The notes: generated from the sequence alone by a model not told the origin. Shown: positions 1-64,000, counted from the stretch's first letter. The stretch is 64,000 nt of DNA from Saccostrea echinata (GCF_033153115.1 NW_026889803.1:46686001-46750000); one strand, 5' to 3'. Made by a program: numbers and translations.

Positions 1-262
1 ATTTTAACAAAGTTTACAAAAGCGTGATGAAGGATGTATCATGTACACAAACAACTATTAAAATACACATACAGATATTCAAAAATGGAATTAAAATCAG
101 TGTTTGGGTGTAAATGACTATAAGTACAAAAACATTTATCTTAGGTAAAAAAAAAAATATGGTATTGTTTAGTGAAAGAACATAAATCAACGATGGATAT
201 CAAAATAATATGTTCTTGCATATAGAGTATCGATGTTTGTTCTGTAAAAGTGCCTGGAGTGA

Positions 263-3200
263 TCATGTATCAGAGTCTGTGTCTTTTATCTTTGTCTCTT
301 CTTTAGAATTACTTGAATTATCTTTGTCATTTTCACTTGATTTATCTGGTTCTCCTGAAGAATCCTCCTCCTTTGTTTTATTTTGATCCTTTTTAAAGTA
401 AGTTTTTATCTTAGTTATGAGTCCTTTCTTTTTGTTTGGATCTGAAGCAGTGAAGTCTCTGGTGGTCAGATTGTGAAGAGAACCAAATGCGATGGCGACA
501 ACTGTACAGGCCAGACAAATCACATTATAGGGCATGCTGAAGTCAGGAGTGGGGAGGGAGACCAGCAAAGCTTCAGTGTGTAACCGCAGGAAAAATGACC
601 CGGAACTGCTAGTGAAACTGAAAGTATAAAAAAGTAAATACCTTTACCAATAAGAAACCACCGGTAACATAACATTACCCCTGGTATATTCCATGCAACA
701 ACCAAAGTATTTGTTGACATTTCATGTTTAATATCTTACTCAACCAAAGAGACTGAGAACAGTTTAAACATTTAATCAATAACCAATCCTTTACAAAGTC
801 AATCATCCCTCCATTTGTGCATTTTCCATTTGAATACTTATTTTGTTTTCCCCTTTCAATTGAGTAACCAGTATATAAGACATATTGCTGAGTGAAACAG
901 AATAAAGTGTAAGGTGAAAGCTGAGTGAAATAGATATAAAGTGTAAGGTGAAAGCTGAGTGAAATAGATATAATGTGTAAGGTGAAAGCTGAGTGAAATA
1001 GATATAAAGTGTAAGGTGAAAGCTGAGTGAAATAGATATAAAGTGTAAGGTGAAAGCTGAGTGAAACAGATATAAAGTGTAAGGTGAAAGCTGAGTGAAA
1101 TAGATTTAAAGTGTAAGGTGAAAGCTGAGTGAAATAGATTTAAAGTGTAAGGTGAAAGCTCTCACCTTTCCTCCAGAAGTGAGACAGACTGAGGAACTGC
1201 TGTATAATTACTGGCTAGTGGCAACACACTGGATATCACTGCGGAGCTGATGTAGAAGCCATGATTGGCATCTGGTGGATACTCTGTCCACTTCAGGAAA
1301 GCTCGCTCAAATGAATATGTGATTTTTGTGACTGAGTTGGCAAAGAGTCGAAACACTATCTCCATTTGGTATGGATTGGCTCGGTCCTTTGCTGGTATGA
1401 AGTTGATTTTATCTAAAAAATAAAGTGTGATGGAAATTGGTCCAGACAGAATTAAAAACTAGAAACATAATAAAAAAATACAACCTCATTCTTCATTACA
1501 ATTTATATTAAATCTTTACTAATGTATACACACAAGGTTTAAGTTCCCTTCCATTGTTTTCTATCTCGAGTGAGCTAAAGTACACTCTCAAGAACCAGGG
1601 CACTGTCTCCATGAAGATGACTGTAGTGTTGAATTCCATAGTGTTATAGATCATACATGTAACACCCCCTCTCTCCAGTCCGTATCCTGCAAAATCAGAA
1701 TGATCCATCATCATCATGTTTCTGGACAGAAAAAGATCTTACTATATTCTTGCATTTTGATAATTATGGTGATTATCAAGTTGAATATACACTATACATG
1801 TACATGTATTTTTAAGAACACAATATTCAATATGTTTAGAAATATTCTTTTATAAAATCAATTTGAATTGAAAATGCAACATTTATTCTAAAAAATTTAG
1901 AAGAAGTACAGCTCTACACATTTTTTTTTTAAACACTTTTAACAGTCGACAGGGTTCAACATTAATGTTTGTCCTATTGTCCATGTCCAGTTCATTTTGT
2001 TATCAGACAAGTCAATCCCCAGACACACTTGTCCAATCGGACAAATTCCTTTTTTTAACCATTATGGAATATTGTGAATATAGGAGGAAAAAATCCCCAC
2101 AGATTTCATTTAACTAGCTCTGTGATTTTTTTTAATAATCACAAACATCAAATACGAATTGTTACAATCCAAAGGGCTCAGCCATACTTCACCAGATATC
2201 ATTATCAGTCTTGAGTGATTGGGACTTGGCTATACAGACTACTGCATTTTTGATATGTATAAATGTTTTTATTTTCAAGTTTAGACAAATCTCTTAGTCA
2301 ATATCATTTACAACTACTTTATTTTTGAAAACAAATTTCTAAAAATTTCTCTATTTCTGTTCAAAATTGAACAAGTAAAAAATGAGTTCGGACAAGTAGG
2401 ATATTTTGTTAATGTTGAGCCCTGGTATATATAACTCCTTTAAGAAGGATAAAAAGAGGACAAATCTTTCCACAGAATTTTTTGGTACATAACCTTTTAA
2501 AATAGGAAAAAATTCTTCATCTTAGAATTTTCAAATGTTCTTATATCAAGTAACACTATCTGCTTAAAGGGGCTTGGACACAGATTTGATGTTAATATTT
2601 TCTAAAAATTTTTGGTATAAAATCAAGACTTATATGTTTCCAAGGTATTTCAGATCCATATATTTAAAAAAGGCATTTAATACAAACTTCTTTTATCTGA
2701 AAATTTTTAAAACTATGAATTTCAGGATGCATTTGATTGACACACATCTTTGAACTTTCATGAAGCATAATTTATTCTTAATACCGGTAGTTAAGTAAGG
2801 TGAAAAATTTGTTGTGTATTAATGAAAAGTATCAAACTTTAATCCAGAAAATTCATAATAGAAATGTTAGAAAGCAAACTTGACACACCAGTATTGTCAG
2901 TTTATGTTCAGTGATGTATGCCTGAGTTAACAAACTGCAAACACCTGGTAAAATGTTAACATTAACGATAACAGAGCTTGTGCCTATGTTTACAAACACA
3001 GATGTTTGACCTAATGATATGAAGAATGCTGTTGTCATTGAATCTTAAGAATCTGCATCTAAGTTCAATTCATTAAAATGAAGTTATTTTTCAAATAAAA
3101 ATATAGAAATTTAAAAATGTAAACAAAACAGCAATGCAACTGTAACCAGGCCCCTTTAATTTGACATTACGTGTGACAAATTTGACATTACGTGTGACAA

Positions 3201-6200
3201 ACTTGACTTAATCTGTGACAAACTTGACATCACCTGTCACATACTTGACATTCAAGACTGTCACAAATTTGACTTTACATGTGACAAACTTGACATCATC
3301 TGTCACATATTTGACATTATTTGTCACAAATTTGACTTTACCTGTGACAAATTTGACATTACCTGTGGCAAACTTGACATTGTGATAAATTTGACACAGG
3401 TAAATTTTACCTGTGACAAATTTGCCATTACCTGTGATAACATTATATTATTACATGTGACAAATTTGTCATTTCCTATGACAAACTTGACATTACCTGT
3501 CATAAATTTGACATTACCTGTTACAAATCTGTTGGCATAGATAGGTGGCAGAGAGGAATTTGTGAATTTGATCTTCTCCTCATATGTAGCTTTCAGATTT
3601 AGTTTGTTCATTGATAAATGATTTCCAATTTCATACACAGCAATCTTTCTCTCCTCTCCAGGTCGCTTTTGATTCAAAGTAAAATCTGGTAGAGGGGTCA
3701 ATGTAAATTTGGGATAAGTCTAAAGAAAAAAAAACATCTCATTTCAAACATGACAAAATGTACACAATGAAATGTTCATTAACCCTAAATGCATCTTGAT
3801 TGATAAAGTGTGTGAGGTTATTTATTCTGAACTGAAATTTACTGCAGCAGCAGCTGTATATATAAAAGTATCAATCTTACATCCTGTGATGTCACATCCA
3901 CATAGATCTTCCTAGTCTCAGCCATTGGACACTGGGACTGTAGAGTTCTGTCAAACATGCTCTGAAAACTCCAGTCTATGAGGAACAACAAAACAGGATT
4001 AATATTTAAGAATATTTAATACAAAACACACTGACAAGATCATCAGATTCATTTCTCACCTTGTTTGCCATTTTTATTTGTAGTGGGATCATATACAACG
4101 GTCAGTGTCTGCTTTAGCTCTGTAGCCTGTGTGTGACATTGGGAATCCTAACATACAGAATACATGTAAATTATTCAGATCGCAATAATACAATCTAGTT
4201 TTGGGATAAAATATGCATATATATTGTATTAACTTTGCTAGTATTAAAATATGATAGAAAATTTTTTCTTCTTTTTTACTTTTAATACTTCATATACCGT
4301 ACTGCTTTTTATTTTATGTTACAACACATCTCAATGTAATCTCAAAACTATTTAATTTAATGAAAAGGATCAGTACTTAACCCCTTACCTGACATACAAA
4401 TTCAGTACTCTTTCCCCTTACCTGACATACAGATTCAGTACTTAGCCCCCTAACCTAACATACAGATTTAGTACTTGATCCCCTTACAGACATACAATTT
4501 CAGTACTCAGTCCCCTTACCTTACAATACAGAGTCAGTACTTAGCCCCCTAACCTAACATACAGATTTAGTACTTAGCATCCTTACTTGATATACAGATT
4601 CAGTACTTAGCTCCCTTACCTGACATATAGATCTGACATGGACCCCAAGTGAGTGATAAAATCCATCATAGAGCTTTACAGAGTTAAGCAAACTGGCAAG
4701 ACCAATCTATAAATGTAAAACAAATATGACATTTGTAAGTATCAATTGAATTCTTCATTGATCATAATCACAATAATTTATGCAAACTAACAATTTGAAG
4801 ACTCTTAAGGCTACAATGTATACAGTATATATGTATATGCTGTCTTTATTTAAAAACAAAAGTATTACCTTGGATTCGCATGGCAGGAGTTTCTTCCATG
4901 GAGTCAGGTTTTCTGTACAGACCACCTCTCTTGGAAGTGTGGAATACCTGATGAACCGTGTATCTGCACTGTAAAACTCTGAGGCCAATCCTGTGGGTCG
5001 GAAACTCCATCGCGGCTGCACAGTTGACTTATTGTCCATGAAGTTCAGAGAAGCACAGAACAAGCCAGATAAAGCATTAACAAGATCAGCCCAGGTCTTA
5101 TCAACACTGTGAGAGAATAAAAATTTGTTTTAACCATTGAACTGGCTTTCTTTAATCTCACATTTTTTCTTCTCCAGTTTTTTCAAACCAAGTGGGATTT
5201 TGATTAAATGGAAGGAAATTAGCAGCAGTAGATAAAATGTTTAAGGAAAATATTTTCATCCAAAAAAACATATATATAATAATTCTTATTTGATTGCCAT
5301 AAAGCATACTTTATAACTTACCCAACATGAGGTTGGAACCATACCCACAACTCTGCCCCTGGGGGTGCATCCTCTGGAGGGTATCCCCATTTATCATGTT
5401 TCCATAGTCCTTGTGTTTGACTTAGATGCAATTCTTTCACTTTGTATGTTGTTAAAACATCACCAAGTGATTTGGGAAACAGGTGATAGTGTTGAACTAA
5501 AAGAAATATAAAAAAGAAACTTTTACTTAAGCCAACTGAAACATTACAAGCACTTCTATTCAATAAGGTGTTGTTTTTATCTGAAGTTTGAACCAGGAAT
5601 GATTTCAGGCACTCACAAAAAGGAAAGGCATTATAGGCTTGTGAACAACAAAATAATCGATCAACCTTGTGATCTGGAGGTACCGGGTTTGATTCTTGTT
5701 CTCAATGCATCAAACCTAAAACATAAACCCAGGAAATGACTTCCTTTGCAAGCACTGGCACTGGAAGTAAAAGTGATGGGTCTTTTAAATGATACCCTAA
5801 AAATCGAGGTCTTGTGTCATGGAAGGTGTTGGCATAATAAAGAACCCTCATTATTCAATGGTCCTGAGTGCCAAGTACCAAGGTAAATGTGTAAATTTGA
5901 AGCCCTTTACCGATATATAGTGTTGTCTCATATGAGTGAAAAATCCTCTCAAACAACAATTAATCAAAATATTACAGCGAGTGCAGCAAGCGGCACAAAG
6001 CGCTGCTCGTCACTGCAAGCTCTTAAAGCAACACCTGGGTGAAGAGAAAATTCATATTTTGCACACTGATCCAAAGGAATTTTTTTTCTGCAGTTACCTC
6101 GAGACCCACAATGCAACACTTGTGGATCTCACTGCTAACTTCGTTCTCACAGTAACAACAACTAAAAATTCACAAAAAATAAACTCACCTTGATTTAATG

Positions 6201-8054
6201 GATATTGCATACAAATAAAGTAATAGATTAAACATTCTTTGTTAAAATTTTGCACTTTCAAACTTCATTCATGAAAATGCAGTTAACATACCACGTCATG
6301 TGACGTCACAGTCTAGACGTTCCAAATGTCTTGTGCAGTTTAAAGAGGCAGATCTTAAAATAAAGTAAGCAACTGCGCTCGCCCCAACTGTTGCACCGAC
6401 AACATATTATCATAGTACAGTACAATTCGTTTATTATCATAGTTTATTTGTCAGGTCAAAACTTTATAATAAGCGACTTTTATAATAACCATAGTCGGCT
6501 GAAATTCATGTCGGACGGCTGACGATACGACGTTTGTGTAAATTATTGGATGTATTATACATCTTACTTTACATATAATTTCGATTTTTTAGGTTTATCT
6601 GAAATACAAGTTAACTGACATATCATTTCACAATATTTACTTACTGTTTCAACTTTTTATTATAAATAAATTCACTTAAATAAAGCTTTATACTCTTCAA
6701 ACTCAATCTTCTAGATCCCTTGGCATCCATCTTGTTTATTTTGATCTACTTTCATTTTTAATTTATGGTCAATTCAAATTACCAATGTTTCGTTTCGGTT
6801 TTTTTTTTTTTTTTTTTGTTTTTTGTTTTGGTCACATATTAAATAAATTAACACAGCAACAAAGCATGCATTCAAATTGTTTCTTTTATTCATCCAAAGT
6901 AGGCATAAAAAATTACCTATTTACACTTAATGTCGCCGTACAATTAAAATTGATTGATACAATGAGCATATGCATTCAAAGCCGCTTGGACAGACTGGTG
7001 AAAGAGTTAATTTCACTTAATTATTTCTTAATTAATCGGGTAGTTTTGTAATTGTAATTAACTATGAACATTGATCCAGACACCAAGCATAAGAAAGCTT
7101 GGGTTAATATTGACACTAAGTTTACTTTCAACACATTTGGTAAAAGGTATTTATTACGAGCGTACAATTCAGGATTAACATAAGAAGAAAATACGTTATG
7201 AAAAAAAGAGTTCGTGTTATCCTGTCATGTAATTCATGAAATAAACAGACTCCCTGTGAATCGCTCAGGTAAGTGCACTGAAGTGTGACTAATCTCCCCA
7301 GTCTTTCACTATTGGCAAATTTCAAAGTGAAAATCAAGCCATTGTGTATAGACAAGCGACAGTGCATGAGCCACAGGTGTAGATAGGTGTTATCTTTTGT
7401 TTTGTTGATTATCCCAAGAGTGAAAAGGTGTGAAAAAAATATTACGGACGGAAATTTTCTATTATAGTAAGCGAAGTGTATACTTTGACCTATGATAATA
7501 ACAGACGAAATTTATAATGAATTATTAAGAAATGGTTTTGTGTTTCAGATATCTATGATAAAAAAAGAAGTATGATATAAAACCGGTATGATAAAAAACG
7601 AATTGTACTGTACCAGATTGTGGATTTCAAAAGTAAACCAGAGTTAAAGAATCATGAAAGGTGGTGGTATGAATTTTGAAAAGAAATAAATACAGGTACA
7701 TGTATTTGAAATCACAAGAGGTAAGAAGTTAAAAGTGTAAGCTATGAAAAGGTTTTGATGGTATCCAATATGCGCTCACCCCAACGGTTGCGCCGTAAAA
7801 CATATCACTGACTGAAAATGCTAAAACCTGAAAGTGCCCAGGTGCTTACATGATTCCGGTTTATCGATCGACACATTCCAAATAGTTATGAACTGGAAAT
7901 GAAACATGACATGTCCACTAGAAAAGGGTTTTATAAAGAGCTCTTCTGAAAATTTGTCGTTGTGAATACCATTTGCGAAAGTTAAAACTGATAAGAGAAA
8001 GAAAAGTGCATTTTTTAATCCCGCGACCGGCTGCTTTGCCACAGTGACAACCAT
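263..8054 (-). CDS. PIGT: GPI transamidase component PIG-T (Gpi16 family), 10 exons, ~614 aa
   Basis: Exons with GT-AG ends and consistent phases: 8054-7850, 5496-5322, 5106-4869, 4706-4620, 4147-4060, 3975-3881, 3719-3518, 1686-1534, 1412-1166, 617-263. N-terminal signal peptide. Family motifs [91 protein letters not shown] (TM). Confidence 0.95.
887..1160. repeat. 34-bp minisatellite, 8 copies, abutting the PIGT exon 9 donor
   Basis: Unit gctgagtgaaatagatataaagtgtaaggtgaaa starting at 887, 920, 954, 988, 1022, 1056, 1090, 1124. Confidence 0.95.
1950..2424. mobile_element. MITE with CAGGG termini (hAT-like)
   Basis: TIRs cagggttcaacattaa / ttaatgttgagccctg; subterminal ttgtcc/ggacaa motifs; no clear TSD. 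Confidence 0.7.
2568..3155. mobile_element. Non-autonomous TTAA-target DNA transposon (Kolobok-like)
   Basis: ttaa|aggggcttggacacag ... ctgtaaccaggcccct|ttaa: imperfect TIRs with a TTAA duplication. Confidence 0.75.
3158..3528 (-). repeat. 21-bp minisatellite (~17 copies) containing the PIGT exon 7 end and donor
   Basis: Unit on the minus strand TTTGTCACAG|GTAATGTCAAA; the first copy is the real donor at 3517. Confidence 0.9.
4371..4632 (-). repeat. ~33-bp minisatellite (8 copies) containing the PIGT exon 4 end and donor
   Basis: cagtact anchor at about 4371, 4403, 4436, 4469, 4501, 4535, 4568, 4601; minus-strand unit ATCTGTATGTCAG|GTAAGGGG..CTAAGTACTGA. Confidence 0.9.
5665..5968 (+). mobile_element. 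tRNA-derived SINE, degenerate copy
   Basis: Colinear similarity to 50259-50588 (ccctaaaaatcgaggtc..gtgtca..gttggcataataaagaaccctca..aaatttgaagccctt) with a CAAT-like tail. Confidence 0.7.
6030..6410 (+). repeat. Dispersed repeat shared with NFS1 intron 1 (37567-37960)
   Basis: ctgggtgaagagaaaattca..gcacactgatccaaa..gagacccacaatgca..actcaccttgatttaatggatatt occurs at both loci. Confidence 0.8.
6418..7610. mobile_element. Tc1/mariner-type non-autonomous element
   Basis: ta|cagtacaattcgttt.ttatcata ... tatgataaaaaacgaattgtactg|ta; TA TSD; no transposase ORF. Confidence 0.85.
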
Positions 8055-8410
8055 GTTTAAAATAACCGGAACGCAGTTAATATAAATCAAGTTTTTATTT
8101 ACCAATATATTTTGACAAAATATAGATTTAAATTCATTTTCTATTGTGTGCGCCAGAGATATTTCTTATGAAAAAAGCTTTGATTTTATTTTATTTTGTA
8201 TTTATTTATTAATATAATCTTAATTCGGCTGTATTTTAGACCAGTCATTTTTAAAGAATATCGACATTTTCCATTAACCGGAAGCACATGACTTTGTTGT
8301 TAGTTTGGTTAGCTCTGCTGCACAAAGAGGAAAGTGATGCTACGCGATCAAAAGCATAATTTTAAGCTGGTCCTTTTATTTATGTGAATCGGGTTTTAAC
8401 ATACAGTAGG
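8055..8410. promoter_or_regulatory. Putative bidirectional promoter PIGT/JARID2
   Basis: Locally CpG-richer; ETS-like ACCGGAA at 8065 and ACCGGAAGC at 8277. The JARID2 ATG exon starts at an acceptor (10808), so an upstream non-coding exon is needed; candidate ~8290-8409 with donor tag|gtatat. Confidence 0.5.
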
Positions 8411-8859
8411 TATATATAAACTAAAGCAATGCCTTTTTTCATGAAGTAGAGTATGGTGCTTATAATATAATATAATATTTTTTTCATGATAGATCTATTT
8501 AAATTTCAACAACAACCAGGTCTGGCACAATCACTACATTTAGCTACGTGGCTTGAATTACCTACATAAATTTAATTAGCTACTCGAGGTAGCTTTGTTT
8601 ACCTACTTTATTATACTTTTTTCTTCAATGAGCATTTTTTTAAAGAAAAAATCGCACTTTGATGCGGTGATAGTTTTCAACTTCAAACGGATCCAGTACA
8701 ATCAGTACATTTAGCTACGTAGCTAAAATTACCTACCGTAGCTTTATTTAGATACCTCTGGTGGATTTATTTAGTTATTTCAATGCAAATTTTCACAATT
8801 TTGCTTTTTATTTAAAAAAGATTTTTAAAAAATCGCAAGTAGATGACTACTTATGTTTA

Positions 8860-9280
8860 GGCCATAAGAAAAAAATTCCTAAATTCTGATTTCTCATCCC
8901 TGCCCGCCTTGATTTTTTAAATTTCTGTTTGTCTTGATTCTGATCAGAATCGATATTCAACTACCCTTCAACTTTCGTTTTAAATCAAATGCCAGCATGA
9001 TTTTGACAGCTGACAAGATGGTAATTGCTGTAATATGTATTAATTAATTAAACAAGGATTATTGGTTGTGAAAGATTGGTGATGATCGTAAGAGATATGC
9101 ATACTCAAATGTACCTCTACTATGATTTTTATTTGAGCGTAATAGATAAATCTGCACCAATTGATCAGGTCAGCAAAATATCTGCACAATGGAGAAAAAA
9201 ATATTAAAATAAAATCTGCCTGCCGCCCCGATTTTTCAAAAAATTTGGATGAGAATCTAGGAATTTTTTTTATTATGGCC
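8860..9280. mobile_element. PIF/Harbinger-type MITE
   Basis: tta|ggccataagaaaaaaattccta ... taggaattttttttattatggcc|tta; 3-bp TTA TSD. Confidence 0.85.
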
Positions 9281-9895
9281 TTATACTAGGGATATTTAAA
9301 AAAGCAATCCACAAGTAGAGATGGTTTAAACATTGCTGCATTTGAACACTATTTAGCAAAAGATGTATTTTCATTGTTCGAGTAACTGTACACCACTTTG
9401 TTGGGGTGAAGCATTGATAAGTATGATTACTTCACATTGTGCTGAATAATTACTAATCAATTATTATGTTAAGCAGAACTGGTCTTCTTTGTTATTTCAT
9501 TTAAGAAGTAATAATAATAAATTTATAAAGCACTGAATATTAATAAAATTAATCAAAAGCGTTGTACAATAAAACACAAATAAACGTAATTTAAGAAGGA
9601 TGAATAAATTAATTTAACACATGTGTGTTAGAAATTATAATAAAATTCTAAAGTTACATACATATAATTACGTCATTAAAAAAGAAACTCTGAATAAAAG
9701 AGCGTCTTTTGAGATTTGTTTGTTAATATTTGTATGCCAAGTATTTAAAAAGCTATTCTGTAAAAATGTTTCTTTAAATGTCTTTTAAAAAGTAACTGTT
9801 TGGTCACATTGGATAAATTACTGTACAGTATTTCACTGTTGAAATTGTTCCAGTAATAAATGAAATTGTAATAAATGATGTAATTCTTAGATAAT

Positions 9896-9992
9896 GTGTA
9901 ACATGAAAGGGAGAAAAATTATGGTTGGACTGGGAATCAAACCCAGGATCCCTGCATCACTAGTCGTCTTGTGCTCTAAACATTGAGCTGTT
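9896..9992 (-). mobile_element. Short tRNA-derived repeat, same family as 44219-44320
   Basis: Reverse complement carries agctcaatgtttagagcac (A box) and gggtttgattcccagtcc (B box) followed by a ..tgttaca tail. Confidence 0.6.
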
Positions 9993-10351
9993 TCAGCGAT
10001 GAAAAATTTAATCTGCTTGTCATTTGGGAATTTTTACCTAAATTTTTTGGGGGAGAAGAGTCAATTTTCAATTGGGACAGGGTCCTTTTAATGAACCTGG
10101 ATGCAATGGATATATATTCCTTCACATAGTACCAAATAGTACAGATTTCTCTCTAAGAAACATTGTGTAGTGGACAGTACATAGGGAACTTATACTGCCT
10201 TGCTAGTGAGGTAACTTCTAGTGGTGCAGTAGAGTCTCCCTGTATTTCAGGCAAGTTAAGCAACGGCGAGCTTGCATAACCCTTGAATGGGTGAGCGCTT
10301 CACGTTACAATTGCAAATGCCATTTGAAAATGTAATGTGTCTTTCTATATA

Positions 10352-10526
10352 CAGTTGAACTTCAATATCTCGAAGTCTGATATCTTGAATACCATGGATA
10401 TGTCGAAGTGATCTGGAAGTCCCAACCATTTATTCTTAAAGTATTTTACCCCTGATATCTCGAATCCTTGGATATCTCGAAGTTTTTTCTCTGTCTAATC
10501 GGGTTCAAGATATCGAAGTTTGACTG
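10352..10526. mobile_element. Tc1/mariner-type MITE
   Basis: ta|cagttgaacttcaatatctcgaa ... gatatcgaagtttgactg|ta; internal gatatctcga repeats. Confidence 0.8.
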
Positions 10527-10825
10527 TATGTTTTCTCAAATAAATGAGAGCATGATGAGGGCTAGTAGAATAAAGACATTTAATGTTTGTCTCACTTAAA
10601 AATTATAACTCAAAAAGGGTTTTTAACATAAACATCAATTTAAAAGACAAAGTAAAGATTTAAGTTGTAAAATGAATATGGTTTGATTAAGCGATATTTA
10701 CTTTTTTTGTCACTTTCTTGGGACAAAATGTTCAACAGTTCAATTTATCTTCAAATCAAAGAAAGAACATGGTTATTTTATATATGTGTATTCATTTTTT
10801 ATGTTAGGAAGGAAAGATTTCAAAC

Positions 10826-13800
10826 ATGGTTGGGAGAAGAAGTTCCTCAGGAAGTAAGAAGCCTCCTGTTGTTTCAGAGCCAGCAGTGCCCCACAGATCT
10901 AAGAGACCCAAGAGAAACATCTCCCCAAAAAGCTATGTAGGTCCCCTGAATAGTTGTTTGTTTTCCCAAATAAATTGATAAATGAAATACAGGTAAACTT
11001 CGAAATCTTGACATTGGCAGAACTATTTGAAAATGTCAAGATATCTGGGGTGTCAAGATAACAGAGTTGAGATGCAGGGCCCAAGATTTATTGATATGGC
11101 AAATGAGTTTGTTACATGGTAAATGGATATGAATTCAACAGTTTCAGCAATTCCTCTCTTTCTTAATTGCATAAAAAGTAATAACTAAAATATCTAAATG
11201 ATAAAATGTGTTCTTTTCCATATTTTTAAAAGTTTTTAAATTTTACTAAATGTTCAATGTTCCAAATCATGTTATGTTTGCATTTTGTAAGAACAGGATA
11301 TGAAATGCGCTGTCTAAACATAGAACCCTACAAGAAAGAAAACAAATTAACATTTTTTGCTTTATTTGAACTAAACACAGAGAATGGTACATATGTTTGA
11401 ATCAAGACTATTTGATTGAATCACCGTTTGAATGTGTCATTATTTTTCATTGCCAAATTGTTATCCGTTGAATGCATTTTTACCACAAATATCAGAAATA
11501 AGTTGTTTAATTTCTTACATAATTTATTTGATTCATTGTGTTTCTCATTTATTGTAATTCAGTTGCCTTTTTCAGATCATACTTTTCATAGGTTTTGATA
11601 TAAATAAATAGGCACAAGCGTGTGCATTTATAATTAGTAATTTATTAGTAATATTACACTAACTGTTAATCATGACATAGTTGACATTACCGAGGTCAAC
11701 ATATGCATGTTTTTTGTCAAATCATTTAAATGTACATGTATATACATGTACATGTATATAGAAGATACTGCTGGGACTGTGGACATCGACATATCCCAAG
11801 TTGTTGACATATTCGATGTTAAGATACTAAAGTTTACCTGTATATATCACCCAATTATTTATTACAAGATTATATGTTTATACCTGTATATACACCATTG
11901 GTTTGGTTTGAACATAATTCATTGTCACAGCTAGGTAAACAAATGGATTTGGAGACAAGTTCTAGAAACTTACTATCTTCTCAAGATATTTATTGTTGGG
12001 GTTGGTAACTACATGTTTTGCTTGTGATTTTAGGATATCACAGCTGGCTTATCTTGGAAAGAGGAACGTGAACTAAAGAAAGCTTTGTATGCATCACTGC
12101 AAGAATCTAAAAAAGCTTCAACATCCAAACCAGATACAGCAACTGACTGGAAAACGCCTAGTGATGCAGGATTTCGACCAATCAAAACCAAGCCATCAAC
12201 AACAAGGATGACTCGGAGCTTCAGCTCACCAAACGTTCCGTCCACACCGGTCACTAGTGGTCAGTCTGTAAACAGCGTGGACGAGACCAGCCAGGACTCA
12301 ACAGTATCCTTACCAATCAACACGTCTACTCTTCAATCCAAAAAGTGAGAAATCTTAAGATCCAATTGTTTTATTTTGTTGCCATCTAGTACTGTTATTT
12401 CATTTGTTGTTCTCAATTTGAATACTCAACATGAATTGACATTTGATTTACATGTGCATGTATATATTAAATGTAAAGAAATCTTTGACCTTCAGTTAAC
12501 AAGTCAAGTAAAAGAAGTTATGTGTTTTCTAAGAAGTGTTCTCAGATGCAGTTACATTAATCAGATTGACACTGAAATTTATTTGATAGAAACATGATGC
12601 AGTTGTAGTAACACTAACATTAAAAGATCCATCAATGTTGAACTTGATGTACATTGAAATACATTTCAGGACCAAGGTACGTGCCCAGAGGAAGTTTGCC
12701 ATGAACCAACCCAACACTATTACTCCTTCTTCAGAAACCAGCTCTACTCCAGTGCCAAAAGCTACAACATCGTCCACTATCGTATTTCCAAAGAGGGCAA
12801 AAACCGAGGACTTCCTGACTTTCCTGTGTCTCAGAGGTACAGAGAATCTGTGATTTCAACCTTTCTTGTCCCTTCTCCATAATCAATATGTATTTGTTGG
12901 TTTATCATACTGTTAAAGTTGTGTTTCACTATTACTTCACAAATTTTGATGTTTACTATTCATTTTTGTTTTAATAATTGTTTAAATTTTTGCTTTATTT
13001 CTTTTCAAGATCTATGACCAAGTAGCACATTGTTTTTTGTATGTTTGTCTTTTAGTCTGTCTGTAGTTTTTACCTTGCTCACAGCCTTTTGAAGTACAGT
13101 AAACATTATGGGGACTTACATTTGATCAGATATTATCTTTTGATCACAGAGTGTGACATGACCTTGATACAGAGTCAAGGACACACAGGGATTGGAAGAA
13201 TAAAATTTGTTTTGGTAATTAATCTTGTAAAGCAGAAACATTCGATATTCATTCTTGACACAGAGAACACTTATGATGAAAAAAGTATAAAATAACTCTT
13301 ATTCAAGGTCATTTAATATAGATCAAGGTCAAAGGGATTGGAAATGTGTATATCATGGTCATAATTATGGACATGATGTAATAGAGAAACATTAAAGCCT
13401 TAAACTTGGCACATAGAGTATAACGAGACCCTGCTACAAGGTCATTTTGAAAAAGGTCATATTCTCAGAACCCTTTGCTTGACAGACATCAAACTTGGTA
13501 CATTTGTTCCCTCAAAGAGTAGATAATCCCTATTGATTTTGAGGTCACACTTTCATCACAGACATTCTAAATTTAAAGTTAATTCTTTTTAATATTGCCC
13601 CTTAAGGGCATACATGTTTCTAAAAACATTTCTTGATTTTTTATGCCCCGCCATGAATATGGCCGGGGCATATAGTGTTTGTCATGTCCGTCTTCCGTCC
13701 TTCTGTCCTTCCGTCCTTCTGTCCTTCCGTCCTTCCGTCTGTCCTTCCGTCACACTTTGCGTTTAGCTCTGTTCAAAGCTCAGTTTCAAAGAAACTATCC

Positions 13801-16800
13801 AAGATATTTTTATCAAACTTCATATGCTGATAGATATTGATGAGGGCTATGCAACTGCATCAACATTTTTTGACCTTGACCTTTCCTTTGACCTTGACCT
13901 CACTTTTCTTAAATTAGTGTTTAGCTCAGTTTTAAAGATACCATTCAAGATAGTGTAATCAAACTTCATATGTTGATACATACTGATGTAAGCTATTCAA
14001 TTGCATCAACATTTTTTTGACCTTGACCTTTATTTTGACCTTGACCTCACTTTTCTTAAATTAATGTTTAGCTCTGTTTTAATGAAACCATTCAAGATAT
14101 TTTTAACAAACTTCATATGCTGATACATACTGATGAGAGCTATTCAACTGCATCAATATTTTTTACCTTGACCTTTCCTTTGACCTTTACCTCACTTTTC
14201 TTAAATAAGTTTTTAGCTCAGTTTTAAAGATACCATTCAAGATAGTGTTATCAAACTTCATATGCTGATACATACTGATGAGAGCTATTCAACTGCATCA
14301 ACATTTTTTGACCTTGACCTTTCCTTTGACCTTGACCTCACTTTTCTTAAATTAGTGTCAAACTTCATATGCTGATACATACTGATGAGAGCTATTCAAC
14401 TGCATCAATATTTTTTGACCTTGACCTTTCCTTTGACCTTGACCTCACTTTTCTTAAATTAGTGTTTAGCTCAGTTTTAAAGAAACCATTCATAATATTT
14501 TCATCAAACTTCATATGCTAATACATACTGATGTAAGCTATTCAACTGCATCAACCTTTTTTGACCTTGACCTTTCCTTTGACCTTGACCTCACTTTTCT
14601 TAAATTAGTGTCAAACTTCATTTACTGATACATACTGATGAGAGCTATTCAACTGCATCAATATTTTTTGACCTTGACCTTTCCTTTGACCTTGACCTCA
14701 CTTTTCTTAAATTAGTGTTTAGCTCAGTTTTAAAGAAACCATTCATAATATTTTCATCAAACTTCATATGCTAATACATACTGATGTAACCTTTTTTAAC
14801 TACATTAACATTTTTTGATCTTGACCTTTCCTTTGATCTTGACCTCACTTTTCTTAAATTAGTTTCTGAATCAAACGTCATATGCTGATACATACTGATG
14901 TAAGCTATTCAACTGCAGCAATATTTTTTGACCTTGACCTTTCCTTTGACCTTGACCTCACTTTTCTCAATTTGTGTTAAAATGTTGTATTACTAATATA
15001 CCCTTGGCGGGGCATTCATGTCCTATGGACATATTTCTAGTTTTTCTTTACACAATCACATCTTGTTTATCCACTGTTTTATCCAATTAATATGTGGTGT
15101 ATAATTGTCTGTTGTAATGGCTTTCTTTACAGGAACATCTCTTTTGCCGCCACATTTGGACTTCTTTAACTACAGTCGTTATGACAACAGCAGTTTGAGT
15201 GGGCGTAATGGTAGAGACAGCTCCTCTTCCTCCTCCTCCACCAGTATCAGTAATGGAACAGAGGAGCCGATGTTTACACCGGTCAGTTAACACACACAAC
15301 ACTATATAACACTGAGTTATTCTGATATGGTCACTCATTGACTCCCTTTTGTAAATACATTTAATGAATTACTAGGTTTACATCTTAATAGAGTTATCAT
15401 TTGACAGAATTGACAGTTCAAAGCCTAACTTGATAGATAATTACATGTTTCTGATCGGATTGTATTATCGTAGATAACCAAATTTTTGTGAGACTTTTAT
15501 TCATGACAAAATTTTTTAGGATTTATTAGCTAAACAAAATTTTCATGAACGTTGGTTATTGTTTTATATAATCTTTAATAATAAAAATATGTAAATGTGT
15601 GCAAGAATGAAATTTTTGCCAGAAGTCAGTCTTGCACAATTACACAAAAATAAAGTTCTCACGAATAAAAAGTGATTTACAGTATGTAAATTTGTAATAA
15701 GATTAAATGCTATTTTCAGGTGAACAAATTTACAACACCATGTAAGAAGGCTGCCCGAGCCAGTGCGGGTACACCAGAGACATGTAGGGGTCTGGCTGGA
15801 GTCAAAAGACTAGACAAGACACCAAAAACCAAGTCACCTCTCGCTCGCCGTGGACGGCCTGCAAGGGCATTGAACATCACTCCTGTCAAAACTCCACCTA
15901 TTAAAGAGACCTCACCATCAAAGATCATCAACAACAGGCTCGGAAAGAGAAGATTGGGAAAGGATAGACTAGCTTCCAAGAGGAAGGCTGTGGCCACACT
16001 GACCCAAAAGGCTCCACCTGTCAAGTTCAAGAAAACAGAACCTGCTGAAGAACAAAATAAAGCTAACAAGGTAACAAAAGCACTTGGTGTTGCTTGTAGT
16101 GACATTGTATCCTGTAGTTTGCATGGTAGAATGGTGGACTGCACTTGTCTTGTGGAATGCCAGAATATATTTACACCAGCATATAGCACTAACATAGATG
16201 CTTCTCTCACCAACTTATGTATCTCAAACTTCCCTGACCTGTTTCCACTTATCCCTCCTGATTTCTACAATCTGTCTGAGAATGATCATCCGCCTGAATT
16301 GTACTCTGATGTACAAGAGGAGTGTGACCTAGTAAACAAAGATAATGCAGAGAATGTCCAAACATCAGATGGTAACATGCTTCAGACTGTCCAGTCAGAA
16401 GTTACAGAAGACATCAAAATGTTGACTGATGACATGTTGGATGCTGCTAAGCAGAATTCCCCTGTAGAGAAAGCCATTGCGACAGTGATTCAGACTCGTT
16501 TGTCCGATGATGATGTTCTGTTTGCTACCTCTGCCATCAAGATTTGTAAAATAGAGACAGAAGAACAGCAAACTAATTCTGGTACCAGTGTACAACCATC
16601 ACATCAGACAGAGGAAGGAGTAGAGGAGATGCTTACTTTGAAGGAGGAACAAGATCTTTCTGATGAGGAGTATCAGTCTATTTTGTCTTCTAATGGATTG
16701 ACCTATTTACAGGAAATACCAGAGCTTGTTCTGAAAGAGGAACCAGATTTCCTTGATTTAGATCATGGAGGTTTAAGTGTATTTTCTGAGCCATTTTTAC

Positions 16801-19800
16801 AACCAGGGAACACAAATGACTTAGCATCCAGTAATCCTGAATCAGCTTGCTCCAACTCAGTCCAACAAGAGGGACAGATTTGCACTTTATCACAAGATAC
16901 AACTTTATCAAACCAAGATCAGTTTTATCCTGAAGGTGATGCTGTGAACAAGAAAGAGTCTCCAAACACTGTTTTGAATACTTCTCAGACTTCTGCACAT
17001 TCATTTTGTGTGGAAGTGCGAAGAGTCCCTGACCATGAAGTCATATGTAGTGGTAAGAGTTGTGATGTGACTAAAAGTACATACCCAGGAAATGTTACAG
17101 ATGATTCCAAAATGGAAGATACAGGTTTGTCTTACGTTCAGAATGGGGATAATATCTCAGATATCAGGAAGATCACTTCGCCATCACTAGCAGGTGACCT
17201 GTTTTATGAAAATCAACAAAAGCTAAAGAGTTCTACAGAATTGATGTCTAACAGTGAAGCCTGTATTGTTGGTGCTAACAAACCTCAAGATTTTGAGTAT
17301 AGGCATACTGCAGCAGGTTTGGAATATACCAAAAACTCTGAAAATAAACCAGTGTATGAACAGGATAAGGATGTTCCTCTAGATCTAAGTTTACCAAAAG
17401 AGCAAAAGCATGGATCAGGAAAGAATACTGAAATTTGTAACAGGGATCTTTCTCTGATTCCTCTAAGCTCAGAAAGACTCATACATGTACCCTCTTTACT
17501 CAATCAGGGTATTACTTCTATAAAGATAGAAACAGACAAAATCATCATTCATCACAAATCTAAGAGAGAGCAAACTGAGATGTCATCAAATGAACAGATT
17601 GTTAAACACCTAGGAATTGGCCTCAAGGTACAGAACAGGTGTGATGAGAGAAGACAGGTCAATGTTGTTCTGCCTTATTGTTTAGTTAAGAGTGATGTTT
17701 CTTCAAAGGTTGTTGCCCCTCTAAACAACAGCATGAATGTTGATACTGAGGAACTGAAATCACCTGGACGTGTGGACTGTAGTGGAGATCAAATTGTACC
17801 ACTTGACCTACATACAGATTCCAATAAAGAAACATTTGCAGCAGAGGAAACAGATTCCAATCTACCAAAACTCCATGCAGTTAATTGTTTGTCCTTGAAG
17901 CGACCACTTATGATTAAGACAGATGCAATTAAGCTAGGAAGTAATGTCTTTCAGAGGCCTCCACATATGCCAGGGATTGTCTGGAAATCAAATAAAAAAC
18001 CTGTAATCGATTTCGCAAAATCCAAAGGTCAGCCTTTTAGTGATGTTCATTTCCCACAATCCATCAGTCGACCTCTGAGTGATACATCCTCTATGGAGAC
18101 ATTGTCCAATGATACCCAGAGCCACCCAGCACCACTTATCAACCATTCTTCCTATGAATTAGAAGAGAAACATTGCTCTGGCTCTCAGAATCACCATGCA
18201 CCACTTGCCACACATTCTACACGGCAGTTGTCGCATGATTCAGTAATGACACCCACCTCTATCTCAGACAGACACCTGTTGCCACTGACAGAACAGTCTG
18301 CACGGCAGATATCCCGGAATTCAAGAGAGAAGCTTCCCAGTATCACCCAGACAAACCTGATGCCTGATCTATTAAGGAACCTCAATGATTGTCTAAATAT
18401 GAGCAGGAAGGAAGCAGAAGTGTCTGAGACTGCTGCTGTGTCAGTTCTTACTGATGATTCTCTACAGAAACCAATGGTTACTTCATACCTCTCCCCACCT
18501 CTGCAGCCAACAATTCCTCAGGAATCTCTCTCATCAGAGAGTGAGACAGATAATGTGAGGTTTAAATGCAGAAAAGACTTTCTAAAGGAATTTCGGATCC
18601 ACCCTTCAGAAGTTGATGAGAATTGCAATACCAGAGTTTCACAGTCTCAAGCCTCTCCTTGGTTTGGACAGTATGTACAGCATGGACTTTTAGATAGCAG
18701 TAACAATAATGATGTTGAGACTAAGGATAAAGGAAAACATGGAGAAAGCAAGGATACAGAGCAACATCAATCAAACACTCCTTCATCACAGTTGATGGAT
18801 TCCATGGAAAACTGTCAGATTCTCAATGTTGATTCTCATATTCTTCAGGAAAACAAGAGAAAATCTTGTGATGGAAGTTATAGTAGTAAATCTATTGATG
18901 AAAATAGGAACATCCTAATCATGGACAGAAATATACATGACAGAAATAATTGTTCTGTTCCCAATATAAACTGCCAGCAAAGGAAGGGGTTGTACCCTTT
19001 ACCCCCTGCTATAATGTCCTCATGGTATTTCTAATGCATGTATACTCTGGTATATGCACCATGTGCCTGAACTTTTTTCTCTAGTCAATTCTAATAAGAC
19101 ATTTTAAAATTTAAAACGATGATACTTGTATTATGATAATTGATTTAAAGTAGCTGATCAAATAATGAGTTGAAAAATACTAACCCAGCATTGAGAACAC
19201 ATATTCTAAAAATTCAACATAGAGGTCAATTTACAAAGACCAAATATAATTTTGTGAATAACTTTCTTCTTTACATTAATATGGAAATGGGATTAATATT
19301 TTTTAAAAAGAATTTTGAAAGTTATTTTCATGCAAACAATTTTTGAAAGAATGGTAAATTTTGTAATATTTTTACAATCAAATAGTTTTTGATCTTAGTT
19401 GCAAGTTTTTTTGTAAAAGAGAGCACAGGTTGTTTATGCAATCCATCTTTCAGATAAATCACTGTGCTGATGGAAGAGTATAAACAAAAATATTGTAAAA
19501 CCTCTGATATTTTTGTAATGTAACTCTAAATCTAGATACAGAATCTTTTTTGTTTTAATACTTTCTTTTTCTTTTCTATACATACAAAAATTAACATCTA
19601 AGGTGATTTTGTATGAGGTAGAATTCTCAGCTTTTATCTCTTGAAGTATTATAAACAATTACATTAAATATGCCAGTGCTTTAAATATTAGTGCTTTTGT
19701 TACACACTAGCTGGTGCTTACTGAATTTACTCATTATGTTTGCATTTTCTAGAGATGTGTTAATTTTGGTATATCTGTCTCACAGAAATGTTTTGTTTTT

Positions 19801-22800
19801 GTTTGTATTATGTGCTATGGTATAGGTTCTTGTTTGTAATGTTATTTAGTTTGCTGTTTGGATTTATAAAATGTTAACAGGAGAGTTAAGGTTTCACTTC
19901 AAATAAAAGCATAAATTTAACATCTTCTTTATGGTTTGAATTAACAAATGGGTGAACCGATTTGAATATATATAACATAAATTGGAAAATGCATTAGTTC
20001 TTGTTAAACTTTTTTTTATATACAGCCACCTAAGTGTGCCTTGCAGGTGACTCGACAAACGTCCAAGAAACGACCAATCGGACCAAAGATCAATAAAGTA
20101 ATGACACTGCCTAATGACTATATTGCCATGCGGTTACCACGGAGACAAGCGAAGCAAAATGCACTCAAATTTTACATGGAGGATCTCGATGACGTTGAAG
20201 AGCGTTCAACATCTGATGATGAAGTCACATTCCCTCATAAAAGAAAATTTAAAGAATTCATGTCTGAAGCTCATGATTTCCCTTTTAAAAATTCTAGATT
20301 TAAAAAAATGAATAAAAATTCACTTAAATCTACAACACATGGTAGACAGCTGTTAAGGAATAGGTTAAAATTTAATAAAGATTTTAGTCATGGTGAAAGA
20401 AGAAGTACTAGATCATCTAGCAAATCGAGTGACTCCAACTCTACTGAAAGTAGTGATGTTTCCAAGAGAAATGTCAATCAGGATTTCAGTGGCTCAAATA
20501 TTAAAAGTAATAAAGATAAAAGTAATAATGATAAACATCAAACAAATGTCCCTGAGCGCCGTCCAGTTCGACAACAACGTGTTACGAGATTGTCAGAATC
20601 CAATACTCATCCCAACAGTAACTCGGAATCATCACCTGAACAACCAAAGACGAGAAAAAATAGTGGTAAGTATGATGGAAAACATGTCAGTGTATCTCAT
20701 TAAGCATTTTCTTAGAGAATATTCTGATTTATAAAATGTGTTCAAAATTGGATAAATATCACTTATTTTGTTTATCAGTTGTCTGCAGATTCAATTGACA
20801 TGCTTTCTATATACAAAATGGATTGTAAAAGCAATAAAAAGAGTTATTTTAATTCATACTTTTTATGGTTCAAAGCTTTTAGTATATTATTGAAACATTT
20901 CTTTCATTAATTATTTACTTGTATGATCATATATTTGTTAATATGAGTTAAGATCTAGCATGATGTTTTCATTGTCATTTCAGTTGGATCTAAGAATCTG
21001 AGATTACGGGATTCAGAGAGTCCTTTAAAATCCCTGCGGTCAGACACACCACAATCTCCCCGTGAGATCTCTACTAGCCTTACTGAAATACCAACCTTTT
21101 ACCCGACCGAGGAAGAGTTTCAGCGCCCCCTACAATACGTCCAGAGCATTGCTCCAAGAGCAGAACCATATGGGATGTGTAAAATCATACCCCCAGTCAG
21201 CTGGAAGGTACGCTAAACTAGGTGTGATATCCAAGCTGAAATAAAAACTTTTTCTACATCATATTTTTTATTGGAGAAATGAGATGTATTCATTTTTATA
21301 TCTATGTTTTACTTTTGGATGCAGATGGAAGGTAAAATCAGTGAAGATATAAGGTTTACCTCTCAGAAACAGTATACACACAAACTGTTTAAAAGGTAAC
21401 TTGTTCAATAGTTTCTCACAAATAGCAGAAAATTCTGTCAATTGTGTATATTGCAATAATGATTTGAACTTTAAATTCATTTCAAAGAGTCCTCATGATT
21501 AACATTATCTGAGATAAAAACGTAATATACACATTCATTTTTCAGGTTTGGCCCAAATGTGGAGAAGCTAGAGTGTATCAGAAAACATCTGGAAGCTTTA
21601 AATCCAGCAGAACAAATCCAGATACCAGAGGTACAGTTTCACAAGTTTCATTACTTGAAACAGACAATCAGTAAATGATGTTTGATGTTGAAAAAAAGAA
21701 TGTGATGACTGTTACCACTAGCTGTTTTTAAGTTGGCATGACTGTGTATTGGGACTGTATTTGATGTAGATAGGAGGGGTGGAGCTGGATGTTTGTGACC
21801 TGGACAGAACGATTCAGGACTTTGGTGGAATGAGGCATGAAGTGGAGAAAAAGAAGTGGGCCAGAGTGGCTGATGCTATGAATGTTCCAAAAATGGTAGA
21901 ATGTGCATTTTTAATTTTAAGTTCTTATTCACATTGATTTCTTATTCTCAATGAGTTTTCACTGATTGTCATTCCAGTTTGTAGAAGAATTAATTTCTTC
22001 ATGAAGATGAAATCTATGATAAATATCAAGAATAAACATTGGATTCTTTCTCATTTTTTTTTTTTTTTTTGAATTTGTATCCATGTTTAGATTAAGTTCA
22101 TTCTTTGTTGACAATGTTTGATGTTGCTATATTGTAGGCACAGGATCGAGGCACTAAACTGTATGATGCATACTGTAAGTTTCTGCTTTCTTACAATGAC
22201 TTGACTGCCGAGGAGAAATCTAAACTTGAAGGTCAGGTCAAGGCTGAGAGAATGAAGGTCAAACGAGAGGACCAGGAAGAAGACTGTATTGTCAAGGTAG
22301 AGAAACTTAAACATTGTAATGTTTTGGTTGAAAGTTACAGGTAACTAATATGTTTTGTAGTTACATGTATTACATTTACAATGTGCTCAATTATCAGGGA
22401 AAGAACATGTCCTTGGGTCGATTTATTCAGATGGCTAGGAACACTGCCTCACAACACCTGAAGGAGCAGACCCTAAAAACAGAGGAGTTGGAGGTATGCC
22501 CCCCAAAATAAGACAAAATAAACACAAAAAACAAACAAATGTCACTGAGATTTACAGTGTAATTATATGGCTATTGTATGAGATAAGTATATGTACATGT
22601 ATAATAATTGTAGAGTATTTAACAAAAGACAGAAAAATCCAGCTTTTTTTTATTAGTGATACAGTGTACTAGTTTTACTGTCTCCGTACTACCTCATTAT
22701 TTTACTGAATTACTGTCTTCACTAGTTTGCACCTATAATAAGCTTGGTTGTTATTTCATTTTAGAAACAGTTCTGGGAGATAGTCGGGAGCAGGACCAGA

Positions 22801-25800
22801 CATATAGCAGTCCATGGAGGCCATGTAGACACAAAAACCCAGAACTGTAGCTTATTTCCTACCAAAAAAGAAAACCATTACTCTAAGTAAACATTACATA
22901 AAATCTGACTTATCAGATATAGGATACAATGATACCAAATTACAAAAATTGTGCATGTATGGTATCCAGTATTTTTGCACATGCCATTAAAAAAAAATAG
23001 AACGAAATTGATAATTAAATGCCTTAAAATTATTTTTGCCAGTGCCAGTGTAGAACTTAAATGATTGTGTTAATTTTAGACATCCCTGGAACCTGAATCT
23101 GCTCCCACAACATTCCCAGTCTCTGTTGAGATACCTAGGACCCGTACCAGGTAAATATATCAGAATCTAGAACTCTTATCTCAGACAGTCTCTGCTGAGA
23201 TACCTAGGACCTGTACCAGGTAAATATATCAGAATCTAGAACTCCTATCTCAGACAGTCTCTGCTGAGATACCTAGGATCAGTACCAGGTAAATATATCA
23301 GAATCTAGAACTCCTATCTCAGACAGTCTCTGCTGAGATTCCTAGGACCCATACCAGGTAAATATATCAGAATCTAGAACTCCTATCTCAGACAGTCTCT
23401 GTTGAGATACCTAGGACCCGTACCAGGTAAATATATCAGAATCTAGAACTCTTATCTCAGACAGTCTCTGCTGAGATACCTAGGACCTGTACCAGGTAAA
23501 TATATCAGAATCTAGAACTCTTATCTCAGACAGTCTCTGCTGAGATACCTAGGACCCGTACCAGGTAAATATATCAGAATCTAGAACTCCTATCTCAGAC
23601 TGTCTCTGCTGAGATACCTAGGACCAGTTCCAGGTAAGTATATTAGAATCTAGAACTCTTATCTCAGACAGTCTCTGCTGAGATACCTAGGATCAGTACC
23701 AGGTAAATATATTAGAATCTAGAACTCTTATCTCAGACAGTCTCTGCTGAGATACCCAGGACCCGTACCAGGTAAATATATTAGAATCTAGAACTCCTAT
23801 CTCAGACAGTCTCTGCTGAGATACCTAGGACCAGTACCAGGTAAGTATATTAGAATCTAGAACTCTTATCTCAAACAGTCTCTGCCGAGATACCTAGGAT
23901 CAGTACCAGGTAAATATATCAGAATCTAGAACTCTTATCTCAGACAGTCTCTGCTGAGATACCTAGGATCAGTACTAGGTAAATATATCAGAATCTAGAA
24001 CTCTTATCTCAGACAGTCTCTGTTGAGATACCTAGGACCTGTACCAGGTAAATATATCAGAATCTAGAACTCTTATCTCAGACAGTCTTGAGATACTAGG
24101 AGCTGTACCAGATAAATTTTTCATAATCTAGAACTCTCATCTCAGTTTTTGCTGAGATACCTAGGATCTGCATCAGGTAAATATTTCATAATCCATTAAT
24201 ATCTTCTTGGGCAGTAACTGGACATTTGATGTATAGTATCGTTCACAAAATGCTAATGGAGAGAAAAAAATTCTGCTTGCTCATTATACAAAGTTTTATA
24301 CCTTCCAACAGTACAGTAAATCGTAGAATGAGACATATTTTCTTCAGATTGAGAGAAGAGAAAGGCTGGAGATTTTTATTTGGCAGGCAGCATGCTTTGT
24401 CACTGAATTCCTAATTTCAATACAGTATGTTAATTTTTAGGAGTAACAGTACCCACTCTACATGTTGGTATGCTGTACACTGCCTCCTGTTGGTCCACTG
24501 ACATCCATCATCTGCCATACGTCCAGTATTTACATGGAGAGGGGGACATTGTGTGGTGAGAAACCCAGCAATATTAATGTCTCTTTATCAAATGAAAACC
24601 ATTATGAATTTTATGGATTATTGATACAGCGATTAGTTGATTTTTCAGTCAGAGCAATTCTTTTTAAATACAGAAGTTAGTCATCGATTACTGGGTATTA
24701 TGAATGTTTTAGAATTATGCACTTTTCTTTCTGACAAATACCAATTAACCACATTTACTCCAGTATTGTAATCCTGTATAAAGAAAGTGTTTAAATTAGT
24801 AACTAGTACCTTGTATGTAGGGCCAAAGTGTGCTTTCATATTAAAGTTGAAGCATTGTCATAGAAAAAAAATGCTTTGTTTAACCATACTATCTGGAACA
24901 CTGCAGGCTGATAAATCTTCCAAGTTAGAATGCAGATTTTTTTTAGATTTGAATTCCTAATACATGTACATGTATAATCAGAACAGTAGACTTACTTACT
25001 GTGATACTTGATATATTGTAGTTTCAGATACCAAACTTCAAATATACATGTGTGTTCTTATATAGAACTGTCTTATCCCTTCCTCATAGGTCATGACTTT
25101 AACAACTTAACTGTATATTTTAGGTATGCTGTGCCAGCTCAAGAGGAGGCCAAGTTTAAATCTGTGATGAAGGAGGTTATTCCAACTCTAGTCAGTAACT
25201 CACCCCGATGGCTCAAAGAGGACACTGCTATGGTCAGTTACACATTGGAATTGCGTAGAACATTAATTAATGATACATTTGTAATTTAAGGGCGTACCTT
25301 AGACAAAAAGAAAATTAGCATACATTACCAAGGGTTTTGAATAAATATTAAATGATGAAAATTCTTTAAAGAAAAGCAATAATTATGTAACACTGTGATA
25401 AACATTCCATGGTCCTCTCTGTCCTTCATAAAGACTTTCTCTGTTTAATTTCTTATCTACAGGTGCCTCCTGAGATTCTCCTACAGAAGGGGGTCCACTT
25501 GAGTCGTTGTGTTCAGTCTCCCCACCAGTTTGTGGTTGTCTTCCCTAAATGTTACACTGCCACTATCAGCTGTGGATACACTCTCGCTGAGTCAGCTCAC
25601 TTTGCAACTAAAGAATGGATTCAGCTTGGCTTCCAAACAGCTGAGGTAGAGGAATCTTGCTTTGTTTTTTTTTTTATTTTGACAAATGAGCATAAAAACA
25701 TCATCCATGGCTTTAAAAAGTTGGCTCCTGGAAATATGTTGCCCTGGATATAACTGCTGCCTAAATAAAGTCAGGAAAAAAATCTTCTGGAATTGTTTTC

Positions 25801-27875
25801 TGAATCCATACTGTAATTTGTTCCATTTTATCCAAGTCTAGCATTAACCCTTCAGAATATAATTCAGTTTAAGAAATTCTGAATATTGCATTCTTATTAA
25901 TTCTTTAAACCCTTCCTTTGAGTATATCTGTGTTTTGTAGACCTTGCAGACTTGTCAGGAGCCAGAGCTGTTCTCTATGGATGAACTTGTCTGTCAGATA
26001 ATGGAAGACACAACCACACCTCCTGATCTTCTTAGACTCGGCATTCCAGCTTTTGAGCAAATACTGTAGGTACATAAAGACAGAAAAACAGCATAGTTGT
26101 AAATATTTAAACATTTTATTAAAAAAGTCATGATTGTTATAATATATTCCAGTTGCAAACAAATATTAAAATTACTTCTTGCAATAAGAGTATAAACAGT
26201 TGAAATGCACTGACATGTAGTAGTTGTGTACTTCAAGGTTTGAACCAAAGTTTAGTCTCTTTATTCAGTTCAATATTGAACTTATTACCTTTAGACACAG
26301 AGAGCTGTCCCACAGGAGAGTGCTTCATGACCTTGGAGTGAACCAAAATAAAAGAATGGCAACCCCAACCAACACTCGACTAAGTCAGTCTGTATCACGC
26401 AGAGCCTCCGTGGATACAGAAGAGAATACAACTCGATGTGAAGTCACCAAAAAAATCTGTTATCTATCTATGGTAGGATATTTCATCAGAAAATTGTTGT
26501 TTTCACTTTTAATGAGTGCATTGACAACTCCATTTTACTTTGTACCCATTAGCAATTTTTTTGTTGACTTGAGAAAAATACAAAATTATTTCATCCTTAT
26601 AAAAACTTTTGAAATCCGAGAAAAGGTACAGGTACATGATGTTTATGTGCACAATACAAGAAACTCTTTTTACTTGTGTAAAGTACAACTGTAGAGGCAT
26701 AGGAAACATACATACAATCACTAAATATACAGGAAACTGTTTAAGACATGAGATGGAATTGTGTTCCTATAAGACTTTAATATAGAGTTATTTTTACAGT
26801 TATTAAACACAGCTACAGACCAAACCTATTCCCTGGAGCAAGGAGTCATACAGGCTCAAAGAAAGAAAAAGTCAAAAACGTGTGTTCTTTACTACAGGCA
26901 CACTGAGGTAGGTTCACATTTCTACTACAGGGACACTGAGCAAAGTTCAGATCGTTGTTGTGTGCACACTGTGGTAGGGTTTAGTTCTCTACTATATACA
27001 GGTACACTGAGGTGGGCTCACTCCTCTATTACAGGCACACTGAGGTAGGTTCAGTTCTCTGATACATGCACACTGAGGTAGGTTAAGATCTTTACTACAG
27101 GCACACTGAGGTAGGTTCAGATCTCTAATACAGGCACACTGAAGTAGGTTCAGATCTTTACTACAGGCACACTGAGGTAGGTTCAGATCTCTACTTCAGA
27201 CACACTGAAGTCAGTTCAGTTCCTCCTGAGGTAGGTTCAGTTATCTATTACAGACACATTGAGATAGGTTCAGATCTCTTTTAAGACACACTGATAAAGG
27301 TTCAGGTATCAACTACAGGCAGCTGAGGTAGGTTCAGTACTCTATTACATGCACACTGAGGTAGGTTCAGTTCTCTACTACAGGCACACAAAGGTAGGTT
27401 CAGTTCTCTACTTAAGGCACACTGAGGTAGGTTCAGCTCTCTACTACAGACACACGGCGGTATTATATCTGAGTGGAGAATGATTTTTACTTTTTGTCTT
27501 TAAATTATCCTCAGTCATGTTAAAAATAATGATTTAAGCCATTTATCCCAAGAATATTTTAAGTAAAAATAAAAATGTTTGTAGAAGATTGAATGGTGTT
27601 GTCTTATGCTATTTTTGTGTGTAAGATATGTAAGAATTGGGCATTACTGTGTTTCCTTTTTCTGTTGTCCCGAACTTTCACTTTGGATGAAAACTTAAAA
27701 CTGTGTCTTATAGAGACTTGCTATGCAGTTCATGAGTTTCACAATTTATATTTTGTTCCATTTGTAGGAGGAGCTTAAGAAAATTTTAGAAGAAGCAAAA
27801 ACAAGATTAGCAAATCTGTCAACTCCTGAGCCAGCTCCTGTGCAAAGAAGAAAGTCAAGGAAGTCTGAGTCTTAA
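10826..27875 (+). CDS. JARID2: Protein Jumonji / JARID2 (PRC2.2 accessory subunit), 21 coding exons, ~1202 aa
   Basis: Exons: 10826-10936, 12034-12344, 12670-12836, 15133-15281, 15720-16070, 20026-20665, 20984-21207, 21325-21395, 21546-21630, 21770-21895, 22138-22296, 22398-22493, 22765-22886, 23080-23150, 24441-24555, 25124-25232, 25463-25645, 25941-26065, 26295-26472, 26800-26907, 27768-27875; all GT-AG and phase-consistent. Motifs RPKRNI..SWKEERELKKALYASLQE, AQRKFA (K116 equivalent), EDFLTFLCLRG, AT-hook RRGRP, JmjN (IPTFYPTEEEF..YGMCKIIPP), ARID (IGGVELD..KKWARVADAM) and a JmjC lacking the Fe-binding His (SCWSTD). Confidence 0.95.
13637..15042 (+). mobile_element. Helentron/HINE-like element with ~146-bp internal tandem array
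   Basis: ttttttatgccccgcc..ggccggggcata head, ccgtcctt-type microsatellite, ~8-9 units with tgaccttgacc, tail ggcggggcattcatgtcctatggacatatttctagtt. Confidence 0.85.
15720..19034 (+). CDS. JARID2: Extended alternative terminal form of JARID2 exon 5 (1104 codons plus stop; predicted isoform ~1350 aa)
   Basis: The ORF starts exactly at the acceptor ttttcag|GTG and runs in frame through the donor AAG|gtaaca at 16070 for a further 2964 nt to TAA at 19034. PLDLS at 17376-17390; AATAAA at 19902. Confidence 0.75.
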   Translation: MNKFTTPCKKAARASAGTPETCRGLAGVKRLDKTPKTKSPLARRGRPARALNITPVKTPPIKETSPSKIINNRLGKRRLGKDRLASKRKAVATLTQKAPPVKFKKTEPAEEQNKANKVTKALGVACSDIVSCSLHGRMVDCTCLVECQNIFTPAYSTNIDASLTNLCISNFPDLFPLIPPDFYNLSENDHPPELYSDVQEECDLVNKDNAENVQTSDGNMLQTVQSEVTEDIKMLTDDMLDAAKQNSPVEKAIATVIQTRLSDDDVLFATSAIKICKIETEEQQTNSGTSVQPSHQTEEGVEEMLTLKEEQDLSDEEYQSILSSNGLTYLQEIPELVLKEEPDFLDLDHGGLSVFSEPFLQPGNTNDLASSNPESACSNSVQQEGQICTLSQDTTLSNQDQFYPEGDAVNKKESPNTVLNTSQTSAHSFCVEVRRVPDHEVICSGKSCDVTKSTYPGNVTDDSKMEDTGLSYVQNGDNISDIRKITSPSLAGDLFYENQQKLKSSTELMSNSEACIVGANKPQDFEYRHTAAGLEYTKNSENKPVYEQDKDVPLDLSLPKEQKHGSGKNTEICNRDLSLIPLSSERLIHVPSLLNQGITSIKIETDKIIIHHKSKREQTEMSSNEQIVKHLGIGLKVQNRCDERRQVNVVLPYCLVKSDVSSKVVAPLNNSMNVDTEELKSPGRVDCSGDQIVPLDLHTDSNKETFAAEETDSNLPKLHAVNCLSLKRPLMIKTDAIKLGSNVFQRPPHMPGIVWKSNKKPVIDFAKSKGQPFSDVHFPQSISRPLSDTSSMETLSNDTQSHPAPLINHSSYELEEKHCSGSQNHHAPLATHSTRQLSHDSVMTPTSISDRHLLPLTEQSARQISRNSREKLPSITQTNLMPDLLRNLNDCLNMSRKEAEVSETAAVSVLTDDSLQKPMVTSYLSPPLQPTIPQESLSSESETDNVRFKCRKDFLKEFRIHPSEVDENCNTRVSQSQASPWFGQYVQHGLLDSSNNNDVETKDKGKHGESKDTEQHQSNTPSSQLMDSMENCQILNVDSHILQENKRKSCDGSYSSKSIDENRNILIMDRNIHDRNNCSVPNINCQQRKGLYPLPPAIMSSWYF
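23118..24185 (+). repeat. 69-bp minisatellite (14 regular + 2 decayed copies) containing the JARID2 exon 14 end and donor
   Basis: AG|GTAA donors every 69 bp from 23151 to 24048; unit cagtctctgctgagatacctaggacccgtaccag|gtaaatatatcagaatctagaactcttatctcaga. Confidence 0.97.
26890..27455 (+). repeat. 33-bp minisatellite (~17 copies) containing the JARID2 exon 20 end and donor
   Basis: Unit tactacaggcacactgag|gtaggttcagttctc; the first copy is the real donor at 26908. Confidence 0.92.
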
Positions 27876-29953
27876 TCAAGGGAGAATGTGTTCTGTAAAG
27901 AAGTGTTTATCAGAATTAGATCTTTTTTTTTCTTTTCTTTTTTTTTAAAAAAACCCTTTCCATTATCAGTAATAAATGAATTTTATTGTCCAAAATATTT
28001 GAGGCCAAACAAAATAGATGTTAGATCTCAAGCCACTTTTTAAAAATCAAATGAGGCAAGGAAGTTATATTTTTAAGAGTTTGATGTTTTAAAGGCATTC
28101 AAAATGTCAGTGCTACATGTATGTGTTGTATAGGACTTACAAACATTAAATGGATGGACCAGACAACATCTTCTGTTTCCCCCCACCAACCATAATTGTT
28201 TTTCAGCTCCCACCACCTGAACTTGGGAGCCAATAATTTACATGTACTTTTATTTGCCTAATGCAACCATTATAAATGAAATCAAATTTCTATATAAGAT
28301 AATGAGATTTAAGCTATCAAAAATTTGAGAAAAACCTATATACATGTATTAATGGACTAAGTGTGCATGTACATGCCTCAGAGTTAAATACTGCCCAGTG
28401 CAATATCAATAATGCTGGCTGTGCCGAATTTTTTTTTTTTTTTTTTTTTTTTTGATCTGTTGCATTCTAGAAATGTTGTTTTATGCATGACATGAATTTT
28501 TGCTGCTTGTGTTAATCAATATCTATTTAATACTAGATATAGTCTGATTAAGAATCAAAGTTTTTGTGAAAAATATGCATACATGTACATGTATATTGCA
28601 GTCATTATACTTTCAGATTTAAAATGTGAGCAGCCTCATCATGCATACATTCTCTTTTCTTGATTTATATACATTAGTTTTATACAGGTAATATTTATTC
28701 CTACAAATAAGTATGATTTAGTTGGTGAACAGCCTAGTTATTGTTTTAAACTCTTTTTTTTTTTATTTCCTCACATTGATCATTATTTATACATTGTTGA
28801 TATTTTACTATAGATTGTATCATTAGAATCAATGAGTTATCAGTGTACTTACACTAAAATAAGTATTTTAATGATCTGGAAATATATTGTTTTCTCATAC
28901 TATGTGCAATGTTGTTGACTTCCATTTCAATGTTGTGTCTGTCTTGTCAACAAATAAAAATTTTAAGACTCCATGATCTTTTCTGATTTTTTATTAACTC
29001 ATCTAGTTGAAGTGTCTCTTGTCTTTCTATCTGTTTGTAAAGAATGCTACCTCTCCTCTAGTTTTGGTTTGATTTCAATAATGCACAACTGAGTACTTTA
29101 TCAAGATACATAGTTGTATTTTGATCAATTTTTAAACTCATTGGATGTTGTAACCATGGTAACTAAGATAAAAATTTGAGCAATAATTTCAAAATTGTAC
29201 TAGCTTTTGCTTTGTACACATGTAGGCATCAGGACGGCATCAAGAAGCTTTATTCTTCATGTCAATATTGGATTGCCATGTTCTTTTTAGCTCTCATGAG
29301 CTTTATTACTGATGAAAGTTTGTCCATCTATTAATTTTCCAAATTTTCAACATCTGTCTGTGAACCAGTCCATTCCCTCAATCCAATTCACATTTGCAAC
29401 AGAGAATCCTTATAGAACTTAAATTTCTTGAAATAAGGGCTATGCCTATATATTTATTAGCCCTGGCTGGACCTAACCTGTACGAGTTTTGCTTCAAAGG
29501 ATGGATTCATACTACCTTTCCGTGTTAAAATGTGTATTTAATCTTGTAATTTTTTGTAGCGAGTATCATAGCCAGAAAGGAGCTACTGTTTTAATATTGT
29601 TAAGATTAAGGTTTGAATCTCCTTTAGCTTTAACAAATCAAGTTTTTAAGTGGGAGCAGATCCAATTCTGTGGCTTACAATCATGCATTTTGTAAACACT
29701 GAGATACATGTAAGTCAAGATTCAATTTACATTTCAGACATAACAGTACATGTATCTATTTGGCAAGTTAGGCGGTCAGCATCAACTCTTAGTGTGTCAT
29801 GTATTACACTTCAAAAGACATTCAGGTGATGAGTCCAAAAGACGTAATTCCATCAAAAATGCAAAGTTCTTTAACTCATCAAGGTGGACCCATATACCAG
29901 CACAGCCCCTCTGATTATAGAGGTGTCCACAGCTTCAGGGACTGTTACAGTCG

Positions 29954-30392
29954 TTATTAGTCCCCTACTGGTGAAACCGGAGGGGACTATAGGTTTCCTC
30001 TGCATCTGTCCATCCATCTGTCTGTCCCACTTGGTTTTCCGCATTTTTTTCCTAAACGCTTGCAGATATTGAGCTGATTTTTGGTATATGAGTGTATCTT
30101 GATGAGTTACAGATCAAGTTTGCATTTCATTCCGCTTCATTGATTTTCGATGGAATTACAACCTTTACAATTTTTAAGGGTTTTCTGCAATTTTTTTCTA
30201 AACGCTTCCAGATATTGAGCTGATTTTTTGGTATGTGACTTGACCTTGATTAGTTATAGATCAAGATTGCATTTTGTTCCGCTTAAATGATTTTTGACAT
30301 AATTATGGCATTTTCAATTTTTAACAGGAACCAGATTACACTTGCCAGTAGGGGACTAGTATTGCTAATGCAATACTCTCAGAATGCTTGTT
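29954..30392 (+). mobile_element. Short HINE-like element
   Basis: ttattagtcccctactggtgaaaccggaggggacta head, ctgt/ccat microsatellite, two internal repeats, tail gtaggggactagtattgctaatgcaatact..cttgtt. Confidence 0.8.
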
Positions 30393-30925
30393 GAATTTTG
30401 TTATTACAACTCTTGTATACCTGTTAATTCCATTTAAAGATTTTATCCCCCCCCCCCATTTTTGTCAGTAATGTCTATAATATATGTATAAGGCAATGGG
30501 CAGTATTGGCTTCAGCTAGTTTAGCAAAATGTATCAGTAAGATGAACTGTTTGCACATTTATTATTTTGGGGTGCATATGCATGTAAAACCAAACAAAGC
30601 TAAATATCACAGCAATACAGCTCAAAGATGTGTTTAATAATAACAGACAATTTTGACGAACTCAAATCTGGATTTTGTTTTCCACTAAGCGGATCATTCC
30701 TCTACAATATCAGTAGGACTTAATTTTACATGTATCTCCAACTGAGAGAATGAGCCTTCCCTGATCTTTGTAGAACTTTCACACTTAATGTAAACCAACT
30801 TTTAAATGCATGCTATAAATATCTGAGAGATTTGCATACAGTCAAGGACTTTAAAAGGTTTATGAAACAAGAAACCTGAAACTAAATACATGTATTACCA
30901 GTTTTTTATTAGTGATCCAAGAATT

Positions 30926-32351
30926 AAACAAGAGGCACATGGGCCACATCGCTCACCTGAGCACATTGGCTTGGCAAAACTAATGGCTTTGTTGTACTTG
31001 AGATTTTAAAAAAAATTCCCATATATTCCTTTGTAAAAATTTGATCCCCCATTGTGGCTCCTCCCTATCCCAGGGGTCATCATTTGAACAAACTTGAATC
31101 TACACTACCTGAGGATGCTTCCATATCAATATGACTAAACATAGCTTTTCCGTTCTTGAGAAGAAATATTTTTTCTATATGTTCTTATGTAAAATTTTTG
31201 ACCCCGCATTGTGGCCCGACCCTATCCCTGGAGGTCACCATTTTAACAAACTTCAATCTACACTACCTGAGGATGCTTCCATATCAAAATGACTAATCAT
31301 GGCATTGCGGTTCTTCAGAAGAAGATATTTTCCTATATATTTCTATTTAATCCTCATTTGTGGCCGCACCCTACCCCCGGGTGTCATGATTTGAGCAAAA
31401 CAGAATCTACCCAACATGCGGATGCTTCCATATAAATATGACTCATCATGGCTTTGCTGTTCCTGAGAAGAAGATTTTTCCTATATATTTCTATGTAAAA
31501 TTTTGATCCACCATTGTTGCCCCGCCCTACCCCCGGGGGTCATCATTTTAACGAACTAGAATTGACACTACCTGCGGATGCTTCTATATAAATATGACTC
31601 GTCATGGCTTTGCTGTTCTTGAGAAAAGATTTCTAAAGGTTTTTCCTATATATTTCTATGTAAAATTTTGATCCACCATTGTGGCCCCGCCCTACCCCCG
31701 GGGGTCATCATTTTAACGAACTAGAATTGACACTACCTGAGGATGCTTCCATATAAATATGACTCATCATGGCTTTGCTGTTCTTGAGAAGATTTCTAAA
31801 GGTTTTCCCTATATATTTCTATGTAAAACTTTGATCCTCCATTGTGGCCCCGCCCTACCCCCGGGGGTCATGATTTGAATAAACTAGAATTTGCACTACC
31901 TGAGGATGCTTCCATATAAATATGACTCATCATGGCTTGGCTATTCTTGAGAAGAAGATTTTTAAAGGTTTTTCCTATATATTTCTATGTAAAACTTTGA
32001 TCCTCCATTGTGGCCCCGCCCTACCTCCGGGGGTCATGATTTGAACAAACTTGAATTTACACTACCTGAAGATGCTTCCATATAAATATAACTCATCATG
32101 GCTTTGCTGTTCTTGAGAAGAAGATTTTTAAAGGTTTTTCCTATATATTTCTATGTAAAACTTTGATCCTCCATTGTGGCCCCACCCTACCCCCGGGGGT
32201 CATGATTTGAACAAACTTGAATCTACACTACCAAAGGATGCTTTCACATGAGTTTCATCTTTCCTAGCCCTGTGGTTTTTGAGAAGAAGATTTTTAAAAG
32301 ATGCTATTAATTTTTCACCAATTCTTTATTATCTCCCCTTGAAAGAGGGCA

Positions 32352-32390
<39 letters not shown>

Positions 32391-32392
32391 CA

Positions 32393-32424
<32 letters not shown>

Positions 32425-32504
32425 CCAGTAGTTTTGGAGAAGATGATGAAATTGTGAAAAGTTTACGACGACAACAACGACAACGCCGACGACGACAGAC
32501 AACA

Positions 32505-32541
<37 letters not shown>

Positions 32542-32559
32542 ACTCAGGTGAGCTAAAAA
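30926..32559 (-). mobile_element. HINE/pearl-like element with ~165-bp tandem array (Cg170-like satellite unit)
   Basis: Ends aacaagaggcacatgggccacatcgctcacctgag and gacgac microsatellite..agctcacttgagccttcgactcaggtgagctaaaa; ~8 units with attgtggccccgccctacccccgggggtcat. Confidence 0.9.
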
Positions 32560-33370
32560 CTGATGCATATAATACTTGGTAGTAGATTTACAGTATACAG
32601 CACACAATAAATAATGACTTTACATTCATGTACATGTATGCGTGACAATTTTTTTTTAATATTTTAATAATAATATCAACAGCATGGCATTAACAGACAA
32701 AAAATCTTTCTTCCCAAACATTACACACGGTCCTGAATTTAGAATCATACAGGTACATTTCTTCGTTCTTCCTAAAGTTGACCAATTTCAAATATCACAA
32801 GAAGCAATACAATCAACACATTCTGATCTACATGTGGAACAACACACCATCAACTCCATTCACATAACACAGAATTTGTAAATCGGTGACCTAAGAATAC
32901 CAAATGTAAATGTGTTTACTGGGGGCAATGCACTGATTGCAATAATTCGATAGAAGTTGTTCCAAATTATTTCCAAACTAGTAATAAATTAATGTATTAA
33001 GGGAAATAAACATGCTATCTTGAATACTAACAAGTTTTGAGAAAACAAAGATTGCTTCCATTATATTTTATGAAATACTTTTAAGCAATCTAACAGGTTT
33101 ACACAAAAAAATCAACAATCTTTTAGAAAATGAGTTGGTTTTCAAAATCAGACACTACAGAAAAACATGTTCAGGTTCTCATTATCAGTACACCAAGCTC
33201 ATTGAAAAATAATCGCAAGCTACAAGCTCGTTCAAATAAATTTCTGCAACATTTAAATTGCAATCTAAAATCAGCACAGATTGCAACATCATGTTATGGT
33301 GGAGTTTGGACACGGTAAACACTAGAGTGGAGAATCTCATGGTCAGTGTCGAAACCACTGGATCTCACAG

Positions 33371-36300
33371 TCAGTGTTGAGACCACTGGATCGTTTTCAG
33401 GTCAATGCCTTCCTGAGCCATCTCCCACAGAGGACTGAGAAATCAAATAAATACATTATGGATGAGCTGGCAACCATAAGAACAAATTGCAGTGGTGTAA
33501 CAATGATTCTCACTGTCTGAAATATCATTATTAAGGAGCAAATATTTAATCTTATTACCTAGTACTTCAGAAAATAACAAATTTTAACTTTTATCAAGAT
33601 TATTTTTTTTTCTCTTCATTTCTTTATATTTCATTATTACCTCATTTCTCGTAACCTTGTGACATGCTCAATACACTTTTCTGCTGTGTAGTCTACTTCA
33701 GCCTCTGTTGTGAATCGTCCAATTCCAAACCTGACACAGAAAGGATGAAAAACTTGTAATACTCTAAATGACACTTATAATTCTGTACTTGGATACACTT
33801 GGTTGTCATTGAAATTAAATTAAAAAAACATGAATTTACTTTCACATCTTCCAAGGGTTTCTTAATCCTTAGAACTAAATATTTAGAGGGTACCTGCTTA
33901 TAAGCTGAGGGATATAGTGTCACAAATAGATTTAATTTGTTGCTACAAGTACAGGACACCATCATAGTGTGAAAAAGTACCTGGAAGGGATTTTCAATTA
34001 TTTCTCTGTTTTTACGTACCTGATAGATGAATGTGCCAAATCTTCATCTGCTCCAACTGCTCTCAGCACATATGATGGTTCTAAAGAGGCAGAGGTACAG
34101 GCGCTGAAAAATCAGGTCAGTTCAGAGTTATTGTTCCTTTCTTGCCAATTCTAGTTTGCAACATGTTTTCAGGGTAGTTAAAACAGAAGAAAAAAGGACG
34201 TATTTACCTTCCAGATGATAATGCAATGTCCTTGAGAGCCATCAATAAACTCTCTCCCTCCACAAAAGCAAAAGAAAGATTGATACAACCTGTTAGATAA
34301 TTAAACAATGCATTTAATATAAAAATATGAAGAAAGCTAATTACCCGGTAAGCCTACCTTATATTTTCTACCAAAGTGAAATAGAATAATTTCAATGTCT
34401 GTTTTCCAATATATTATATGTAAGCATATCTAACTGAGATCTAGATTTTGATGGAAAACACACCTGGGTAGGATTTTTCAGGATCTCCATTTCTTATCAC
34501 CATTGGTAACGCTGACTGAAGCTTGCTGATTAATCGATCCGAAAGGTACTTGATGCGAGCATGGTCATACTGTAAAACAAAATAATGTTGACATATTTTT
34601 AATAAGCAATTCCTTTTTTCACACCGGTAATTTACTGTAAATCATTATTATGTCAAGTAAATTTAAATCCTGTACATGTACTGTGTATATGATATTTTCC
34701 AAAAAACGTCACTTGTAAAAGATGCTATGTTCCCTACCTCCATCTCTTGGATTGCTACCTCACAGGCTGCCCCTAGTCCCACAACTAGGGGAGTGGGGAC
34801 TGTGCCACTTCTCATCCCTCTTTCCTGGCCCCCACCACTCTGGGGTGCCTCAATCCTGACACGAGGACGTCTTCTGACGTACAGAGCTCCAACACCTGAC
34901 AGAGATAAAGAATGGAAACTACTGCTAATTTCATGTATATATAGTATTTACTGTTGCCAAACTAGATTTTCCACAAAATTCAAATCCTAGGCAAAAATGT
35001 GTATCTCTAGATCTGAAAGTATGAGAATCAACTCTCTTCCTTGAAAAGGAAAGTTATACATGTATTTATGTGATGGCAAGTGTACAAGGATTAAAATATT
35101 TTATCAGTTTTACATAGTTTACATAAAAGGTTGCTATAACTGCAGAGAATTTAAAAATTCACCTTTTGGTCCATAAATCTTGTGACCACTAATTGACATC
35201 ATGTCGATCTTCATGGCGTTGACATCCAGTGGTATTTTTCCCACTGCTTGTGCAGCATCCGTGTGAAAAAAGATCTTTCTGGATCTGCACAGTTCTCCTA
35301 CGAAGTAAGTCCAAATTAGCAGAATAATAACCTCTACATTCAAATGCATGATCAGCTGTGCATTTATATCATTGTAACTGTATAAATAAATGCTATAGTA
35401 CAAACTTCACAGTGATAGTATTACATGTACAATAAATCTAAGTTAATAATTATACGATGAAGACAGGGCCACAGTGCTCACTTGAGTCTATGATCACATT
35501 TAATAAAAGAAATAACTTCTAAATTGTAACATAACTTCATTTAATATTTACATGTTGTTTTTAATGAAGCCTAATACATATTGTTCCATAAACAATTCAT
35601 TTACTATAGAGAAGAAAATTAATTAAGCATGTAAGAAAAATGTTTTGTTTTTTTTTGAAATCTGAATTCTTTTGTATTGTTTTAATGTGACATCATAATT
35701 GTTTTCTTGACCTCTGCATCCTAAGGTGAACATATATACGCAACCTTAACATAGCTGCAAAGTGAAAATCCTTTACTTTCTGCAATTAGGAAGAGAAATG
35801 CTTATAGCTGATGGACAAAATTTGATCAAAACAATTGGTGTTTAATCAGGAGAGCTAAACTTTGAAGAATTCACAGCAACATACCAATTTCTGCGATGGG
35901 TTGTTCTACACCAATTTCATTGTTGACAGCCATTACAGAAACCAGAACAGTATCATCACTCATTGAATTCTCTAAGGCCTGACATCAGAACAATCAATTA
36001 TTTATATCATTGTCACAGATTAGTATTTCATGAACTTTCACAACTGAAATACCATTTTTAACTGACCTTTAGATCTATCAATCCATTTTTCTGGACAGGT
36101 AGGTAAGTCACTTTGAAGCCCTCTGCTTCTAAAGCTCTGCAAGAATCCAGCACACATTTGTGTTCCTGTCAAAGTACACAAAAATTTAGTACTCATCAAC
36201 CAACAGTTCCTAATAAGATATACATGTACAATTAGCTGCAACAATGTAGCCCTCTCCGATTTTTTTCAATCTGATCCCCCCCCCTCAAAGGGAGAGGGCT

Positions 36301-39300
36301 ACATTATTGCAGCTAATGTGCAATTTGCCTTCATGTGATGTACTGACTGCATAGGTAGTGTTTTATTAGAAGTAGAAGAATCTTACTGTTTGTGTGGTGA
36401 TAACATGATTTTTCTTAGCCTTGTAAAACCGAGCACAGCCTTTCACAGCTATATTGTTTGACTCTGTGGCACCACTTGTAAAGATTATCTCCCTTGGATC
36501 TGCACCAATTAACTTGGCTACTTGCTTAAAAATTACAAAATAAGCATTCAAGTATCCAAATTCAAGTATCCAAATTATAAGGACATGAAACAAACAAATA
36601 TTACATTTATATCAATACATGTGTTATTTTATGAAGACCAAAATAATTTAAGAAATGATGTTTTTACTTGCTATACACTAAAAAAATCATTTTAACAAAA
36701 TACTATAAAGATAAGAATACCTTCCTGGCATGTTCCACTGCTGCCTCACTCTCCCACCCATAAGCATGAGTCCGGGAATGGGGGTTTCCATATAAAGTCA
36801 CAAAGTAAGGAAGCATAGCATCAAGAACTCTGGGGTCCTAATATAATTCAAAACTATCGATAACCATATTTTTTTGACTTTAAAAATTGTGTACTTCTGA
36901 TTTCTAAAAATAGCCTAAATGTATACTAATTTCAAATTAAAGATAATTCTTTCAAGTTTGTATCAATTTTCAAATATGTCCCGAGTTATGGAATGCTTTA
37001 AAGTTTAAATTACAGTTATGCCTTTTTTTCTTAAGTATGTGCCAGTATACATGGTAAAAGTACAGAAAACTTACCAGTGGGGTAGTTGCCTGGGCATCAA
37101 GATATAAGGGTTTCATATTTCTCTCTGGCATGTCCTTTCTTTCCTCTTCCAAGTGTGGAACCCTTGGTTTCACTGTTAATATAATAAATACTGGCCATGT
37201 AATACTATCAATAATGATTGTGATGATTCAGATTTTGTGTGACCTGTATTTTGTGGATATTTGTTCTTTTTTTTTTTCTTTTTGAGCATGTGCACTCCCA
37301 CATGACTAGTATAAGTTTTTGACCAATCCCAGTGTTTTCACCCATATTTTAAAAGCACCCTTTCATCCATTTTGAGATGAATATTGAATGCATATTTTTC
37401 ATTCCAAACTCTGTCAGAAATTGCCTTTGAATTTGATGACTTTTTTGAATTTTTTTTAATCACTGAATGAATGTAGTTTCTAAAAGGGCCAAAATTTGAT
37501 TGTATGTCATAAATAGTCAACATAATTTTACAGTGACATCTATTTGATAAACCTTTAATTAATTCAACTGGGTGAAGAGAAAATTCAGACTCTGCACACT
37601 GATCCAAATGATTTTTTTCCGCAGTAACCTAGAGACCCACAATGCAGCATGAATGCATCTCGCTCTAACTACATTTCCATGGTAACAACAAAAATTTCAC
37701 CAAATAAATAACTCACCTTGATTTAATGGATATTAAGATAAATAGTAGTCTAAGATTAAGCCTTCTTTGTTAAAATTTGCACTTTTCATACTTCATTATG
37801 GTAATGCACCTAATATAAGGCATCATGTGACATCAGAATTTAGACATTCCAAATGTCTTGGGTGGTTTGAAGAGGTGGATCTCCATTAAACATGTTAAAA
37901 CTGAATAGGTATCCAACAATATGCATCTGAGCTTGCCCTAACTGTCAAACCTCAACATATTAATATAATTTATTTTTGAAGAATGAAATATTATTTTTAA
38001 GTTTTCAGCTCCATGGCTATTTGTTGCATGCCAGTAACAAATGTAAATAAATATAAGTAATAAGGTTTATCTTATAAAACATCTGAGGGTATAATGATAC
38101 AATTTGGTAAGCATGGTAAGTGCTTGATTATTCTCATTAGAGAAGTGGACAGGCTTTTGCCTGGATGTCGGCGAAAGTCTGTCCACTTCTCTAAAGAGAA
38201 TAAGTGCATGATCAAATCTACTATATATGGCATTTGATTATAAGTAATGCACCAAAATCTTTATCCTAACAGATGTCAAAACATAGGTAATCAAAGATGA
38301 CGAAGCTCACTTCAAGGAATGTTATCTTTAAGTAAGGCAAATTTCACATCATATTCTTTATTTAGTTAGTGTACATCGCAAGATCAATATCTATTCAAGT
38401 TTGGTTTAAGTACGACTAATCACTTATAGTTACTTGGAAATAGACCTGTTCAAAAAACATTTATCCTGTTTACTAATCAAGAAAATTTTGGTCAGTTCCA
38501 ACATCTAAAGTAAGTCTGGAAGTTTTCATCCTTAGATGCACCATCTATGCCAGTTTAATCATAACAGGCCATAATGTTATATAGCTACTCCCAAAAAATT
38601 ATCCTGGTCACTCATCTGGAAAATGTAGGTCAGATTCAGAATCCAAAGCAAGTCTGAAAGTGACCATCCCTAGCTACATCATCCATGCTAATTTGGTTAA
38701 AATATGGCTAAAATTCACTCATGTGGAAAATCTAGGTCAAATCCAGCATCCGAAGCAGGTTGGTTAGTGTACATCCCAAGATGCATCATCCATGCAAGTT
38801 TGGTCAAGGTAAGGCTTATAGTTACTTGGGAATGGACCTGCTCCAAAAACTTTAACGTGGTCACTCATCTGGAAAATCTAAGTCAGATCCAGCATCCGAA
38901 GCAAGTGTGGTAGTGTCCATCCCTAAATGCATCATCCATGCATGTTTGTTCAAGGTATTGCTAATATTTACTTGGGAATGGACCTGCTCAAAAAACTTTA
39001 ACCTGGTCACTCATCTGGAAAATCTAGGTCAGATCCAGTATCCGAAGCAAGTGTGGTAGTGTCCATCCCTAGATGCATCATCCATGCATGTTTGTTCAAG
39101 GTATTGCTAATATTTATTTGGGAATGGACCTACTCCAAAAACTTTAACCTGGTGACTGATCTGGAAAATCTAGGTCAGATCCAGCATCCGAAGCAAGTGT
39201 GGTAGTATCGATCCTTAGATGCATCATCCATGCAAGTTTGGTTCAGGTAGGGCTAATAGTTACTTGGGTATGGACTTGCTCCAAAAACTTTAACCTGGTC

Positions 39301-41266
39301 ACTCATCTGGAAAATCTAGGTCAGATCCAGCATACCAAGCAAGTGTGGTAGTGTCCATCCCTAAATGCATCATCCATGCAAGTTTGGTCAAGGTAGGGCT
39401 AATAGTTACTTGGGTATGAACCTGTTCCAAAAACTTTATCTGGTCACTCATCTGGAAAATCTAGGTCAGATCCAGCATCCGAAGCAAGTGTGGTAGTGTC
39501 CATCCTTAGATGCATCATCCATGCAAGTTTGGTCCAGGTAGGGCTAAAAGTTACTTGGGTATGGACTTGCTCCAAAAACATTAACCTGGTCACTCATCTG
39601 GAAAATTTAGGTCAAATCCAGCATACCAAGCAAGTGTGGTAGTGTCCATCCCTAAATGCATCATCCATGCAAGTTTGGTCAAGGTAGGGCTAATAGTTAC
39701 TTGGGTATGGACCTGCTCCAAAAACTTTAACCTGGTCACTCATCTGGAAAATCTAGGTCAGATCCAGCATCCGAAGCAAGTGTGGTAGTGTCCATCCCTA
39801 GATGCATCATCCATGCAAGATTGGTCCAGGTACGGCTTATAGTTACTTGGGAATGGACTTGCTCTTAAGCTGGGACCAGCTTCGCTAACGACGACACCGA
39901 CACCGAGGGTATAGCATAAGCTCATCTCGACTTCGTCGAGGTGAGCTAAAAATGATACCTAAGTTCTTAGATGTAAAAATCTAACTTTTATGAAGGGTTT
40001 ATCACTAAAGTCGTATATGGCATATTTTTTATAAGTTCAGACTAACTAAAATTATCTTTATATTTGTTTTTATTATTACTTTATACAGCAAAACTCATTT
40101 AATACGAACACGGATATAGCGAATTTACAGATATAGCGAAGTTTTTTGCTATCCCCGTCAAAATTCTTAACAATTCCTTGTAAAATTTTACGGATATAAA
40201 GAACTCGGATATAGCGAATTTACGGCTATAGCGAACCGATTTTGTGTCCCCTAGAAGTGAAATATAACAAAATTGACATCTTTTATGCAAATTTTTAAAG
40301 ATCTTAATTTTCAAAATGTTGAACTGATAATAATTTTGTAAGTTTAAACATTTGAAACTAAATTCATTCTAAAACTTTTAAACCACAAGATAAATTTTAT
40401 ATTTCAAACTTCCCTAAATACATTTGGTAGTCATGCTTGAAGGAAAAAATTAATATAACGAATTCGCAATGCATACTTTAAGGAATTCGCTATACAGATA
40501 TAACGAATTACGGATATAGCGAAGTAAATTCACAGGTCCCCAGAACTTCATTATAACGGAGTTTTGCTGTATAAAGATAGGACTTTCCTGTAAATTACAC
40601 AATTTAAATCAATCACGTTTCAAAGATATTAGAAATTTAAAACAATAACCGATTTATTTACCGACTCAGCATTTAAACAACAGACACAGTTTAAAGTCAA
40701 TTTAACTATGGAAACATGAGGTTATTCAAGTTCTAAATCCGTGAAAATTTTAATTTGAACAAAAATAACATGTATCATGTTTATCTACACTCAATCTCGT
40801 ATTTTTATTTTTAGCTCAGATTATGCCATATATCATGTATATAGCTTTAAATCAAAAGCAAAGGCAGACCTCAATAAACACATCTACTATGCAATAGTAT
40901 GGTGGGTGGTTTTTTTTTAACCAGATTAAAAGAATTGAAAACCGTGTAGACAGGATACAAAATTAGCAAAAAGGCAGGATGTTTTCATTTTTAGTTTATT
41001 TCACTTGCATAATGGCATATCAGAATGCAGGATGTGCCATCATGCACATTATCTGTCCCTATTTATAACCACATGGCACTGTGTTACGAAATCAATCTTA
41101 ATCTGATAACAAGTATATAACAGTTACCTGCTGCGGCTGTCGCTGCAGAAGCCATTTCCCTGTCTAAATGAATTTTCCGAACTGCTGTGCATGTCTGTAA
41201 ATGTCGTGGAACCTGGGCAAAGCATCTACGAAAAACAACAGGGAAAATTTTTGACGTGTGGGCCAT
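33371..41266 (-). CDS. NFS1: Mitochondrial cysteine desulfurase NFS1, 13 exons, ~467 aa
   Basis: Exons: 41266-41128, 37172-37075, 36837-36721, 36524-36387, 36165-36067, 35978-35885, 35297-35163, 34895-34738, 34569-34464, 34289-34208, 34103-34020, 33730-33641, 33434-33371. Motifs [52 protein letters not shown] (PLP Lys), SSGSACTS (catalytic Cys), IQWSQH*; Arg-rich presequence. Confidence 0.97.
37567..37960 (+). repeat. Dispersed repeat shared with PIGT intron 1 (6030-6410)
   Basis: Colinear similarity to the 6030-6410 copy over ~390 bp. Confidence 0.8.
38440..39952 (-). mobile_element. HINE-like element with ~146-bp tandem array
   Basis: ggtcactcatctggaaaatctaggtcagatccagcatccgaagc units at about 38859, 39005, 39150, 39297, 39442, 39587, 39734; end gacgacaccgac..agctcatctcgacttcgtcgaggtgagctaaaa. 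Left boundary approximate. Confidence 0.85.
40086..40569. mobile_element. Tc1/mariner-type MITE
   Basis: ta|cagcaaaactc ... gagttttgctg|ta; internal cggatatagcgaa repeats. Confidence 0.85.
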
Positions 41267-41498
41267 TTTTGATTTGTTTTGTAAACTACCGGAAATTGAA
41301 TGAATTTGTTAATTCGTTCTTGTAATTTTTGGTATCGCGAATAAGTCGAGAAAGAGATATTGGTGCAGAACAGATCCCTCGTCAGGCCAGTGAGAAATTA
41401 CCTTTAACTTACCTATTTTTATGTACATGTGTGTGTGAATTATCTGTGCGATTTAAAACATGTTCAACGACTGAAAAAGAAGAAAGAGATTCTGAATT
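41267..41498. promoter_or_regulatory. Bidirectional promoter NFS1/PDP (232 bp between start codons)
   Basis: Divergent ATGs at 41266 (-) and 41499 (+); ETS-like ACCGGAAA at 41288; TCGCGA at 41335. Confidence 0.7.
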
Positions 41499-43013
41499 AT
41501 GATCAGGGCGAGCACTGCCCTAGGGCGAAAAGTTTCTCTCCCTCTACACTCCGTGACCTTGGATAAAATCCAGCATCATGTTTTACAGCCTTGTCGGCTT
41601 CATGTTAGCTCACAAAACCTCAGACGAAACAGAAGTAGAGTCTTGGTGTCATTCAAGTCTGCTACAAAAATTCCAGACTTAGAGACATCAGCAAAATTAT
41701 CACCTCAGCAAGTAACGTCTATTCTGGAGCTAGAACAGAGGAGATTCGACATTCAGGAGGGTGCCGTGAAAAGTGTGGATATCAACAGGTTAGCTGCTAA
41801 CGATCCCATTGAAGACAGGGATGGATATGCTAAGCTCAGTCCATTAAAATTTTTGTTTGGTGTTTATGACGGACACGGTGGTTATGGGTGTGCTAGTGCT
41901 GTTAGTGAACGTATATTCCACTACATTGCTATTTCCTTAGCTTCCTATGACATTCTAGAAGATTTAATATCTGGAAATCGAGGTATAAACAAATTGGTAC
42001 ACTGGTATCAAAAAGATCTCTACTCTGAGCATCCCCATCGTTTGTATCAAAGAGCAGTTTTGAGATATGCACGAGAAGCTCTTGCAGCTTATGAGCCTAC
42101 CAGCGTAGAGCAGCATCTTAAAGATGCTTTTCTGAGACTAGACCATGATATAATTCAGGAGGCTATTCCAAGTGAACAGAATAAGGAATTCAACACAGAT
42201 TCTCTTCTATCAGCTATGGCTGGCTCGTGTGCAACAGTTTCATACATAGACGACACAGATCTGTATGTTGCCAATGTGGGTGACTGTCGTGCTGTGCTAG
42301 GGGTGAATGTTCAAGAATCTGAATATGCTGCTGTCCCACTTTCAAATGCTCACAATGCCCAGAATGCATCTGAAATTCGCAGAATTTTAGATCAACACAA
42401 GAATGAATCAACTCACATCATAAAAAACAATCGTCTTTTTGGTGAACTTGCTCCACTACGGGCTTTTGGTGATATTCGATATAAATTGTCATTTACTGAG
42501 GCAAAAGAAATTGAGAGATATTTGAATTCTCCCTCAGCTGAAGTTGGGGGATATTATGGAGGTAAAGTTGTTCCCCAAAATTACAAAACTCCACCATATC
42601 TTATAGCAGATCCCGAGGTGATCCATTACAAACTCACCCCAAAAGACAAATTTCTTGTAATTGCCTCTGATGGACTTTTTGACATGTTATCCCCAGAAAA
42701 AGTGGTCAAACTTGTGGCAGGTCATATTGATGGAAAACAGATATTGATTGATCCTCAGATAGATACAAGTATGAATCTGAAAGCAATGAATCAATATCTG
42801 ATGGAAAGGAAAACTAAGTTGGCTAATAGAAGTATTGATGACAATGCCGCTACTCATCTTATTCGCAATGCTTTAGGTCCAGAGCACAGACAAATCTCCT
42901 ACTTCCTCTCATTACCTGACCATGTGTGTCGAACTCAAAGAGACGACATGACTGTGGCCGTTATTTTTTTTGACAGTGACTATGTAAGAAATAAAGCATC
43001 TCTGAGAACTTGA
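41499..43013 (+). CDS. PDP1: Mitochondrial pyruvate dehydrogenase phosphatase catalytic subunit (PP2C/PPM family), single coding exon, 504 aa
   Basis: LAANDPIEDR, LFGVYDGHGG, AFLRLD, LYVANVGDCRAVLG, RLFGELAPLRAFGD, NYKTPPYL, DKFLVIASDGLFDML, DDNAATHLIRNALG, RDDMTV; basic presequence. Probably co-orthologous to vertebrate PDP1/PDP2. Confidence 0.95.
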   Translation: MIRASTALGRKVSLPLHSVTLDKIQHHVLQPCRLHVSSQNLRRNRSRVLVSFKSATKIPDLETSAKLSPQQVTSILELEQRRFDIQEGAVKSVDINRLAANDPIEDRDGYAKLSPLKFLFGVYDGHGGYGCASAVSERIFHYIAISLASYDILEDLISGNRGINKLVHWYQKDLYSEHPHRLYQRAVLRYAREALAAYEPTSVEQHLKDAFLRLDHDIIQEAIPSEQNKEFNTDSLLSAMAGSCATVSYIDDTDLYVANVGDCRAVLGVNVQESEYAAVPLSNAHNAQNASEIRRILDQHKNESTHIIKNNRLFGELAPLRAFGDIRYKLSFTEAKEIERYLNSPSAEVGGYYGGKVVPQNYKTPPYLIADPEVIHYKLTPKDKFLVIASDGLFDMLSPEKVVKLVAGHIDGKQILIDPQIDTSMNLKAMNQYLMERKTKLANRSIDDNAATHLIRNALGPEHRQISYFLSLPDHVCRTQRDDMTVAVIFFDSDYVRNKASLRT

Positions 43014-43586
43014 AATTGTCAATCAGTGTAGATGTTTTAATTAGGTCTCTGAATTTTTAAACTCTTTAGTGCTACACAACCTCTAGCTTGGGAATGTGAA
43101 TAGTGCATTTATGTAGTTGTACATATAACATGCATAATAATGGTTAATTGTTATCTTTGATGTTTTTGCTACAATTTTTTACATTGTTTTTTTTATTCAG
43201 TTGTTCATGGACTGTTGAAGTTCAACTGTTTCTTAAAATCTCGGTTTCGCGTGAAGGAATGTATGAAAATAGGGCGGGAAATGCAAATTATAATACATGT
43301 ATCAACAATTTCAATTTCAACCTGGTGTGTGTTAAATAAAATCTATGCATCAGTTCGAATAAAATTTTATAAAATGGAAAAAAATATTGTCATTATTTTT
43401 AAACATGTTTATATTAACATACCCATCCGGTATTTAGAACATGTCTATTGAACTTGAAGGTTCTTTAGATCACTAGGTACTACATGTATATCAATTTAAC
43501 AATAAACTGTCATTTATCTGGGACTTTAGCAAGCATGCCATAAAAATGAGCAATTTATTTTGAATCTCTGCAGTAAAATGTTAAGT

Positions 43587-43913
43587 CAGGGGTTGAAATT
43601 TTCCTGGAAAACCCACTAGCCCAGGGGCTACTGATCAGTAAAAAATTACTAGCCCAAACCTCAAACTAACTAGCCCAACAATTTTTAATGCAGAATGAAA
43701 ACATAACATATTAAAGTTTCAAACACTTTGGTGACAGAAACAAATTAAATTAGTTCATAGTCAAAAGAAATCAGTCTACATAGAAAAGCGAAAGTAAACT
43801 GACGAGAATTTTGTTCTGCTAGTCCAACGGACTATCATTACATTTAAATTAGCTAGCCTGAGTCTTAAAATGACTAGCCCCAGGCGATAGGCTAATGTAT
43901 ATTTCAACGCCTG
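43587..43913. mobile_element. hAT-like MITE
   Basis: caggggttgaaat ... atttcaacgcctg; subterminal actagccc repeats; flanks gttaagt/gtcaagt resemble a decayed TSD. Confidence 0.75.
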
Positions 43914-44218
43914 GTCAAGTTCTATAGCAAGAGATGAAGCACATCTTCCATACTGGTTCATGGTTACACCAATGTATATAGGAACATTTATAAGGACATG
44001 AACAGGACAGTTGGTATCTAGACTTCTATTAATTCGGGTATACCTGTAACCAAAGAGATTATGGTGTCAAATTCCACAAAACGATACAATCTAATGCATC
44101 TTATCTGGGCAAGACAATGACAAGAATAATGGATATAGAGAATTCAAAGTTTAGTGCCCTATGTAAATAGATTGCATAGTATTCTGTAGTTAATGTAATG
44201 GTTTGGGCTGTGGATATT

Positions 44219-44320
44219 GGCCTGGGTAGCTCAGTAGTAGGCAGATCACCTGACCAGTGATACAGGGGTCCAGGGTTTGATTCCCGGTCCAGCCATACAT
44301 TCTCTACTTTCCTGTTACAC
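44219..44320 (+). mobile_element. Short tRNA-derived SINE-like repeat
   Basis: ggcctgggtagctcagtagtag (A box) .. gggtttgattcccggtccagcc (B box) plus tail ttcctgttaca; no intact cloverleaf. Confidence 0.65.
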
Positions 44321-44828
44321 TAACACTACAAATTATTAAAACATGCATTTTAGCTCTCACTGACAAGAGGATGTCTGAGCCTCGTCACCAAATGATTTCA
44401 CTGAAGAACACCCTTCCTCTTCAAAACTAAAAGGTGTTCACTAGTCATGCTTCAGCTAATGCATGTATCTCATCATTTTTTAGTGAGTTGCCAGAAATTT
44501 TTGATATTTTTGGAGCAGGTTCATTTTAAAGATGTTGCAAACTGGAAAAAAAACTGCAAGGATAATTAATGGGTATATGAAAAAGAGTATACTATACTTA
44601 AAACATGTATATACTGCATTTGTCCAGTACTACATGTACTGTTTAGAAGAATTAGGGCAGATGAAATGTCTTTAGACAAGCTCCTATCTCACGTACCTGT
44701 AGCATTGTACCATCACTCAAACTAACTGGTTAATGTAGGAAACAGATTCTGTCTTGCATGTTTTGACATGGAGTTCTTTCCACATAGGTTTCTTGGTTCG
44801 GTTGACCAAATAAAGATTCAGTAATTAT

Positions 44829-46443
44829 AACAAGAGGGTCACCTGAGTATAATACAGCCCTGTGTAAAGGATCCATGGAATGATAATTAAATGACAACAC
44901 AAAATACATTAAAACCTGAAACAGGAGAAAAAGGATGATCAGGTATCATCAAAATTGATAGTGGTGATCTGCAACAACTCGAAAACCTGCTTGACTTAAA
45001 TGCAGTGCTCTATCATCACCACCAAACAGAACATTAATAGTGCTTTACCAGGAAACATTACTTACATAGTACACTCAGCTTGTCCTCTCTTGGTCTTTCA
45101 ATAATATTTAATGTACATAATTATAAAGTATTTCTGTATCATTTTTATTCATCTGTTATTTACAAGTCTGTCTGACTATTAAAAACTATAAAAGTACTTT
45201 TCATATTGTACACATATATTAAAAATTCTTGCATAATTCTTTTATTCAATTTTTCTATCAATTACATTATTTCCATTGACTAAATATGGTGAGAGAATAA
45301 CGAAGAGAAACAACCAAATTCAAAGAATTGTGGTCCCCTGCTTTTGGTGTCTTAGTGCATGGTTGGGATGCAATTGTTTATGGCATATATTGTGACTGTC
45401 TTGTTAGTGTGTCCTTCAGACTTCTAGGTCAAGGTCATGAAGTCAACCAGAAGTCTCTGATGAGACTGTAGCTCTACTGGTTGTACTTATAAAGGAAGAT
45501 AAAAGTAGCACTTGAACTTGAAACTTTGCAACAGCAATAAACAGAATAATTATCCTTGGTTTAGTCTCTTTTTGTGGCAAGATTTTTTGCAATCAGACTA
45601 AACCTGTAGGAGGAGTAGCCTTTTAATGTCAATTATGCATCTCAGTTTAGTCTATTTGTATGCCAAGTTATACTGAAATCAGACAAAAAGTGTAGGAGGA
45701 GTAGCGTTTTGAAAGTATTTCAAGAAAATTTAAATTTCTATTTTTAGTAACCATGGCAACGATGTTCATCAAAATCAAAAACTGGTAAAGAGAATTATGT
45801 ATCTTAGTGTAGTCTACTTGTGTGCCAAGTTTTATTGAAATCAGACAAAACTGTAGGAGGAGTAGCATTTTGAAATTTTTTCACAGAAATTTCTATTTTT
45901 AGTAACCATGGCAACACCATTCATCAAAATCAAAAACCGATAAAAGAATTATGTATTTTAGTGTAGTCTCCTTTTGTGTGCCAAGTTATATTGAAATCAG
46001 ACTACCGGTAAAACTGTAGGAGGAGTAGCGTTTTGAAAGTTTTTCACAGAAATTTCTATTTTTAGTAACCATGGCACCACCGTTCCTTGAAATCAAAAAC
46101 CGATACACAGAATAATGTATCTTAGTATAGTCTACTTGTGTGCCAAGTTACATGTATATTGAAATCAGATCAAAACTGTAGGAGGAGTAGCATTTTGAAA
46201 GTATTTCCCAAAAATCTCTATTTTTAGTAACCATGGCAACACCGTTCATTGAAATCAAAAACCGATACACAGAGTTATGTATCATAGTGTAGTCTACTTA
46301 TGTGCCAAGTTATGTTGAAATCAGACCAAAACTGTAGGAGGAGTAGCGTTTTGAAAAATTGTTTACAGACGGACGGACAGACAGAAGGCGGACACCTTAC
46401 TATCGCATAAGCTCTTCTGGTCTCTGACCAGTAGAGCTAAAAA
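44829..46443 (-). mobile_element. HINE-like element with ~155-160-bp tandem array (45540-46360)
   Basis: Units gaaatcagacaaaactgtaggaggagtagc..tttttagtaaccatggcaac; gacg/gaca microsatellite; end agctcttctggtctctgaccagtagagctaaaa. Left end aacaagagggtcacctgag is uncertain. Confidence 0.8.
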
Positions 46444-47184
46444 TGTTATACCTTTCTGTTGGTAAAACTTGAAGGTCAAGGTCACAGGTCAAATATCAAA
46501 GCACATTCGCAAACTTCTTGTCCCAGGTAATGCACTTGTCAGACATGAACACCCTATCTTCTCTCATTCAAAAGTTATCACTAATGTTAAAATTTTAGAA
46601 AATTAGATCAAACTTCAAGGTCATGGGGTCAAAAATCATAGCAATTTTATTCAGTGGTATTGGAGGAGTTGGGAATAAGAGATGGGTATTCCCAAGTGTG
46701 TTTTGATAGAAGGAAGGACACCCTATCACTTTTCAAGGTGAGGATAATAAAGTAAATAGTGAAGTTTTGATTTGAAAATGTAATTTTTATGTTTTACTGG
46801 TAACATGCAACTTCAATACATATAGGCTACACATAAAAGTAATATTGAAAACCGAAGGGCGAAAGTTCACAATTAGTAGACAAATGTCAGTGTGAAATAA
46901 AGTTTTGCACTAAATAAATCCAGCAGTTCTCCACTCATGACAATGTTAAATCTTAATAAATGGTCTGAACATTTGTGCCTTCCTAAAATTGATTTATGGA
47001 CATGATGTATATGGAGCACTACTTGATATAATTTCAGTCTTTTTTTAACTTGCTAGAGATGGCAGGTGACGAGGGGTAGAAATCTACTCATTTTCATGTC
47101 AAGTTAACACACTCCATTTCAATTTATTGTGTGAGAATCAGTAATGTATAAAAGAAATCATATGCCTTATACTCTGCTTTGCAT

Positions 47185-47475
47185 TTTTAGGTCACGTGAG
47201 TGACTCGGTTGACCTATTGCTATCTATTTCATGCCTCGTCATGTGTAGTGTGTTAACATTTGAACATTTCCATCTTTTTCTCTAGAACCGCTCAACCAAT
47301 TTTAACCAGTTTTGGCATATAGCATCTACCAGTGATGGGGAACAAAAATTTTGAATTTCATGGTCCCTGCCCTTCTGGGGCCTGAGGGGTGGGGCTTAAA
47401 CCATCAGAATTAATGCAATCTTTTTAAAAATCTCCTTTCTCCTAGATATCAAGCATTTAAAGTGTTGGCATGATT

Positions 47476-47512
<37 letters not shown>

Positions 47513-59741: not shown

Positions 59742-61263
59742 ACTGTAAAAACTGCGTTTAGAAAATAAACACTTCCATTACGTGTTTAGATCTAAACATG
59801 TTTAACATTATGTTTAACAACTAAACACTTATGTCTATACATGTGTTATATCTAAGCGCGTTTAGATTTGACACGTGTTTAGATATATGTGTTTAGAAAT
59901 TGAACACTTATGTGAAGTACAGAGTTATCTTCCCGGAAATGACGCGTACATATTTGAACGTTAATTAGAGCGGTTATCGAAACAAAGAAAACCCTAATGT
60001 AAGCTAAAGAAGATGCATCAAAGGAAGTGAATGATAACAAAAGTGATAACCAAGAAGAGATTGTGAAATGCATTTGAAAGGCAACATTACTACGATAAAA
60101 GGTCTGTTTACTATTTTTATTTTACATAAATTGACCACGATGAACAACGTAAATAAACATGCAGTTACACATGTAAATATAGATCAAGATTTCCTTCGGT
60201 TATTTTGCAATCATGAAAGCCAGAAAGGAGTATATATACATGTAGAATGTCATTTAAAACATCTATATCGTTATCAGTACTATATAGTAGTTATAAATGA
60301 GTTTCACTAAAAGTTGCACAATGATAGCTATAAAATACTGTTAAATTTCAGTGAGAAGCATACTTTTACTATAATTTAAATTTCTTTCTTACAGGATATG
60401 GTCAAGAACTTAAAGGCAAAAATACACGTATCAGAGTACTGGTGTCATCTCCAAGTGCAATTGTTGTTACATTATTCAGCACTTCTTACATTCTAGAGGA
60501 AACAGAATTTTGTGAAGTCTACTGGTCGGTAGTTTTGAATATCCCCAAAACATTCTTATATAATGGAAATGGATTACTTCCTGAGAGTCATCGATTGATA
60601 TAAATTATACGCTGTATGTGTTGCTAGTGAAGAACTTGCTGGAAGTTATTAAATTTGATGAACCTTTTTTTATTGACATGAAGAGAAACTGCTTGCTGAG
60701 CTGATTAATATTGAAATTCACTATTATATATATACATGTTTAAACATATATGTATATTTAATATAAATTTCTTTATAATAAATCCATGTTTGAATGTTCA
60801 GTGATGTTATTGTCAGCTGTTTCTTTCCTGTAACATGGGTACTTTTCAAGTTAAAAAAGTTTGTTTTCTGTATGTACATACCAGTGCTTAAATATGCTAA
60901 TTATTTTCTAGGAAACTTATAAAAAATAGTTTTTTCTTTAAAAACATCTGTTTTCTTGTAATCGTTTATCATTTACTCTATTGATTTGGATCCAATGTTG
61001 TGGAACTAAACATGTTAAACAACTAAACACCTAAAGTTTAATGTGTTTAGAAATGAGACGTGTTTAGGGCTAAACGCGTAAAAAAAGTGAAACAAATTAT
61101 GTGTTTAGATATAAGTGTTTAGGGGGTAAACATGTTTAGCAACTAAACACATGAAGTCTACGTGTTTAGAAATGAGACATGTTTAGAGCTAAACGTGTAA
61201 AAAAAGTGAAACAAATTTGGCGTTTAGTTTTGTGTTTAGGATCTAAACACCGTTTTTACAGTG
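59741..61263. mobile_element. Non-autonomous CACTG-ended (CMC/EnSpm-like) transposon
   Basis: TIRs cactgtaaaaactgcgtttaga / tctaaacaccgtttttacagtg; many subterminal tgtttag/ctaaaca motifs at both ends. Confidence 0.85.
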
Positions 61264-61464
61264 TATATCAGTCATTTCACTCATTGCACGCGCGCGCACG
61301 TGCATGCATGTGCGCGCAAAATGACCTTCGTTCCGAACACCTACACAACATGCCTATTAACCCTAAAAAGGTTTCATGTCAATCGGATGAGTGGTTCTAT
61401 GAGAACACTCCCGGACAAAAAAGTACCGGAGAAGAAAGTAGAAAAAAAGAATAATAATAATAAT

Positions 61465-64000
61465 AACTAGACTCTTGTTGCCATGGCAACAAAAAAGTCT
61501 TCCGTTCTTCTAAATCTGTAAGAATTTGCTTTTTTTCTGTGTAAAAAACATACATATCATATTTACTGTGAAAGAAAAAAATAACTGGAAAAAAAGTCCT
61601 TTCAGTACTTAAGGTACTTTGATTTTCATTATCAATCTTGTATAATGCATTTGGCACCTATAAGAGATATACGTAATATATCATTAGCAATTAAAAAAAA
61701 AATTGTTTGCAATCATTTCTAAGACAAACAAACAGACGAACACCGTACTATCATAAACTTCACTGTGTGTATGTTTTGGCATAATTGTGTATGGTGTTAT
61801 AAAAAAATATAATGAATTAAGTTAGTATCACATTAACCTAAAGTATCTGAGTTTTGTAAAGTTATAATATCAAGATTTGACAGCAGACCTATAAGACAGA
61901 TTATTCAATTACAGTAATTCTTCAGCAATCGATTGATTGATTATACGTATGTTGTTTAACGTCCCTCTCCAGAATTTTTCACTCACATGGAGACGCCACC
62001 ACTCGCCGGTGGAGACTGCAAATTTTTGTCCCATACTTTGGCACTTATCGCAATTGAGCAGAGGGGAATCTTTTTTATGCCAGCACCTTCTGCGACAAGG
62101 GACCTCGATTTATACGATCTCATCCAAAGGACCGGTCTCCACGTCCCACAATCGAAGTTCATAATACCGAGATATTTTATTTTTTATTTTATTCTATTTT
62201 TTCACAAGTTTGTTGCATCAGATTTACTTAAGATCATACTTCAAGATCATTTCGAACTCAGGCTACGTAATTGCAGTGCATACAGCGTCAAGTGATTTTG
62301 ATTGACAGGTCAACACAGGTGCACTTCGTGTGATACTTTTTAAGCTGACAAATATACAGGATGTGACCATGACTGACTATGAAATCAGAAAACATTTAAT
62401 TAAGAATGGGTGTGACCGATATAGAACTAATTTTTGCTCTATGTAAATGGATAGGAGGATCGGGATTAAGAGGGAATCTCTCTCTCTCCCCCTCTCTCTC
62501 TCAGACGTAAATTGAACATTTCATAATGACAAATCTACCATTATAGAACATGAAATTCTGTATACATGTAAATGGTAATTATATTCACATGTTACAGATT
62601 TAAATCTAAAACGAATATATAATTCAAATGCCTAGCTGCACGAACGTCTCCAAATATTAATCAAGACGGGGGTGGGGGTGGGGGGGTGGGGGTGGGGAGT
62701 CTTCAAAGGAATTAGATAGTTTTATGTTTTATGAATTATAAGGAAAAGTACGGACGTCAGTTGCACGTACATAATTATATATCATTGCATAAAATTGTGT
62801 TCATTCAGGTATACTTATCCCACATATCAACAGACCTGTGCAATTTTTTTTCATGTTTTTTTTTTTCAAAAGAAACATATAGCGTACCCTTTTTCACACA
62901 AAATCGCGTTTTCACATATTTTTTTTTAACTCTTTGAGTATTTCACAAGAATCCATGCCCAAGAATCGTCTTTCCACATCTTTTATAATTCCTTGGGTAT
63001 ATAGAATATAGATCATGTGTCATAAATAATTTAACTTTTTATCAAATTTACATGTAATAACAAAATCTAATCTACAGATTGATTTTCTTTCTTTTAAGTG
63101 GCAGATATCAATTTATTTATAAAGGCTTTAAAACAGTACTGTATTACAATTTTCTATCGCTCAATTCCTTTTTGAGTGTATGTAATATTTTTTTTAATAT
63201 CGAAAATAAAACTCGGAAATCGGGATAATTTCGCATTCAAATCATAGAGAATAATAAATCGTCTGCATTATAGAAGGCTTATAACTATCGTATTCTGAAC
63301 TTACTATACGAGATAGATAAAACTGCATTCCTGTCCATCACTATAAATGTATACTCAGTGCTTATAATATATTTACTTGAATTAGGTACCTAGCATATAT
63401 ATTAATTTTTTTTTTTTAGATATATTCATGTGTAAATAAATTAACTGTCAATACAGACTTACACTACACTGGCAACTTTAAACTATACATGCATTGGAAG
63501 TGGTAACCAACGTACTCTTATATTTAGAAGAGTGAATATGGAACGTCTAAATATTTTGATATGGACAGTGTATATGTCTCTTACGTCATCGATACTATTT
63601 CCGCCTTTATCTCGAAAGTTCTATTCTCACTTACAAGTCAGAGTTATCTTTCTTTGCCCATTGTTTACACACTAGGTAAATAGGGAAAATGAGGGTACCG
63701 AAAATCTGCAAAATGTGGAATCTGATTTCAAAACAAATTATATATTTAATATTTGTAGAATAACCTCTGTTATACATAATAATATCTTGAAAAAATATTA
63801 AAAAACAAAAAAGTTGAAAATTGACCAAACACAAGTTCACTTCCGGTTCGGACAGGAAGTAACGGAAACACACGAAAACAACTTCGAAACAAAGAGAATG
63901 TCATGATCTAATACTCCTGTAAATTTCACATCTTTACCTCAAACCGTTTCCGAGAAAAATTCCGGACAAAAGTGCATTTAAAAAGTGGAAATTCGGCCGT
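61465..64000. mobile_element. Probable Helentron-like element running off the window end
   Basis: Starts aactagactcttgttgccatggcaacaa..gtcttccgt (terminal palindrome type); repeat-like unit ttccggttcggacaggaagt..aaatttcacatctttacctcaaaccgtttccgagaaaa at 63839-64000. Internal extent uncertain. Confidence 0.4.
61928..62160 (-). mobile_element. SINE copy (minus strand), related to 50259-50588
   Basis: (gatt)n tail then gttgtttaacgtccctc..gaatttttcactca.atggagac..tgcaaattt..gggacctcg; tRNA head missing. Confidence 0.7.

What the first reader, a model, noticed from the sequence alone, without database searches (positions are those of the whole stretch)
16071..19034. Hidden ~990-aa in-frame extension of JARID2 exon 5 predicts a JmjC-less, CtBP-motif PRC2 partner isoform
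Seen: canonical JARID2 splices at AAG|gtaaca (16070) to 20026, yet the 'intron' stays open in the same frame for 2964 nt in AT-rich DNA, then stops. I found no phase-0 donor near its end, and there is an AATAAA at 19902. Reading through gives ~1350 aa. It retains the N-terminal segment (EERELKKALYASLQE), AQRKFA, EDFLTFLCLRG and the AT-hook, but lacks JmjN, ARID, JmjC and the zinc finger. The new tail carries PLDLS (17376-17390), PLDLH (17799-17813) and several psi-K-x-E/D sites (LKEE twice, IKIE, VKSD, IKTD). Established: JARID2 K116 (RKF) methylation activates PRC2 through EED; PxDLS binds CtBP; vertebrate PALI1/2 are alternative-splicing products of LCOR/LCORL that link PRC2 to CtBP. Inference: this lineage may build a PALI-like PRC2-CtBP bridge from the JARID2 locus through a donor versus intronic polyadenylation switch. 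I do not know of this being described.
Basis: partly seen in the sequence, partly recalled or inferred. Interest (0 to 1): 0.88.

Follow-up and report, generated by a model that had tools for sequence, protein, structure and literature searches.

The report
Oyster JARID2 isoform without JmjC
In oysters, exon 5 of the Polycomb cofactor gene JARID2 can run on past its splice site for 987 more codons and then end the mRNA, giving a conserved 1350-residue protein that keeps the PRC2-binding head, drops the JmjN, ARID and JmjC domains, and is fused to the normal isoform in public annotation.

Summary
Window 15720-19034 (+) is one open frame of 1104 codons that starts at the exon-5 acceptor and runs through the AAG|gtaaca donor at 16070. 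By base composition, the chance of 987 open codons is about 1e-28.

It is transcribed. In four public runs from two studies, assembled contigs join exon 4 to 15720 with the intron removed. They then run unbroken through 16070 and the stop at 19032-19034, and end at 19896-19918, around the AATAAA at 19902. No contig splices out of the tail.

It is conserved. Other oysters (Saccostrea cucullata, Crassostrea virginica, a C. gigas-group cluster of 135 assembled sequences, and one unnamed species) keep the frame open at 30-72% identity. All whose own end is on record stop at ...LFPLPPxIMSSWY[YF].

Canonical 16070-to-20026 splicing is supported by RefSeq isoforms of Ostrea edulis and C. gigas. RefSeq models of both Saccostrea species and C. 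virginica fuse the tail to exon 6. In this genome that needs a TA..AG intron starting at the stop codon, so it is probably an annotation artefact.

The tail is predicted disordered, with short conserved islands. PLDLS is kept in four of five lineages and lost in C. virginica. PLDLH is not conserved. CtBP binding and a PALI-like role remain untested. The scan had not found this before.

The parts
10826..10936 (+). JARID2 exon 1, coding part (residues 1-37 of P0001)
   Evidence: tblastn of P0001 on the window
12034..12344 (+). Exon 2, with the UIM-like EERELKKALYASLQE
   Evidence: Sequence read; aligns to human JARID2 N-terminus
12670..12836 (+). Exon 3, with AQRKFA (human K116 equivalent) and EDFLTFLCLRG (SUZ12-binding segment)
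15133..15281 (+). Exon 4. Its last 30 bases are the letters that precede 15719 in the transcript contigs.
   Evidence: Loose ends, located at 15251-15280; sequence
15720..16070 (+). Exon 5, canonical part (AT-hook RGRPAR). It ends at the weak donor AAG|GTAACA.
   Evidence: O. edulis and C. gigas canonical isoforms join ...K|P(S/P)K here.
16071..19031 (+). Read-through tail: 987 codons in frame with exon 5, predicted disordered, specific to oysters
   Evidence: unbroken contigs; orthologues; pLDDT 29.5; single copy in the genome
17376..17390 (+). PLDLS, a CtBP-type PxDLS motif inside a conserved island (D.PLDLSLPKE..H)
   Evidence: present in S. echinata, S. cucullata and P0002; PLDLR in P0003; absent in C. 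virginica
17508..17555 (+). GITSIKIETDKIIIHH, the best conserved block: a predicted beta-hairpin holding the only conserved psi-K-x-E site, followed by a hydrophobic III run
   Evidence: Invariant columns; strands 481-487 and 490-496 of the model
17922..17948 (+). DAIKLGSNV, a conserved block of unknown role
   Evidence: Invariant D735-V743
18360..18383 (+). MPDLLRNL, a conserved block of unknown role
   Evidence: Invariant M881-L888
18990..19031 (+). Conserved C-terminal motif LYPLPPAIMSSWYF
   Evidence: The ORF-derived orthologues P0002, P0003, P0004 and P0022-P0024 end ...L[FL]P[LP]PPxIMSSWYY
19032..19034 (+). Stop codon TAA of the tail isoform. The RefSeq model jumps from 19031 to 20026 across it.
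19035..19918 (+). 3' untranslated region of the tail isoform (GC 0.27)
   Evidence: Contigs run on to 19896, 19910 and 19918; depth is 0 in 19975-20161 in all four runs
19902..19907 (+). AATAAA, the likely polyadenylation signal
   Evidence: contig ends cluster around it
20026..20665 (+). Canonical exon 6 (PPKCALQVTRQ...), used by the full-length isoform
   Evidence: contigs end at the 20665 donor with further unaligned letters

Best explanation
The window holds the JARID2 (Jumonji) gene of the oyster Saccostrea echinata. Exon 5 has two fates. If its weak donor (AAG|GTAACA, 16070) is used, it joins exon 6 at 20026 and gives the full-length protein with JmjN, ARID and JmjC. If the donor is not used, the exon continues as a composite terminal exon: 987 more codons, a stop at 19032, and a 3' UTR of about 885 nt that ends just after the AATAAA at 19902. 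The product is a 1350-residue protein. It keeps the N-terminal PRC2-facing modules: the UIM-like segment, the RKF site equivalent to human K116, the EDFLTFLCLRG segment that contacts SUZ12, and the AT-hook. The chromatin and DNA domains are replaced by a long disordered tail. The tail carries a few conserved short motifs: PLDLS, IK[IV]E plus an III hairpin, DAIKLGSNV, MPDLLRNL and the C-terminal LFPLPPxIMSSWY[YF]. Shown here: the frame, the transcript structure, the conservation and the conserved end. Inferred, at about 0.4: the isoform binds PRC2 through its head as the full-length protein does, and uses the tail motifs to bring in other partners or to compete with full-length JARID2. CtBP through PLDLS is one candidate partner, at about 0.25.
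For: Frame and chance. Transcripts: contigs of four runs from two studies (X2 5018 nt, X5 4406 nt, X4 3483+708 nt, X1 1130+263+3321 nt) start their match exactly at 15719. The letters before that point equal the end of exon 4, so intron 4 has been removed. The contigs cross 16070 and the stop without a joint and end at 19896-19918. Intron 4 and 19975-20161 have no real coverage, so the runs behave as RNA. The tail is single copy in the genome, which rules out a retrocopy. The 818 and 874 letters upstream of 15719 fit 738 nt of exons 1-4 plus a short 5' UTR. Conservation: an exhaustive HMMER search of 1.84 billion representatives gave only oyster hits. P0002 (939 aa; 135 Logan members on contigs of about 5 kb), P0003 and P0004/P0022-24 (C. 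virginica) all read through the donor-equivalent site (K|VT or K|VN) where they cover it, and all end at ...IMSSWYY. Canonical junction: O. edulis ...NKTEK|PSKCALPLSQ and C. gigas isoforms. Head: residues 26-238 align to human JARID2 4-202, E 1.5e-17, including a 449-residue JARID2 fragment chain deposited in 8vnv/8vnz. JmjN 1600-1633, ARID 1674-1751 and JmjC 1888-2003 all lie downstream of the tail. The stop sits in the last exon, so nonsense-mediated decay is not expected (inference).
Against: The data are contigs, not reads. They cannot show a poly(A) tail, the strand or isoform ratios, and only 30 letters of the upstream part were visible. No contig listed shows the 16070-to-20026 joint in this species, so the switch rests on orthologues. 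Three RefSeq models (S. echinata, S. cucullata, C. virginica) splice the tail onward. Constraint on most of the tail is weak: transcript variants are 4 synonymous to 14 non-synonymous against a site ratio of 3.65. Identity between the two Saccostrea species is 72% in the tail against 90-94% elsewhere. Columns conserved in distant oysters are not significantly better kept between the two Saccostrea (0.80 vs 0.73, p 0.2). No protein-level evidence exists.
Confidence: 0.8

Rival explanations
1. Giant cassette exon. The 3.3-kb exon is internal and is spliced on to exon 6, giving the protein of about 2060 aa that RefSeq predicts (XP_061196680.1, and likewise in S. cucullata and C. virginica).
For: Three independent RefSeq models contain the tail followed by exon 6. 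Clam isoforms (Mercenaria X2, Ruditapes X2) carry in-frame insertions of about 350 aa at the same place, and these may be true cassettes.
Against: In this genome the model joins 19031 to 20026, so the implied intron starts TAATGC at the stop codon itself, TA..AG rather than GT..AG. The junction differs in each species (WYF|PPK, IMSS|MM|PPK, WYY|YPSALSV), as ad hoc bridging would give. No joint leaves the tail in any of four runs, and contigs continue about 880 nt past the stop. The peptide IMSSWY[YF] abuts the stop in every oyster ORF. The only fair phase-0 donor is at 18555 and has no support.
Confidence: 0.07
2. Non-productive intron retention or read-through. The RNA exists but is noise or nuclear-detained, and the open frame has no protein function.
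For: Polymorphism looks nearly neutral (pN/pS about 1 on 18 variants). The tail diverges fast. There is no fold and no known domain.
Against: A 987-codon frame has a chance of about 1e-28. It is kept open, with only in-frame indels, the same start and the same stop, in at least five oyster lineages at down to 30% identity. It also holds invariant islands and an invariant C-terminus. A transcript of the same size recurs in 135 assembled sequences of another species.
Confidence: 0.04
3. A real isoform that acts as an antagonist rather than a bridge. It occupies PRC2 and H2AK119ub through the head but lacks ARID, JmjC and the zinc finger. It would then compete with full-length JARID2, as the mirror image of the known delta-N JARID2, and the PLDLS would be incidental.
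For: The head is complete and the chromatin domains are absent. PLDLS is lost in C. virginica, while the other blocks and the C-terminus stay. About 0.2 PxDLS-type matches are expected by chance in 987 residues of this composition (my estimate).
Against: A mere decoy would not need 987 codons kept open, nor five conserved islands and a conserved C-terminus. The PLDLS island is conserved amid variable flanks in four lineages.
Confidence: 0.3

Closest known systems
PALI1/PALI2 (PRC2-associated LCOR/LCORL isoforms, vertebrates)
   Same: Both are alternative isoforms made by including one exceptionally large exon. Both give a mostly unstructured protein that would combine a PRC2-facing part with PxDL-type motifs (PMC8864842; PMC8319299 for K1241 mimicking JARID2 K116).
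   Different: There is no sequence similarity: an exhaustive search found only oysters. In PALI1 the giant exon supplies the PRC2-binding region and the shared LCOR head supplies the CtBP motifs. Here the shared head is the PRC2-binding part and the giant exon supplies the PLDLS. PALI belongs to PRC2.1 and JARID2 to PRC2.2. Binding is untested here.
Delta-C JARID2 from intron-15 retention and delta-N JARID2 in the dragon lizard; delta-N JARID2 in human keratinocytes
   Same: These are natural truncated JARID2 forms made by intron retention, an alternative start or cleavage. They are proposed to change PRC2 targeting (PMC9020659, PMC6356158).
   Different: The reptile delta-C form loses only the C-terminal zinc finger and gains no conserved sequence. 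The delta-N forms lose the PRC2-binding head, the opposite of this isoform. The oyster form ends after the AT-hook exon and adds a conserved 987-residue tail with its own stop and 3' UTR.
Composite terminal exons from intronic polyadenylation
   Same: A weak 5' splice site competes with a downstream poly(A) signal in the intron. The exon extension is translated in frame to a new C-terminus (general knowledge, not tested here).
   Different: The extension is unusually long (2961 nt coding), and its frame is conserved across a whole family.
Recombinant N-terminal JARID2 fragments used in PRC2 structures
   Same: The oyster isoform keeps the region equivalent to the human fragments that bind and stimulate PRC2. 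The match includes the 449-residue chain 8vnv_B.
   Different: Those fragments are laboratory constructs. This is a natural isoform with an added tail.

Membership tests
JARID2 / Jumonji gene | JmjN, ARID and JmjC domains in that order | tested here: met
   Pfam on P0001: JmjN 1600-1633, ARID 1674-1751, JmjC 1888-2003. Best PDB matches are human JARID2, E 1e-132. All three domains are encoded downstream of 20026.
JARID2 / Jumonji gene | N-terminal PRC2-interacting region: UIM, the R-K-F methylation site, the SUZ12-binding segment | tested here: met
   Residues 26-238 align to human JARID2 4-202 (E 1.5e-17), with AQRKFA and KTEDFLTFLCLRG identical.
JARID2 / Jumonji gene | C-terminal C5HC2 zinc finger (PF02928) | tested here: inconclusive
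   Not found in P0001, which ends early at 26066. It is also missing from the precomputed Pfam lists of the other bivalve models. Not pursued.
Composite terminal exon / intronic polyadenylation isoform | Transcripts continue through the 5' splice site without splicing | tested here: met
   Contigs of four runs cross 16070 unbroken after a spliced exon 4-5 junction.
Composite terminal exon / intronic polyadenylation isoform | Cleavage and polyadenylation inside the intron | tested here: inconclusive
   Contig ends at 19896, 19910 and 19918 bracket AATAAA 19902-19907, and depth is zero beyond. Contigs cannot show poly(A) tails. In X4 the unbroken coverage ends at 19041, with only one further low-depth piece at 19353-19579.
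Composite terminal exon / intronic polyadenylation isoform | The same 5' splice site is also used to make the full-length mRNA | tested here: inconclusive
   Supported by O. edulis and C. gigas RefSeq isoforms with the K|P(S/P)K junction, and by expressed downstream exons. The 16070-to-20026 joint itself was not among the listed contigs.
PALI1/PALI2 | Sequence homology to the LCOR/LCORL large exon (PRC2-interacting region) | tested here: not met
   phmmer of the tail against 1.84 billion representatives gave four clusters, all oyster. No Pfam hit. The Atlas search was blank. This is an analogy at most.
CtBP-binding PxDLS short linear motif | Match to the motif pattern P-[LVIPME]-[DENS]-[LM]-[VASTRG] (ELM pattern, quoted from memory) in an accessible, disordered region | tested here: met
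   PLDLS at residue 799 of P0001; the region has pLDDT below 50. PLDLH does not fit the pattern.
CtBP-binding PxDLS short linear motif | Conservation of the motif at the same position in orthologues | tested here: inconclusive
   PLDLS in S. echinata, S. cucullata and P0002; PLDLR in P0003; replaced by VIGSLGIP in C. virginica, which has a PLSLT elsewhere.
CtBP-binding PxDLS short linear motif | Physical binding to CtBP | not testable with these tools
   No oyster CtBP sequence could be obtained without joining exons, so no complex prediction was sent.

The most novel reading that the evidence does not exclude
Molluscs have an old, so far unrecognised second product of the JARID2 locus. It is a PRC2-binding head fused to a fast-evolving disordered tail that ends in a conserved LFPPPPx[IV]M... 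C-terminus, seen in oysters and at the end of the 1660-residue insertion in the abalone model. This product would recruit CtBP or another corepressor to PRC2.2. That would be a lophotrochozoan counterpart of vertebrate PALI1, reached by convergent evolution, with splicing versus intronic polyadenylation as the switch.
Probability: 0.15. Interest if true: 0.75.

Novelty: new variant of a known kind. Interest (0 to 1): 0.55.

Why it matters
JARID2 is the accessory subunit that defines PRC2.2, and its ARID, JmjC and zinc-finger half has no settled function. A natural, conserved isoform that keeps only the PRC2-facing head and swaps the rest for a motif-bearing tail would be a ready-made separation-of-function allele in a non-model phylum. 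It gives a direct way to ask what the two halves do. It would also show that new PRC2 partners can be built by adding a giant exon outside vertebrates.

There is a practical point too. RefSeq models of three oyster species, and probably one abalone, appear to merge two isoforms into one protein of 2060-2840 aa called 'uncharacterized protein'. Expression and orthology analyses of oyster JARID2 will then mix two different products. Oysters are used to study environmental and developmental epigenetics, so the isoform ratio may be a useful read-out.

Tried and rejected
**Searches that came back blank**
- The word-index protein search with the tail found nothing. With the conserved core it found only P0003. 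These blanks are uninformative, because the exhaustive search did find relatives.
- Pfam on the tail gave only a sub-threshold Peptidase_U32 hit, taken as chance.
- The ESM Atlas search on the core gave no usable hit.
- The JGI metagenome scan for the P0003 contig found nothing.
I could therefore not inspect the orthologous contigs or the C. virginica locus.

**Structure**
- AlphaFold2 on the tail with a 5-sequence alignment gave mean pLDDT 29.5. No fold search was run, because it would be meaningless at that confidence.

**Ideas tested and dropped**
- Internal duplication: the second PLDLS/PLDLH pair at 36066 and 36491 has the same spacing but lies in stop-ridden frames, with no DNA or protein similarity. 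It is chance.
- Retrocopy or paralogue: rejected, because the tail is single copy in the 923-Mb assembly.
- A separate gene with its own promoter: rejected for S. echinata, because the contigs are spliced to exon 4.
- Homology of the tail to the insertions in Solemya, Mercenaria and Ruditapes models: not detected with a full-length or block profile.
- SUMO sites LKEE, VKSD and IKTD: not conserved.

- No complex prediction was sent, because no CtBP chain was available without joining exons.
- I did not build or search the joined 1350-aa isoform. It equals residues 1-1350 of the public model P0001, and exons were handled by reference.


Full report
**What is in the sequence**

The window is G000:C54:46686001-46750000 of Saccostrea echinata. 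It holds the JARID2/Jumonji gene on the + strand.

By tblastn of the RefSeq model P0001, and by reading the splice sites, the first exons are:
- exon 1, coding part: 10826-10936
- exon 2: 12034-12344
- exon 3: 12670-12836
- exon 4: 15133-15281
- exon 5: from 15720
- exon 6: 20026-20665

From 15720 the frame stays open for 1104 codons, to the TAA at 19032-19034.

By base composition, the chance of 987 codons staying open is about 10^-28.6. The next longest open stretch in the window has 505 codons. GC is 0.38-0.46 in the frame and 0.27 directly after it.

**Is it transcribed, and how?**

Five public runs hold about 90% of the sampled words of 15720-19100. I laid the contigs of four of them, from two studies, on 15300-20900.

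In each run a contig begins its match exactly at 15719. The letters before that point are unaligned to the intron. Their last 30 letters are the end of exon 4 at 15251-15280, so intron 4 has been removed.

Intron 4 itself is covered only by fragments of 40-55 nt at 90-95% identity that belong to many unrelated contigs, which marks a repeat. The bin 19975-20161 has zero depth in all runs. The runs therefore behave as RNA, although the index only guesses so.

From 15719 the contigs run without any joint through 16070, through the whole frame and through the stop:
- X2: one contig of 5018 nt covering 15719-19918
- X5: one contig of 4406 nt covering 15719-19910
- X1: three abutting contigs reaching 19896
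- X4: contigs reaching 19041, plus a fragment at 19353-19579

The 818 letters (X2) and 874 letters (X4) upstream of 15719 fit the 738 nt of exons 1-4 plus a short 5' UTR. This is an inference, because only 30 of those letters are shown.

The three ends at 19896-19918 bracket the AATAAA at 19902-19907. The hexamer alone means little in this AT-rich DNA, which has 353 AWTAAA matches in the window. Contigs also cannot show a poly(A) tail. The 3' end is therefore consistent with the model, not proven.

The tail is single copy in the 923-Mb assembly, so the spliced form is not a retrocopy.

Exon 6 and later exons are also represented. Contigs end at the 20665 donor and then go on into unaligned letters. 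No listed contig covers 20026-20190 or shows the 16070-to-20026 joint.

**Is the frame conserved?**

An exhaustive HMMER search of the 987-residue tail against 1.84 billion representative proteins found four clusters, all from oysters.
- P0001 is the RefSeq model of this very gene: XP_061196680.1, 'uncharacterized protein LOC133204955', 2059 aa.
- P0002 (939 aa) stands for 135 near-identical sequences from Logan assemblies on contigs of about 5.0-7.7 kb. Its exon-5 part is almost identical to the C. gigas protein.
- P0004 (1028 aa), with P0022-24, are ORFs from C. virginica DNA in ENA assemblies. They begin in the intron just upstream of the acceptor (...CLLQ|VNKF).
- P0003 (974 aa) is a 'hypothetical protein' from a JGI record of unknown species.
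- P0025 is the S. cucullata RefSeq model.

Where they cover the site, these sequences read through the donor equivalent (K|VT... or K|VN...). All that are plain ORFs end at the same place, with ...K(K/R)L(F/L)P(L/P)PPxIMSSWYY against LYPLPPAIMSSWYF here.

Identity to S. echinata, by part of the protein:

| Compared with | Exons 1-4 | Exon 5 | Tail | Downstream part |
|---|---|---|---|---|
| S. cucullata | 92% | 90% | 72% | 94% |
| C. virginica | 70% | 76% | about 31% | 76% |

The tail therefore evolves much faster than the rest. Even so, the frame, its start, its stop and five short islands are kept:
- D.PLDLSLPKE..H
- G.TTIK(I/V)E.DK(I/V)(I/V)I, followed by L.V.N.C.....V.V..P
- DAI(K/Q)LGSNV...WK
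- MPDLL(R/Q)NL
- the C-terminus

Within the species the transcript variants give 4 synonymous against 14 non-synonymous changes in the tail. The site ratio is 3.65, so pN/pS is about 1. The columns conserved among distant oysters are not significantly better kept between the two Saccostrea species.

This pattern, an open frame under selection with most residues free to vary, is what a long disordered region with a few linear motifs gives. AlphaFold2 agrees as far as a 5-sequence alignment allows: mean pLDDT is 29.5, and the only secondary structure is a hairpin on TTIKIE/DKIIIHH plus a strand at LKVQ.

**The canonical junction and the public annotation**

RefSeq 'protein Jumonji-like' isoforms of Ostrea edulis (P0026, 1193 aa) and C. 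gigas (P0028, 1195 aa), and one Logan ORF (P0027), lack the tail. They join ...NKTEK|PSKCALPLSQ..., the exact equivalent of ...NKANK|PPKCALQVTRQ, which is 16070 joined to 20026. The canonical splice is thus supported by orthologues.

The RefSeq models of S. echinata, S. cucullata and C. virginica contain the tail and then continue into exon 6. In this genome the model reads ...SSWYF|PPKCAL. That joins 19031 to 20026 and implies an intron that begins TAATGC at the stop codon itself, TA..AG rather than GT..AG.

The junction also differs between species: IMSS|MM|PPK in S. cucullata and WYY|YPSALSV in C. virginica. No contig shows such a joint, the contigs continue about 880 nt past the stop, and the conserved peptide abuts the stop. 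I therefore read these models as two isoforms merged by the annotation pipeline. How the pipeline came to do so I cannot tell.

A crude donor score puts AAG|GTAACA (2.2) well below the exon-6 donor GTG|GTAAGT (6.0). The K|V(T/N) residues of all the oysters imply a donor without G at +5. This fits a weak site in competition with read-through, but it is an inference.

**How it most likely works**

Residues 26-238 of the protein align to human JARID2 4-202 (E 1.5e-17). AQRKFA (the K116 site) and KTEDFLTFLCLRG are conserved. The match includes the 449-residue N-terminal fragment deposited in 8vnv/8vnz. JmjN, ARID and JmjC lie at 1600-2003 of the fused model, downstream of the tail.

The tail isoform is thus the PRC2-facing head of JARID2 plus the AT-hook and a 987-residue disordered tail. 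JARID2 K116 methylation binding EED, and the N-terminal region binding SUZ12 and H2AK119ub, are established for flies and mammals (PMC8864842). That they hold in oysters is inferred from sequence.

The tail has no relatives outside oysters and no known domain.

It is PLDLR in P0003 and is replaced by VIGSLGIP in C. virginica. PLDLH is seen only in Saccostrea and does not fit the pattern.

I estimate about 0.2 chance matches to the pattern in a tail of this composition. PLDLS and PLDLH also turn up in non-coding frames elsewhere in the window. Only the conservation speaks for the motif.

Of the sumoylation-type sites, only IK(I/V)E is conserved. It is followed by D-K-(I/V)(I/V)I, which could equally be a beta strand or a SUMO-interaction motif (speculation).

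My estimates are:
- 0.8 that this is a real, translated alternative-terminal-exon isoform
- about 0.4 that it acts with PRC2 through the head and brings or blocks partners through the tail
- about 0.25 that CtBP is one of those partners

A decoy role, the mirror image of delta-N JARID2, is a serious rival.

**Comparison with what is known**

PALI1 is a vertebrate-only isoform of LCOR made by a very large exon, and it mimics JARID2 K116 with its own K1241 (PMC8864842, PMC8319299). The resemblance here is in the way the protein is made, not in sequence, and the parts are arranged the other way round.

Known truncated JARID2 forms are different. The dragon-lizard delta-C form loses only the zinc finger. 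The delta-N forms of lizard and human lose the PRC2-binding head (PMC9020659, PMC6356158).

**Beyond oysters**

Models of other molluscs also carry large insertions right after the N-terminal part:

| Species (model) | Residues inserted |
|---|---|
| Haliotis rufescens (P0040) | about 1660 |
| Solemya velum (P0035) | about 1315 |
| Mercenaria (P0059) | about 350 |
| Ruditapes (P0078) | about 358 |

Profiles of the oyster tail do not match them, with one exception. The abalone insertion ends ...GRLFPPPPCVMACGIC and is then fused to the next exon. The oyster tails end ...KRLFPPPPPIMSSWYY followed by a stop.

The number of residues after PPPP is the same in both. The block profile gives E about 1e-4 in that small search. 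The pattern L[FLYI]P[LP]PP occurs nowhere else among the 143 proteins collected. This hints that the tail and its end are older than oysters, and that the abalone model is fused in the same way. It rests on a short motif only.

**Limits**

- All transcript evidence comes from assembled contigs of runs whose type is guessed.
- The reads tool and the run search were limited to one call each.
- The joined isoform was not built or searched as such.

Noticed in passing
P0040 (Haliotis rufescens, 2839 aa) residues 290-1949; P0035 (Solemya velum) 355-1669; P0059 (Mercenaria) 338-685; P0078 (Ruditapes) 376-733: JARID2 models of other molluscs carry large insertions at the same place, after the N-terminal PRC2-binding part. 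Only the abalone insertion shares something with the oyster tail: it ends ...RLFPPPPCVMACGIC and is fused to the next exon exactly where the oyster tails have their stop.
   Followed up: partly
window 41499-43013 (+): An intron-less ORF of 504 aa starting with ATG encodes a PP2C-type protein phosphatase (Pfam PF00481, E 4e-38). It lies downstream of the last JARID2 exon mapped (26066). I did not examine whether it is a separate gene or a retrogene.
   Followed up: no
window 15634-15691 (intron 4): About 50 nt match pieces of many unrelated transcript contigs at 90-95% identity on both strands in all four runs. This is probably a short dispersed repeat that is often transcribed within other genes.
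   Followed up: no
window 36066-36080 and 36491-36505 (+): A second PLDLS and PLDLH, with nearly the same spacing as in the tail (425 vs 423 nt), lie in stop-ridden non-coding frames with no similarity to the tail. This is a coincidence, and a reminder that such pentapeptides arise by chance.
   Followed up: yes
window 18555 (+): AAT|GTGAGG is the only fair phase-0 donor late in the tail. If used with the 20026 acceptor, it would give an in-frame cassette lacking the last 160 tail codons. No contig supports it.
   Followed up: partly
P0002 and its 135-member cluster (C. gigas group, Logan contigs of about 5 kb): The called ORF begins at a Met that is a normal internal residue of Crassostrea exon 5 (...GVKRMDKSPKTK), not at the JARID2 start. 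The gene caller may have chosen an internal start, or these transcripts may lack exons 1-4 in frame.
   Followed up: no
window 26066 onward; P0001 C-terminus: The RefSeq model ends at ...GIPAFEQIL, with no C5HC2 zinc finger, whereas the C. virginica model goes on for about 130 more residues. The 3' end of the S. echinata model may be incomplete.
   Followed up: no
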